Shown here: positions 1-64,000 of the stretch, one piece after another | Numbering within the stretch: the first letter of the stretch is position 1 | Layout of the letters: each line of letters opens with the position of its first letter | DNA from: an uncultured Methanoregulaceae archaeon | GTDB lineage: Archaea; Halobacteriota; Methanomicrobia; Methanomicrobiales; Methanospirillaceae | Length of the DNA: 64,000 nucleotides | Direction of reading: 5' to 3' | Assembly: GCA_963701095.1 (NCBI GenBank) | Contig: OY969564.1 | Span: 832,001 to 896,000 of the forward strand | Program-made: the position numbers and the translations under genes | The notes under the pieces: generated by a model | Database searches by the model: none | Told to the model about the DNA's origin: nothing | Seen by the model: only the letters and a program-made list of their open reading frames with translations

Positions 1-21
1 TAACCAAAGAGGCCGGTTTTC

Positions 22-416
22 ATGACCGCTGAGACTGATATCGCCACCTATCTCGCAGCCCAGGGATTTGGTACCCTCGGTTCTAATATTTTCGTCAACG
101 ACCGGCCTGCCTCACCGGATGCCCTTATTGCAGTCTTCGGGTATACTGGCCAGGCCCCGGAACGTACCCACGATACTTCAGGTAATTCCAAGCCCGGAAT
201 CCAGGTCTGGGTACGGGGAGCGGTAGATGGTGCCGGGCAGCCCGGGCACAGATCGAAAGCATCTTTGCCGCACTCGACGGCATGACGAACACTACCATCA
301 ACGGGACGTTTTACGTTGGCATCAACGGCATCCAGTCCGGGGCAACCCCGATGGGCAAAGACGAGGTCAACCGTCCCGAATACGTGTGGAACTTTACCTG
401 TACCGTGAGGCGGTAA
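22..416 (+). CDS. Tail completion/terminator protein (Minor_capsid_3-like); apparent 1-nt frameshift near 237
   Basis: The N-half PGIQVWVRG continues in another frame as ..IESIFAALDG..GKDEVNRPEYVWNFTCTVRR*. It sits immediately before the tail tube gene. Confidence 0.7.
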
Positions 417-509
417 ATGCAGGCCCGGAAAGCACCACACGAGAAAACGCCGCAGCCGGCAAAAAAGCCGCATTTTACGACGCACAAACCCCGTAAACGG
501 AGAACCTGA
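417..509 (+). CDS. Possible 30-aa basic peptide
   Basis: ATG directly follows the TAA of the previous gene. MQARKAPHEKTPQPAKKPHFTTHKPRKRRT fills the gap before the tube gene. Confidence 0.35.
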   Translation: MQARKAPHEKTPQPAKKPHFTTHKPRKRRT

Positions 510-515
510 AAAACC

Positions 516-926
516 ATGTCATCTTTAGCCCAGAGAGGACAGGGCACGACCCTGTCAAAGACCGGTAGTCCCTACCACATCGCCGAAATCACCAAGATAG
601 GAGCTTTTGGCGCGAAACGTACGATGGTCGACGTAACCAGCCACGACACCGCCGGGAATGCCGACGACTGGATCTCCGGCCAGCTCCAGGGCGGCGACCT
701 CAAGATCACCGCGAACATGATCCACACCGACACCAGCGGCCAGGTGCAGGCTGTGACCGACATGCTTGCCGGGAACAAGACCTCGTACACTATCACGCTG
801 CCAACCGGGTCGACCTGGGTGGCGACCATGACCTGCCAGGAATACCAGGTCACCACTGATCTCAAGAACGCGATCACCATCGACCTGTCGTTCAAAGTCA
901 GCGGTGTACCCGTCTGGACGCCCTGA
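516..926 (+). CDS. Major tail tube protein
   Basis: 136 aa with tube-like motifs (VDVTSHDT, ITLPTGSTW, FKVSGVP) and canonical position before the chaperones and tape measure. Confidence 0.8.
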   Translation: MSSLAQRGQGTTLSKTGSPYHIAEITKIGAFGAKRTMVDVTSHDTAGNADDWISGQLQGGDLKITANMIHTDTSGQVQAVTDMLAGNKTSYTITLPTGSTWVATMTCQEYQVTTDLKNAITIDLSFKVSGVPVWTP

Positions 927-934
927 GGTAAACC

Positions 935-1364
935 ATGACCGTCCCTTCCGTAAAAGTGAGCCTTGACAAAGAATACGAACTACGGTTCGAGCAGGACGAT
1001 GTCATTGCCTGCGAAGACGAGATGAAGATGGGCTATGTCTTCTTTTTCCGGGTCGAGCGGCTGAACGGTATCCTTGTTCCGACTGTACCTCAGCCTGAGG
1101 CTGCTCCGGACACTCATTCATCACGGCCTGAAAAGCCGGAACGACCGCGGCGATTTCGTGTATGCTCTGCCGCAATCCAGCGAAGGAAAGAAAATGGCCG
1201 GAGATCTCATCCAGCAGTTCAAGCAGGCCGGCGGCCATGATATCGATCTCTGGGAGAAATGCCGGCAGGCATTCGCAGACTGGTTTGCCACACCGAAGGA
1301 GGGGGAGGTTTCCCAACCGGAACCCACAGGAGAGGAATCAAAAAATGTGCCCGGCGCTGGATAA
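935..1364 (+). CDS. Tail assembly chaperone (gpG-like); apparent indel near 1075
   Basis: ORFs 935..1240 (N-part) and 1074..1364 (RLLRTLIHHGLK..) join into one ~143-aa protein located after the tube gene. Confidence 0.65.
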
Positions 1365-1684
1365 CGAGCGCCGAACCGTTCGCATACGGGATATGTGGGT
1401 TAACTCGTGACCAGTTCCGGCATTACACTCCGGCAGAATTCGATGTGCTCTACCAAGCCCGGTGTAAAGCGAGAGATGAGCCGCTGTTTGCTTTCGACGC
1501 CATGAACGCGGTGCTGTGCATGGTGATAGCCCGGTGTGCCGGAAACAAGGACGCAAAGCCAGACGATTTCCTGACCCTTCTGCGGGAAACGAATGAAAAT
1601 GACGAGGTACCGGCAATGGGCGATAGTCCGGCTACAATACAACGGAAACTGGAACTTATGGCAGTATCGATGAGGCAACGGTAA
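1340..1684 (+). CDS. Tail assembly chaperone extension (gpT-like), reached by -1 ribosomal frameshift
   Basis: Slippery heptamer A AAA AAT at 1340-1346, in phase with the upstream ORF. The -1 frame is open to 1684 (GLTRDQFRHYTPAEF motif). Confidence 0.7.
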   Translation, partial: KKCARRWITSAEPFAYGICGLTRDQFRHYTPAEFDVLYQARCKARDEPLFAFDAMNAVLCMVIARCAGNKDAKPDDFLTLLRETNENDEVPAMGDSPATIQRKLELMAVSMRQR

Positions 1685-1770
1685 TGGGAATGGCGATAAA
1701 TTGGAGAACTTAGCATAGTAGAAGAAAATGGAGAATATCAAGGGGTTTTAGCTAAAAAAGAGAATAGGAG

Positions 1771-2475
1771 TTATCCCCAGCCCATAAGCTCGTACGTGAT
1801 GGAACCACTTGGGAAATTTGAAATCATCTTGACAGGAACCGGAATGCCTGATGCTGACCAATAGGTAAAGGTCGTTTCATTCACCAATCTGGTATATTTG
1901 CTAGCATTAGGATAGGATCCCGCCGGCACTGAAACTGGTTCAATGTCTACAAAAGTGAGCGGTGTTGCCGTGTTGAAACTTGTTACTGCATCTAGTGAGG
2001 TCTGACCTGGAGGAATGTTCGTTGTTGTTTTCTGGCCATTGAACGTAATTGTCATCGTCCCACCGAGTAAAGAGTTCATCGACAAATCATAGTAAGTATC
2101 ATAAACCGTGTTTAAACCGTTTGTCGAAGATGTCATGGTAATTTTTGAATGGATTGCCGATTGCCCTTGATAAGTTCCGATGGACCTCTCCACCTTCATA
2201 TCCATCACTATAGTGTTACCACCAGTCGCTGTTGTAGCCTGATATTCAAACCAATTGAAGTTCGTTCCGAAGACCGATGAGGAATTTACGATCGAACCTG
2301 CTTGAGGCAATGCCAACGAAGGATTTGATGGCGGGCTGGTCGCAGAAGGAGTGCCCGACGATGTGGGAACGGATACATTCGAAGATGGAGGGGTAGTTTG
2401 AGATGTACAACCCATAAAAGTGATCGCAATAACCACAAGCATAACTGAAATTATACCGACAAATGCTGATTTCAT
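1771..2475 (-). CDS. Predicted lipoprotein (moron inside the tail operon)
   Basis: Hydrophobic signal ending FMGC, Ser/Pro/Thr linker and beta-rich domain. Opposite strand and lower GC than the tail genes. Confidence 0.75.
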   Translation of the reverse strand: MKSAFVGIISVMLVVIAITFMGCTSQTTPPSSNVSVPTSSGTPSATSPPSNPSLALPQAGSIVNSSSVFGTNFNWFEYQATTATGGNTIVMDMKVERSIGTYQGQSAIHSKITMTSSTNGLNTVYDTYYDLSMNSLLGGTMTITFNGQKTTTNIPPGQTSLDAVTSFNTATPLTFVDIEPVSVPAGSYPNASKYTRLVNETTFTYWSASGIPVPVKMISNFPSGSITYELMGWG

Positions 2476-2662
2476 TGGTATCCTCCAAAGATTTGAACAG
2501 AAATCACAAAAATCCGTTTTCGTGTATTTGAAATCTTGAATGTTAGGATTGATTGATAATAGTTCATATTTCGGAAATATTTAATAATTTCCAAATTATT
2601 CAAACAAACATTATCGCGACACCTATCCCCATGATTCAGTAATTTATTCAAAATTAAACCTT

Positions 2663-2776
2663 TTTTCCCAATCCCTCCATTTTCCGTGCGATTTTGCCGA
2701 ATTCATGCTCGGCTATAATCCGGCAAAACACCACTATATTCAATGGAAGCAGGCGCTATCATCGTCCGGTTGAATC
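2663..2776 (+). repeat. 114-bp direct repeat, copy 1 (upstream region plus first 11 codons of the tape measure gene)
   Basis: Matches 3766-3879 with 3 mismatches. Contains the inverted repeat TTTTGCCG..CGGCAAAA. Confidence 0.95.
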
Positions 2777-2820
2777 GCTCTTACTACTTTTGGTCTGGGC
2801 GGTCCTTGCTGGAATAATTC

Positions 2821-3657
2821 TTACACATTCAACATTTCCGGCAACTTTCTCGCCCATGACTTGATCTTATCTCCCTCCTGAAAATCCGTTGAGGGAATAT
2901 TTTTGTTTTTTGCGAAACGTGTCGTGAAGCTAAGTTTTTTCTGACCCGGTGCAGCGGTAAAAAAGATTGAGGAGACCGGAGAGATTGGAGATAATGCCAT
3001 TTTCACGTTTGTCATCACAGAGTCAGGATTCATTCCCTCAAGACCAACAGCAAAAATGGCTACCGGCATGTGTGACAACTGTTCGCTAAAACGTTTTTTT
3101 GTAAAATTTCCAATATCCCCTAAACCTGTTGGTCCGGTAAAAATCGGTACTCCGATAATAACCGCAGAATAATTTTCCAGCGAGGACACGTTTTTCATAT
3201 CAGCTACATCAATAGTATATTCTGCCGTACGCAGTTCGTTTCCGATCTCCTGCGCGATTTCTGGTGTTGATCCGAGGAGTGATGAATAGGTAATGAGAAT
3301 ACGATTGCCGTAAAACTCTCCTCCGTTGTAAGATTCCCCGGATAAGGGCATATTTGTCTTTGTATATCTGTCACTCCAGGAATCCGGAACATATATTCCA
3401 TTGCCTGATGTCGACAACGAAGTCCGGTTTTGACGTTTCAATTCCTGCAGAAGGTGCGAGTGTACAAAATGCCATCGGCAATAATCTAAACATATAGCCC
3501 CAGAAAGTAAAACGACAAAGATGCCGATGTCAAAACCCCTAAAAGGAAGGATTGTAAAACGAAGCTGTGGAATAATGAAGAATAAAATAACAGCTGTCAC
3601 GAGTACTTTCAGAACAAATATTTTCCAATTATTGAAGTATCCAGTAATATAATCCAT
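2821..3657 (-). CDS. Membrane-anchored flavodoxin-domain protein (HemG/Flavodoxin_5-like)
   Basis: Two N-terminal TM segments, then ILITYSSLLGSTPEIAQEI, YSAVIIGVPI, PVAIFAVG and IKSWARKL flavodoxin motifs. Confidence 0.75.
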   Translation of the reverse strand: MDYITGYFNNWKIFVLKVLVTAVILFFIIPQLRFTILPFRGFDIGIFVVLLSGAICLDYCRWHFVHSHLLQELKRQNRTSLSTSGNGIYVPDSWSDRYTKTNMPLSGESYNGGEFYGNRILITYSSLLGSTPEIAQEIGNELRTAEYTIDVADMKNVSSLENYSAVIIGVPIFTGPTGLGDIGNFTKKRFSEQLSHMPVAIFAVGLEGMNPDSVMTNVKMALSPISPVSSIFFTAAPGQKKLSFTTRFAKNKNIPSTDFQEGDKIKSWARKLPEMLNV

Positions 3658-3765
3658 GAATTAACAAATACTATTCACATTAAATTTATAAAGATGATTT
3701 CTACAGAGCCAAAAAAAAATCCTAATAAGTGATTTCGAAATAAATTATTCTCCTCAAACCACCCC

Positions 3766-3879
3766 TTTTCCCAATCCCTCCATTTTCCGTGCGATTTTGC
3801 CGAATTCATGCTCGGCTATAATCCGGCAAAACACCACTATATTCAATGGAAGCTGGCGCTATCACCGTCCGGTTAAATC
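3766..3879 (+). repeat. 114-bp direct repeat, copy 2 (overlaps the true tape measure start)
   Basis: Offset 1103 bp from copy 1. Confidence 0.95.
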
Positions 3880-5642
3880 TGGATGCGTCCGGGATGCAGG
3901 GCGGTATCTCCAGCCTCAACCAGGGCATAACCGGCGTTGCTGCACAGTTCGATGTCCTCCAGTATGCGGCATCGGCCGTGTTCGGGTACGTCGAACAGGG
4001 ATTCAGTGATACCGTCGGTACTGCCATTGCGTACTCTGACCAGATGCAGCACGTCTCTGATGTAACCGGCATGAGTGCTGAATCTGCGCAGAAATGGAAC
4101 GCCGCCAATATCTCGGTTGGCGGTTCCCTGGATTCGATGCTCTCTTCGCTCCAGATGGTACAGGGTAAGATCGCCGACACAACCACCGCTGGCAATACCT
4201 ACCGGAAAACCCTGGACGATCTGGGCATCGCGTACAAAGATGTCAACGGCAATTATCTCGACGCCGATACCCTCCAGAAAAACATCCTTGAAAGCCTCAG
4301 CAAAGTAACCGATGCCACCCAGCGGGACTCGGATGCCCGGCTTATCTATGGCCGGGGATGGGCAAGCAATGCCGAACTTATCACGAACGCCACTAAAGCC
4401 CTCCAGACCTATAACGCGACCCCGGCGCCATTCTCCGACGACCAGATAGCCGCTGCCCACAACATGGGAATCGAGCTTGACGAGTTCAATGCCAAACTCT
4501 CCATTACCCAGACCACCCTTGGCATGGAACTGTTACCATCGGTAAACACCTTGGTAACCACATTCAGTTCGGCTTTCAATGAGGACAGCCCGGTCATCAC
4601 CTTTTTCTCATGGCTTGATGGAGCGATTGAAGATTCCGTCGAAGGGTTCGCAAAACTCGTTGGCGGTATCGAAGCCGGCACCATCGCCGTCGCGGATATT
4701 ACCAGCGGGAAAGGACTTGCCCAGGCAACGGCAGATTTCCAGGCCCAGGAAAACAAGACCACCGCTTACATCACCAACCTCCACGGTCAGTTCGATCTCT
4801 CAAAAGAGGCGATGGCTCAAACCTCATCGCCCGCCGAAGCCGCAAGTACCCCTGCCGCCACAACGCCGTCAGATACCACGCCTGCCAAAGCGGCAAAGAG
4901 TACCAAAACCACCACACCAAAAACTGGCTCCGGGTGGGACGATGCCGCCATTGGTCCACCGGGTTCCGAAATGAACCAGTTCATGATGCAGGCAGAGGCA
5001 GCGGGGCAATCCTATAGCGATGCCCTTGACCTCTGGGCCGGAGAAGGCCAGGGTACCCCGGCAAACATTGCGTTCCTGCAGCAGTTCCAGGCCGGACAGG
5101 CAAACCAGGGCATGAATGAGCGGGCAGCCGCAGATTCCGGTAGCACGAGTACAACCACCCCGGCCAGCACGACAAAGACCGCCGATGCCCCGAGCCAGTA
5201 CGATACCCAGCTCAAAGCCGCCCAGAAATTTTACAGCGACCTGCAGGCACTGGAGACCACGCAGCTTACGGCCTTAAACAAGATCGAACAGACGTACTGG
5301 ACAAACGTTACCCAGATGGCTCAGGCAGCGCTTGCCGACTGGCAGAGCATCGCCACCCAGATCTCCAGTATCATTGCGTACGAGAATACAATAACGGCGA
5401 AAAACGGGGTGGCACAGTCCCAACCTTTGGCTGCCCAGACCGTCACCGGTTCTTCCATCAGCACCGCGAACCCAAACACGTCGATAACCGCAGGAAGTCC
5501 CGGTGGAAATACAGCGCCATCCGCTCCGGCGATAACCGTCAACGTCACCGCTCCCTCAACCGACGCCGGCGATATCGTCAACGCTGCAAGGAACGCCCTC
5601 CAGGTAGCCGGTAACAGTGTATCGGCAGGGAGCCTGTACTGA
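3846..5642 (+). CDS. Tail tape measure protein
   Basis: 598 aa, Ala/Gln-rich and helical. N-terminal GAITVRLNLD and C-terminal ITVNVT..DAGDIV are typical of tape measures. Lies between the chaperones and Dit. Confidence 0.85.
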   Translation: MEAGAITVRLNLDASGMQGGISSLNQGITGVAAQFDVLQYAASAVFGYVEQGFSDTVGTAIAYSDQMQHVSDVTGMSAESAQKWNAANISVGGSLDSMLSSLQMVQGKIADTTTAGNTYRKTLDDLGIAYKDVNGNYLDADTLQKNILESLSKVTDATQRDSDARLIYGRGWASNAELITNATKALQTYNATPAPFSDDQIAAAHNMGIELDEFNAKLSITQTTLGMELLPSVNTLVTTFSSAFNEDSPVITFFSWLDGAIEDSVEGFAKLVGGIEAGTIAVADITSGKGLAQATADFQAQENKTTAYITNLHGQFDLSKEAMAQTSSPAEAASTPAATTPSDTTPAKAAKSTKTTTPKTGSGWDDAAIGPPGSEMNQFMMQAEAAGQSYSDALDLWAGEGQGTPANIAFLQQFQAGQANQGMNERAAADSGSTSTTTPASTTKTADAPSQYDTQLKAAQKFYSDLQALETTQLTALNKIEQTYWTNVTQMAQAALADWQSIATQISSIIAYENTITAKNGVAQSQPLAAQTVTGSSISTANPNTSITAGSPGGNTAPSAPAITVNVTAPSTDAGDIVNAARNALQVAGNSVSAGSLY

Positions 5643-6523
5643 TGTATTTTACCTGGACGCCGCCGGGAGGCTCGCCGGGCCTGACCTTCTCCGGAAGTGC
5701 CCCGGATTACCGGCTGCTCAAGGGATACGACGGCCTTGAGGCAATGGCCAGTGTCGTCATGACCGCGAAATCCCTGTATCTGGACGGGGAATTTATAATC
5801 GCTACCCCGTGGCTGGACGACCGGTCAATCACCATCCCGCTCATGATTATCTCCACCGACGGCACTCTCCCCACCCTCCAGGCCGAAGTCCTCACGCTGG
5901 TTTCTGCCTTAAATCCGAAAAATGGCATCGGAACTCTGACTTTCTACAACGATGCCGGGGCGGCCTATGCCATCAATTGCGTCAACGATACCGGTTCCCC
6001 GGCCATGGATACCAACGTCCGGGGGCTGACGTACTGGCAGTGCACCCTCAAGTTCAAGGCATACGATCCAACGTGGTACAACCCGGTCGCCGGGACAAAC
6101 CCGTTCCAGACCTTCTATAACGGGTGGTCATATCCCCGCAGTTATCCCGAAAGTTACGGGATGGCAAACACGACTCTGGGATGCACCAACAACGGCAACA
6201 CGCCCACATGGTTTACGGCCGTGGTGACCGGCCCTGTGGCCAATCCCGTTATCACGAACCTTGCCACCGGGGAATTCCTCCAGTCAAGCCAGATCCTCTC
6301 GGCGGGGGACACCCTCACCATCAGCACGAAACCCCGGGCATGCACCGCGACCTACACCCCCTCCGGTGGCAGCCCAATAAACGCCATGAAAACAATGTCG
6401 CTCAACAGCACCTTTTTCCTGCTTCCTTCCGGGGTAACCGCGATCACCTACGCTTCGAGCCTGAACATCCAGAGCGGATCCACTATGACCATTACCTGGA
6501 ACGACCGGTGGGCGGCGATCTAA
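5642..6523 (+). CDS. Distal tail protein (Dit, Sipho_tail-like)
   Basis: Motifs FKAYDPTWY, NNGNTPT, GPVANPVITN, GDTLTIST, FFLLPSG. Start overlaps the tape measure stop. Confidence 0.85.
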   Translation: MYFTWTPPGGSPGLTFSGSAPDYRLLKGYDGLEAMASVVMTAKSLYLDGEFIIATPWLDDRSITIPLMIISTDGTLPTLQAEVLTLVSALNPKNGIGTLTFYNDAGAAYAINCVNDTGSPAMDTNVRGLTYWQCTLKFKAYDPTWYNPVAGTNPFQTFYNGWSYPRSYPESYGMANTTLGCTNNGNTPTWFTAVVTGPVANPVITNLATGEFLQSSQILSAGDTLTISTKPRACTATYTPSGGSPINAMKTMSLNSTFFLLPSGVTAITYASSLNIQSGSTMTITWNDRWAAI

Positions 6524-6541
6524 ATCCCGGCAGCGAATCCT

Positions 6542-8870
6542 ATGCCCCTCTGGGTCTTTGACCCGACCTTAAACGCCATCGGCATCATCGACGGGTACCA
6601 GTACCTGTCCTGGACGCGGGACTTCCGGGGCGTCGGTGCGATGAAATTAGAGGTAGCCAAAGGTCTCGCCCGCGACAACCTGGGGAATTCCCTGGTCCAG
6701 CCGGGGAACTTCTTTGGCCTGTACCGGAACGGCTGGTGGCGGATAGCCCGGATCACGCAGGGAAGCATTGCGTGGAAAGCGGACGACACCACGAATTCAG
6801 ACCTCTGGACGATTACCTGCGCTGACGGCAAAGGTATTCTCAACCAGCGGCTGTGCCTTACCGACACAACGACCGGCACCGGATACAATTCCCTTGCCAC
6901 CGATGCGGAGACGGTCATCCGGACACTGATTACCGAAGAGATGATGGCCAATGCTAATCCCGACCGCAACATCCCCCAGCTCGTCCTTGAGACAATCAAC
7001 CAAAGCCGTGGCGGGACCGTCACGATTGACGCCCGGTTTGACTATGTTATGGATACGATCACGGAGGTACTCAACCAGAGCGGGTTTCTCGGCCTGGAAG
7101 TCCGGATGAACCCCGCCGTAACGCCGCCAACGCTTGTCCCGACCATGATCGTCGGCACCGACCGCACCCAGTCCGTGTTTTTCACCCCGAAGTTCTCCAA
7201 CGTCCGGGAACTGGACTATTCCTTCGATATTTCTAAGTCCCGGAACGCGGCTCTCGTGGCCGTTCCGGTACCGGCGCCGCACGGACACAGTCCTGGGTAA
7301 CCGTCGATAATTCCTTCTACCCGATGGGACGCCTTGGTTTCTCAACCACAGTCTGTTCTCTTGCAGACTGCGGGAACGGGATCCTGGTCTTCGGTGCCAA
7401 TGACGGGTTCATCTACCGGAGCACCACCAACGGCAGTACGTGGACGCAGATCACCGGGCTGGACTCCGGATCCGTTTCCGCACTCCTGTTCGTCAACAAC
7501 ATGGTTATCGCAGGAACCTCCCCGAACGCGAAACTCTGGGTATCGTATGACCTCGGCCTGACGTGGACACTTCTGGCAACGCTTCTTACCCAGGATGGAT
7601 CGACCACCATCAGCTGCCTTGCCTGCGACGGCCGGCCCGATGTGCTCACGACCACAGTAACCGCTACCACGGGTATTAACGACAGCCCGGGCATGATCAA
7701 CGATAGCGAAACGGTGGGCTGGACGGGTGCCATCAATATCTATGCCGGCACTGGCGGAAGCGGCAAAGGGACCGCCTGGATGGCGAACCTGAATTCCCTC
7801 TCGTCGTGGTCAAGCCTCGGTGCTCTCACCGGCGGCGATACGGCTGTGAGCGCCATGATCTATGCCGGCGTAGCCGGTGCCAACGGTGCCCCCACGTGGT
7901 CAACGCACGTCACCACCGATTCCAATCCCATCCCCGCATGCCCCCGGGGTGTATGGCCGCCGCGGGAAGCTCGGGAAACCTGTACTGGTTCGGGCAGGTA
8001 CTGGCCGGGATCGATGCGGTCTACCTGCAGGAGGGGCCGCAGAGCGTTGGCTACCAGACGGCGGTATGGGGGCCGTTGCAATGGAACCTCATTTACACCT
8101 TTCCCGGGGTGACGGCTGTACCGGTGCTTCTCGCAGCAGCGAACGGCGATGTCCTTGCTGGCTGTGCACCCGGCGGCGAGCTCTTCCGGTGTTCGGGGGG
8201 TCTTGTGTCCTGCCAGAACCTGATCAACCCTAACCAGTGGGCGTACGTGACCCGGCTTGGTACCGGGAAGCTGACGGTCAGCTGCATGGTTGACGGCGGG
8301 CAGGGGCTGTTGTATGCCGGGGTCAGCGGCGGTACCAATGCCCAGGTGTACCGGAGCCTGGATTACGGGGCTACCTGGGTATCGCTCGGGAACGTAGGGA
8401 CGGAAACCGGGGTCTTTGTGCTCAACCTATCGCCGACGGGGTACCTGGTGCTGGGCACATCTCCTTCCGGCGCCATCTACCAGGCCATGAACGTCAGCCT
8501 TGGTAAAATCCCGACCGGCATGAACCGTTCGGAAATCCTGGTGGACGCTTCCGACGCCCAGAGCGCCGGCACTATCACGGCACAGGGAGCCCAGACGATC
8601 ACCGATCTCGCGGAAGTGGATACCCTTACCTGTATCCTCCAGCCGGGAAGCGATACGTTTGTTTACGGGACGGATTTTGATCTCGGCGATATGGTCACCG
8701 TCGTGTACCCGGGCATCGTGCAGAAAAGCGCCCGGATCCTGACGATCCTTGAAGAATATTCCTTAACTGACGGCGAACAGGACACGATCACGCTCGGGAG
8801 CACCGGTACCGATCTGGTCAGTATCGTCAAGAAAGCGAACAAAGCAAACACGAAAGCCAGGAGGAAATGA
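6542..8870 (+). CDS. Tal/baseplate hub protein (ReqiPepy6 Gp37-like) with inserted beta-propeller; apparent frameshifts
   Basis: N-part GIIDGYQYLSWTRDFRGVG..SRNAALVA and C-part RSEILVDASD..FVYGTDFDLGDMVTV, with BNR-like repeats (SYDLGLTW, SLDYGATW) between. Spread over three ORFs. Confidence 0.75.
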
Positions 8871-10150
8871 CGATGACGATTACCTACGGTTACTTTGCAT
8901 CAGCCACCGGCGATATCCGGCAGTATCTCCAGACCGACGACGCGAACCTGTTCCGGCAGTGGTGGACGAACGGCATCATGAACAGTTTTACGAATTCGCT
9001 CCAGGTAACGGCTCTCGCCAGCCCGAATATGTCAGTGAACATTGCGATAGGCGGCTGCCTTATTGACGGGTACTGGATGTACAGCAATGCCGTCGTGAAC
9101 CTGCCGATTGCGCCGAATACCTCCGGGAACCCGCGTATCGACCGGGTCATTGTGACCATCGATGAAGTAAATGCTCGTGCCATCCAGATCACGGTTCTTC
9201 TGGGTACTCCGGCTGCATCCCCGGTACCGCCAACCCTTACCCAGAATACCGGCACAACCTTCCAGTTGTCGCTTGCCCAGGTCGCGGTCGCCAGCGGTAC
9301 AAACCAGATCCTGGCAGGAAACATCACCGACGAACGCTGGACCCAGGTACTGCGGCGTAATGGCAGCGACAATGGGGAAGTTCTCCATACAATCGGATGG
9401 TTCCCTGAACGGCGGCGGGATGAATATCCATAACATTGCCGATCCGGTGAGCCCTCAGGACGCGGCGACACTTCATTATGTAACCAATCTCATGGGCTCG
9501 AATCAGACCCGGTAAAAATATCCACGCTGACTTCCGGGACCTCGTTTACAATCCAGGCTTCCACGCAGTATGTAGATATTATTCTTGTAGGTGGATGCGG
9601 CGGCGGAGGTGGTGGCGGTGGAGGATACTCTGGCGGTACGTGGGCTGCTGGGGGTGGTGGCGGTGGAGGTACAGGAGCCTGTCTCCAGGAATATGGTATC
9701 CCCGTCTCCGGAAATATACCGTATACCATCGCAATCGGCATGGCTGGCACGGGGGGTAGTGGCGGTGGCGTAAACAGTGCCGGTGGGGCTGGCGGAAGCG
9801 GTGGAAGCACATCAATCACTATCAATGGCATCACGTACATTGCAGGAGGAGGCGGTGGCGGTGGTGCCGGATCACCGGCGGGATCCAATCGTGCAGGAGG
9901 TGCATCATCTGGTGGAGGGGGAGGAGGTGTATCCGGCGGTTCTACTGTTCTGGGTATCTTAGGATCGTCCGGCGTCGGTGGCAGTGCCGGATCCGGTGCC
10001 TATCCCGGTGGTGGCGGTGGCGGCTGCTACGGGTTTTATTCTGCCACCTGTTACGGTGGTTCTGGTGGTTCTGGAGGAGGCCCCGGAGGGGGCGGAAATG
10101 CAGGATCTGCCGGAACGGCCGGGTTTATGATTATTGTGGAATGGTCATAA
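8867..10150 (+). CDS. Upper baseplate/tail fibre protein with C-terminal glycine-rich domain; two apparent frameshifts (~9347, ~9510)
   Basis: PRIDRVIV..LSLAQVAVASG..ITDER baseplate domain, NIADPVSPQDAAT neck-like motif, then VDIILVGGCGGGG..GTAGFMIIVEW Gly-rich domain. Confidence 0.7.
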
Positions 10151-10355
10151 TCCTTTTTTTAATAATACATTGTTAAAAACGAATCAATGAAAAACTGTTA
10201 GGCCAACGAAATCGCTGCCGGATTAAAATATTTTTCTAAGTCTAAATCACCTTACAAAACAAATATTTTATTGAGTGAAAGTGTCTCAAAAATTCTTAAC
10301 GCATTTAAATTTTTCATTCAGAGCGTTAATATGATAAATAATCAAATTAGGAAAT

Positions 10356-10871
10356 ATGAGTGGCACTCTTGATGACAAGGACATGTGGCAATATGCGCTT
10401 CAACAAGATTTACACATGATTACCGAGTTTGGCTTGGGAATTGTTGGTATAGGTGCATTATTTGTTGCGTACACATCAGCCGACCCCGTTAAATTTCCCG
10501 GCTTACAAGGAATTATCGCAGTTATTGGCCTTGCTGGATCATTGATAATATTTTGTCATATTGTTGAAACTGGATTGGATTTTTGGAATTTTAAAAAAAC
10601 TCTAACGGCCACAAATAGATGTTTCTTTTATAGATTTGATAAATCCCGAGGACAATTGCGGAATTTTTCGTTTGGAAAATTATTCAGGTGTTTTCCTATA
10701 ACTCTTTTAATGGGATATTTCATGTTCATGGTAGCGTTGGCATGGATTGTGTTACTAATCGATCTACCGGCATTTGGAGTTACATTATCACCTTTATTTC
10801 TGGTTTATATTTCCATAGTAGTATTTGTTATGTTTGCAATAGTTTACAATTTAAAAATAAGGGAGTTATGA
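10356..10871 (+). CDS. Hypothetical 4-TM membrane protein
   Basis: Four hydrophobic segments; AT-rich gene. Confidence 0.6.
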   Translation: MSGTLDDKDMWQYALQQDLHMITEFGLGIVGIGALFVAYTSADPVKFPGLQGIIAVIGLAGSLIIFCHIVETGLDFWNFKKTLTATNRCFFYRFDKSRGQLRNFSFGKLFRCFPITLLMGYFMFMVALAWIVLLIDLPAFGVTLSPLFLVYISIVVFVMFAIVYNLKIREL

Positions 10872-10950
10872 GATTAAGTTTGCTGTTGTGTTTACTGTTG
10901 ATTCCAATTCTTTACCTCATTAATTTTATTAAATAACTAAAACACACCAG

Positions 10951-11307
10951 ATGAGAAATAATTTATATTCAAATAGCCTTTTCCAGAATATGTATCAAAT
11001 ATCCCCACGTGATTTTTCCCAATTAAATGCTGAAATTAACAGCGAAATTGAGAAAGTCTTATTAAAATTTGTAGCCGACGGGAAAATCAAAATGATTACC
11101 GAGGGAAAATCATTAACATCCTCTGGCGACGGCGAGAAACGAAAAAGAGGCAGGCCACGTAAGGTAAAAATCGAATTGAAAGAGAAAAGACCGCGGGGCA
11201 GACCGCGTAAAATCAAAACTGCTGAAACAAAACCCGCCGACGGTCAAAAACGCAAACCCGGCAGACCGAAAAAACTTGTAATTGCAGAATCTGATCATTA
11301 CGATTGA
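10951..11307 (+). CDS. Small protein with three AT-hook motifs
   Basis: KRGRPRK, PRGRPRK and KPGRPKK in the C-terminal half. Confidence 0.7.
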   Translation: MRNNLYSNSLFQNMYQISPRDFSQLNAEINSEIEKVLLKFVADGKIKMITEGKSLTSSGDGEKRKRGRPRKVKIELKEKRPRGRPRKIKTAETKPADGQKRKPGRPKKLVIAESDHYD

Positions 11308-11444
11308 TGGCAGGACATCTCGCATCTTTTAACGTTTTTATTCAGTGTTTATCTCATGACTATGAAAATGAGAATATATAGCGTAAACTTATTAATATGA
11401 ATGATATATCATATTTTGTCTTTATTCATCTAAAATTATAGGAG

Positions 11445-12047
11445 GTGAACTATTTGACAACGTTGTTAGATTTTTTGTCGATTGGAAAGCAATTAGATGA
11501 GCTGTACGAATTCCTAAAGAAAGTTAAAAGCGATATTAGTGAATACTCTCGGGAATTGTCAAATAAAGAGATAAAACAAGTCCTTAAGGATTTCAAGAAG
11601 GGGGTGGCAGAAACCCATATAATTTGTATTAAAATTATTGAAGCCGACGAAGTTGAAAAACAAATGCTTGGTAAATCACTAAATATAAGCAAAAAAGAAC
11701 GAGAAGAGATTGGCCAAAAAATAGGGTTAATAGCACAAGAATTGGAAAGAATTGTTAAAATCCCAGCTGTCGATCATTTCATAGGAGAAAGACCGGTGTT
11801 ATCAAAGCAGATGTATCGAACTATGAAGATGAGGGCGATGGTAAAGAGGGTATGGTTTGAAGAAGCAGAATCTCTTAAGGCTATTCCTGATGAGGAATTA
11901 TACGATAGGAAAATAAGAATTAAGAATGATCCTACGTATGATATTGAACATGCGTTACAAATCCTTTTTATTAAACACATGAAACAACTGGATAGAAGTG
12001 CTGTGGAATTGATAAAAGTTTTAGATACAACAATTGATTCACTTTAA
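11445..12047 (+). CDS. Hypothetical alpha-helical protein
   Basis: 200-aa ORF with GGAG upstream; no recognisable motif. Confidence 0.55.
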   Translation: MNYLTTLLDFLSIGKQLDELYEFLKKVKSDISEYSRELSNKEIKQVLKDFKKGVAETHIICIKIIEADEVEKQMLGKSLNISKKEREEIGQKIGLIAQELERIVKIPAVDHFIGERPVLSKQMYRTMKMRAMVKRVWFEEAESLKAIPDEELYDRKIRIKNDPTYDIEHALQILFIKHMKQLDRSAVELIKVLDTTIDSL

Positions 12048-12110
12048 AAATATGATAGGGAAAATCCCTACAATATTTTGAAAATTGATTTAGGTAACCA
12101 TCATCTAAAT

Positions 12111-12782
12111 CTAAAAAAGTCCCTTTACGGGCTCAATCAATTTCTCATCATCCGCATCCGTTTTGTTTACCCTCTCCGACACCGGGTATGCTACCATTTC
12201 CTCGGCCGGAAACTGCGCAAGGATCCGGTTGATCTCTTCAGCAGGAATCACTTCGCTGGACAACCACCGCATCTCGTCATCCTGTTTAAGGATAACCGGC
12301 ATCCGGTCGTGGAGAGGAGCAACCATCTCATTAGCGGCAGTCGTGATGATTGTATACGTCTGGAGGATTGCACCAGCCGGGTTCCGCCAGGTATCGTAAA
12401 GCCCGGCAAAGCTAAAAACCGGGTCATCTTTTACGTGGATATAGAAGGGAACTTTACGCCTGCCCTCATTTTTCCATTCATAAAACCCACTCGCAGGAAC
12501 AAGGCAGCGTTGGGATTTCAGGAGATCACTGAACATTGGTTTCTCATCGAGATTTTCTGCCCGGGCATTAATGGGCCGGTGCGTTGTCGTGATATCTTTT
12601 GTCCAGTGCGGAACGAGTCCCCACTGCATCATCACTGCTTCTGCCCGCTCATGAGCAACTATAACCGGGTTCGAACTTCCAGGGGCGATGTTGAAGTGAG
12701 ACCGGAAACCGAGTGTCGGGTCGAGAAGTCGGAACCTGCCGCAGAGGTCATCAATACACCAGAGGGAGTACCGGCCACACAT
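12111..12782 (-). CDS. SRAP family abasic-site processing protein (HMCES/YedK-like)
   Basis: MCGRY N-terminus (Cys2), WGLVP, INARAE, GFYEW, HDRMPVIL. Confidence 0.95.
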   Translation of the reverse strand: MCGRYSLWCIDDLCGRFRLLDPTLGFRSHFNIAPGSSNPVIVAHERAEAVMMQWGLVPHWTKDITTTHRPINARAENLDEKPMFSDLLKSQRCLVPASGFYEWKNEGRRKVPFYIHVKDDPVFSFAGLYDTWRNPAGAILQTYTIITTAANEMVAPLHDRMPVILKQDDEMRWLSSEVIPAEEINRILAQFPAEEMVAYPVSERVNKTDADDEKLIEPVKGLF

Positions 12783-12876
12783 GATAAATGGTCTTTATTG
12801 AGTGGGGAGGCATCAAAGTTTGCAATGAACTCGTTGAATTTTCATCTAATTCTAACCAATGCAAAGAATTCGTGTA

Positions 12877-13932
12877 TTACAATTCACCCTGTTTCGCAAG
12901 ATGAACAAATGGATCTACTTTTGTGATGGTTCCATAGCATTGTTCGGAGGCCGCTTTGCATCCTCCCTTACAAATATCTTTCAATTCAGGAGCACACGAA
13001 ACACATTCATCCGGATATGTTGTCCGGAAATTACAGACATAAGGATGGTGTAAATAAATTTCCTTGATGCTGTCTTTCCTGATATTGCCAAGAATTACAG
13101 GGGAATGGTTGCATATCCGGATATTTCCGTAAGGATCGATAGTGAAATAAGAATTTTCGCCTGCTTTGGGGCAAAATCCTATCAGAATATGTTTGTATTC
13201 TCTTGGGGGAACAACACACGGCTCCAGAACTACTGCAGCGACACTCCGCATGCCATATGTCTCACCGATTTTCTCTAATGTCTCCAAATTTTCCTGAATC
13301 ATAGTTGGCGATGGAAGAAGTTCACGCCAAAAGTGAATATTGTGCGTACCCAGATTGATACGGTTATACATTAATGAATTAGCACCGAGAATAAGTGCAA
13401 GCTCTGCGGTTTTTTGGATATCCTGATAATTCAGTTTTGTTGCTACAAATACAACCGCAAAATTTCCCCCGGCTTTGGAAATATGAATCATGGCATTTAC
13501 GGCAGCGTCCCAAGCACCGGGTCGCCCGGCTAAATGATCATGAACCTCCTTTTTATGACTTAACAATGTGATTTGGTAGGTATTTACAGAATGAACCGTG
13601 GCTGCGATCAGTTCTTTGGTGAGGAGGGTCCCGTTCGTTATAATGACTACAGCGATCCCCCGTTCCTTTACAAACGAAATTAAATCCGGTAAATCGGAAC
13701 GGAGGAGTGGCTCTCCTCCAGAGAAACCAATGATCTCTATCGGGAATTCTTTCTGGAGTTTAATGATGACTTCTTTTATCTCATCTGTTGTCATCTCTTC
13801 CAGAGAGGGTGATGGATTATATTGTTCGTTATCACCCCATACGGTATAGCAATACAAACATCGATTGTTACAACGTTGCGTTACTTCGATGACAACATAC
13901 TTTGGTAAGGTTTCAGGCGTATTTCCATTCAC
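12877..13932 (-). CDS. Radical SAM/SPASM domain protein (PqqE-like maturase)
   Basis: CNNRCLYC, SGGEP, TNG and SPASM cysteines (IDPYGNIRIC; CVSC..CKGGC). Confidence 0.9.
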   Translation of the reverse strand: MNGNTPETLPKYVVIEVTQRCNNRCLYCYTVWGDNEQYNPSPSLEEMTTDEIKEVIIKLQKEFPIEIIGFSGGEPLLRSDLPDLISFVKERGIAVVIITNGTLLTKELIAATVHSVNTYQITLLSHKKEVHDHLAGRPGAWDAAVNAMIHISKAGGNFAVVFVATKLNYQDIQKTAELALILGANSLMYNRINLGTHNIHFWRELLPSPTMIQENLETLEKIGETYGMRSVAAVVLEPCVVPPREYKHILIGFCPKAGENSYFTIDPYGNIRICNHSPVILGNIRKDSIKEIYLHHPYVCNFRTTYPDECVSCAPELKDICKGGCKAASEQCYGTITKVDPFVHLAKQGEL

Positions 13933-13940
13933 GCTGATTC

Positions 13941-14294
13941 CTATTGAGAAAGCTCTTTCGCAGTTTCTTTCGAGATTATTCCCTCATCGACAAACTGTTT
14001 CACCAGGGATTCCTTAACTGCCGTGTCAATCGTCGGTGAGATTACATCTATGACTGGATAGTAGCACAAGATAGGCCGATGCCCCCAAATGAACCCGACA
14101 ACAAATTGCTGAGGTTCGGATAGCAGCACTTCAACCTCTGTTCCTACAAGTGAGGCAATGGTCTTTTTATCGATCTGCGGCCCAAGTGGAAGCAGCTGTT
14201 TTTTCTGCTTTCCTTTCAGGCTTGGAATCTCGAGATAATGTTCTCCACCCTCAACAACAACTTTCCCCTTTACTTTGTTGGACGACATGTTCAT
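13941..14294 (-). CDS. Hypothetical 117-aa protein co-transcribed with the radical SAM gene
   Basis: Ends 8 nt upstream of the rSAM start. Single Cys in WGHRPILCYYP. Confidence 0.7.
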   Translation of the reverse strand: MNMSSNKVKGKVVVEGGEHYLEIPSLKGKQKKQLLPLGPQIDKKTIASLVGTEVEVLLSEPQQFVVGFIWGHRPILCYYPVIDVISPTIDTAVKESLVKQFVDEGIISKETAKELSQ

Positions 14295-14542
14295 TCACCC
14301 GATTCAGATCATTTCAGTTATAGTATTTAATTATTTATATTCTACACAATTGAAATTTTACAATGCTATTAAAATTTTTAATGTGATTGCTACGAATAAT
14401 GTGAAACTAAACTTGTACCCGGTGCCGATCACTTTCACTCTCCGTATGGCCGGATCCTTATCCACATCAGTGCAGCAGGGATCCGGTGCTATGCACATCG
14501 AGATCCTCGAGCACCCGTACCATGACACTCAGGAGAAGGATC

Positions 14543-16495
14543 GTGTGGATCCTTGACTCCGCGTACCGGGACCGTGGTATCGATCTCTGGATTAAGGACG
14601 GACCAGTAACAAAAACCCATTACGATTACCGGCCGCCTTTTTACGTCCACTTCCACGACCCTCACGTTCATCAGGAGATGATCGAAGCACTGGAAGAGCG
14701 GCATGATGCGGAAGAGTGCGCCATCAAAACCGTCTTTGGCGAACTCCCCGGGTATGCAGTTACCGCAGGCCGGGATGTGGCCGAAGCGATAGAACGTCAG
14801 GCACAATTCGATGTCGATATCTTCAACGTTGATGTACGCAGGGACCAGCGGTTCATGGCCGAACGTGGGATCTGTCCGTGTATGGGAAAAGGGGATGACC
14901 GGTTTTCCCCGGAAATCGTACACAATCTTACCGTAATGGAGATTGAGATCCAGGGCAACCCGGCACTCTCCTCGCAGTTCACGGAAATTGAAATAAAAGG
15001 AATCCACACGGAACGGCTCACCGGTGAGAACCATGAAGTCCTCGCTGAACTCTTCGGCCTCGTCAATTCGCTTGACCCTGATGTCATCCTCATGCCGGAT
15101 GCCGATACCTGGATGCCGAAGATCCGGAAACTGGCACAACAATATGATCTGGTCATGCCTTTCTCGCGGAACGGCAAGTACCGGCAGATGGACGCCCGAT
15201 CGTACTGGAGTTACGGCAGGATGGAACACAAGGAATCTGCGCTTATTCCCGATGGGCGTATCCTGATCGATACCGAACAGTCGTTCGTGTACCGGGAGGG
15301 TGGTCTGGATGCAGTCCTCATGGCCGCCCGGCTTACAGGACTCTCGCCGAACTTAGCGTCCCGGTTCACGCCCGGAACCCTCATCAGCAGTGACGAGGTC
15401 TACGAAGCAGTAAAACGTGGGATTGCAGTGCCGTTCCGCAAAAGGGATCCGGAGCAGAGCCGTAAGCTCTCAGTTCTCCAGACCGCTGACCGGGGAGGTA
15501 TGATGTTCCAGCCAGAGCCAGGGACATTTGAGAATGTCGAGGAGATCGATTATACATCCATGTATCCCTCCATCATTGTAAAATCAAACCTCTCGCCGGA
15601 GACGGTCGGGCATCAGGAACGTGCGGGATTCCTTCCTGCGGTGCTCAAGCCGCTGCTCGAACTCCGTGTCAAAACCAAGCAGCTCAAGAAGACCGATCCA
15701 CGATTTGCCGGTACTGATGCAATTCTCAAGTGGATGCTCGTCACCTGTTTCGGGTACACGGGTTACAAGAATGCGAAGTTCGGGAGAATAGAGGTGCATG
15801 AGGGGATCACCGGCCGTTCCCGGGAAATCCTGATACAAACCAAAGAGATCGCCGAAAAGATGAATTTCCGGGTACTGCATGGGATCGTAGATTGTCTCTG
15901 GGTGCAGGGATCTCCGATCAAAGCACTCAGGGAACGGGTCGAGCGTGAAACTGATCTGCTCCTTGAAATTGACCACTTCGACTGGATCGTTTTTCTGCCT
16001 CTCGCGGATGGTTTTGGTGCCTATAACCGGTATTATGGCAGGCAACCGGATGGTAGTATCAAGGTCCGGGGAATTGCCGCTCGGAAACATGACACGCCAG
16101 AGTACATCCGGGAGATGCAACGCCGGATGCTGGATGTCATGGCCCGGGCAAAAACGATCGCTGAACTCAAAGTGACACAGGATGAAGTCACAGCAATTTA
16201 CCGGGAAACGATAAACAGACTGCCATCAGCGGACCCAAAGGAAATGATGATCAACCGCCGGATTAGCCGGCTCACGTATGCGCACCGGTGCATTGAAGGC
16301 GCAGCAGTGCAGGCATACCGGGATAACAAGATAGAGATCGCACCCGGTATGAAGATCCAGTACGTGGTGACCGATGCCCGGCGGTACAAGGTGGAACCTT
16401 CATGGTGCGCATCATCGTTTGATGTCGGATATTACCGGGAATTGATCGATAAGGCATATGGCGAGATCACGTTCGCATTTTCTCAGGCAGGATAA
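14543..16495 (+). CDS. polB2: Family B DNA polymerase, PolB2 (Dpo2-like) type
   Basis: Motif A DYTSMYPS, motif [13 protein letters not shown], motif C HGIVDC (not YGDTDS), degenerate exonuclease motifs. Likely GTG start at 14543 after AGGAG. Confidence 0.85.
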
Positions 16496-16569
16496 TATAA
16501 TCTGAGGTTGGGTGGTTTCGAACCCATTACCTCAAAACCCTGATATTTATTGCACACAAATGTGACTGC

Positions 16570-16728
16570 ATGACAATCCAAAGTGAGCAAACTACCCTCC
16601 CATTTGAGCAAAATGTCCACCCCTTAAATGTTACAATGAGTGATCTGAAGCAGTTTGAAGAACTCACAGGTCTCCCCGGAATAGCAAAACAAATGATTCG
16701 AGAAAAAATCGTAAAGGTTAAAGATTGA
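16570..16728 (+). CDS. Possible 52-aa protein
   Basis: MTIQSEQTTLPFEQNVHPLNVTMSDLKQFEELTGLPGIAKQMIREKIVKVKD, with TTTATT upstream. Confidence 0.4.
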   Translation: MTIQSEQTTLPFEQNVHPLNVTMSDLKQFEELTGLPGIAKQMIREKIVKVKD

Positions 16729-16759
16729 TACAAAAAGAGTGAATATCCTTTTTAATTCA

Positions 16760-16833
16760 AGCCTATGGCGAGATTTGAACTCGCGACTTCTTCCTTACCA
16801 AGGAAGCACACTGCCGGGCTGTGTCACATAGGC
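16760..16833 (-). tRNA. tRNA-Thr(GGT), complete
   Basis: Acceptor GCCTATG/CATAGGC, D-stem ACAC/GTGT, anticodon arm CTTCC-TTGGTAA-GGAAG, T-arm GCGAG-TTCAAAT-CTCGC. Confidence 0.92.
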
Positions 16834-17004
16834 AATTGCTTTTTCATTTTTGGTTTTTCTTCTATTTATGCTAAGGAGGAACTCATTTCCACGACGTCTT
16901 TACCAAGGAAGCACACTGCCGGGCTGTGTCACATAGGCAATTGCTTTTTCATTTTTGGTTTTTCTTCTATTTATGCTAAGGAGGAACTCATTTCCACGAC
17001 GTCT
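16795..17004. repeat. Exact tandem duplication, 2 x 105 bp (39-nt tRNA 5' half plus 66-nt spacer)
   Basis: Units 16795-16899 and 16900-17004, each starting at TTACCAA (the anticodon loop on the minus strand). Confidence 0.95.
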
Positions 17005-17043
17005 TTACCAAGGAGGTACTCTGCCGGGCTGAGTCACTTAGGC
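17005..17043 (-). pseudogene. Orphan 5' half of a different tRNA-Thr(GGT), cut after the anticodon loop (putative att junction)
   Basis: GCCTAAGTGACTCAGCCCGGCAGAGTACCTCCTTGGTAA, with 5 differences from the complete copy. TATA-like TTTTATAAT at 17151-17159 on the minus strand. Confidence 0.85.
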
Positions 17044-17201
17044 GTGTTTCTTCTACATCCTGCTCCTGTGAGGAATCAATTGGTTTTTACCGGAACATAA
17101 TACCGGCTTTAATCGCACAGGCAGGTTGCCTAGATACATTGTCGGTGAATATTATAAAATATTGCGGAGACTCTCTGGATTTCCCGGAGTTTACGCTCTA
17201 T

Positions 17202-17915
17202 TCAGAGCATCCGTTCCAGCATATGCATACTTGCGACCGCACCTGCGAAGTCTTCAACCTCAATTACCGGGGATCCGCCACTTTTTTTAACGGCACTCAT
17301 GACGGGTGAAAAATCGATAGTGCCCCTGCCAACAGCCCAGTGTGAATCGGCAGAGCTATCATTGTCATGCAGATGGTAGTGCCGGGCAGGGATGGAAAGA
17401 AATGATGCCAGGCAGTGATTCTGGTGCGCATGCCCTACATCGAGGGTAAAACCATAACCTTCGATCAAGTGGAGCTCATCTGGTGTTTTCAGGAAGAAAT
17501 ATTCCCAGTCCCCCATGTTCTCGACCGAAAACGATACACCGTATTCTTGTGCTGCGGCAGAAAGGTGCCTAAGCGATACCGCAAGCTGTTGTGCTGCCTG
17601 CGCTCGTTCCTCAGGCCACGCAAAGTACCCGGGGTGTACGACAACTTCCGCCCCTACTTCCGCTGCGATGGCAAAACATTCCTCCATCACCACAACACTT
17701 CCCCGCCGGATAGGTTCGAGCAGGCTTGCAAGATTCGTCCCCCGGCAGGGAGCATGGATGGAGAAGGTACAGGAGTAGGATAACAGCGGTTCAGCACTGC
17801 TAAGGAAATGGAGACCTTCATCCATCACTTCGATTGATCCTGTTACGTTGGAGATCCTTTCCAATGCTACCGGAAGGGGTTCGTGGTGGAGGCAGAGCGT
17901 GGAGATGCCAATCAT
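17202..17915 (-). CDS. Sugar phosphate isomerase/epimerase (AP endonuclease 2 TIM barrel)
   Basis: HAP, VVHPG, VENM, LDVGHA, HLHDN, VIE metal-binding motifs. Confidence 0.85.
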   Translation of the reverse strand: MIGISTLCLHHEPLPVALERISNVTGSIEVMDEGLHFLSSAEPLLSYSCTFSIHAPCRGTNLASLLEPIRRGSVVVMEECFAIAAEVGAEVVVHPGYFAWPEERAQAAQQLAVSLRHLSAAAQEYGVSFSVENMGDWEYFFLKTPDELHLIEGYGFTLDVGHAHQNHCLASFLSIPARHYHLHDNDSSADSHWAVGRGTIDFSPVMSAVKKSGGSPVIEVEDFAGAVASMHMLERML

Positions 17916-18050
17916 TCAAGGAGCATGTACGGTCAGATCCCCATAAACATGCTGATCCAATTTGGGGAGTGACGAGCGTTGCGAATCCACGTGAAGTCAT
18001 TCCGTTTTTTAGTACCGGGCCATCTCCTGAGGAAAAAAGAGATTATTGTT

Positions 18051-19072
18051 TCATATGTACATCAACTGCGGGAACGGGATTTCGATTCCTTCACGTGAGA
18101 ACCGGTGTGCAACCCTGACGTTGATGGCATCCTTGACCTCGTCCGGGAGGTTATAGGCTTTTGCCCAGACATAGATCACAAATTTCAGGCTTGAATCCCC
18201 GAACTCCTGGAAAAAAATCCTCGGTCCCGGTTCATCAGCAAAATAATCGGTATTTTTAATCGCATCTTCGACAATCTCGAAAAGCACTTCCTTGACGCGG
18301 GAGACATCGTTCCCGTAAGCGACAGTTACCGGGATCGTATACCGGACTTGGGGATTGGGTTCTGAGTAATTGACAACACTACTTGACGTAATCTTGTTGT
18401 TAGGGATCGTGACAATCTTACCGTCAACGGTCCGGACCGGGTGCTCCGCGTACCGATCGCAACCACGTCACCGCAGAAGGCATCTATCTCGATACGGTCA
18501 CCTGTTTTGAAAGGTTTATCGACCGTGATAATCGCGCCGCCAAAAAAGTTGGAGATCAGATCCTGTGCAGCAAGGGCAAAGGCCAGACCAGCGATACCGG
18601 CACCGGCAAGGAAAGGGGTAATATTGATCTCGAGGTTGACAAAGACCAGCATGATCCCGGCAAACCAGACCACGTACCGCACGGCAAGTTCAAGGAGATC
18701 AACAATCCGGTCATCCGCGTCCCCCTCAGTCATTGCGGCAAGCTGGCGGCCGTAGATCCGGATGATATCATGAAGAAAAGAGGAGGCGATCCAGGTCCCC
18801 AGCAGAATAAGGATCGAATTGAGCACCTTATCGGAGATAATCCAGGCATATTGCTCCGGAACGATGTTAAAATCCTTAAGGGCGATATAGACCGAGATAG
18901 CAACGATCCCGATCTGAACCGGCGTGCCAATAGCGGCAACGATGATATCATCCCATTTTGTGTTGGTCGTTTCGGCATATTTCCGGAGCCACCGCACGAT
19001 CATCCGTGCAATGCCAGCTACGGCAAGACCGGGAAGAAGGCTCAGGGCCGCGAAGAGGACGTTATCATCCAT
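18051..19072 (-). CDS. mscS: Small-conductance mechanosensitive channel; apparent frameshift near 18440
   Basis: GAGIAGLAFALAAQDLISNFFGG..DKPFKTGDRI; C-part FGDSSLKF..GIEIPFPQ. Confidence 0.9.
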
Positions 19073-19115
19073 ACGTAAACTTATGTTGCAGGGTTCTAAA
19101 TAAGTATAAGATAGT

Positions 19116-20143
19116 ATGGCGACGGGAAACGATATTGCAGCAGCGCTCCGCGGGCTTGTGGACCGGGATATGACTTTTATGCACATCTGCGGTACGCATG
19201 AAGCTGCGATTGCCCGTACGGGTTTACGCAGTATCCTGCCCGCCGGGTTAAAGATCGTTATGGGCCCCGGATGCCCTGTATGCATCACGCCCCAGGGGGA
19301 GATCGACGCTGCGCTCGATCTTGTGGAAAAGGACTGTATTATCGCGACCTACGGCGACCTGCTCAGGGTACCCGGCTCCAAGGGATCTCTTGAATCCTGC
19401 GGCGGGGATGTGCGGATTGTGCAGGGAATTCATAAAGCGGTCGAAATTGCCGGAAAGACCGATAAAGAAGTCGTTTTTATCTCGGTTGGTTTTGAAACAA
19501 CTGCACCTACCGTCGCTGCATCTATTCTGACAAGGCCACCGGAAAATTTCTCCATCCTTTCCTGTCACCGTGTCGTTCCCCCGGCGATGAAATGGCTGCT
19601 TGAACAGGGAGAGGCTAAACTTGACGGTTTTGTTCTTCCCGGTCACGTCTGCACGGTCATGGGGTACGAAGAATACGAACAGTTCCCGGTCCCCCAGGTC
19701 GTTGCCGGTTTCGAAGCCGAAGACATCCTGCTTGGTCTTGTCATGCTCGTCGAGCAGATCCGCGAAGGGACGCACCGGGTCGACAACGCATACCCGCGTG
19801 CAGTCACCAGGGAAGGAAACATAAAAGCAAAGAAGATCATGTATGACGTCTTCGAACCTTCCGATGTCGAATGGCGGGGGTTCCCGGTCATCCCGCACTC
19901 CGGGCTCAGGCTCAAAAAAGAGTTCGAAAAGTACGATGCCCAGAAGAAGTTTGATATCGTATACAGGAAAGTGAGCAAGCACTCCGCTTGCATCTGCGAC
20001 CGAGTACTGCGTGGTATCGCCGAACCAACAGACTGCAAACTTTTCGGAAAAGTCTGCACACCCCGGACCCGGTCGGGCCGTGTATGGTAAGCCACGAGGG
20101 CGCCTGCAAAATCTGGCATCTCTACCATGTAAAAAAGCAGTAA
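19116..20143 (+). CDS. hypD: Hydrogenase maturation protein HypD; apparent frameshift near 20070
   Basis: MHICGTHE, GPGCPVC, GFETT, PGHV; ends GPCMVSHEGAC in the shifted frame. Confidence 0.95.
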
Positions 20144-20273
20144 GAAATTGGCTCTGTAGAAATCCTCACGGACCTTTTTTTACTCTCGATAATATCCCCA
20201 TAGTTCCTTTTTCTCATATGAAAGAAGTCTTAAAAAACGATTGGGGGTTGCCCGGTCTTTCAAGGGTTCCGCA

Positions 20274-23200
20274 TCAATCGTAGTCCCGGAACAACGACGG
20301 GTTCTGGCGCTGGATCCACCAGCGGCGGATGTACCAGCCGGATCCGATAAGCGTTATACCACTTCCTCCTACCAATACAACGAACATATACGGGAAACCT
20401 CCAGATGGGGTAGGTGCTCGGTACGCAGCCACGGTCTGCTGGGCCAATTCGGACCCTGTGACACTAGGTGGTATTTCCTGTTGTTGCTGCTGGACGGCCG
20501 GTGGGGAGGGAGGTTGCTCGGCCGGGCCGGTATAACCCTGTCCATTCGTACCGGATCCGGACCAATAGTCGGATCCCGACCGACTACCGTATGATGACGA
20601 CCCACTTCCTCCAGGACTGCCTGACGAGCTTGATGAGACTGCCACTAAGGCGAACGTCGAAAGACCGGTGGGCGAGACTGCGGTAAAGACATCGTTACCG
20701 CTTGAATCCGTACCAACAAACGTGGTTGTCAGTAACGTAGTCGTGCCGGTATCGGTCTGGTGCATAATCAGGATATGGGACGTTCCACCGTTAACCGCCA
20801 CCCATGCAGGGCTTGCTGCCATCGTGATGGTCGCACTTAAGATGATCCCGCCATTTGCTGAGTTATCAATACCGGTCTTGGAAAACGAAATTGTGTATGC
20901 CAGAGCGTCGATCTTGTCTCCGGCACTTGATGCTGCAAGAGTAAACGAACTCTGGGCAGAGGGTGATGGACTGGATGATATCGTGCTTGTAATAGATGCA
21001 TCTGATCCCGGTACCTGGGTCATATCAAGACTTACGGAGACGTTAGGGTTACCTAAACTCGATATCGGAACGATCTCCGGCTGGATCGAGGCCTGAACAC
21101 TACTAACGGTTCCGGTATAATTCCCGGCATTCTGTTGAGGCGGCCTGGTGAAGGTCACGGAAAGGTTGCTCCAGCTGCTGCCCGGGTTGTTAACCGTAAC
21201 TGTGTTCCCGGAGGCCGGGTTGCCCATAGTGCTGATATTCACCTGCTGCGTGGTACCTGCAGAAGTAATATTTACACCAGTAAACGAGCAGCTGTTGGTA
21301 ATAATGACCGGTGCAGAGACATTGATATACCCGGTTTTGGATGTAATGTTGCTGCCACCGCTGTTGGATGCGGTGAGGTTGACGGTATAAGTTCCTGCAA
21401 ATGAATAGGTATACGACGGGTTCTTGCTGGTCGAGGTATTACCATCCCCAAACGCCCATAACCAGCCGGTCGGTAAACCGGTTGACGTATCCGCGAACTG
21501 GACAGTTACCGGTGCTATCCCGGTCAAAGGTGTAGCCGTAAAAAATGCAACGGGTGCGGTCCCGCTAATTACCGCCGGCGAGACGATGATCGGGGTCAGG
21601 TTGGTAAAAGTATTGCTGCCTGACTCATTGCTGACGGTCAGAGATACGGAGTATGTGCCTATAGAATACAAGACGTTCGGATTCGATGAAACAGTGGTAT
21701 TATACCAGACGCCGTCACCAACACTCCAGTTCCACATTGTCCCTTTGTAGACTAACGAATGGTCTGTGAACTGGACAAGAACCGGGGAACTACCGGACGA
21801 AGGAGTGAACGTAAAAGCAGCTGTTGGCGGATGGGATATACTATACGTGAAAAGGTCGGCAGATGAGGTCAGGCTCGTACCTCCAGCTGTAGTAACGGTA
21901 ATATCAACCGTTCCGCTTGTGTTTGCAGGAGAGATCGCGTCTATCGACGTATCTGAATTCACCACAAATGACACGGCAGGAACTGTACCGAATTCTACGG
22001 CTGTTGCACCGGTAAACCCGTTACCGGTTAATACAACCGGGGTACCACCTGCAGTGATACCGTTTGTCGGGTTGATACTGCTGACTACAGGTACAGATGC
22101 ATACGTAAACGTCCCTGTTGTCGAGTCTGGCATATTGCCTTCCACATATACCGAAACCGGACCTGCAATGGTGCTTGAGGGTGATTCAATCTTAACCATC
22201 GTGTCTGAGAGATAGATCGGAGGCGAAACAAAAGTATTACCAAAAAAGACCCCCATTGCCTTCGTGAACCCGCTTCCTGTTATGGTCACAAGAGTATTCC
22301 CATTCAAAGAACCGCTTGCAGGAGATATGCTCGTAATAATTGGCTGGTAATGAATGGTAATCGTGTTCGTATTTCCATAGATCGTTTTCACAGCAACGTC
22401 TAAAGTGGTGTAACTGGAACTTGACGGAGCGGCAGCTGCAATCGTGGAGTCGTTAACGATGGTAAATCCGGTTGTCGGTATACCGCCAAACATGACCGCT
22501 GACGCCCCGGTAAAACCGCCACCGGTGATAGATACCGTACCTCCCGAGAGAGGCAGTGCGGTAGGATTCACGCTGGTTATCACCGGGACATAGGTAAACG
22601 TTTCCGGCTGGCTGGTACCTCCCGGTGTTGTTACCACGATATTTACATTTCCAGCGCCAGTCGTACTGGGCGGAAGGGTAACCGAAATATCCGAATCGGA
22701 CACTACTGTAAAACCGGGTGCCGGGTTATTCCCAAACGATACGTTGGTCGTCCCGGATAACCCGGTGCCGTAAATATCCATAGGAGACAGGCTACCTCCA
22801 GGTACATACCCGCTGGACATACTCAGGCCGGTAATATGGGGGACTGGTGGAAGGGAATAGGTATAGGTTACCGTATCACTAAAACCGCTACCCTGACCAC
22901 CTTTCACAGCGACATTTACCGGACCGGTCCCGGATGAACTGGTCGGTGTGGTCACCGTGATCTCCGTATCTGACACCACATTGAAATTGGACCCCCAATT
23001 CGAGCCAAAAAGGACACCTGTTGCCCCGGTAAATCCAACACCCGTGACCATTATTGGTGTACCCCCGGTGGATTGGCCGCTGGTCTGATCCAGCGAGGTT
23101 ATCACCGGGTCATAGACAAAGGTCAGCGGGTTGAGCGACCCTGACGTATCTGATACATGCATGGTAACCGCACGAGCACCAGTAACCGGAGGTGATAGTG

Positions 23201-24110
23201 CAGTTACTTCTCCATCATTGACTACCTGAAAACTTTGGGCAGGGGTACTACCAAAAGTAACGCTATTTACGTCGCTCATGGCGTCGCTGCAGGCATCGCT
23301 TAATGATAGCGTCGTTCCTCCGGTTACGGGTCCGGAGAACGGAGTCATAGAACTGTCCTGGCCGTAAAGAATATCCTGGCCCGATCCCAAACATCTCTCT
23401 GACACTACATTTAACGCGTAATGATAGGTGGCCGGGGGGCTGGTTCCCTGTGGGCTTGTTACTACCAGGTTTACATCGCCTTCACCCGTTGTGCTTGGAG
23501 GGGCTGTAGCAATTATCTCGGTATCAGAGACAACGGTATAACCAAGCGCCGGGTTATTCCCGAAAAGGACGCTGGTTGCACCGGCAAACCCGCAACCGTT
23601 GATGGTTGTCGGGTTTCCGCCATAAAGATACCCGCCGTTTGTTTCGGTTTCATAAATAGTGGTGATGTCTACCGGCAGATAGGTGAAATTGCCAACATTA
23701 TACGGCGGGACTTTTACTTCTACCGTTCCTGCACCAGTCGCGCTTGCCGGTGCAGTAGTGGTAATCTTTGTTCCGTCAGGTGAGATGGTAAAAGAAGAGA
23801 CGGCAGTACTACCGAAAAGTACCTGGGTTGCACTGCTGAAACTACCTCCGCTGCAGGTAATGGTGACCGGTGTTCCTCCGGTTTTTGGTCCTTGTGTTTG
23901 GGTCATCGAAAAGGTAACAGGGGCAAGGGTATAGACAACAATTGTTGGCTGGATCGTTACAATACTGATTGTCGGCTGAACTGTTTCCACTCCGACTGTT
24001 GTACTAACTGTGACGACATCTTGGGCACCTACCGGTACTGTAAACATCAGCGCAATAATCAACAATAATCCAAGAACCAGATCATACCGTTTTGAACCCG
24101 TCAGCCTCAT
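20274..24110 (-). CDS. Large cell-surface glycoprotein with IPT/TIG repeats, PKD domains and PGF-pre-PGF-like domain
   Basis: Signal peptide, repeated P.SG...GGT.VTITG.GF units, PKD WAFGDG, SPTGLSTFAL and a C-terminal TM. Confidence 0.9.
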   Translation of the reverse strand: MRLTGSKRYDLVLGLLLIIALMFTVPVGAQDVVTVSTTVGVETVQPTISIVTIQPTIVVYTLAPVTFSMTQTQGPKTGGTPVTITCSGGSFSSATQVLFGSTAVSSFTISPDGTKITTTAPASATGAGTVEVKVPPYNVGNFTYLPVDITTIYETETNGGYLYGGNPTTINGCGFAGATSVLFGNNPALGYTVVSDTEIIATAPPSTTGEGDVNLVVTSPQGTSPPATYHYALNVVSERCLGSGQDILYGQDSSMTPFSGPVTGGTTLSLSDACSDAMSDVNSVTFGSTPAQSFQVVNDGEVTALSPPVTGARAVTMHVSDTSGSLNPLTFVYDPVITSLDQTSGQSTGGTPIMVTGVGFTGATGVLFGSNWGSNFNVVSDTEITVTTPTSSSGTGPVNVAVKGGQGSGFSDTVTYTYSLPPVPHITGLSMSSGYVPGGSLSPMDIYGTGLSGTTNVSFGNNPAPGFTVVSDSDISVTLPPSTTGAGNVNIVVTTPGGTSQPETFTYVPVITSVNPTALPLSGGTVSITGGGFTGASAVMFGGIPTTGFTIVNDSTIAAAAPSSSSYTTLDVAVKTIYGNTNTITIHYQPIITSISPASGSLNGNTLVTITGSGFTKAMGVFFGNTFVSPPIYLSDTMVKIESPSSTIAGPVSVYVEGNMPDSTTGTFTYASVPVVSSINPTNGITAGGTPVVLTGNGFTGATAVEFGTVPAVSFVVNSDTSIDAISPANTSGTVDITVTTAGGTSLTSSADLFTYSISHPPTAAFTFTPSSGSSPVLVQFTDHSLVYKGTMWNWSVGDGVWYNTTVSSNPNVLYSIGTYSVSLTVSNESGSNTFTNLTPIIVSPAVISGTAPVAFFTATPLTGIAPVTVQFADTSTGLPTGWLWAFGDGNTSTSKNPSYTYSFAGTYTVNLTASNSGGSNITSKTGYINVSAPVIITNSCSFTGVNITSAGTTQQVNISTMGNPASGNTVTVNNPGSSWSNLSVTFTRPPQQNAGNYTGTVSSVQASIQPEIVPISSLGNPNVSVSLDMTQVPGSDASITSTISSSPSPSAQSSFTLAASSAGDKIDALAYTISFSKTGIDNSANGGIILSATITMAASPAWVAVNGGTSHILIMHQTDTGTTTLLTTTFVGTDSSGNDVFTAVSPTGLSTFALVAVSSSSSGSPGGSGSSSYGSRSGSDYWSGSGTNGQGYTGPAEQPPSPPAVQQQQQEIPPSVTGSELAQQTVAAYRAPTPSGGFPYMFVVLVGGSGITLIGSGWYIRRWWIQRQNPSLFRDYD

Positions 24111-24842
24111 CCCGTCTGCTCCCTAACAACTACCCGGGGTGACATATGATTCCTGTGGATGCGGTCCCATCCAAGACGCCTGCACACCCCGATTGCTAGA
24201 TCTCTGGGGCAATGGGTGATAAATTTTGGGAAATATATTTGTCAATTTGATAGATACCGTGAAAACCTGAACTAAACAGGAGTGATGCCGGCGATCCAGA
24301 GAGCCAGGGTACAGCTTCTTTACATTAGTATGCTGATAACTGGCGAGGAGGTAAATAATGTCAGCAAACCGGTATGTCAGGTATGTTGATGTATCTCCCG
24401 GATTGATCCGCGATTCCGAATTTTTCTCTTCTCGTGAAATTCTTAAAAAAAAGACCTGTGCCCAGCACCAGGTAATAAATCTTCTTCTCTAGAAAGAATG
24501 CCTGTCTGAGAAGACTGTAAATCCCCTCGTCCTTCCATTTATCGCATTCTTTTCCTCTGGATGGAACCAAACTCGTGGGGAGAGAGAAGAAAGTGGGTTA
24601 AAAATAACAAAAATTAATCTGCATCTCTATTATATTCTTAATTTCAGTTGCTGGTGCGTAAATCATGCTCAAAAAACGGTAATAAGCGGCAACCAAACCT
24701 TTCTCATGCCGCGTCGACAAAAGTTTATCTGCGTATAACACGCTGTTAATATGGAACGGCTTGCCGTTCTTGGTAGATGATTTCCACATAAGCTTTCATC
24801 AAACCTGAACAATAAAAGCACTTTGAACATTATATACCGCAT

Positions 24843-24913
24843 GCCTCGGTAGGGTAGTGGACATCCTAGAAGCCTCCGGAGCTTTTGACCGGGTTCGAAT
24901 CCCGGCCGAGGCG
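24843..24913 (+). tRNA. tRNA-Arg(CCG)
   Basis: Acceptor GCCTCGG/CCGAGGC, anticodon arm GAAGC-CTCCGGA-GCTTT, T-arm CCGGG-TTCGAAT-CCCGG. TTATATA upstream and a T-run downstream. Confidence 0.9.
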
Positions 24914-25017
24914 CTTTTCTTTTCAATCAGGGCCGGTTCATGAGAACAGTACCATACAGAAGTACTTAAACCCGTATAGCATTGTTAATATGACAGTTTT
25001 ACTGTTTTGTGAAAACC

Positions 25018-25194
25018 ATGTATGGATCATCTAATTTTGGCGGTCGCGGTCCCAGAGACTCCGGCCCACGTGAAATGACAAAAGTAACTTGTTCCGACTG
25101 CGGAAAAGAATGCGAAGTACCCTTTAAGCCAACCGAAGGCAGACCCGTGTATTGCCAGGATTGCCTGCCAAAACACCGGAAGCCCCGGTTCTAA
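25018..25194 (+). CDS. CxxC-x17-CxxC zinc-finger protein
   Basis: CSDCGKECEVPFKPTEGRPVYCQDC. Confidence 0.9.
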   Translation: MYGSSNFGGRGPRDSGPREMTKVTCSDCGKECEVPFKPTEGRPVYCQDCLPKHRKPRF

Positions 25195-25353
25195 ATACTT
25201 TAATCATTTGTTCTCTTTTTTCGTTGACATTGCCGAAAAGATATCGTCAAATATCCAGATTGACCGTTTTAATAGTCTTTACGAAACAGCGTCACATCCC
25301 GTAAGGGTAATGCATCTCTTTATCGTGATACACCCCAATATAGCACCATCCCT

Positions 25354-25542
25354 ATGTTACATACTGAAAAAAAGATAAAATTAATCCGTGATAAGTTAAG
25401 CAGGATTGGCATCAGAGAAAAAGACCTCGATGACGAAACCATCCTTACGTCTTACAGTATTAACAGTTGCGGCAACCTGTGTTCGATCAAAGCGAGGGTA
25501 GGCGAACCATCAGGCGCTGATGCTGACACTTCTTTGCTGTGA
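25354..25542 (+). CDS. Hypothetical small protein
   Basis: 62-aa ORF in an intergenic gap. Confidence 0.4.
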   Translation: MLHTEKKIKLIRDKLSRIGIREKDLDDETILTSYSINSCGNLCSIKARVGEPSGADADTSLL

Positions 25543-25574
25543 GTATTCATCCTGCGGTTAAAATCGCAGGTATT

Positions 25575-27266
25575 CTACCTGTTTTTTTCATAAAAAACCG
25601 GGACGTCCCTGAACGCAATCCCGTCAAAAAGCCCGCGATCGGTAACCCGCAGTGCCGGGATCACCGTCAGGGCGATGAATGAGAGATACATAAACGGCTG
25701 GGCAATGCTACCCATCTCTGCAGTGACTTTGCCAAGTGCATCCAGTTTTGCTGTTACCTCATGTGCAGGGAGCGAAGACATAAGCCCGGCACAATCAAGA
25801 GTGAGCACGGTAAATTCGTTCCCGTTCACGGCAGCCATGCCCCCACCGGTCCTTATGATCGTGTCTATAGCTGAGAGAATTTCCTTATCGCTTGTTCCGG
25901 TCGCAACGATATTGTGCGCATCATGGGAGACACTTGCGGCGATCGCCCCGGTCTTAAACCCAAAACCGTGCACAATCCCGGTACCAACACCGCCACGCCC
26001 ATACCGGTTGCAGACTACCACTTTAAGGAGATCCCGTGGTATATCGGGAATGGTGTCAGGACTTATATCATAGGTGAGCGATTCGGTGAGGATCTGGCCG
26101 GGAACAAGCCCGATTACCCGTGCCGGTCCTTCGCCAGATAACCTGATCTGTTCCGGGGAAGGCGTCGTGCACCTGATTGAAGCCGAAAGGGAAGCGGCTG
26201 ACGGTGCGGATGTATATGATGATACCGGTTCTCCCAGGAAAAAGGTCTCTTTTACCCGGAACGTGCGAGGATTGTCGACAATACAAAAGTCAGCCCGCCG
26301 GCCCGGGGAGAGTGCGCCCCGGTCAGAAAGCCTGAACCGTTCCGCAGCTGACAGTGTTGCCATCCGGATCGCACATTCAGGCTCAAGCCCGCATCTCACT
26401 GCTTTCCTGATGCACCGGTCAATGTGACCTTCCCGGGAAAGCAGATCGGCGTGACAGTCATCGGTGGAAAAGCTGCACCGGGACACGTTGTACGGGGTTA
26501 TTATGGGAATAAGGGCCTCGATATTTTTCTCGGTCGACCCCTCCCGGACAAAAATATACATCCCGCGCCGGAGTTTTTCCTCTGCCTCGTTCTGCGTGAT
26601 ACATTCATGGTCGCTATCGGGGCCGGCCAGGATATAGGCATTTAAGTCCATGCCGGTAAGAAGCGGCGCATGACCGTCGCACATATCAGTTAGGGAAAGT
26701 TTTTCCATGACTTCCTTATCGCTTTCCAGCACGCCCGGCATATTCATCATCTCACCAAGACCGATAATCCCAGCCCTTCCTACGAACCCGGAAAGCATTC
26801 CAGATTCAAGCCTCGCCCCGCCGATATCGAGAGGTGTTGCCGGTACGCAGGAGGGTAGCATATACAGGATATCTACCGGTGCACCGGCTCGTTCAGCCAG
26901 CATGTATTCGATACCTTCTGACCCGGCAACGTTTGCAATCTCATGAGGATCGGCGATCACCGTTGTCGTTCCGCAGGAGGCAACCAGCCGGGCATATTCA
27001 TGGGGAACCAGAAGCGAACTTTCGATATGGACGTGGGCATCGATGAGACCCGGCACAACATATGCCCCGCAAAGATCGCGTTCACGGATCCCCCGGTAGG
27101 AACGACCAATCCCTACAATAATTCCGGATTTTACTGCCAGGTCGTTGTGTTCCCAGGTGCATGAAAAAGCATCGAAAATTTCGGCGTTCCGGTAAACCAT
27201 ATCAGCCGGCTCAATACCACGTGATGCCGGAATGAGGTTTTGCAGAGATTGTGGCATCCGGGTCAT
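25575..27266 (-). CDS. ade: Adenine deaminase
   Basis: PGLIDAHVHIESS, DPHEIANV, DGHAP, SHDAHNI. Confidence 0.95.
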   Translation of the reverse strand: MTRMPQSLQNLIPASRGIEPADMVYRNAEIFDAFSCTWEHNDLAVKSGIIVGIGRSYRGIRERDLCGAYVVPGLIDAHVHIESSLLVPHEYARLVASCGTTTVIADPHEIANVAGSEGIEYMLAERAGAPVDILYMLPSCVPATPLDIGGARLESGMLSGFVGRAGIIGLGEMMNMPGVLESDKEVMEKLSLTDMCDGHAPLLTGMDLNAYILAGPDSDHECITQNEAEEKLRRGMYIFVREGSTEKNIEALIPIITPYNVSRCSFSTDDCHADLLSREGHIDRCIRKAVRCGLEPECAIRMATLSAAERFRLSDRGALSPGRRADFCIVDNPRTFRVKETFFLGEPVSSYTSAPSAASLSASIRCTTPSPEQIRLSGEGPARVIGLVPGQILTESLTYDISPDTIPDIPRDLLKVVVCNRYGRGGVGTGIVHGFGFKTGAIAASVSHDAHNIVATGTSDKEILSAIDTIIRTGGGMAAVNGNEFTVLTLDCAGLMSSLPAHEVTAKLDALGKVTAEMGSIAQPFMYLSFIALTVIPALRVTDRGLFDGIAFRDVPVFYEKNR

Positions 27267-27613
27267 ACCGTAATATCCCGGATAACAGCGGTTTCGCGTT
27301 CACCGTTTTGAAAGATATACACGTACATTTTATATCTGCCCGGATCGAGATGCATCGGAATACTAACGTTAGTATCGGCACCGGTTAGGTTAGCAGTAAT
27401 TCCTGTTGTCAAAAGATCCTGCTGTGCAAATTGATCAAGCGTAAAGACCCGTACCTGGACATAAATCGTCTGGGGGGTCCCGGGACCAGCAACTGCAACG
27501 GTCAGGTTGTCGTTCCCGTACGAAATGGTTCCTACTGAAACGGAAGTGCAACCGGCAGTCACAATAAAAAGGATCAGTACGAAACCAATGAGAAGGCCCC
27601 AGTGTCCCGTCAT
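27263..27613 (-). CDS. Hypothetical lipoprotein
   Basis: Signal ending TAGC; Ig-like PGRYKMYVY. Confidence 0.7.
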   Translation of the reverse strand: MTGHWGLLIGFVLILFIVTAGCTSVSVGTISYGNDNLTVAVAGPGTPQTIYVQVRVFTLDQFAQQDLLTTGITANLTGADTNVSIPMHLDPGRYKMYVYIFQNGERETAVIRDITV

Positions 27614-27864
27614 AGTTCTTTTGTCGGACTATATCCATAAAAACCTATACCTGAACGAGCGGATCATGTCAGATTGCTAATGAGTTATTGAATATTCATA
27701 TAAATATTATAAATTTTAGATTTTATGAACTGTTAAAAATTATCACAAAAACCAAAAATCGACATAATATTGCTGAAAAAATAAGAAAATCAATTGTCAA
27801 TCAATACTTTTGAAAAGGAAAGATTATTTAAGTAGACATTTATAAAAATTCATCAGGTGATATC

Positions 27865-28760
27865 ATAACAACTATCGCGTTCTGCCACCATAAAGGCGGA
27901 ACAGGGAAAACCACATCCTGCCTGAATATCGCCGGATTCTGTTCTCGCGCAGGAAAAAAAGTACTTGTGGTTGACTGCGATCCCCAGGCCAATGCAACAA
28001 CAGGACTTGGGATCAGCCCGGAATCGGCCCGGAAAAACATATATGACGTCTTTATGAGCCGGATTGAAGGGTTCACCCCGGTAAAAATGACCGATATCAT
28101 CTGCTCGACCGAATCCGGCATCGATCTTGCACCCGCAAACCTGGATGTTGTGGGTGCAGAACCGTACCTCTATGGAATTGAATCACGTGCAGAGGTCCTC
28201 AGGGATGCACTCATACCTGTTATAAAGAGTTATGACCTGATCCTTATCGATACACCTCCCAGTATGGGACAATTTGTGATAAACGGTCTCGTAGCCGCAG
28301 ATCATATTATTGTCACCCTCGATTCAGGATCATTCGCGTTCAACGGGGTAGGTTCGCTGTTTACCATTTTTGAGGATATTAAAGAAGATCTGGGGAAAAC
28401 CATCAGCGTCGATATGGCCATCATTTCCCGGTGGGGCGAAGCTGGAGAAATATGTAACCCCGTACAAAAAGAGGGAGAAAAAATACCCTGATCAGTTTAC
28501 TCAGGTCACTCTTTACCCCAAGGCACGAACCTACTGAAGAGGAAATGATCGCCCAGAAGGAACGCGAAAAAGAACATGAACGACTTGCCGGAATGCTTGC
28601 AGAAATCGGGAAAAAATTCCCCGATGTGCATACCGTGCCTTATTCCCCGGAGATTTACGAAGCCCAGAAACGCGGCATGCCAATCTCGCATGTTGCACCG
28701 GAAAGTTCCGCCGGCCACGCTTACAAGGTTATTGCAGATGAGGTTATGAAATGGACGTAA
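27865..28760 (+). CDS. ParA/MinD family ATPase; start uncertain, apparent frameshift near 28480
   Basis: HKGGTGKTT upstream of the called ORF in the same frame, DCDPQAN, DTPP, and C-terminal [12 protein letters not shown] in the second ORF. Confidence 0.85.
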
Positions 28761-30742
28761 ATATGCTTGAACAGGCTGTAAAGAAAGCCGCAGACGGGGA
28801 CCTGAAGGTCCGAATTGATGAGAATCGTGCAGAGACTGAAATCAAGCCGCTGGTGCAACATCTCAACAGGCTCATTGCAAAAGCCGAGGACACGGCAGAG
28901 AAGAAACACCGGGCGGACGCAATGATAAAGTATAACCCGCTGGCTATTTCGATCCTGAAAAAAGACCGGGTTATAGTAAATATCAATAAAAAATATGAAT
29001 CACTCTGGCGTGGAACACGGGAAGAGCTGATGAAAAAGAGGTTGTATGATTTTGATATAACCGTCCTTTCCGGTGACCACCTCTACGCTTGCTTTGAGAC
29101 AAGGAAACTCTCGGTAAGTTCCTGCCTTGTAAAATGGCCTGACGGAACCCAGAAATACATGACCCTCCAGGCAATGCCGATGCTCGATGCAGTCGGCGAA
29201 GTTGACGGTGCGTTCTATTTCTGGGTAGACAATACCGACCTCCACAATAAAATTGCAGAATCGGAACGAGTCAAGCAGCGAGCAGATCGTATCATAGAGG
29301 AGAACCCGTACGCATTGTTCACTATCGATACAAGCCTTGCAGTACGTTCTGCTAACAATGCATTCCTGAAACTGACCGGGTATTCACGCGATGAAACTGG
29401 TCGTCTCTCGATGAAGGATTTCAAGTACAAGAAAAACAAAGGTGCCAGTGTCGAATCGACCATATCATCCAAACAACGGGGGCACGGCGAATCGGTGATC
29501 GAGTTCCCCGCCGGAATACTGACCCTTGACTGGTACTATATCCCGCTTCTCGATGAGGCAGGTGCTGTTGACAGCTTACTTGTGGTATACAACGATATTA
29601 CCGACCGGCGCCGGCAGGAACAGGAAATCCAGCATCTCATGGAGGATTCCAAGAATAAAGCCAAGGAAATTTCCGATAGTGCAGTCGAGTCTGAGACCGG
29701 GCTTTCACGGATGGCGGAAGGAGATCTTACTTTCGTCGCTGAGATAATTGAAAAAGATCCCCTGGTTTCCTTAAAGAAAGACTATAACAAGGCAATTTCA
29801 TCAATAAAAAGCGTTGTTGAGGAGATCGCAAAAGCCGCCCACCAGCTCGATCTCACCACTGCAGATACCGGAAAGAGTACCCAGGAGATCTCAAAATCGA
29901 CAGAACAGGTGGCGATTTCGACACAGGAATCCGCAGAAGGGGCTAAGAAGCAGCTTATCGAAATAGAGAAGGTCGGTAGCGACGTCTCGGATCTCTCTGC
30001 GTCCATTGAAGAGATTGCAAGCACCTCCCATGATCTTATGACCCATGCCCAGAAAGCGGCAAGCGAGGGGAACCAGGCGGCAGAACCGGGTAAGGTTGCC
30101 ACGGCAAAGATGAAGACCGTAGAGAAGATCTCCGGAGAAAGCGTCAACGAGATAACAGCACTCAACGAGCGCATGAAAGAGATTTCCAATATTGTCAAGC
30201 TGATTGCCGATATCTCAAGCCAGACAAACCTTCTTGCCTTAAATGCCGCAATTGAGGCTGCACGTGCCGGCGAACATGGACGCGGGTTTGCTGTAGTTGC
30301 CGGAGAAGTGCGTAACCTTGCCGGGGAGTCCAAAAGCGCAACCAATAACATCGAGTCCCTGATTGGTTCCATCCAGAACAACAGCGAAAAAACAGCGGCT
30401 GCAATCAAAAACTCCTATCTGGAAATCCAGACCGGTATCGAGAGCGTTAACCAGACCATCGATGTACTCAACCGGATTATATCAGAGGCAAACGTCGTTT
30501 CCCAGGGAGTGACTGAGATCACAAAGGCGACCGAAGCACAAGCCGAAGCAACAAACCGGGTTATGCAGGGTGTGGAACACACAAACACCCTGTCCCGGGA
30601 GACCCAGCAGCGCATGGAAGATATGGCAGCCCTTGCTGAGGAAACCAGTGCATCGACAGAAGAGATCGCCAGTGCTTCGGCAGAACTCTCGCGTATGGCT
30701 GAACGACTTAAGGCTGCAACAGACAGGTTCAAAACACGGTGA
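28751..30742 (+). CDS. Soluble PAS-containing methyl-accepting chemotaxis protein
   Basis: Two PAS repeats, [27 protein letters not shown], no TM segment. Confidence 0.95.
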
Positions 30743-30745
30743 ACT

Positions 30746-31258
30746 ATGGCCGGTAACATAGATGTGGTAGAGTTCGAGCTTGGCGGGGAACGGTATGCCC
30801 TTGACATCAATCTTGCCCGTGAAATTGTAGAGATGATGCCCATCACGCCTATACCCCGGGCACCCGCCTATATCTCCGGAGTCATCAATCTCCGGGGAGA
30901 GATCACCAATATCATGAACCTTAACACGCTTCTGGGGTTACCTGACAAGGACATCCGGGAAAACCAGAAGATCATTGTCCTTGTTCCTGAAGCAGCAAAA
31001 GGAAACAACGTCGGGATCATTGTTGACGATGTCTCCAGTGTCCGGCAGGTAGCCGAGGCCGATATTGAGCATATCGGTGCCGGGATTTCTTCAGAATTCT
31101 CACAGTTTGTCAAAGGTATTATCAAGGTTTCGGCAGAAGACGCCGAGAAAAAGAGAAAGGATCTCATCATCTGGCTCGATATGGAAAAAGTGATCGTGGA
31201 TCTGGGCAGCCGGTCCAAAAACAGCCCGGGTGCAGGACTCATCCACGAATCAGATTAA
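30746..31258 (+). CDS. cheW: Chemotaxis protein CheW
   Basis: ITPIPRAP..GVINLRGEI, GIIVDDV. Confidence 0.95.
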   Translation: MAGNIDVVEFELGGERYALDINLAREIVEMMPITPIPRAPAYISGVINLRGEITNIMNLNTLLGLPDKDIRENQKIIVLVPEAAKGNNVGIIVDDVSSVRQVAEADIEHIGAGISSEFSQFVKGIIKVSAEDAEKKRKDLIIWLDMEKVIVDLGSRSKNSPGAGLIHESD

Positions 31259-31283
31259 TTTTTTTAAAAACGAAGGGAAAAGA

Positions 31284-34182
31284 ATGACCGAACAACGACC
31301 GGGAAGAAAAGCATTATTTGTCGGGGCACCGGCAGGACGAAGTGCTCCCGATGAGATCGCCGAGCATGTACGGGAGTTAAACGAGGAACTCGCCCTTGCA
31401 CTCAAAGGAGCTCTTGCAAACAAAACGGTAAAAACACTGGAATCAGCGCATTTTGGCAGCGAGTATGCGACACTTGTGGATGCAGTCAATATATCGTTGA
31501 CCCAGATGGCTGCTGCCGGGTCCGGACCTGCGGCTCCAGAAGGAGCATCCCCTGAGGTACTCGACGCATGCCTGACAAAAATTGACACGCTCGAACGAAG
31601 GCTCGAGTTTATGGAAAAGAACAACCCGGTCCCGATGCTTATTACGACGCCGACCCTGGACATTACCGAAGCTAATGCCGCATATATTGAAATGAGCGGG
31701 ATCCCCGAGACCAAAATCCTTTCAACAAATATCCGTGATTTTGCGGTTACAAGCAGGTCCGGTGAAGATGCCGGCGTTGCCCTTGATAAGAAACGGCGGG
31801 CCGTTGGCCAACTCACCATAATGTTCCCTTCAGGTGAACATACCCTTGAACAGTACCTGTATCCCGGTCGTTGACAGTACAGGAGAGGTTGCATCCCTGG
31901 TAATTCTCTACGATGATCTCACCACAAAGCGCAAAAAGAACCAGGAGATAGAACGGCTCAAGATCCGGTCTGAAATAATTGTCCAGCAGAACCCGATGCC
32001 CATCGTTCTTGCCGATACAGGATTCAAAATACGGGTAGTAAACGATGCCTATGTCGCGCTCACCGGTATTGAAAAAAGCCGGCTTTTGGCCATGTCGTTA
32101 CGCGATTTCAGGATTATCGAACAAACCGGTGAAGGATTAAAGAAAGTCATCGAGACTGGGACCCGTTCTGCGGGCGAAGTCATGGTTGAGTTTCCCCGAG
32201 GTATCCGCCAGCTCCGGCAGTACGGTATCCCTATTCCCGGCGCAAAAGGTGCGATCGAAAGTATCCTTATTGTCTATATCGACATCACCGATGAAAGAAA
32301 GGAAATGGAGGAAGTGCTTGCGGCACGACGCATGTCCGAAACGATGGTCCAGCAGAACCCGATCCCCATCCTGATGGCCGATCGTTCATTTAAGATCATT
32401 ACGGCAAACCCCGCATACGAGAAAATGAGCGGGTACCAGTTGGACCGGATTAATGGGATGAACCTGCGTGATATAAAAATCCGCGAACAGAAAGGCGAAG
32501 GTGCTGGCGTTGCGATCAAGGAAAAACGCCGTGCATTCGGCGAAGTCACCGTGGATCTTCCCAGCGGCACAAAGATCCTTGAACAATATGCGATGCCACT
32601 TCTGGATAAATCAAACGAGATCGAACATCTCCTTCTGGTTTATAACGACGTGACTGCACAACGTGCAAGCCAGCAGGATCTTGCAAAGAAGATGGAGGAA
32701 GTTGCTGGCCTCAAGAAGCGGTCCGATATTATTGTTATGCAGAACCCGATGCCCATCATGCTCATGGATACATCCTTCAAGATCATTATGGCAAACGAGG
32801 CGTACACGAGCCTTACCGGCCTCTCCAAGGAAAAACTGCATGGCATGAACGCCCGGGAGTTCAAGATCCTTTCCCAGACAGGAGAAGGACTTAAAAAAGT
32901 AATAACCGAAAAAAGACGGAGTTTCGGCGAGATCACCATCGAATTCCCGACCGGCGTGCATATTCTGGAACAGTTCGGTATTCCCATGCTGGATGCCCAG
33001 CAGAACATCTCGACCATCCTCTGCGTCTACGTCGATGTTACGGCAAGGCGTGAACAGGAGAAAAAGATCCAGGAGATGATGGAAGAGGCAAAAGCAAATG
33101 CAGAACTGCTTTCTGCAAGTGCTGTCGAGCTCCAGACGGGTCTTGCAAAGATAGCAGCGGGAGATCTTACATGCCAGCTCAGCATTGACGATGCAGATCC
33201 ACTGTTACCCCTCAAAAAGGATTACAACACTTCTGTTAAGGCAATCCATGCGGTTATTGCTGAACTTACACACTCTATCGCAAAACTGGACGTAACCATC
33301 AAGGATACCATCAGGAGTACCGATGATATCGCAAAAGCGACCGAGCAGGTGGCCATCTCGTCACAGAAAGCAACAGATAACGCTAAAATCCAGATGGTCA
33401 GTGTCGAGAAGATATCCGGCGTAATATCCGATGTCTCGGCCTCGATTGAGGAGATAGCGAGCACGTCTCATGATGTGATGGTCCATGCCGAAAAAGCAGC
33501 CAGTGAAGGCGCCCGGGCCGCTGGTGTCGGCAAGACAGCGACAGACAAAATGCAGGCTGTTGAGAAGATCTCCCTGCAGAGTGTGAATGAGATCACAGCG
33601 TTAAACGAGCAGATGCGCCAGATCTCAAAAATTGTCAATCTGATCACCGATATTGCAAACCAGACCAACCTTCTTGCCCTGAATGCAGCGATCGAGGCAG
33701 CTCGCGCCGGCGAACACGGGCGAGGATTTGCGGTAGTCGCCGGGGAGGTAAAAAACCTTGCCGGTGAATCCAAGAAAGCGAGCAGCCAGATCGAAACCCT
33801 CATAAAATCCATCCAGACAAAAAGCGAAAACACGGCCTCGTCTATCAAGAACTCTTTTGAAGAGATTAAAGGCGGTATCGAAAGCGTCAATATGACTGTC
33901 GAGTCGCTCACAAGGATCGTTTCTGAGGCAAACGTGGTTTCCCAGGGCATCACCGAGATAACAAAAGCAACTGAAAGCCAGGCACAGGCGACCACGAACC
34001 TGATGGCCGATGTCGAATCAGTCAGAACCGCCACCAAGAACAACCAGCAGCGTATGGAAGATATGGCGGCGCTTGCTGAGGAAACCAGTGCATCGACAGA
34101 AGAGATTGCCAGTGCCTCGGCAGAACTCTCGGCCATGGCAGAACGCTGCAGCGGAATGATGAAGGAGTTCCATACCGAATGA
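31284..34182 (+). CDS. Soluble multi-PAS methyl-accepting chemotaxis protein; apparent frameshift near 31855
   Basis: Four NP.P-starting PAS repeats and an MCP signalling hairpin; paralogue of 28751..30742. Confidence 0.9.
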
Positions 34183-34255
34183 AAGTGAAGCTTGCCAAAA
34201 GAATACTATTTGTACTTTTTCTATACCAATGCGCCCCTGAGCGCAGGAGTGTTCC

Positions 34256-35065
34256 ATGACTATAACGAAGGATGACGGTTTTTTGGCCCTGAAACGATTT
34301 ATCGAACAGACCCTTAAAATCCAGTGTTCCAACTATAAAGAAGACTATATCAAACGCCGGCTGCTTTCCCGGATGCGTTCAACTGGTACCACGACATATG
34401 AAGAGTATTTAAAATACCTCCGCGAACACACCCCGGAACTCGAGAACCTGAGAAATGCACTCACTATAAACGTAACGGAATTTTTCCGGGATGCAGACGT
34501 GTACGATATGGTCAGAAAAGAAATCCTTCCTGCACTTTTTAAAGGACGAAAAACAATCCGTATCTGGTGTGCAGGCTGTTCAACCGGGGAAGAGCCCTAT
34601 TCCCTTGCTATGATTCTTTCAGATATCATGGCCGCTGACAAGACTGTTTCCGGCCAGATCTTTGCCACCGATATCGATGAAGTCGTCTTAAAAAAAGCAA
34701 AAGAAGGGATCTATTCGGAAAAATCGATGGGAAAACTCGCCGAATCCCAAATCCACCGGCATTTCACCAAGCTGCCTGACGGGACGTTCCAGGCCAAACC
34801 ACAGCTCCAGGCACTTATCCGGTTCCGTCCCCACGACCTCATGAGCGGCCAGCCGATTTCCCGGTTTCTCGACATGATCAGCTGCCGAAACGTGACCATC
34901 TACTTTACCGAGAAGCAAAAAGACGAGCTTGCACGGACGTTCCATAATGCACTGGTTCCCGGAGGGTACTATGTGATGGGTAAAACCGAATACCTCGGGC
35001 GCGAAGTTGAAGGGCTTTATACCCCGGTAAATTCCATCCTGAAGGTCTATAAAAGAAAAGAATAA
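34256..35065 (+). CDS. cheR: Chemotaxis methyltransferase CheR
   Basis: TINVTEFFRD, IWCAGCSTGEEPYS, CRNV.IYF. Confidence 0.95.
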   Translation: MTITKDDGFLALKRFIEQTLKIQCSNYKEDYIKRRLLSRMRSTGTTTYEEYLKYLREHTPELENLRNALTINVTEFFRDADVYDMVRKEILPALFKGRKTIRIWCAGCSTGEEPYSLAMILSDIMAADKTVSGQIFATDIDEVVLKKAKEGIYSEKSMGKLAESQIHRHFTKLPDGTFQAKPQLQALIRFRPHDLMSGQPISRFLDMISCRNVTIYFTEKQKDELARTFHNALVPGGYYVMGKTEYLGREVEGLYTPVNSILKVYKRKE

Positions 35066-35076
35066 CTCTTTTTTGG

Positions 35077-35358
35077 TTAATGTTGCTGGCGATCGTCCTG
35101 TGCGAGTTTAGATTCCTTCCCGATATTTTTTGTCAGATCTCTCTGCAGGGCCTTTCGTGACGTCTGGAGTTTTATCTGGTTATAGACAGTAACAAAGTTA
35201 ACGCCTATAACAATTATGACAAGCATCAGGCTTACCCAGAGCATGATACCATTCACGGTAAGAAATGCGGACCAGAGAAGGACGACAAAAGAGATCAGGT
35301 AAAAAATGACCCATGTCCTGATGCCCGGAATCTCCATAACAAGGAATATAGATCCCAA
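35077..35358 (-). CDS. Small 2-TM membrane protein
   Basis: Two hydrophobic segments and a charged tail. Confidence 0.6.
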   Translation of the reverse strand: MGSIFLVMEIPGIRTWVIFYLISFVVLLWSAFLTVNGIMLWVSLMLVIIVIGVNFVTVYNQIKLQTSRKALQRDLTKNIGKESKLAQDDRQQH

Positions 35359-35483
35359 GAATACTAATATATTCCCGCCTGTTTTCCGGAGGAGGTTGCA
35401 AAAGTCGGACTCTCTTCACGGACAATCTTTGCAATGGCATAAAACATGACAATTTTTTATAGAAAACGTAACCAGTAGTACAT

Positions 35484-36104
35484 GTGGATAAAGGGGATAT
35501 TTACACACTCATTGGCGGATTTGTCGTAATCCTGGTCGTTGCCGTTATTGCAAACCATGGTTTGATATCCCCCAGCAGTCCGACGACGAATGTACCCACT
35601 GTTTCCGTCACGCAAGTGCCCGTTCCATCGAGCGTTGTTCAGACGCCGACGGTACCCCCGACCTTACAATTACCGGTACCTTACCAGATTATCCTGACAA
35701 CCAACCCGTTTTCCTATCCGGTGATACATCTACCTGATCATATGGAAACCTACGGGGTCTCTAACACCCCCCGGGGAAATGTGAATATACCTTTTGCGTA
35801 TGTCGAAGATTCACGGGGGGGTCTTACGACGATCTTTAAAGTCCCCTACGCCGTCTGGGCTTTGAATATCAGCGTCACGGCAAACACCCACCCTCAGTAT
35901 GCAACGTTCGACATGGTACTCTGCGATGCGAAGACCGGATCTATCATTACCGGTTCTGAAATCCTCAACGGCGGGACAATGTATAAGATTGTCCGTACCT
36001 CAGGTTCGGTGTATATGATAATCGGTGTCAATTACGTCGATGATTACCGAATCACGCTGGAAACACCAATCTCATACTTTGAAAATGCCAGCTCCCAGAC
36101 ATAA
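35484..36104 (+). CDS. Hypothetical membrane-anchored protein
   Basis: N-terminal TM, Pro/Thr linker and beta-rich domain. Confidence 0.65.
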   Translation: MDKGDIYTLIGGFVVILVVAVIANHGLISPSSPTTNVPTVSVTQVPVPSSVVQTPTVPPTLQLPVPYQIILTTNPFSYPVIHLPDHMETYGVSNTPRGNVNIPFAYVEDSRGGLTTIFKVPYAVWALNISVTANTHPQYATFDMVLCDAKTGSIITGSEILNGGTMYKIVRTSGSVYMIIGVNYVDDYRITLETPISYFENASSQT

Positions 36105-36142
36105 CCAGTTAAAGAGTGATAACGACGGGCAGACTTCCTTAA

Positions 36143-36331
36143 TTACCCGATCTTTTCCACGATCACCCTGACGCGGTCGCCGGTTTTGAACGAGTGGCCT
36201 TTGGGGACATCGATATTGAACCAGAGGACACCCGGGTTATCCTGGGTTGGATCCTGGGACATCAGGCAATCCTTCTCTTCGTTGATATTGGCAACAAAAT
36301 CAATAGACGACTCGAACTCAATTTTTGTCAT
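36143..36331 (-). CDS. Hypothetical small beta-barrel-like protein
   Basis: 62 aa ending FKTGDRVRVIVEK. Confidence 0.55.
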   Translation of the reverse strand: MTKIEFESSIDFVANINEEKDCLMSQDPTQDNPGVLWFNIDVPKGHSFKTGDRVRVIVEKIG

Positions 36332-36388
36332 AATAAATGTATTTTAAGCGCAGTATTTAGTTATAATTGCTGGCCAAATTAGACTCTG

Positions 36389-36586
36389 ATGTATTCCGTT
36401 AAGCCGTACCTTAACACGCTAAAACTGGCAAAAAGAAGCCAGCAGACGATTACCTATTACCATTCTATCCTGAAAACGTATGCCGCATTTCTCGGAATAT
36501 CCCCGGACTACCTGCGTACCCGTCTCGATGCCACAAATCTCATCGACTATCCGGCATCACTTTACGGAGGAGTGAACGGGGAGTAA
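36389..36586 (+). pseudogene. Probable N-terminal (SAM-like) fragment of a tyrosine recombinase
   Basis: YLNTLKLAKRSQQTITYYHSILKTYAAFLG resembles the S..Ti..Y...l..f..fl motif. No catalytic domain follows. Confidence 0.5.
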
Positions 36587-36725
36587 GGACCTATCCCGAT
36601 ATACGAACCCGAAGCTTGGACCTAATTAATATTCAAAAGATGTTTATCTTTGATATAATTATATTGTGAACAAATATTTATATATCTGTAATATATTATA
36701 TTTAGATCTGGGCTAGATGATCTGA

Positions 36726-37346
36726 ATGAGCACCATCCTCGTTGTTGACGATAATATCTATGTCGTTGACGTTCTTTTAAAAATGCTTAAACACGGGGGA
36801 TACCTTGCCTTTGGTACATATAGCGGAGAAGAATGCCAGACCGTCCTAAAAAATATAACGCCGGATCTAATCCTGCTCGATATTATGATGGAACCGATGG
36901 ATGGATGGAAGACGCTGGAAAAGATCAAAGGAGGATCAACTACAGCTCAAATTCCGGTAATTATGCTTACATCAAAAAATGTGACACCAGCCGAAGTGGA
37001 GAATTATGGTAAATACATCGAAGATTATGTTTTAAAACCTGTCACAAACATTGAGCTTTATAATGTGATTGAGCATGTGTTCCAGCGCCGGCAGATTATC
37101 AAGGCCGATGTAGGTCGGGCCGTGCAGCGAGGGATTTATCCTGACGTTATCGATGAATATGCCCATCTTTCAAGAAGCATCGATATCAACAGTCGATTCT
37201 TGAATATTTTCGAAACCGGGTATATTCTCGATGAGTCGAGCATATACAGTGACAAATTAGGCCAAGCGCTGGAAAAATTGGACGCTATCATCAAGGTTCA
37301 GAAAACGCGCCTCCAGCAGATCCAAGAAGAAATTCAAGCAGCGTAA
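36726..37346 (+). CDS. Response regulator (REC plus helical C-terminal domain)
   Basis: ILVVDD, LLDIMMEPMDG, MLTS, LKP. Confidence 0.9.
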   Translation: MSTILVVDDNIYVVDVLLKMLKHGGYLAFGTYSGEECQTVLKNITPDLILLDIMMEPMDGWKTLEKIKGGSTTAQIPVIMLTSKNVTPAEVENYGKYIEDYVLKPVTNIELYNVIEHVFQRRQIIKADVGRAVQRGIYPDVIDEYAHLSRSIDINSRFLNIFETGYILDESSIYSDKLGQALEKLDAIIKVQKTRLQQIQEEIQAA

Positions 37347-37589
37347 CGGGCTTCTCTTTCATATTATAACAAGACTTAAAAAAATCGTTTATACTACGCT
37401 ATTAGAAGAAATTCTATGAAAGCATCTGTTCTTCAACAAGACGTTATGATCCTGAAAAAGTGCTGGCGGAAATCAATGCGAAACCGAAGGGGAAATCCTG
37501 GTTACATTCAACTGATATTTTTTGACTTTACATTCATTTGATTGGCATATATTTATATATAAATAAAATATTCATTTGGAATTTGATGG

Positions 37590-38222
37590 ATGATCCAAAT
37601 GAAAACTATTCTCGTTGTGGACGATAATCTCGATGTCGTTGAAGTCTTTATGGACATGCTCAAAGAAGGAGGTTATCATTCCCTGGTAGCGTTTAGCGGT
37701 GAAGAATGCCTTGATATTTTAAAAAAGGATACGCCGGATCTTATCATCCTCGATATTATGATGGAACCGATGGATGGATGGGAGACACTGGAAAAGATCA
37801 AATCAGATGTGATATCGGTACGTATTCCCGTTCTTATGCTTACATCGAAACAAGTGATGCCGGCCGAGATGAAAAAGTACGGCAACTATATCGAAGATTA
37901 TGTCCTGAAACCTGTTACCAACTACGAGCTTTATGACGTGATTGAGCATGTGTTCCGTCGCCAGCAGCAGATTCGTTCCGAGGTGGATCGGGCTCGACAG
38001 AGCGGGATTGATTTTGGCATCATCACTGAATATGCACAACTTTCAAGAAGTATTGATATCAACAATCGATTCTTGCATATTTTCAAAACAATGAATGATC
38101 TTAATAATTCGTTCAAAGATGCCAGTGAAAACATCGCTGAAACGCTGGAGAAATTGGGTACTACTATCAAGGTTCAGAGGATTCGCCTCCAGCAGATCCA
38201 GGAAGAAATTAAAGTAGCATAA
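37590..38222 (+). CDS. Response regulator, tandem paralogue of the previous gene
   Basis: Same motifs; shared EYA.LSRSIDIN.RFL and RLQQIQEEI. Confidence 0.9.
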   Translation: MIQMKTILVVDDNLDVVEVFMDMLKEGGYHSLVAFSGEECLDILKKDTPDLIILDIMMEPMDGWETLEKIKSDVISVRIPVLMLTSKQVMPAEMKKYGNYIEDYVLKPVTNYELYDVIEHVFRRQQQIRSEVDRARQSGIDFGIITEYAQLSRSIDINNRFLHIFKTMNDLNNSFKDASENIAETLEKLGTTIKVQRIRLQQIQEEIKVA

Positions 38223-38232
38223 CCAGGTTATT

Positions 38233-39045
38233 GTGAGAAATTCCTTGAAAGTTTCTGTGCTCTGCCATAGCATTTGCATTTTCCTTACGATCGTCTCAAT
38301 TACGATTGCAGGATGTGTTTCAAATGAAAACTCACCAACAGCTCTTCTACCCAATACGTCCATTGTTCATGTGACGAACACATCTAAACCAATAACGGAG
38401 GTGACCATGAACCCAGCCTTATCAAACGCACCTCCGTTTATCACGATAGATCCCATCGGGAACCATACGGTTGGGGATGTATTCTTTATTAATGGAACAA
38501 CGAATTTCCCGGCTTTTAATGGGTCTCTTGATCTTGACATCTCAACTGCTAATTTAAATCCGGGTGGTTGGGGTCCAACGTACCGTTCAAAGGTGTCTAT
38601 TCAACCCGGAGAAAATGGGGTTAATACATGGTCATGTAATGCTACCGTGGGTCCAGGGTGGAGTGTGTATCCTCCTTCCAGAACACCGGAATCTATTTCT
38701 GAAAGTGTTTCAGAGAGTGTAGGGATAGGTCAGAATGAAGTCCTGGTAGACGTGGTATCATCAGACACAATAGCCTCACAAACTTTTTTCCTCTTTCCTG
38801 AAGAACCGAATTCTACCCCGTTTATCACAATAGAAACTATCTGAAATAAGACATTTTTTGAGCCATTTATAATCAGCGGAACAACGAATTTGCCAGTTTC
38901 TGATAATCAAAGTCTCCTATTAAGACCAGGTCACCCATGGTCCCGGCCGGGGCCTGAACCGATTTGGGATGGGTATAACAAGTATGAAGGGCCTCTCGTC
39001 AGTATTCGCAGCGATTTTTGTTACAAGATACTGGTACAAGAATAA
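38233..39045 (+). CDS. Lipoprotein with repeated domain; in-frame TGA at 38842
   Basis: IAGC lipobox. PFITIDPIGNH..INGTTNF is repeated as PFITIETI*NK..ISGTTNL, and the frame stays open to 39045. Confidence 0.55.
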
Positions 39046-39069
39046 AAGAAGGCGGGGATACCAAAAAAA

Positions 39070-39321
39070 CTACATGGCACGGGTCGTGACCATCCACGTC
39101 GTGCTGTTCGAATAACTCCATCTGATGATGGATAGTTCTTTGCACATATCGGCAAGAATTGCCATATTGGTTCCTACTTCCTTTGGGGACAAGCCCAGAT
39201 CTTTTGCTATGTATTTGGACTTGAAGTAATGTTTACCTTTGTCCATGCCTGTTTGAAGATAGGAAACAATTTTGTGCTGGGTTTCGTTGTATTTTTCACG
39301 TATGTTTTTACCTGGGGACAT
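39070..39321 (-). CDS. Small conserved archaeal winged-HTH-like protein
   Basis: YFKSKYIAKDLGLSPKEVG..WSYSNSTTW. Confidence 0.75.
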   Translation of the reverse strand: MSPGKNIREKYNETQHKIVSYLQTGMDKGKHYFKSKYIAKDLGLSPKEVGTNMAILADMCKELSIIRWSYSNSTTWMVTTRAM

Positions 39322-39521
39322 GTCTCGCCTCAGTATTAGAAAATCATATGGATCAAGATGTATTTATAAATATCTAATAGTACCAGTAAGATTAATCCGT
39401 TTTTTGGGCAATAGTGACGCAAATAAGACACCGAAAATATTTTAGTCAGTTAAATTTCATGCTGACCTGTTTCCGGCTGTTATTTCCAGTATTTTCATGC
39501 CAATAAAGGAATGAGGGAATA

Positions 39522-41372
39522 TCACTGCTGTACTGAAGCCTCGCCAATCTTCTGGATTAACGCCTCAAGAACGACGCTTCGCATCCCTTCCACAAACTTG
39601 ATACTGCCCACAACAAGATGTCCGCCGCCGGAGATGCCACCACCGGGGATCTCGTTGTGCAACTCACGGACCATGCGGGGGATATTCATATGCACGCCCC
39701 GGGAACGAAGTACTGCAAAGTCCGGACCAAAACCTATGGTAACAACCGGTTTTCCTGCATTCTGCTTGCAGAGACGGTCATGGACCTCCCCTGATGTTTT
39801 CCCGGGAGGCGGGAACGTAAACTTGTGGGCGTGGATCTCCACATCGATCAGGAAGAGTTTTGCCTCGTTTGGAAGGACACGGGGAACGACATGGGGCATA
39901 CAGGCATTCATCTGGTCTTCGATCATTGCATTTGCACCATCTACCAGGAGGCCCACCAGTTTCTGATGGCGTTCATGGTTCCCGACAAGGTCAAGGATAT
40001 CTTTGACAATCTCACGGCCATCGTTGAAACGGAGCCAGAACTGTTCATAGTCAAGGGCAAGGGCTATGTCCTTGCATGCCTGCTCGGAATAGTGGTCACT
40101 GGCAAGTGCGAGATAAGAGCCCCGTTCAGGTGCTTCGCTCCGGTCACCAACACCGGCAACCGCCGGCAGATGCCGGATGAGGGATTCGACCCGGGGATTG
40201 ATCAGCCGAGCAACTTCGGTGCCGAGCATCCCGGCAGTAACCCCGAAATCGCCGCCTACGTGGTAGGGGTTTACATGCCCTACCAGGTATTTGTCGATGG
40301 TGGCGTCCGGGTGGTGGTGATCGATGACGACAAAGGGAATATCGTAGACGCTTGCAATCTTATACGAGGCCTCGTCCTCTTCGGTCGAACCGTTGTCGGT
40401 CAGAATCACCAGAGGCATCTTCTGGCCGAACCGGGCATGGTCCTTGAGTGCGAAATCCAGGTCCCGGGTGATATCTTCAATCTCGTAAAACGGTGCTTTC
40501 GACGGAGCACGCTTAAAGAGATAATAATCTGCGTCAAAATCACCTCCCGATTCGCGGATAAGCGAGACAACTGCCTGTTCAATAGCAACCGCCGAGCAGA
40601 TTCCGTCAGCGTCGGCATGGTGACGGAGAATGATGGGTTGTGCAGTAAAAACCGCTTTCCTGATGATCTTTGCGACCTTGCGCATCTCGGGCATCAGGTT
40701 GTCGAGGACATCGCTTTTCACCATCGGCCTGATGTTCTCGGGTTCAGCACGTGCATCGAGCGCTTTTTCTATCCGTGCCCTGACAATCTCCTCCTCAGCT
40801 CCAGCAAGGGCCGTGACTGCATCGGCTTCGATCTGGAGCTGGTTGTTGCGCATCATGACTTCGCCAATGACTTTGACGATCATGTTGAGTTCAACTTCAG
40901 GAAATGCCCGGACACCGGCTTCCACGAACGCAGCGACATTCTGGGTCCCTGATTCGTCGACAATAGTAAAGATGGTCGGACCGCTGGTCTGCTTGATCTG
41001 GGCGACTTCTCCTTCAATAGCTACCGTTTTTCCCTGTTTCGCCGCGAGATCAGCAATCCTGACCGTGGTGGATGTACGCTCGACCTGCTGAACCTGGTAG
41101 ACTTGGATGAGCTGCTCTTCGAGATCGATGTTCCCGTTAGGCCGTATCTGCCTGACCCGCACAAGGACATTGTCTTTTTCTTTATGATCGGCCTTGACAC
41201 TTGTTTTGTGCACAAGTCCTTTTATCCGGTCGTTTAACTGGACAAACATCCCGAATGTAGCAAACCCCTGGACTTTTCCAAGGTAGGTTTTTCCTTCCTC
41301 TATATCGGACAGGTCGCATCCTGCAGACAGCCGGTAAATCATAGTATCTTCTTGCATCTTCTCACTCCACAC
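39522..41372 (-). CDS. RecJ-like DHH phosphoesterase with S1/OB domains
   Basis: HHADADG, DNGST, IDHH, GGGH and an N-terminal S1 (FGMFVQL..GLVH). Confidence 0.9.
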   Translation of the reverse strand: MWSEKMQEDTMIYRLSAGCDLSDIEEGKTYLGKVQGFATFGMFVQLNDRIKGLVHKTSVKADHKEKDNVLVRVRQIRPNGNIDLEEQLIQVYQVQQVERTSTTVRIADLAAKQGKTVAIEGEVAQIKQTSGPTIFTIVDESGTQNVAAFVEAGVRAFPEVELNMIVKVIGEVMMRNNQLQIEADAVTALAGAEEEIVRARIEKALDARAEPENIRPMVKSDVLDNLMPEMRKVAKIIRKAVFTAQPIILRHHADADGICSAVAIEQAVVSLIRESGGDFDADYYLFKRAPSKAPFYEIEDITRDLDFALKDHARFGQKMPLVILTDNGSTEEDEASYKIASVYDIPFVVIDHHHPDATIDKYLVGHVNPYHVGGDFGVTAGMLGTEVARLINPRVESLIRHLPAVAGVGDRSEAPERGSYLALASDHYSEQACKDIALALDYEQFWLRFNDGREIVKDILDLVGNHERHQKLVGLLVDGANAMIEDQMNACMPHVVPRVLPNEAKLFLIDVEIHAHKFTFPPPGKTSGEVHDRLCKQNAGKPVVTIGFGPDFAVLRSRGVHMNIPRMVRELHNEIPGGGISGGGHLVVGSIKFVEGMRSVVLEALIQKIGEASVQQ

Positions 41373-41570
41373 GCGATTGCGAAACGAAACGATATTGTAT
41401 GCGGCTTATGATCGTATTTTCTATCGTTCAACGTTATCCGGCACGAAACATACATGCCAGCGTGTACAAAGAATAGTCACCGGAGGATTATGTTAGTTGT
41501 CATGCCCGCAAAAAAGATGTCGAGATGATCTAAGAAAAACAATTCTGAACTTATTGTGCTGTTGGCCGGA

Positions 41571-42507
41571 TCATTCCCGGTAGGTAATCTCCAGCATGAA
41601 CAGGTCATCCGGAATGACTATGGTTCCGGAAAATGCGGTTTTTGCGTCCTGTAAATGACTGGCGGTATCGGTATACCGGGAGCTGATATGAGTCAGGGCT
41701 AGTGTCCGGGCATGAGCCGCTTCTGCTGCCTGGCCGGCCTGCAAAGCGGTCGCATGGTAAAATTCTGTTGCCCGTTTTTTCTCGCTCTCATCATAGGTTG
41801 CATCATGGATGAGCAGATCGGCATCTTTAGCATAGCTGAGGAGCGCCGGGATTACCGGCCGTGTGTCACCGGTATACACAATCTTCCGGCCTGGACGAGG
41901 TGCCCCCATCACATCTGTCGGTTGCACTTCCACGTCCTGCCCGTCTTTTTTTACCCGGATCGTTTCGCCCCTCTGGAGCCGGCCAAAGAGAGGGCCGGGA
42001 GGGATACCCAGGTCTATTGCATGTTCCCGGTCAAACCGTCCCGGCCGGGTCTTCTTCCAGAACGTACCCGAGTGCCGGCAGACCATGGCTTACCGCAAAT
42101 GCGGTTATGGTATACCCGTCAAAACGGACCCACGACCCTTCAGTAAGCTCCACCGAATCAAGGGTAAACTTGAGATTGAACCGGGCGATCTTTTTTACGA
42201 TCTCAACAAAATCGTGGACCCATGTGGGGCCATAGATAACGAGAGGTTCCGTGCGGCCGTTAAAAGACATGGTCTGGACCAGACCGAAAATCCCCAGAAA
42301 ATGATCCGCATGCCAGTGAGAAACAAAAATGGCATCGACGGTAAAACCGCACCGTGACCGCATCATCTGCTGTTGTGCGCCTTCCCCGCAGTCTAACAGG
42401 ATGGTATCAGTTCCCCGCCGGATCATGATACAGGGAGGGTTTCGCACCGGAGTCGGAAGCGCTCCTGCAGTCCCGAGGAAATAGACCTGAAGTGTTTCGC
42501 CGCTCAT
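41571..42507 (-). CDS. rnz: Ribonuclease Z; apparent frameshift near 42050
   Basis: FLGT, DCGEG, SHWHADH, PPGP exosite, YTGDT, HDAT, THISSRY. Confidence 0.95.
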
Positions 42508-43277
42508 AGGAAAAACTCCGTAAAGACAGAAAGGCTTTTCTTTGCTTCTTCGATGGAACGGCCTTCGATTACGATCACGCCATTGTACCTGGCAGCGATC
42601 CCCCTTCCTACACTCTTCCAGTCAATCGTCCCGGCCCCAAGAGGGAGATGCTCATCGGAAACCCCGTGGTTGTCATGGATATGGATATGGTTTGCCAACC
42701 CGACATTTTCAAGGAATTCAGGCACCTTGCCAACAGTGTTGGCATGCCCGAAATCGAACGTAAGCCCGATCCCTTCAATTCCCCCGGCCATACCCATGAG
42801 TTCTCCGGCATCCCGGCACAGGAATTCTTTCTGGCTGATCATGTTTTCCAGGCAGGCAAGAACCCCATACTCCACAGCGCATTTTCCGATCCGGCGCAGC
42901 GCTTCTTTCTGGAGTTCCCAGACTTTCTGAGGCAGGAGTTTACTGGCCGGGGCCATATACCCCGGGTGTATCGTAACACGATCCGTAAGGTCGCCTGCAT
43001 GCTCAATGCACACTTCAATCTGCCGGATAGATTCCCGCCAGATAGGATCGTTCAGGGTTGCGAGGTTAAGATCCCCGTACGGAGCGTGTACGGTTATCCC
43101 AAGCCCGGTGCTTGCGATTACTTCACGTATTTTTTCGAGGTTTCCCGGCTGTTCGAGCCGATAATTGCCATCCGCGACAATTTCCCATCCCGCATACCCG
43201 GCCTCCTCGATACCGTATACCCACTGGATATTATCCCAGACTTTTGCCGACGAAGAAAAATAGGGGCTAAGGTTCAT
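42504..43277 (-). CDS. Sugar phosphate isomerase/epimerase family
   Basis: HAP, HPG, LENM, FDFGHA, HIHDN. Confidence 0.85.
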   Translation of the reverse strand: MNLSPYFSSSAKVWDNIQWVYGIEEAGYAGWEIVADGNYRLEQPGNLEKIREVIASTGLGITVHAPYGDLNLATLNDPIWRESIRQIEVCIEHAGDLTDRVTIHPGYMAPASKLLPQKVWELQKEALRRIGKCAVEYGVLACLENMISQKEFLCRDAGELMGMAGGIEGIGLTFDFGHANTVGKVPEFLENVGLANHIHIHDNHGVSDEHLPLGAGTIDWKSVGRGIAARYNGVIVIEGRSIEEAKKSLSVFTEFFL

Positions 43278-43822
43278 GCACCGCGCTCCATGCCCCGTAT
43301 CAGTTCAGTAACCCGGGCGGTGAACTCTTCAAGAGTACCGTTGTTGTTGATCCTGATATCAGCCATTTTCAGCGCATGTCCAAGACCCCATCCGAGCTCT
43401 CGCTTGTCCCGGGTCAAAAGCCCTTCTGCAGATCCCACATCATCGCTGCGCTTTCTCTCGCGCAGGCGTTCCAGCCGTTTGGGAAATGAGGTTTCAATAG
43501 CAACAAGGTGAAAACCCGGGAACTGTTTCCGGAAAACCCTGACTTCCGCATCGCCCCGGATACCGTCTACCAGAACCAGCGGGGCATTTCGTTCCTTAAT
43601 TGCATCAACACACAGGTATGCTATAGCGTCCATACCGCGTTCGGCACGCAGCCGGTTTGCCATGGCGCCAAGGTTTTCGTCAGTCGGGGGAAGGCCTGCT
43701 TTTTTTACGGCATTTCGTATTACGTCACCCATGACAACGACCGGGATCCCAATCCCTTCTGCTATTTTTGAGAACTCTCCTTTACCGCTTGCGGGAAGCC
43801 CGACAACGCCGATCGCTTTCAT
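43274..43822 (-). CDS. P-loop nucleotide kinase (UPF0200/dephospho-CoA kinase-like)
   Basis: GLPASGKG, MGDVIR, VDGIR, RDKREL.WG. Confidence 0.8.
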   Translation of the reverse strand: MKAIGVVGLPASGKGEFSKIAEGIGIPVVVMGDVIRNAVKKAGLPPTDENLGAMANRLRAERGMDAIAYLCVDAIKERNAPLVLVDGIRGDAEVRVFRKQFPGFHLVAIETSFPKRLERLRERKRSDDVGSAEGLLTRDKRELGWGLGHALKMADIRINNNGTLEEFTARVTELIRGMERGA

Positions 43823-44637
43823 AGAAGATACTTCCGGGTATAGGTCATCTCGCCAATATCGCGGGTCCGGATCCGGACATCCCGTTTCAGCCCGTCTGCA
43901 ATTTTCTGGATTTCTGCTAACGTCATAGGTGTGTACTGCTTAATGGTATTCCATTTTTGAGTTTGTGTGATATAAGAAGAGGTATTGGTGACCCCTCCCT
44001 TGAGCATCGGCATTTTGTGCTCACCCTGCTGGAGGACGAGCGGGATATCCCCGATTGTTTTTGAAATCTCCTGTAAGTATTTCACATTCTCATAAAATAC
44101 GGTTACTACAACTTCGAGTTCAGGAAGGATCTTTTCCCGGTACGCTTTTCCTGCGATTTCTATCGATCGTAAAACATTCATCCGGTAATTCGAAAGGGAC
44201 GGTTCACTGCCGTTCACCACGCAGGAATACCCCTCCCATTGCGTCTTATAATCGATCGCGATCTTGTCTATTACTCGTTCATTTACGAGCGTTTCGATCG
44301 TATCAGGAAAAATACCATTTGTCTGGATACCAGTGGCAAGACCGAGACTTTTTGCCGCACGGGCGAGCGCAAGGAGCGGATCCTTCTGCATCGTGGGCTC
44401 TCCTCCGGAAAATATAACGCCGCTCACCGCCAGTTTCGAACTTTTGATAAGCGAGATAATTTCGTCAATCCTTCGAAAATCCTCCCCATCAAAAATCGAC
44501 GAGTTCTGGCAGTACGAACACCGAAGAGGGCAGCCCCGGAAAAAAACCGTGCATACAGATCTCCCCCGCCAGTCTACGGTAGAAAGCGGGATAAACCCAC
44601 CAAAATTCACCCTGATACCATCACCGTTAGGGATCAT
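43819..44637 (-). CDS. Anaerobic ribonucleotide reductase activating-like radical SAM protein
   Basis: STVDW, GCPLRCSYCQN, SGGEPT. Confidence 0.85.
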   Translation of the reverse strand: MIPNGDGIRVNFGGFIPLSTVDWRGRSVCTVFFRGCPLRCSYCQNSSIFDGEDFRRIDEIISLIKSSKLAVSGVIFSGGEPTMQKDPLLALARAAKSLGLATGIQTNGIFPDTIETLVNERVIDKIAIDYKTQWEGYSCVVNGSEPSLSNYRMNVLRSIEIAGKAYREKILPELEVVVTVFYENVKYLQEISKTIGDIPLVLQQGEHKMPMLKGGVTNTSSYITQTQKWNTIKQYTPMTLAEIQKIADGLKRDVRIRTRDIGEMTYTRKYLL

Positions 44638-45236
44638 TTTGAGACGGGATTATATAGTATTCGTGGTCTTTGTTCCTGCACGTGAATAATACCGGACTCT
44701 GTCAGGATCCTGTCCATCCTGATGTCGGTAGCTTCCCCGGGAACTTCCGGCATTTCCTGACAGGCAAACGCTACGCCAATTGTTTTTACATGGGGATGGG
44801 AGGCAAGGAACCGGTCATAATACCCTGCACCGTACCCAAGCCGGTTGCCCTGACGATCAAAAGCAAGAAGCGGGATAATCGCAATCCCGATTTCATCCGG
44901 TCGTGCCGGGATTTCGCAGCCGACCGGTTCCGGGACGCAGAATGTACTCTCTACAAGCACGGAAGGGTCCTCAAGGTACAAAAGCCGGAGGCTTGTAGTC
45001 TCGCGCTCTATGACAGGAACAATAACCCGGGTCCCGCGGACAAGAAGACGCGAAACTAGCAGTTCCGTGTCGACTTCAGGTGGCTTTGCGATATATACCA
45101 TGACAGGTCCGGTACCGTCAAGGAGGGAAAGTAACGCAGCACAGATGCAGCTGCTTTTTTCTGCCCGTTCCTGCGGGGTCAGTGCCAGGCGCCGCTGTTT
45201 TACTTCGGCACGTATTTCCTGCTTGGTCTTTGCCAT
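44634..45236 (-). CDS. 5-formyltetrahydrofolate cyclo-ligase
   Basis: PLLAFDRQGNRLGYGAGYYDRFL. Confidence 0.9.
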   Translation of the reverse strand: MAKTKQEIRAEVKQRRLALTPQERAEKSSCICAALLSLLDGTGPVMVYIAKPPEVDTELLVSRLLVRGTRVIVPVIERETTSLRLLYLEDPSVLVESTFCVPEPVGCEIPARPDEIGIAIIPLLAFDRQGNRLGYGAGYYDRFLASHPHVKTIGVAFACQEMPEVPGEATDIRMDRILTESGIIHVQEQRPRILYNPVSK

Positions 45237-45343
45237 TTCTTTAGTCCCGTACCTCGTACCGTTTGTATAGAACCCCGGATCGCATAATCCTGCCTGCGTA
45301 TCGGTTTAAAATGTACCGGGATAAAAAGAGGGGAGAAGATAGG

Positions 45344-46622
45344 TCAGAACTTAAAATACCGGTTGACGATCTTAATGGCACAGAAGTCACCGCACATCGT
45401 GCACCCGTCAGTGTCGGCCGGCATGCGTTCTGACCGGATCTGCTGTGCCCGTGCCGGGTTCATGGCAACAGCAAACTGGCGATTCCAGTCAAGATCGCGC
45501 CTGGCATGGCCCATTTCAAGGTCTGCTGCCCGGGTCTTCTTGAGCTTGACCATATCGCCGACATGCGCAGCGATCCGCGAACTCATGACACCCTCGTATA
45601 CCTCTGCTGGTGTGGGAAGGGCAAGGTGTTCGGCAGGTGTGACGTAGCAAATGAAATCGGCGCCCAAGGAGGAAGAAATTGCGGCACCGATAGCGGCGAC
45701 CCGGTCATCATACCCCGGTGCAATGTCAGTCACGATCGGCCCAAGCATATAGAATGGCTTGTTATTGGTGACCCGTTTCATGAGCTGGACGTTGGTTGCG
45801 ATCTCGTCAATCGGCACATGGCCGGGACCTTCGACGATGACCTGCACGTCTTTTGCATGTGCCTTATCTGCGAGTTCAGCGTTGATGAGCAGTTCCTGGA
45901 TCCCGGCCCGGTCGGTCGCATCGTGGATTGCTCCAGCACGCATGCCGTTACCCATAGAGAGCGTGACTTCATGCTCCTTCATGATTTCCAGGAGATAATC
46001 GAATTCTGAATAAAGGGGGTTCTCTTTCTCGTTATGGAGCATCCACGCCGTCATGAATGCCCCGCCCCGGGAAACAAGCCCCGCATGCCGGCCCTGGTTC
46101 CTCAGTCGCTTGACAGTCTCCCAGTTGATACCGGTATGGATCGCCATGAAATTCAGTACCAAGTTTTGCCTGTTCTGCCGTGATGCGGAAGAGGTCGTCC
46201 TCTTTCATATGAATGACAGCGCCGTCCTTTTTGACAGCTTCGATAAATGCCTGGTAAAGAGGAACGCTCCCGACAGAAAGAGTGGTATTGGCAATAATCT
46301 GTTTTCGTATCTCGGCAAAGTCCCCACCGGTCGAAAGTTCCATCAGGGTATCGGCACCGGCCAATTCGGCCTGCCGCGCTTTCTCGATTTCTTCAGGAAT
46401 ATTGACAATATCGGTAGAAGTCCCGATCGAGGCATTCACCTTGGTGCGCAGACCTTCCCCGATACCGCATATTTTGACTTTCCGGTACGGTGAGACCGGG
46501 ATCACAATGTGGCCTTCAGCAACGCTGCGCCGGACAAAATCTTCGGTGACTCCTTCTTGTGCTGCGACCATCTTCATTTCATCTGTTACGATGCCGCGTT
46601 TGGCATCAGCAATAATACTCAT
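45344..46622 (-). CDS. thiC: Phosphomethylpyrimidine synthase; apparent frameshift near 46157
   Basis: [32 protein letters not shown]. Confidence 0.92.
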
Positions 46623-46837
46623 ACCTTAGCAGTACCGCAAAGGAACAAAATAAAGGCTCGTTTTTACATTTCTGGACTAAATCTGGCTTGTTATGGAAAC
46701 AAGTAAACTTGCGTTTAGAAAAATAAGGCGTTGTTACTGTCAGGAAACACACCGGGATCTCTCACGGACTGCCACGACGGGTATTTTTATAGGCAGCCAC
46801 GCTAAACCAAAGGAATGAAAAGCGTTTTGGGGCTTTC

Positions 46838-49254
46838 ATGGCAGAGACAGATTTTTTTGAGGTAACCGTCAAAGAGGCAGCACATAACGATGCCGGTCGC
46901 GGTATCGCACGGCTCAGCGTCGATGTGATGAAGAAACTGGGGCTTGTATCCGGGGACGTCATAGAGATTGTGGGTAAACGAAATGCTGCAGCAATTGTCT
47001 GGCCGGGAACTGCTGAGGACATCGGTTTTGGCATCCTTCGGATCGACGGGAGCATCAGGACAAACGCAAGTGCCGGAATCGACGAGAAAGTGAAGATCCG
47101 GAAATCAGAGGCCGTGTATGCCACAAAGGTGGTCATCCAGCCGGCCCAGCAGACCCGGCTTGTCGGAGGGGAGCAGTACCTTTCCCGAGTCCTTCGGGAC
47201 GCTCAGTCGTCGAAGGCCAGACGCTGCGTGTCGATATCATCGGTAACTCGGTCACGTTCGTTATTGTCCGCGTATCTCCGCGTGCCATCGCCATTGTCTC
47301 TGACGATACGCAGATCGAACTCAAGGAAGAACCATTCAACCCCGATGAGGGGAAACGGGAGATCTCCACGATCCAGTACGAGGATATCGGCGGCCTCGAG
47401 CGTAAGCTCCAGCTTGTCCGGGAAATGATCGAACTTCCGTTGCGCCACCCGGAGATCTTCGAGAAGCTGGGGATCAAACCGCCCAAAGGAGTCCTGTTCT
47501 ACGGTCCTCCGGGGACCGGAAAGACCCTTATCGCAAAAGCGGTCGCAAATGAGGTCGATGCTCATTTCATCACGCTTTCAGGTCCCGAGATCATGAGCAA
47601 ATTTTACGGGGACAGCGAAAAGGCCCTGCGTGACAAATTCCATAATGCCGAGGAGAATGCACCATCTATCATATTTATCGACGAGATCGACGCTATCGCT
47701 CCGAAACGTGAGGATGTACAAGGCGAGGTGGAACGCCGGATCGTGGCACAGCTGCTCGCGCTCATGGACGGTCTAGCCGGACGGGGTCAGGTAATTGTCA
47801 TTGCGGCAACGAATCTCCCCAATTCCATTGACCCGGCACTGCGCCGGGGAGGACGCTTCGACCGCGAGATCGAGATTGGCATTCCTGACAAGAGGGGAAG
47901 GCTTGAGATCTTCCAGGTGCATACCCGGGGAGTGCCGCTTGCAAAAGACGTGGATATCGCGGCCCTTGCAGAGACGACCTTTGGATTTGTCGGTGCCGAT
48001 ATCGCACTTCTGGTAAAAGAGGCGGCGATGAACGCTATCCGAAAGATCATTCCTCTTATCGATATCAACAAAGAGATCCCAAACGAGGTAATCGATCAGC
48101 TCAGGCTTACCAAGGTCGACTTCGATGCAGCCAGAAAAGTGGTCCAGCCAAGTGCACTCCGCGAGGTCCTAATCGAAGTGCCGGACGTTTCGTGGGACGA
48201 TATCGCGGGACTCGATGAGACAAAAGACACCCTTATCAAGATCATCGAAGGAAGGCTGCATTATCCCCGCATCTTTGAAAAACTGGATTACAAACCCCCA
48301 AAAGGGATCCTCCTTTTTGGCCCCCCGGGGACGGGAAAGACCTTACTTGCGAAAGGCATCGCGAGCAAACGCCAGCTCAACTTTATCTCCATAAAAGGGC
48401 CCGAGCTGCTCTCAAAAGGGGTTGGCGACTCCGAAAAGCATGTGAGGGAAGCGTTCCGGAAAGCACGGCAGTCGGCACCCTGCATCATCTTCTTTGACGA
48501 GATCGACGCCCTCTTCCCCAAGAGGGGGACAGTCAATGATTCCACACATGTCACCGAGAGCGTCTTAAGCCAGTTTCTGACCGAACTGGACGGCGTAGAA
48601 GAACTTAAAGAAGTCTTTGTCATCGGAGCGACAAACCGCCCTGACCTGCTTGACCCGGCCCTTTTACGCCCGGGCAGGCTTGAAAAACACCTGTACATTT
48701 CCCCGCCGGACGAAGAAGCCAGGAAAGCAATTCTTGCGACATACCTCAAGGGTCTTGATGGCATCCTCAGTCCGGATGTGAGTATAGACGAACTCGCAGC
48801 AACCACCCGGTTCTTTGTCGGCGCTGATCTCGAAGCGGTAGTTCGGGAGACAAAGGCTGCAGTCATCGACGAGTTGACCGGGAAGCATAGTGCCGGGGAG
48901 GCAGATGCTATGTCACTTGATAATGTCAGGATCACCCGCCGGCATTTTCAGACTGCACTGGAAAAAGTCAAAGGAACGCTCGACGGCGCAGAATTCGAAC
49001 GGTCCGAGCAGAAGTCCTGGGACCTTTTGTATGCGAAAGGAAAGCGTGAGATACTGTACCAGGCAGTGAACATGGTAAACCAGGTCGAGTACCTGAACGG
49101 GAAAAATGCAGTGGAAGTAGGAATTGTGCAACGTGCTGAAGAGTTAAGAAACCTCATTTACTGGCAGCGGCGATCGTTCGATACGATTCGTGACCGTACT
49201 GCAGAACTCCGGCAGGCACTTGAGGCATTGGTCAGGAAGAACACAGCAGCCTGA
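46838..49254 (+). CDS. cdc48: CDC48/VCP family AAA ATPase; apparent frameshift near 47197
   Basis: N-domain DAGRGIARL and two AAA modules (GPPGTGKT twice, RFDREI). Confidence 0.92.
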
Positions 49255-49334
49255 TCGGTATTTTTTTAATGAACTTATTTTTTTAAATCCGCCCTGAAAG
49301 ATTGATATATATCCTTTTTGAGCAGGACGGTTAC

Positions 49335-49802
49335 CTACGATGGAAGGTGGGAAAGATCGACACTCCACGTCGTTTCAAACGGAATCGGGGAAGTACCCTG
49401 GTATTTGACGTCGAGTGTTGATCCCTGGGTAAGATGTTCAAGCTCTCCGGGAGGGATATAGATGGTTCCTTTCTGGGTTGATTTGTAATTAGGGGAGATC
49501 TGGCTAAAAAAGATAGCCGCGCCGGGAAAAGATTGCCCCACGGGATCATTGAATGTAGGGTAAACTGACAGGGTCATCCCCTTTGTCCCCGTATTTACCA
49601 CCGTTATCGTCACGATTATGGTCTGGTTATTCTGTATCTGTATATCATTAATTCCTGAAGTAAATGCATAATCATTACTCGCAAATTGTGCCTGCTGGTT
49701 AAGAGTGAGCGGCGGTTGTGTCGATGCAGAAGAAGGTACCCCGGCACATCCTGCTACGATTACGAGCGCAATGAGGATGGGGAGAAGGCACAGTGGTTTC
49801 AT
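49335..49802 (-). CDS. Hypothetical lipoprotein
   Basis: MKP..VAGC signal and an Ig-like domain. Confidence 0.7.
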   Translation of the reverse strand: MKPLCLLPILIALVIVAGCAGVPSSASTQPPLTLNQQAQFASNDYAFTSGINDIQIQNNQTIIVTITVVNTGTKGMTLSVYPTFNDPVGQSFPGAAIFFSQISPNYKSTQKGTIYIPPGELEHLTQGSTLDVKYQGTSPIPFETTWSVDLSHLPS

Positions 49803-49881
49803 AGTGAACAACTGGTTCGTTTTATTATATAGACCATAGTACGGAGGTTGTTTTCAGATGTAAATAATCCACATAATGGTT

Positions 49882-50025
49882 TTAGGCATGGGGTTTACGT
49901 CTTCTGAACCAAACGCACATGAGGGCTATAATGACGACAACGATGATAACAAATATGATGTACTGCATCACGACCGGATCCGTTTCCGTAGCAGTCCCGG
50001 CGGCGTTCGTATATATCTCAACCAT
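49882..50025 (-). CDS. Possible 47-aa single-TM protein
   Basis: MVEIYTNAAG..YIIFVIIVVVIIALMCVWFRRRKPHA (TM plus basic tail). Confidence 0.5.
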   Translation of the reverse strand: MVEIYTNAAGTATETDPVVMQYIIFVIIVVVIIALMCVWFRRRKPHA

Positions 50026-50169
50026 TTTTATCAGGATATAATATTGTTAAATATAACTTTAACTTTTTTATTTTGATTAATTATTTACTCAACAAAAACT
50101 TCCGAAAACAGATAAATGCATTACAATAAGAGCGAAAGGGATACAAGTCCGTCTCTCAAAGAGTAGTGG

Positions 50170-50340
50170 ATGAAAAACCCACGCCAGATGATTTTTCTTA
50201 CGATAATATCCTGGGTTGGATTGATATGGGCGGCATTTCTTCTTATCGATAACACCGACTGGTTCTTTCCCGGCATCTCATTGATCGGTCTTATTCTTGC
50301 CTGTAATCTTCTCGGGATTTTTCTCTGGTTGAAAAGCTAG
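50170..50340 (+). CDS. Possible 56-aa 2-TM protein
   Basis: MKNPRQMIFLTIISWVGLIWAAFLL..LGIFLWLKS. Confidence 0.5.
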   Translation: MKNPRQMIFLTIISWVGLIWAAFLLIDNTDWFFPGISLIGLILACNLLGIFLWLKS

Positions 50341-50531
50341 GATTCATTCCTGATGCAATATTAACAATTGGCACAGTTAAACCAATAATTATTTATCATA
50401 AATGGGGGAAGGATTATTCTTGGGGGATACTCTCCCGTCTGCTGACACGTTCGGGGAGCCCCCCAATGAAATTATTTCGTTGAATTATCTATAACCATTC
50501 CGAAATTTTCTTTGAATACTCCTCTTTTCAG

Positions 50532-50960
50532 TCAGAACCGTTTTTTTCTGTTCTGAGCCCCCATTTTTTCTACATTGAACCAGCCGTCGAGGCTGTAACT
50601 GAGTTCGAGCAGATGTACGATGCGCCTGTTTACATCATCTCGTTCCTTTTGGTTTTTCATCGTTTTTGCTTTTACATAAATCCCATAAAGCGCTATTATA
50701 ACGTCATCTGGTAATGTTTTAAGCCGTTCTTCAAAATGATCGATAAACATATGTTTAGACCAGGAATCTTCAAAATCCAGAGAATCGGGCTTTATATGTT
50801 CTATAAACGGCAGTTTATACTCGTTGATTAAATGATTACGCATATAGGTAATCTCAGACCGGCTGGTAAACAGTCGCCGGATGGATTTGTTAAGTTTTTC
50901 AAAGAGAGAAGGCTCACCGAATAGTTCGGAGAGAAATTGAGCCTCTTCATGCCCTTCCAT
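50532..50960 (-). CDS. Hypothetical protein
   Basis: 142-aa ORF with no recognised motif. Confidence 0.55.
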   Translation of the reverse strand: MEGHEEAQFLSELFGEPSLFEKLNKSIRRLFTSRSEITYMRNHLINEYKLPFIEHIKPDSLDFEDSWSKHMFIDHFEERLKTLPDDVIIALYGIYVKAKTMKNQKERDDVNRRIVHLLELSYSLDGWFNVEKMGAQNRKKRF

Positions 50961-51034
50961 GTATTGTTGTTGGATTTTTATCCATAACAGTTTTCAGGAA
51001 GGGGACTTTTTATCCCGGGGAAAAGGTAACAGGG

Positions 51035-51412
51035 TTACCTAACTTGACTTTCTGCAATTCCTCCAACGATCGGAACAAGGAATTTCTCACCTGAATATGC
51101 TTTGTACATCAGGACCACCCAGAGAATAAACATAACAATCACAATCAACCATCCGATAAGGCCAAGGATCCCCCAAATACCTACTGCTGCATACGAATCG
51201 CCCCCTACAAACAGCCACCAGACAACAGACGTTAGAAGATAATAAAGGATCGTCAGGGGGAGGAAGGTTAACACCGACTGCATGGCATGGAATCTAACCG
51301 TTTTGTTATCTTTCTCAACCAGCAGGAAAATGATCCCGGTTACCCATGTAAGTACATAACACGCGGCAGACGCCACGTTCTCGTCAAGCCCAAATGTTGC
51401 CTTAACTGCCAT
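51035..51412 (-). CDS. DUF4870/Tic20-like membrane protein
   Basis: GLDENVASAACY..EKDNKTVRFHAMQS..KAYSGE.F..P. Confidence 0.85.
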   Translation of the reverse strand: MAVKATFGLDENVASAACYVLTWVTGIIFLLVEKDNKTVRFHAMQSVLTFLPLTILYYLLTSVVWWLFVGGDSYAAVGIWGILGLIGWLIVIVMFILWVVLMYKAYSGEKFLVPIVGGIAESQVR

Positions 51413-51648
51413 ATCTTCACTCCAATCGATGAATGAGGAACAATGGTAATTAAAAAGGTTTGGGGACATTATAAAATTTGAAAATAATGAACCGGGATAT
51501 TGCATGCAGTGGGAGCGGGATCTCTTTTACCCAAACAGTATGAGAAACTTATGTTAGTATACACTAAGAATATAATTTCGTCAGAACCAAAAAACCATTA
51601 AATATATGAGTATACCAACAAAAGACCGTCAATGAGGGTGAAACAGAC

Positions 51649-51855
51649 ATGGTCAAAATAAGGACATTATTCGCCTATATTGCGGCAATTGGTTTCTTAA
51701 TCGCGATCGGTTCACTCTTCATTTTATTGTATAATGCCCTCACAGATCAGTTTGCACCATTGGCGTATGAATTGAGTTTGCTTATCGGTGTATTCTCTTT
51801 CCTTATCTGTACGGGGTTAACCATAATAATCAGCAATATCGAGGGAGCATTTTAA
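51649..51855 (+). CDS. Small 2-TM protein
   Basis: Two hydrophobic helices. Confidence 0.55.
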   Translation: MVKIRTLFAYIAAIGFLIAIGSLFILLYNALTDQFAPLAYELSLLIGVFSFLICTGLTIIISNIEGAF

Positions 51856-51978
51856 ACAAAATATTTTTTAATTCTCTTAAAAACAGCTGCTCTTGCCCGG
51901 CATCCCCAACCACTGACATAAAACTATGATTAAATAGTATCAGGGAAATTAAGGTTTTTTATCGGTGATTTTATAACG

Positions 51979-52368
51979 ATGAATCCGGTAATTCATTTTG
52001 AAATGCCCGCGATGGATAGAAAACGGATGGCCGATTTTTATACAAATGTATTTGGCTGGCAAACACAGCAACTGGGCCCGGAGATGGGGAATTTTATTCT
52101 TGTTACGACTACCGAATCTGATGAAAACGGACCAAAGAAACCCGGCGAAATCAATGGCGGATTCTACAAGAAAACAGATGATACTTCATCGCAAACTACG
52201 ACTATAACAATTCAGGTGGATAACATTAAGGAGCATATCAGGAAAGTTGAAGCGGCTGGTGGGAAAATTTCCGGTGAGATCATGGAAATCCCGCAAATCG
52301 GCTTGTTTGCATCTTTTTTTGATACCGAGGGAAACAGAGTGAACCTGCTCCAACCCATTCATAAATGA
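51979..52368 (+). CDS. VOC/glyoxalase family protein
   Basis: VIHFE, FY..VFGW, GEINGG, DTEGN. Confidence 0.9.
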   Translation: MNPVIHFEMPAMDRKRMADFYTNVFGWQTQQLGPEMGNFILVTTTESDENGPKKPGEINGGFYKKTDDTSSQTTTITIQVDNIKEHIRKVEAAGGKISGEIMEIPQIGLFASFFDTEGNRVNLLQPIHK

Positions 52369-52656
52369 AAAATTTTACTTTAGAGCATGGGAAAATACGG
52401 CCCTCTGAATTCTCGAAAAATTGAGTTCTTTCACCAGAACTTCCCGTGAAATGCGGCTATATGAATTGACGGTAAGGAGAAAAAAGAGGACGTTGATAAT
52501 GTATTAGGGCTTTGCATAATCCTCACCTTGCCAGAACCCGATTTCTTTTTTATTAAAGGTCACACCTCTTCAAAATTACTCTGCAAGGCAACACTGCCTT
52601 GCATGTGCTTATTATCATGAATCAATCAGGAGTATCCATTCACGGAAGGTGAGTTT

Positions 52657-53304
52657 ATGAAAAGTATATTAATGGCAGGATTTGTTTTGGTGGTACTCCT
52701 CGCGTCTGTCGGGGTGGTTTCCGCAAACCTTGTAACGAATGGTGGATTTGAAACACCGGTAGCTGCACATCCATGGACTACGCTCTTTACCGGAAACGGA
52801 TTGACCGGCTGGACTATTACTTCCGGTAGTATCGATCTCATCAATGGATACTGGCAGCCTCATTTGGGGAGCCAGTCAATTGATCTTTCTGGAAATTCAC
52901 CGGGAATGATCAGCCAGAACATCAGTACCGTGGCCGGTGGAAAATACGACCTCACGTTCTGGATGGCGGGGAACCCGGATATTCAGGAAGTCAAGACACT
53001 CGGCGTATTCTGGGATGGAGTGGAACTCAGCCCAACGTATACGTTTGACTCAACAGGTCATTCCTATACGAATATGGGATGGAAAGAAGTTACCATACCC
53101 GGTCTTCAGGCAACCGGTACTTCAACAGAAATCGGATTCCTTGATATTCAAGCCCAGAATGATCCCTGCGGTGTAACTCTCGATGATATCTCTGTTGTAC
53201 CTTCTCAAACAAACCCGGCCCCGGAGTTTCCCGGAATCGCAGCACCGGTAATCTCGCTCGTCGGGTTATTGGGAGCGATTTTCTATGTCAGGAGAATGAA
53301 ATAA
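52657..53304 (+). CDS. Choice-of-anchor C/DUF642-like surface protein with PEF-CTERM
   Basis: NLVTNGGFE, SIDLSG, LDDISV, then APEFP, TM and RR. Confidence 0.85.
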   Translation: MKSILMAGFVLVVLLASVGVVSANLVTNGGFETPVAAHPWTTLFTGNGLTGWTITSGSIDLINGYWQPHLGSQSIDLSGNSPGMISQNISTVAGGKYDLTFWMAGNPDIQEVKTLGVFWDGVELSPTYTFDSTGHSYTNMGWKEVTIPGLQATGTSTEIGFLDIQAQNDPCGVTLDDISVVPSQTNPAPEFPGIAAPVISLVGLLGAIFYVRRMK

Positions 53305-53485
53305 CTTATCCTTTTTTTGGCTTCCGGTAAGCTTATCCACCGTCATGCATCAATGCTTTGCATACAATTATTAGAGCTCTCTAAATAATATCCCCCGACC
53401 GTAAACCAGCTGGCCCCTGGAATTTGTTCCATCTTTTTATTCCGGTTTTCAGGAGGTGCCAGACGGGTTCCGGGGGTAATGGATA

Positions 53486-56459
53486 ATGAGACAGATAACC
53501 GTAGTTATGATAGTTTACCTCGCCGTGGTTATCCTCCTCCTTATTCCGGGAGTTCAGGCAACCAAACCACTTCCAGATTTCTCTGCTAATGTCACATCTG
53601 GTAATGCACCACTGACCGTTTCGTTTACCGATTTATCTTCGAATAATCCCACCGGATGGGCCTGGTATTTCGGTGATGAGAATTATTCAGTCCCCTGGAC
53701 TGAAGTGACACCGGATTCCGGGTATCCTGCAAGGACCACCCAGAACACAGTTGTGATGCCGGACGGGAGTATTATCCTGATGGGTGGCTATAACGGTACC
53801 AATTGGTTGAACGATGTATGGCGATCGACTGATTATGGTAAAACATGGACACTCATGAACGCGAGTGCCGGGTGGTTGCCGAGAAACGGGTTTACCAGCG
53901 TGGCAATGCCGGATAACAGCATCGTGCTTATGGGGGGAACATCCGGCAACTATCCAAACATGAGTTTGTACAATGATGTGTGGCGGTCAACCGATGAGGG
54001 AGCGACCTGGACAGAGATGACTCCCCATGCAGCATGGACTGGCAGAAATTCACCGAGTAGTGTCGTTATGCCGGATGGCAGCATTATCCTGACCGGCGGC
54101 AGCGACGGCTGGTTTGTGTTTGAGAATGACGTATGGCGGTCAACCGACGAGGGAGCGACCTGGACGAGGGTAACCGCTGATGGCGGTTGGGTCCCCCGAT
54201 GCGGTCATACCACCGTGGTGACGCCGGATGGCAGTATCGTCCTCATGGGCGGGTACGAAGATATGCGGTTTACCAATGATGTCTGGCGATCGGCCGATTC
54301 CGGTAAAACGTGGCAACAAATGAACGCAAATCCGGGATGGTCAGCACGAAATGGTCAGACCACTGCTGTAATGCCGGATGGCAGTATCCTCCTGATGGGA
54401 GGTAATGACGACGTAGACTTTGTTCCGAGTCTTTCGAATGACGTATGGCGATCAACCGATGACGGTGCCACATGGACAGAGATAACACCGCATGCCCAAT
54501 GGTCAGCGCGGTCAGGTCAGAGCGGTGTTCTGATGCCCGACGGAAGTCTCGTCCTGATGGGCGGTAATAACGATGGCTACGGAGCAAGTGATCTCAAAGA
54601 TGTGTGGCAGTTCCAGCCTGCTGGATCGACCGAACAGAACCCGGTTCACACGTATATAAAACCGGGATCTTATCCTGTCTCATTGCAGGTATACAATAAT
54701 GACGGATTTATCAGCGTCCAGAAAGCGGGATACATCACTGTTCTCGCTCCGAATGCGGAATCAGGAAATATCACGGTGTCTTCAACGCCGTCAGGAGCGG
54801 AGATCTTCCTTGATAATACCGACACCGGCAATGTAACACCATATACGATTTCGAATGTTCCGGTAGGATCTCATTCGGTATATGTGACGCTTTCGGGATA
54901 CAAGATACCATTACCGGTCAGTGTAACAGTTTCCGCAGGGTCAACGACCCCGGCAGACTTTACCCTTGTCCAGATTCCCCCGAAACCGGTTCCTGATTTC
55001 TCTACTGATATTACTTCAGGTAAGGCACCGCTGACCGTTTCGTTCACCGATTTATCTTCGAATAACCCGACGGGCTGGGCCTGGTATTTTGGTGACGAAA
55101 ACTTTTCAGGACAATGGACACAGATGACCCCGCATGCGGCGTGGGCGGGACGATCCGGGCAGAGCGTTGTTGCGATGCCGGATGGAAATATCGTTTTGAC
55201 TGGTGGCAGCAAAGGTTTTCCCCAGAGTTTCAACGATGCCTGGCAATCTGGCGATAACGGTGCCACATGGTCGCTCGTGAATGCTTCTCCCTGGTCGCTG
55301 GGTAAAATCGGTCATTCAAGCGTCGTACTCCCTGATGCTAGCATCGTCACCATGAGCGGGGACAGCGGGAATGGCTGGTTCTCCGACGTATGGCGATCTG
55401 TCGATAAAGGAGTGACCTGGACGCAATTGACGCATGATGCCCCATGGGGAGCACGCATTGCGTTCCCAAGTGTTGCTATGCCCGATGGAAGTATCGGTAC
55501 TGATGGGAGGATTTGGCGGTTCCTTTACGTATCCTGATGATGTCTGGAAATCGACCGATGAAGGGTCAACGTGGACGCAGCTGACAGCCCATGCAGGATG
55601 GTCTCCCCGGGCCGGTCATACTGCCGTAGTAATGCCTGACGGAAATATTGTCGTGATGGGAGGTAACAATATCAACAGCCACGTCGTGTTTAACGATGTC
55701 TGGCGTTCATCGGATGGCGGGAAAACGTGGACACAGGTGAATGCAAGTGCCGGCTGGGCGCCGCGGGGATCTCTTTCAAGTGTGGTCATGCCGGACGGGA
55801 GTATTCTTCTGACGGGAGGAGATGACCTTAATGGTCATTACTACAACGACGTCTGGAGATCAACCGACGAAGGCTCGACGTGGGCACGGGTGAATCCGCA
55901 TGCCGGGTGGTCGGCACGAAGTTCTCTGTCAGCGGTTGCGATGCCGGATGGGAGCTTTATCATCATGGCAGGAAGTGGCCCGACCGTTGAAAACGATGTC
56001 TGGGGCCTTGAGACTGCCGGCTCATCAGCACAGAATCCAGTTCATACCTACACGAAACCGGGAACCTACCAGGTATCACTCCAGGCATACAATTCCGGCG
56101 GATTCGGCAGTATACGGAAGACAGAATATATCACCGTTCTTGCCCCTGATACCGGAACCCTTTTCGTGAACTCGACTCCGTCCGGTGCTGAGGTATATAT
56201 TGACGGTGTTGATACGGGAAATGTCACGCCGTGGACTTCCAGTCAGATGCTACCGGGTTCATACTCAGTCACGGTAAAACTCAAGGGATATCTTAACGGG
56301 ATTGCAAACGACGTCCAGGTTATCAGCGATACGGTGACCACACAGGACTTTACCATGGTCCCAAATATTCCAGAATTTCCCTCATTAGTGATACCATTGA
56401 CGGTAATCATCGGATTACTCGGGATGGTTCTGTTTATCCGGAGAATAAAAGAAAATTAA
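53486..56459 (+). CDS. Surface protein with two Kelch/BNR propellers, PKD and PEGA domains, PEF-CTERM; apparent frameshift near 55497
   Basis: Repeats MPDGSI.LMGG..NDVWRSTD.G.TW, PEGA VSSTPSGAEI, then IPEFP and TM. Confidence 0.88.
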
Positions 56460-56739
56460 TTTTTTCACAATAGACAGGTACGGAAAGGAATCACTTTAAC
56501 AGAGATTGAACCTTACCTTGATTATCTGAAAAATTCCCATTAGTTAACGTTCAATTTTATCCGCCATTACGGTAACAGAACCCATTTTTGAGTATGAATC
56601 CGACAAAATCAAGAGGAACAAGAGAGATTGGGGAAAAGGGACAGATTAAATACTCGAATAAAAACGAAAGTATGAAAACCCGGTTTACCAATCTTTAATG
56701 TGAGAAGATAGGCATAGTATTGATCAAGGAAGACGGTAT

Positions 56740-59700
56740 TTGTTCAATATCCTTTATGTCGATGATGAAGCCGCTTTGCTCGAAATAGGAAAACTCTTTT
56801 TAGAGGGCAGCGGGGAGATTTCCGTCGACACTATAACCTCTGCACCAGCAGCACTTACGTTGATGGAAAAAAAGTCCTACGATGCCATCATTGCAGACTA
56901 CCAGATGCCGGAAATGGATGGCATCGCATTCTTAAAGGAAGTAAGAACTGCGGGAAATACCATCCCGTTTATCCTTTTTACCGGACGCGGACGTGAAGAA
57001 ATAGTTATCCAGGCTTTAAATGAAGGGGCCGATTTTTACCTCCAGAAAGGAGGAGAGCCAAGAAGCCAGTTTGTCGAGCTCATGCATAAGATCCGGATTG
57101 CAATCGAACATCACCAGGCCGCAGAAAAAATACAATCTCTCACCAGGTTATACGCGGTTCTTTATGCAACCAATAAGGCTATCGTTCATTTCCGGACGAA
57201 GGGTGAATTTTTTTCTGAGATCTGCCGGATTCTCGTGGAAACCGGTGGATTACGTATGGCCTGGATCGGACTTGCTGACCAGGCAGCCATCCGTCCAGTC
57301 ACCTCTGCCGGACACGTCGACGGATACCTGGACAACTTCACCATCCCTATTGAGGATATTCCCCAGGGCCGTGGACCGACCGGGAGAGCGTACCGGGAAG
57401 GAAAATACTATTTCTCGAACGATATTTCCGGAGATCCCTGCATGGAACCGTGGCGGGAAAATGCCCTGAAACGCGGTTACCGGGCAAATGCTGCATTCCC
57501 GTTTGCCCTTGGAACAGAAAATGCCGGTGTTTTATGCATCTATGCCCCGGTGACCGGATTTTTTGATGAGCAGACCATCAGTCTCCTGGAGGAGCTGGCC
57601 ATCGAAATATCTTTTGCTCTCAGAACAATAGATGAGGAGACCAATCGAAAATCTGCGGAAGAGCTTTTACGCGAGAGCGAGAAGCGGTACCGCGCTCTCG
57701 TGGAAAACGTCATTGATATCGTGTACCAGACAGATCTCAACAGTACAATTACTTTCGTGACTCCCTCGGCCCTTCATTTGCTGGGGTATGACACCCTTGA
57801 CGACTTAATCGGCCGCCCCATTACCTCATTCTGGGCAGATCCGGAAAAGCGTAATGAACTGCTTGCAAGAATGAAAGAAAAGGGTTATGTGAACGATTAC
57901 GAAGTCATTGTCCTGAACCGGGATGGTTCTGAGATTCCAGTTTCAATAAGCAGCCATTTCTATCATGACAATACCGGACGTATCGCAGGAGTTGAGGGGA
58001 TCATCCGCGATATTCGTGAGCGTAAACGCTCGGAGAAGGCGCTGCGCGAGAGTGAGGCACATTTAAAACGTGCAGAAGAGATTGGCAGGTCTGGGAGTGG
58101 GAGTTCCGACTGAGTGAAAATGCGGTTACCGCTTCTGAGGGGGCTCGTAGTATTTATGGTCTGGGAAAAACGCAGTCGACCATTGATAATGTCCAAAAAC
58201 TTCCTCTTCCCGAATACCGATCTCTTCTCGACACTGCCGTAAAGGACCTTATCGCCGGGAAATCCCCTTACAATGTTGAGTTTAAGATCCGGAGGCAATC
58301 CGATGGAGCCGTTCTGGATATTCATTCCATCGCAGAGTACGATCCCGGGCGGAACGTAGTATTCGGTGTTATTCACGATATTACCGAGCGCAGGCGTGCT
58401 GATAAAGCCTTAATTGAGAGCGAGGCTCTTTTTCAGGGGGTCTTTTCCCAGTCGACCCAGCTGACGGGTGTACTTGACCTGCAGGGAAGACTTACCCGGG
58501 CAAATGCCGCAGCCATGGCCCTCATCGGCACAGATTTGGACCAGGTTATAGGCAAACCCTTTTGGGAAACACCCTGGTGGTCTAATGATCCCGACACCCA
58601 GGCCGCCATGAAGGATGCAATAACCCGGGCCGTCCATGGGGAAACCGTTCACTTCGACGCAATCCACAAAGATACTGCAGGAAATGTCCATTATATCGAT
58701 TTCTTCTTAAAACCGGTGGTGGATTCTAGGGGTAATATAATCGCACTCTTACCGGAAGGCCGGGACATCACCGAACGCAAACAGTCTAAGGAAGCCCTTA
58801 CGGAAAAGGAAATGATGTTTCAGACTGTTTTCGAGAACAGCCCCTATCCTATATCGATTAACAGTACCTGCTGACGGGAAATTTATTGCAGTCAATTCAG
58901 CATTCCTGCGGAGCAGCGAATATACTGAACAAGAAATCCTGGGAAAGAATCCTGTTGAATTGGGCCTGCTCTCTCTTGGAGATTTTGTTAAATTGACAGC
59001 TCAGATGGTACTCCATGGCAAGCTTGACAACATTCCTATGACGACAAAAAGCAAATCGGGTAAACGAGTGAATGTGCAATATTCCACAATCCCGATTAAG
59101 ATCAATGGCAAGCCGGCGATGATGACCATAACGGCGGAAATAACCAAGCTGAAACGGGTTGAAGAAGAACTTCTGGAGAAAAATCTGGATCTTCAGGAAA
59201 GCGAGGAGAAATTCCGGGTTACTTTTGATACAGCCCAGTCTGCCTTGATCATTCTGGAAAATGCCGCTGACGGAATGCCGGGAAAAATAATTGATGTAAA
59301 TACTACGGCCTATGAACAGCTCGGTTACACGAAAGATGAGCTGTGTTCGAAGAATTTCTTCGATCTCGATGCGGAAGAATATCGTGATGAGATCGTTCGT
59401 CAGATGACCCGGTTATCCACACAGAAATCCGGAACCTATGAATCTGTCAGGATAAGGAAAGACGGGACAAGGTTTCCCGTTGACATTAATATTCACCGGG
59501 CTGTAATGAATGGAAAAGAGGTTATCATGACCTCCGCTCGTGACATCACCAAGCGCAAACAGACCGAAGCGGCGCTGCATCAAGAAGAGGCACAATACCG
59601 CAGGATTTACGAGACTGCAACCGAAGGAATATGGGGACTTGACGAAGGGTTCCATATACAATTTGTCAATCCGATGATGGCAAAGATGCTTGGATATTCA

Positions 59701-60978
59701 ATCGAGGAGATCATCGGCCACCATGTAACGGACTTCGTCGTCCAAGATGAAATGAGCGATGCCGAACAACACTTTGAGCAACGGAGAAAAGGGATAAATG
59801 AACAGTTCGAACGCCGGTACAAACGTAAGGACGGTTCGATTATTACCCTTCTCGTTTCAGCTTCGCCGGTCTTTGGAGATGACGGGAAATTCAAAGGCTC
59901 GTTTGCCATGTTTACGGATATTACTGATCGCAAACGGGCGGAAAAGGCACTCCTTGAAAGCGAGCAGCGTTACCGGGAACTTGTTGAGAACCTGAACGAT
60001 GTGATATTCACCGTTGATCCAAATGGTATTATCACGTATTTTAGCCCGATAGGGGAACGTCATTACGGATATTCTCCCTCTGATTTGTTGGGAAAACCAT
60101 TTACAAGCATTGTGTTTAAGGAAGATTTGAACGCGCTTGTGAAAAGATTCAAGGAGATTAAACACGGGATCATTGAACCATTTGAATGGCGCCTGACAGC
60201 GAAGAACGGTGAGCATATCTGGGTAAGAACCTCGACTAAGCCAGTCTCGGATGGCACCGGTACCAACAGCTATTTAGGTATTATCTCAGATATTTCCCAA
60301 CAGAAACTGGCTGAAGATGCAATAAAACTGGCAAACCACAAACTCAATCTCCTCTCGTCAATCACCCGCCATGATATCACGAACCAGCTTATGGCTCTGG
60401 TTGCTTACTTTGAAATTTCCAGAAAATATCTTAATAATCCGGATAAGATCGGAGAGTTTATCGACAAAGAAAAGGTTATTACGGGAATTATCAACAACCA
60501 GATCACTTTCACCAAGGATTATGAGAATCTCGGCGTAAAGGCTCCTGTATGGCAGAACGTATCGGTAGTGATCAAGCAAACAATCACCGGGCTTCCGGCG
60601 AGGAATATCCGGATCGAAGTTGTCGATCCCTTACCGGAAGTTTTTGCAGATCATCTCTTTGGGAAGGTATTCTATAACCTCATTGACAATGCGTTCCGGT
60701 ACGGCGGCGAAAAGATGACAACGATCCGGATTTACACCCGAAAATCAGAAGCCGGGGCGGTCATTTTTGTTGAGGATGATGGGGCGGGAATAATGCCAGG
60801 AGATAAAGAACGACTGTTCGAACGGGGGTTCGGGAAAAATACCGGGCTTGGTCTTTTCCTCTCCCGCGAGATCCTTTCCATAACCGGCATAACTATCACT
60901 GAAACCGGTGAGCCGGGGAAAGGTGCCCGGTTTGAGATCCTGGTTCCGGAAGGGAAATTTCGGTTCCACAGTCATTAA
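56740..60978 (+). CDS. Hybrid sensor histidine kinase (REC-GAF-multi-PAS-HATPase); apparent frameshifts near 58105 and 58868
   Basis: ILYVDDE, GAF, several PAS domains (DITERK), TRHDITNQL H-box, NLIDNA, DDGAG, GLGLFL. Confidence 0.9.
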
Positions 60979-61082
60979 AGATTTTAAACCCGGGTCCTGT
61001 AAACCTGTTGAGGAAACAGCACCTTACAGATAATGGGATATAAGAAAACATATTTAATGATCGCCGGTTAAAGTGGGCGGGT

Positions 61083-61670
61083 ATGTTGGCAGAGCATATT
61101 ATTTACAATGCTGCCATTGCGATAATCGTCGGGATGCTCTTTGTCCGGTATTTCGGACGTGACACTACATGGATAATCATTCTCGTTTCCTGGGCTCCGG
61201 ACCTTGATCTTTTCGCCAAAGGGATCCTGAATAAAATCGGGATAACCCTGCTTTTTTACGGCCAGCCCATCCAGCACGGAACATTCCACAATATCGCGGC
61301 CATGGTTATCTTTGGCATAATCGTAGCGTTCCTTCTTGCTCCGTTCGGTCTCAGGTTCTTTGATTCAATGTTCTTTGCCATGATCGGTTTTGGGGGTCAC
61401 CTTTTCGAAGATGCATTGGTATACCTCACAGATTACCGGTATTTTTGGCCTTTTTCCAACAAATTAATGGGACTTTCCTGGCTTCCGGTGGGTACGCCGT
61501 ATAAAGCAACTTTTTTCCATATTGCTAATACGGAAGTCCTTGTTATCGGACTCGTTCTCCTTTCCGTTGCCATTATGATCCGGACCAGGGTCGAGGGCCA
61601 TGGATGGATCCGGTGGTACATGCCGGATAAAGTATATCAGCGTTTTTTTGCAAAAACCTCCCCCTCGTAA
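61083..61670 (+). CDS. Membrane-bound metal-dependent hydrolase (YdjM-like)
   Basis: H..APDLD..HGTFH..HLFED..WPF. Confidence 0.8.
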   Translation: MLAEHIIYNAAIAIIVGMLFVRYFGRDTTWIIILVSWAPDLDLFAKGILNKIGITLLFYGQPIQHGTFHNIAAMVIFGIIVAFLLAPFGLRFFDSMFFAMIGFGGHLFEDALVYLTDYRYFWPFSNKLMGLSWLPVGTPYKATFFHIANTEVLVIGLVLLSVAIMIRTRVEGHGWIRWYMPDKVYQRFFAKTSPS

Positions 61671-62344
61671 GAAATTTTTGACGATGTTCCAGGAGGAGGA
61701 CTTTTCAGTTCCCTTTTGAATTGTGGGACTTTTTAGACGTATGGCAATTATGAGTTACGTTGTGTAAATGCCATTTTTATCAGTCGTAAGTATATCCCAC
61801 TTCATTCGTTTTTTGGATGAATGATCTAATGTTAATCCGCATAGATATTCCAATGCCAATTATAATTTCCTGATAAATCTTGCCGGGAATCGCTGGGAGA
61901 TGATGATTGGATTGGGGTAACAAAATAATCTCTTATCAAGAGGTTTGTTTTAATTAATCCATCGTAGATGCAGCAGAACAAAAACAAAAAAAATTACACC
62001 AAAGACCTGATAAACCCGAATTTATACAGCAGGTATATGAAAAGGATGAACAGCAGAATAAAAAAACTTATGACAATTTTTCTATTGCGTTGTGATGTAG
62101 CGTCCATCCACTCGAAAAATCCGACCATGCCTTTCCTCAAATGATACATTCAAATTTCAATTAAATATATTTGCCTCAGATTCGGCGGAGATTGTGGGGC
62201 ATCTAATCGACGTGTTCTCATTCGTGATTATTGTTAGTACATTCCTCCAAATCTTTATGGCATTGTTCGGGGCATCACCGTTCCCCCACTAATCCAATCT
62301 CTCTTTTTTAGGATAAGAACCCCAGTAAGACGCTCTAAAAAATG

Positions 62345-62842
62345 TTACAATGTAGTCTCAGCAATTACCTGGGTCGCTCCACTCGTAAAATGCCCGACAC
62401 AAATGACATTATCATTTCCGGGGTTATTGGCAGGGAAAGTTCCTTTGGTTCCAACTGGCAAAATGGTTTGCCCGTATGGATCGCGTATGTCTCCCTGGTA
62501 TACACCATTGACAGATACGGTGATATATTCTAAACTTGCAGCGTCCTGACCCCCCTGGTAAGAAATGGATACGCCGGAACCGATGCGGAATAAGGTAACT
62601 GCAACAACGTAGGTATTTTGGGGTTGCCCGGCATTTTCCGTAGTCATTGCGCCGGGCGATCCTGTTTGTACTCCATTTGTTGGAAGAGGGCACGTTTGAG
62701 ATCCACAGTTAGTTTGTTCTGTTGGAGGGATTGTTTGCTGCGCATTACTTCCAGTAGATGGAATCTGAGCACATCCGGCAATAATCACGGTCAATACAAG
62801 AACCAATGAAATGGAAATTACAACAAAATGAGATTTTTTCAT
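62345..62842 (-). CDS. Lipoprotein with pilin-like C-terminal domain
   Basis: IAGC lipobox; YQGGQDAASL..VICVGHF.SG..QVI. Confidence 0.7.
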   Translation of the reverse strand: MKKSHFVVISISLVLVLTVIIAGCAQIPSTGSNAQQTIPPTEQTNCGSQTCPLPTNGVQTGSPGAMTTENAGQPQNTYVVAVTLFRIGSGVSISYQGGQDAASLEYITVSVNGVYQGDIRDPYGQTILPVGTKGTFPANNPGNDNVICVGHFTSGATQVIAETTL

Positions 62843-63053
62843 GTTAATGAGTCCTCAGCCAATACTCATAATAAATATTATATAAAGTACAACCGTTTGG
62901 CGCGTTTAAGCGCGTTGGAAACAATTATCTTGCTTTTCGGCTTGACTAACCTCCTTTCTGTGCGGATTGGTGGATTGATTTCCGAAATGACTTTTTTGAA
63001 TGGCGCAAGAACCACTTCAACAGAAATTGAGGGTTCTGTTAACTTTGTAAGGG

Positions 63054-63641
63054 ATGATTTTGACTGTTAACCAGAGTGGGATACAACCTAACAACTTTAA
63101 AGAACTTTCATTGGTAATTCTGGTTTACATGGTTTTGGAGTCCCTAAAGGGAAATGAGCAATATGTGAACACCCTGATACCATTGGTATATTGGGCGGGA
63201 GCTCTTGCAAGTCTTATTCCAACTTATACTTCTAATCATGTCATCACTCCAACCATCATAATTTCTATTATGTTTTTTATTAGCGGGATAACCCTTACCG
63301 CATTACAATTTATGTATCACGACATAATCGGGAACATATTTGAAAAAGATAAAGTAAAAATCGAAGATTTAACTTTGGATAAAATTGAGTTAATATCTCA
63401 TAAAAAAGATATGATAATTGTCACTATTGTTATAATCGGATATGGTTTTACCTCGTTCATCCTCATGTGTCTCAATGTAATAAATAATCAATCCGAAGTG
63501 CCATTATCTGTAACTCTCTTATTAATCGCTCTCTATCTGGTTGCAATTGTTTTCCTCGTGCTTTTATTATTATTTGGCAGGGGTCATTTGAAGGAAGTCA
63601 TTTCAGAGATATACGAGAAACGCAAAGATGGAGAGGATTAA
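63054..63641 (+). CDS. Hypothetical 4-TM membrane protein (start probably downstream)
   Basis: Four hydrophobic segments; AT-rich. Confidence 0.55.
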   Translation: MILTVNQSGIQPNNFKELSLVILVYMVLESLKGNEQYVNTLIPLVYWAGALASLIPTYTSNHVITPTIIISIMFFISGITLTALQFMYHDIIGNIFEKDKVKIEDLTLDKIELISHKKDMIIVTIVIIGYGFTSFILMCLNVINNQSEVPLSVTLLLIALYLVAIVFLVLLLLFGRGHLKEVISEIYEKRKDGED

Positions 63642-64000
63642 CGGTGAAATCCGCGACAGGGAAAAGACCATGAGGGGATTAAAGAAGAAGAGTACCCCGA
63701 TCCTGAAAGGAATGCAGGTCTATCACAACTATATTAAGCCGCACGAAGGGCTCGACGGAAAAACACGGCTGAGGCTTGCGGGATACAAGTAAACGGAGAA
63801 AATAAATGGATAACTTTAATCCAGAACGCTGCAACGGCAGCAAAATAATTTTAATAAAACATCCCGTCTGGAGATGTTTTTGGGAAATCTTCACCGCTTT
63901 TTTGTATAACTTGTTGGTGACCTAATACGGAATTAATAAATGCTAATCCTCTTCCCCCAACAGCTGACAAAGCTCTTACTGCGTTATCGAAATCCCTTAC

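Follow-up and report, generated by a model that had tools for sequence, protein, structure and literature searches.

The locus described here is best explained overall by an archaeal provirus that splits the resident tRNA-Thr(GGU) gene of its host and brings a complete replacement, an account that we consider highly probable. The window analysed is a stretch of 64,000 nucleotides (contig OY969564.1, positions 832,001-896,000, assembly GCA_963701095.1) from an uncultured Methanoregulaceae archaeon, which encodes McrA and whose genome is labelled G000. Specifically, a tailed-virus-like element would have entered the resident tRNA-Thr(GGT) gene (variant B) via tyrosine-integrase recombination in the heptamer TTGGTAA. 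Because its attP lacks a usable tRNA 3′ half, the gene would have been split rather than rebuilt, with the 5′ half staying by the host flank and the 3′ half ending up 62 kb away, beside the integrase. The element would supply a whole tRNA-Thr(GGT), variant A, located 66 nt behind the attP core in the orientation of the target, a placement that would leave A just downstream of the orphan 5′ half and the host promoter after integration. The replacement would thereby become the cell's only decoder of ACC and ACU. Within this account, the sequence establishes how the locus is built, where the crossover lies, that A is linked to the element and that A is single-copy.

Split and complete tRNA-Thr genes at the attL end

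Read along the minus strand, window positions 16760..17043 begin with the orphan 5′ half of variant B; a spacer of 66 nt leads from there to a 5′ half of variant A, and an identical spacer separates this half from a complete tRNA-Thr(GGT) A. The features of this end and its host flank, all on the minus strand and in window positions, are:

16760..16833, minus: complete cargo tRNA-Thr(GGT), variant A (ARAGORN; Rfam tRNA; cloverleaf fold)
16834..16899, minus: spacer copy 1 (66 nt), attP right arm and region upstream of the cargo tRNA, with ATAAATA
16900..16938, minus: second copy of the variant A 5′ half, with TTGGTAA as its last letters; joined to a spacer, it makes up the extra 105-nt unit (repeat search)
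16939..17004, minus: spacer copy 2 (66 nt), the element's end at attL
17005..17043, minus: orphan 5′ half left from the resident tRNA-Thr(GGT) of variant B (no difference from the corresponding half of the intact syntenic tRNA in relative G020)
17005-17011, minus: anticodon loop of half B, crossover segment of attL
17087..17122, minus: decayed remnant of an earlier orphan tRNA-Thr 5′ half, which is A-like and has a TTCC arm (alignment to the A 5′ half)
17148..17160, minus: ATTTTATAATATT, a TATA-like stretch that precedes the oldest orphan and may be the locus's native promoter (judged from its sequence)
17202..17915, minus: host flank gene of the xylose-isomerase-like TIM-barrel / AP-endonuclease-2 family (Pfam PF01261, E 1.9e-23)

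This layout had been proposed in an earlier, sequence-only reading of the DNA, and it was borne out by ARAGORN, which called one tRNA-Thr(GGT) at 16760-16833 on the minus strand, by a repeat search and by sequence comparison. The repeat search revealed two tandem 105-nt copies (16795-16899 and 16900-17004, 0/105 differences) as well as three 42-nt copies at 100, 98 and 86%. The details given in that reading held as well: halves A and B differ at 5 of 39 positions, both tRNA breaks fall directly after TTGGTAA and so after the anticodon loop, and the ATAAATA motif (spacer positions 31-37) ends 29 nt before tRNA A. Over their full length, tRNAs A and B differ at 7 of 74 positions, corresponding to three compensatory pairs (6:68, 12:24 and 29:43) and one unpaired base.

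Further upstream, the decayed orphan aligns end to end with the 5′ half of A, at a score that 2 of 2000 shuffles reached, and it abuts CTAGGCAA, a motif of the flank that was met again upstream in most of the flanks compared from relatives. In contigs of related organisms, a tRNA 5′ end is joined to approximately position 17116, and tRNA-Thr genes lie near homologues of the PF01261 host-flank gene in relatives. By eye, TTTTATA motifs resembling ATTTTATAATATT were also seen in the upstream flanks of loci L016 and L018.

Cargo tRNA A scored 63.3 bits (E 2.1e-13) against the Rfam tRNA model, and its cloverleaf is the minimum-free-energy fold (-28.2 kcal/mol, z -3.0). It is the only tRNA-Thr(GGT) in the genome, being the one such gene among 48 tRNAs called by ARAGORN (53 with introns allowed) in a single-contig assembly that is 86% complete by marker genes. 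A tRNA-Thr(GGT) is essential by standard decoding rules, and the cell probably depends on tRNA A. This tRNA is presumably expressed. Its transcription may start at a promoter of its own in the spacer, as the sequence-only reading proposed, or the host promoter may be read through into it, two equally plausible alternatives.

The far end and the 62-kb element

For the other end of the provirus, TTGGTAA followed by a B-type 3′ half (GGAGG..CTTAGGC) and a tyrosine integrase had been predicted, and both were found there. A whole-genome search revealed exactly one further copy of the tRNA 3′ part, at G000:C1:786606-786654 (E 2.7e-13), and its sequence is the predicted B-type complement GGAGG...CTTAGGC. 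Since the single further 3′ part in the genome is this very complement, the split-tRNA pattern is not a matter of chance. The 3′ half lies outside the window, 62 kb from the B 5′ half within it, is preceded by TTGGTAA and stands 53 bp from the gene of the tyrosine integrase. The features of the element are:

G000:C1:786606-786652: attR, with the 3′ half only
G000:C1:786708-787850, plus: tyrosine integrase (PF00589, E 1.3e-8)
G000:C1:786641-832000: rest of the element, left of the window, holding the integrase and attR
window 1..16759: right-hand 16.8 kb of the element
window 516-926: tail tube-like gene (Pfam)
window 1259-1684: tail T-like gene (Pfam)
window 3846-5642: 598-aa ORF with no family match
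window 5642-6523: Dit (Pfam)
window 6542-7300 and 7806-8870: Gp37-like tail proteins (Pfam)
window 14486..16495, plus: PolB-like gene (669 aa) near the element's right end (Pfam DNA_pol_B, E 1.2e-14)

Comparison of attL (CCTCC-TTGGTAA-AGACG) with attR (CCTCT-TTGGTAA-GGAGG) revealed sequence differences on either side that bound the crossover to the 7-bp anticodon loop TTGGTAA, in agreement with the earlier claim that recombination took place in this loop. In attP, the arms CCTCT and AGACG mirror each other imperfectly, as an inverted repeat at 4/5 positions, and attP has only CCTC(T/C)TTGGTAA in common with the gene. The core pattern occurs three times in the whole genome, two of them at the ends of this element, and the same genome-wide search yielded no further att-like core within the 62-kb block. 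By alignment, Rfam and folding, the spacer that follows the core contains no functional tRNA 3′ half; attL (5′ half B plus spacer) scored 15.6 bits against the Rfam tRNA model, below the gathering score of 29, and drew no ARAGORN call. Residues R151, R264, H270 and Y297 of the integrase are invariant in 3/3 aligned homologues, and precise excision would be expected to restore B.

Contigs assembled from other sequencing runs (Logan) served as sample evidence. The attR junction (3′ half, core and integrase arm) was present as loose ends in contigs of three runs from three studies, and an attR-type junction occurred in 0/227 other family genomes. Among the sequencing-run contig matches listed, there was no empty-site (attB) or circular-junction (attP) contig of the element. 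The 18-nt attP junction had one match in viral contigs, within an unrelated coding region, which was taken as chance.

The integrated element measures approximately 62.4 kb (span 62,364 bp). The two B halves enclose open genes for terminase, portal and tail proteins, with the large terminase matching three Pfam families (E 1e-13 to 1e-15) and the portal one at E 9e-7; together with the Dit and Gp37-like tail genes, these virus structural genes between both ends support the earlier view of the block as a provirus. The 598-aa ORF is read as a candidate tape measure from its place in the tail module. SRAP, radical SAM and PolB-like genes were also matched by Pfam within the window, and the part to its left encodes, besides the integrase, large terminase and portal, also Bro-N, DUF1064, GmrSD, HEPN, ParB-N, an amidase and an RT plus nitrilase. 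The PolB-like gene was considered as the true host boundary and rejected as such, given that it belongs to a multi-copy family (G000 has three more members, of which two are broken) and that its homologues lack an adjacent tRNA.

Because host-like opposite-strand genes (PKD, PEGA, BacA and flavodoxin) interrupt the structural module, no major capsid protein family was matched among the element's ORFs by Pfam, and G+C varies from 36 to 60%, the element may be decayed or composite. Taken further, these same features (head and tail modules broken up by host-like genes, an unrecognised capsid protein and strongly uneven G+C) might mean that the block is no longer a virus at all, but a decayed or composite island retained for a needed cargo tRNA. 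Relatives that keep only a replacement tRNA and an orphan 5′ half indicate that such elements do erode. However, the integrase is intact including its catalytic residues, the terminase, portal and tail genes are open, and the block is free of further internal att-like cores. Moreover, samples diverge by 3% on the element side and not at all on the host side, a pattern in keeping with an element that moves or exchanges, and we regard the island as possible but rather doubtful.

Origin of tRNA A, the duplicated unit and attP

Comparison with provirus-free relatives, which the sequence-only reading had called for, identified variant B as the resident gene. In G020, the relative with the best-matching flank, the intact syntenic tRNA equals the B 5′ half joined to the B 3′ half at 74/74 positions. 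The host-type arm CCTCCTTGGTAAGGAGGAAGTC was present in 88/227 other family genomes (76/107 in the genus) and 0 times in G000, while the anticodon arm of A, GCTTCCTTGGTAAGGAAGAAGTC, was found in 0/227 other family genomes and was absent from the viral contig collection searched; the case that uninfected relatives would carry A as their normal tRNA is thus contradicted by these genomes. The sequence that follows tRNA A is unique in the genome and does not lie downstream of tRNA-Thr in the 11 relatives' loci. The flank beyond the B 3′ half showed synteny with 0/11 of these loci, so a clean empty-site comparison extends over one flank rather than both.

One contig (run X5, 611 nt, 0 differences) runs from the host upstream flank directly into a complete tRNA A and on into element sequence, without the orphan B half. 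Taken as the ancestral, undisturbed locus, it could make A the native tRNA of this lineage, with the B halves left over from some other source. Acceptor and D arms of the A type are indeed common among native tRNAs of the genus, just as the PolB-like neighbour of A belongs to a family with homologues in all 107 other genus genomes searched. Nevertheless, an anticodon arm absent from all 227 other family genomes yet located beside a related integrase in metagenome contig L041, B halves that are exact complements of one gene intact in G020, and an integrase and virus genes bracketed by these halves make a native origin of A very improbable. The sequence after A in X5 is moreover the genome-unique element side, contiguous with the 62-kb block, and the only explanation we can offer for this allele is a secondary deletion of 210 nt (105 nt from a one-unit form). 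The sample contigs also bear on the extra 105-nt unit, for which we put the chances at about even that it arose by slippage, by unequal sister exchange across the 10 nt TCCTTGGTAA common to attL and tRNA A, or as an assembly artefact, rather than by the re-integration put forward in the sequence-only reading. The product of slippage or of unequal exchange across TCCTTGGTAA would be indistinguishable from that of an integrase exchange, and the identity of the two units marks the duplication as recent or artefactual. The two-unit form was seen in this assembly only; a contig from run X2 skips exactly 105 nt, or one unit, that from run X6 fits the one-unit form and that from X5 has none, pointing to an unstable short array or a feature private to the assembly. 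On the other hand, the junction falls exactly at the integrase crossover segment and, compared with attP (T as the last base of the arm, A directly after the core), the exchange is confined to the 7-nt loop. Furthermore, k=31 contigs can collapse tandem repeats, so one-unit contigs are compatible with two units in those samples.

The origin of the attP arrangement might also differ from its present working. A canonical attP, with a 3′ half that rebuilt the target, could have gained a whole tRNA-Thr, after which the 3′ half eroded into the first ~31 spacer nucleotides; such a history concerns how the arrangement arose and is compatible with the mechanism proposed above. Rfam aligned half B plus the first 31 spacer bases to model positions 1-71 (15.6 bits), in-order blocks (GTCG, GAGTTC, CTC and CTTAG-C) match the B-type 3′ half, and with lenient gap costs the score was reached by only 45 and 49 of 3000 shuffles. 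The route is listed as one possibility by Guerrero-Bustamante and Hatfull (PMC10865867). Under stricter scoring, however, the similarity was not significant (646 and 864 of 2000 shuffles, and 688/3000), most of the Rfam score came from the intact 5′ half, and by eye, in unaligned sequence, no comparable relic was noticed in the L041 spacer except a GGATG after the loop. We consider an eroded 3′ half possible but rather unlikely.

Related cassettes and comparison with known systems

Metagenome contig L041 encodes an integrase 64% identical to that of the G000 element, followed by the conserved arm GTTAGGATGAA, the core TCTTTGGTAAGGA, 62 nt and a complete tRNA-Thr(GGT); in its unintegrated form, this metagenomic element has the order integrase, core, spacer, tRNA. 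Its tRNA-Thr carries the anticodon arm of A, differs from A by only one compensatory acceptor pair, and differs from the native tRNA of relative G005 only at stem pair 29:43. The 23 spacer nucleotides adjoining tRNA A are conserved in this contig. Apart from integrase and tRNA, nothing is common to L041 and the G000 element, and among the 19 ORFs of the contig there were 0 PHROGs and 3 Pfam matches. The same core-spacer-tRNA arrangement beside a related integrase confirms the linkage of cargo A to the element. G000 shows the split-plus-cargo anatomy again at two tRNA-Leu loci, where the tyrosine integrase is unrelated; these two elements are siblings, and the anticodon in the core changes together with that of the cargo. 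The cargo tRNA stands in line, 57-66 nt behind the attP core, in four elements, which belong to two integrase lineages.

Only two relatives of the integrase with an identity above 50% were found. One of them, a 54% homologue in genome G215, had no tRNA nearby and, upstream on its short contig, neither TTGGTAA nor a tRNA half. Homologues were present in 37/200 other genomes of the order, all but one being at most 30% identical, and the seven nearest loci (L022-L028) had no tRNA call and no tRNA-Thr half nearby. Several more distant integrase loci, among L029-L040, adjoin tRNA-like sequences. An integrase-based search for related loci found nothing in viral or genome contig collections. The arm-plus-core pattern gave 28 genome-contig and 2 viral-contig matches, none with a tRNA half, and these were taken as chance.

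In G000, and at 5 of the 11 loci compared in relatives, tRNA-Thr is preceded by decayed orphan 5′ halves, a layering that suggests serial replacement of this tRNA. In the four genomes with C-type orphan 5′ halves, no C-type 3′ halves are left. The spacer showed no significant similarity to the native upstream flanks of the 11 relatives; the best similarities (to G000's own flank, L009 and L041) were reached by 23-27 of 500 shuffles. A bolder reading would be that of a portable in-line cassette in methanogen-related archaea, capable of serial replacement, retargeting and self-protection, a picture that is tentative and, as a whole, somewhat more probably wrong than right. Such a cassette would have three parts: the integrase, a brief attP core in imitation of the anticodon arm and, 57-66 nt behind this core and oriented like the target, a complete cargo tRNA. 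Integration would kill the resident tRNA gene and put the cargo behind the resident promoter, so that the cell could not lose that end of the element. Erosion of the rest would turn the cargo into the new "host" tRNA, with the orphan 5′ half as a scar, and the cycle could repeat, in which case the genus would owe its tRNA-Thr(GGU) genes to one round of mobile-element cargo after another. A single base change, made in the attP overlap and likewise in the cargo anticodon, might suffice for retargeting to another isoacceptor, an idea modelled on the two sibling tRNA-Leu elements, and the altered pair of the cargo (U-A for C-G at 29:43) would protect it from its own integrase.

Destruction and replacement of a host tRNA, put forward in the sequence-only reading as a new idea, had already been published as tRNA-dependent lysogeny for actinobacteriophages such as Fionnbharth, LeBron and Gaia (Guerrero-Bustamante and Hatfull, mBio 2024, PMC10865867). 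The account given there involves a temperate virus with a tyrosine integrase, an attB that overlaps a host tRNA gene and a short core that does not rebuild this gene, with the disrupted tRNA being single-copy and the cargo tRNA expressed and needed for viable lysogens. The G000 locus agrees with this description in its tyrosine integrase (PF00589), in an attB that overlaps a tRNA gene (the two B halves making up the intact G020 tRNA), in a short core that leaves a functional tRNA at neither attL nor attR, in a tRNA-Thr(GGT) A within the att-bounded segment and in a disrupted tRNA without another host copy. The principle is therefore already known, and the G000 locus is its probable archaeal counterpart, in the form of a compact integrase-attP-tRNA cassette. 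Unlike the actinobacteriophage cases described in PMC10865867, the host is an archaeon with an archaeal tailed-virus-like provirus, relatives bear probable fossil scars of earlier replacements at the same locus, and the cargo tRNA stands 66 nt from the attP core in the orientation of the target, whereas that of Fionnbharth overlaps a distant gene on the opposite strand. Function was demonstrated by genetics in the actinobacteriophages, and is here a prediction from sequence. The Lactobacillus johnsonii prophage Lj965, cited in PMC10865867, is reported there to encode likewise the cognate tRNA of a gene that is not rebuilt at the junction, in a bacterial rather than an archaeal host.

As far as could be found in the literature, the split-and-replace strategy is apparently unreported for archaea. 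What appears to be new is the archaeal host, the in-line position of the cargo tRNA behind the attP core, common to the four elements of both integrase lineages, and the decayed orphan 5′ halves that hint at serial replacement; tRNA-dependent lysogeny, so far shown in actinobacteriophages, would thereby reach a virus-like element of archaea. Should the cargo tRNA be indispensable to the cell, integration would be a form of addiction and the tRNA a lysogeny gene, and if mobile elements repeatedly replace an essential tRNA, this would explain the strong divergence of tRNA-Thr(GGU) among close species. Island finders keyed to a restored tRNA and a displaced 3′ fragment would misplace the boundaries of such elements. 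The integrase-attP-tRNA cassette might also be turned into an integration vector that selects for itself in methanogens, along the lines suggested for mycobacteria.

Among archaeal elements, SSV1, the pT26-2 family and pTN3 are described as restoring the tRNA gene or leaving it undisrupted on integration (PMC8371274, PMC6972569). The G000 element resembles the canonical archaeal integrases treated in these sources in targeting a tRNA gene and in keeping its integrase intact after integration, and it resembles the SSV1 integrase in a crossover at the anticodon loop with the stem as flanking inverted repeats. It differs from them in that its attP lacks a 3′ half and the gene stays split. Similarly, its crossover and arms conform to the anticodon-loop class of sites (Williams 2002, as summarised in PMC8371274), with a crossover in the 7-bp loop and dyad-symmetric stem arms, but the restoring segment from crossover to tRNA 3′ end is missing from attP. 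In pTN3-type elements, the tRNA 5′ half lies in attP, and it is the element that drives the rebuilt gene (PMC8371274); in G000, by contrast, the orphan 5′ half is the host's own and contiguous with the host flank, the far end holds the 3′ half, and a whole tRNA rather than a half is supplied. The archaeal literature represented by these sources treats integration into tRNA genes as harmless to the target, and the G000 locus is a clear counter-example.

The tRNA-Thr(GGT) locus and the two ends of the element

The tRNA-Thr(GGT) locus lies on the minus strand and combines a 5′ half of the resident gene (B) with a second 5′ half and a complete gene carried by the element (A). The observation itself is confirmed, as the halves, spacers and complete tRNA described in the sequence-only reading were correct in all details checked. 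Coordinates are those of the window, or of contig OY969564.1 where prefixed G000:C1 (G000 being the source genome).

Features of the locus and of the far end of the element
17043..17005, minus: 5′ half B, ending in TTGGTAA (from the sequence)
17004..16939, minus: 66-nt spacer behind half B, same sequence as the other copy
16938..16900, minus: 5′ half A, ending in TTGGTAA (from the sequence)
16899..16834, minus: 66-nt spacer next to tRNA A (from the sequence)
16760-16833, minus: complete tRNA A, tRNA-Thr(GGT) (ARAGORN)
G000:C1:786708-787850, plus: 380-aa integrase (phage integrase family, E 1.3e-8), running into the segment

A repeat search of the window returned a 105-nt tandem pair (each unit a 39-nt half plus a spacer), along with a third copy of its first 42 nt at 86% identity; compared in proper register, the two units differed at 0 of 105 positions. 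tRNA A scored 63.3 bits against the Rfam tRNA model and adopted a cloverleaf fold, while half B with its spacer scored 15.6 bits, under the cut-off of 29, with neither a cloverleaf fold nor an ARAGORN tRNA call. Over 74 positions, A and B are distinguished by 7, which make up three compensatory pairs (6:68 in the acceptor, 12:24 in the D stem and 29:43 in the anticodon stem) plus a single unpaired base. A is the sole tRNA-Thr(GGT) of the genome (48 ARAGORN calls, or 53 with introns allowed), and we infer that the cell depends on it.

When the region was searched against the whole 2.63-Mb single-contig genome, one further match emerged 62 kb leftward, beyond the window (G000:C1:786606-786654, minus strand), reading ...AAATGCCTCT-TTGGTAA-GGAGGAAGTCGCGAGTTCAAATCTCGCCTTAGGCT. 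The B-type 3′ half that had been predicted to follow TTGGTAA at the other end was found here, as was the predicted tyrosine integrase, whose ORF starts 53 bp on from this 3′ half and which, when aligned with two homologues, retains R151, R264, H270 and Y297. The segment between the ends measures 62,364 bp, and no further att-like core was found inside it. The end inside the window (attL) reads CCTCC-TTGGTAA-AGACG, the far end (attR, G000:C1:786606-786652) CCTCT-TTGGTAA-GGAGG, and the intact target in the related genome G020 CCTCC-TTGGTAA-GGAGG. Because the three differ on either side, the exchange is confined to the seven anticodon-loop bases. The core of the unintegrated site (attP) would then be CCTCT-TTGGTAA-AGACG, an imperfect inverted repeat that mimics an anticodon arm, and excision would be expected to restore B. 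The first ~31 nt of the spacer are at best weakly suggestive of a decayed tRNA 3′ half.

The genome encodes McrA, which makes the host a methanogenic or methane-metabolising archaeon. Left of the window the element carries Bro-N, DUF1064, GmrSD, HEPN, GGDEF, ParB-N and amidase genes, and it also encodes a large terminase, a portal, a Cas4-like nuclease and a reverse transcriptase beside a nitrilase-family gene; no capsid protein was recognised in the 62-kb block. Inside the window lie tail-tube-like and tail-T-like ORFs, Dit and two Gp37-like tail proteins, followed by SRAP, a radical-SAM enzyme and a PolB-like gene. A 598-aa ORF of the tail module (3846-5642) had no family match and, from its position only, is possibly the tape measure. 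The block may no longer be a working virus: its modules are broken up by host-like genes, and G+C is uneven, falling from ~60% in the tail genes (window 4000-9000) to 36% around 10-12 kb (window 9000-12000), a drop that suggests a mosaic origin. The 614-aa nitrilase-family (CN_hydrolase) gene and the adjacent 414-aa reverse-transcriptase gene (G000:C1:813826-816907), together with the GmrSD, HEPN, GGDEF (Cas10-palm-like) and MazE-like genes elsewhere in the element, may constitute defence cargo.

The PolB-like gene (669 aa, window 14486-16495) is one of a multi-copy family with members in each of the 107 other genus genomes searched. Further copies lie at G000:C1:602005-603999, 154090-156091 and 2109988-2111989, two of them broken by TAA; many copies of relatives were flagged with one in-frame TGA, and many short C-terminal fragments are scattered across relatives. 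A conserved ~78-nt element sits directly upstream of the PolB-like genes or overlaps their start, and it occurs several times by itself in the 770-786 kb region; its copies are at G000:C1:846428-846505 (equal to window 14428-14505), 786228-786305, 601709-601788, 154052-154109, 2109933-2110007, 716111-716193, 782030-782114, 783974-784054 and 770355-770420. The genome also has two tRNA-Thr(TGT) genes of quite different sequence, and at a distance of 7 kb from one of them is a second, distant integrase homologue with 29% identity (G000:C1:2069686-2070225, 2077533-2077608 and 2424817-2424889).

Host variant, population forms and older scars

The host-flank gene upstream of the tRNA (TIM-barrel, AP-endonuclease-2 family) adjoins tRNA-Thr(GGT) in relatives: the flank query matched in 34 of 41 genomes, with a tRNA-Thr(GGT) at each of the 11 best loci outside the source genome. 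At the best-matching flank (G020, 70% nucleotide identity), the tRNA equals the joined B halves at 74 of 74 positions, and the gene of G003 is B-like with two changes. Among 227 other genomes of the family, 88 have the B-type anticodon arm (genus: 76 of 107), which the source genome lacks in intact form. The anticodon arm of A, in which pair 29:43 has changed from C-G to U-A, occurs in none of those 227.

The stretch was partly covered in twenty metagenome runs from 11 studies, in all cases by contigs and with no RNA data set among them, and contigs of four runs from four studies were compared over 15500-18500. Loose ends after 16808 continued into the integrase-proximal arm in runs X2, X6 and X9, so that three studies contain the attR junction. 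A 2107-nt X2 contig covered 16047-16794 and 16900-18257, skipping one 105-nt unit, with differences at 24 of 748 positions on the element side vs 0 of 1358 on the host side, suggesting either that a variant of the element resides in a host that is otherwise the same or that the element has recombined internally. An X5 contig (611 nt, 0 differences) joined window 16534-16828 to 17039-17354, placing the host upstream flank directly against complete tRNA A and then element sequence, with no orphan B half or spacer. No single integrase event was found that would yield this form; most simply, it would have arisen by deletion between the repeated halves with the crossover in the first 5 nt, the one position at which the essential tRNA stays properly paired.

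The two-unit form was seen in the source assembly only, vs one unit in the X2 contig and in an X6 contig (16770-16920, 3 differences) that fits the one-unit form, although these are k=31 contigs, which may collapse tandem repeats. The duplication, which the sequence-only reading had ascribed to re-integration, might have arisen via the integrase or via slippage, or might be an artefact.

Orphan 5′ halves also mark the locus beyond this element. One decayed orphan in the host flank (17122..17087) aligned end to end with the A-type half (2 of 2000 shuffles). Among the 11 relatives' loci, five had a significant orphan 32-60 nt upstream of the complete tRNA (0 of 1000 shuffles), two had weak matches and four had none. 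Four of the five significant orphans were of a further type (C-type, to which the intact G009 gene belongs) while the complete gene was A-like, so simple duplication is no explanation; in G003 the orphan was A-like with a CTTCC arm and the complete gene B-like. Matching C-type 3′ halves were gone from all four genomes checked. These orphans would fit repeated replacement followed by erosion of the elements, and may be signs that this mechanism repeatedly rewrote the tRNA-Thr locus in the genus.

Transcription of A might start from the ATAAATA motif in the spacer, as had been proposed, or A might be reached by read-through from 17148-17160, where a TATA-like box precedes the oldest orphan; motifs in two relatives' flanks resembled this box by eye. 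Except for the promoter of A and for how the duplication arose, the earlier interpretation is supported.

Related modules

Integrase matches at E <= 1e-10 were obtained in 37 of 200 other genomes of the order, with identity above 50% in one only (G215, 54%), where the short contig showed no tRNA half upstream of the homologue. The metagenome collection yielded one integrase locus, L041 (64% identity), which on the tRNA strand is ordered as integrase, conserved arm (GTTAGGATGAA), core (TCTTTGGTAAGGA), a 62-nt spacer and a complete tRNA-Thr(GGT). L041 represents the unintegrated state, with the attP arrangement deduced for our element from attL and attR. Its remainder, with ORFs almost all lacking family matches, is unrelated to our element, so that integrase, attP and tRNA together behave like a module. 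The L041 tRNA differs from A solely in one compensatory acceptor pair, and from the native tRNA of G005 solely in pair 29:43. As the 29:43 change is common to A and L041 and the resulting arm is missing from the other family genomes, it may protect the cargo against the integrase of its own element.

Two further cases of this in-line anatomy were found in the source genome, outside the window, at tRNA-Leu genes:
G000:C1:315938-324000: tRNA-Leu element, ~7.7 kb (locus L080)
G000:C1:2535904-2543714: tRNA-Leu element, ~7.7 kb (locus L081)

In both, an orphan 5′ half with anticodon stem-loop, a 57-nt spacer and a complete tRNA-Leu precede the element, which encodes a D5-like primase and a resolvase and at whose far end the integrase adjoins the core and an orphan 3′ half. 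Their tyrosine integrase has no meaningful similarity to that of the provirus. The arm-plus-integrase modules of the two are identical at 1136 of 1202 aligned positions (94.5%), and beyond this module they could not be aligned to each other. One has tRNA-Leu(GAG) as both target and cargo, the other tRNA-Leu(CAG); the cargo tRNAs differ only in the first anticodon base, at which the attP cores differ too, and cargo and attP-core anticodons co-vary (GAG vs CAG). The same tRNA-Leu attR junction was present in 1 of 107 other genus genomes (G329). The Leu(GAG) target is not single-copy, given a third tRNA-Leu(GAG) with cargo-type stem at 187 kb. An isolated tRNA-Leu-like 5′ half (G000:C1:1099828-1099877), which runs through the anticodon arm (anticodon TAA) before diverging, is possibly another split tRNA.

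Comparison with tRNA-dependent lysogeny

In the defining passages of Guerrero-Bustamante and Hatfull (mBio 2024, PMC10865867), tRNA-dependent lysogeny involves a tyrosine integrase, an attB within a single-copy tRNA gene that has only 8-17 bp in common with attP and so stays unrestored, and a phage-encoded tRNA of matching isotype needed for viable lysogens; Lactobacillus prophage Lj965 is named there as an earlier hint. Our element possesses all of these features that can be read from sequence. Its crossover position is like that of the classical anticodon-loop sublocation outlined in the archaeal integrase review (PMC8371274), but in its attP the core is not followed by a tRNA 3′ half. Passages of that review and of the pT26-2 paper (PMC6972569) describe integration as restoring the tRNA or leaving it undisrupted, main-text passages of PMC11705971 and PMC8651126 make no mention of tRNA disruption by archaeal tailed proviruses, and no archaeal case was evident from the titles and abstract openings of 22 of the 23 papers using the term. 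Given that definition and these archaeal accounts, the finding represents a known principle in a new setting. Whereas the Fionnbharth tRNA, as described in PMC10865867, overlaps a distant opposite-strand gene, the cargo tRNA here is oriented like the target and separated from the core by 66 nt, and therefore stands just behind the orphan 5′ half after integration. The mechanism would be tRNA-dependent lysogeny, extended to a new domain of life and built on a distinct, in-line type of cassette.
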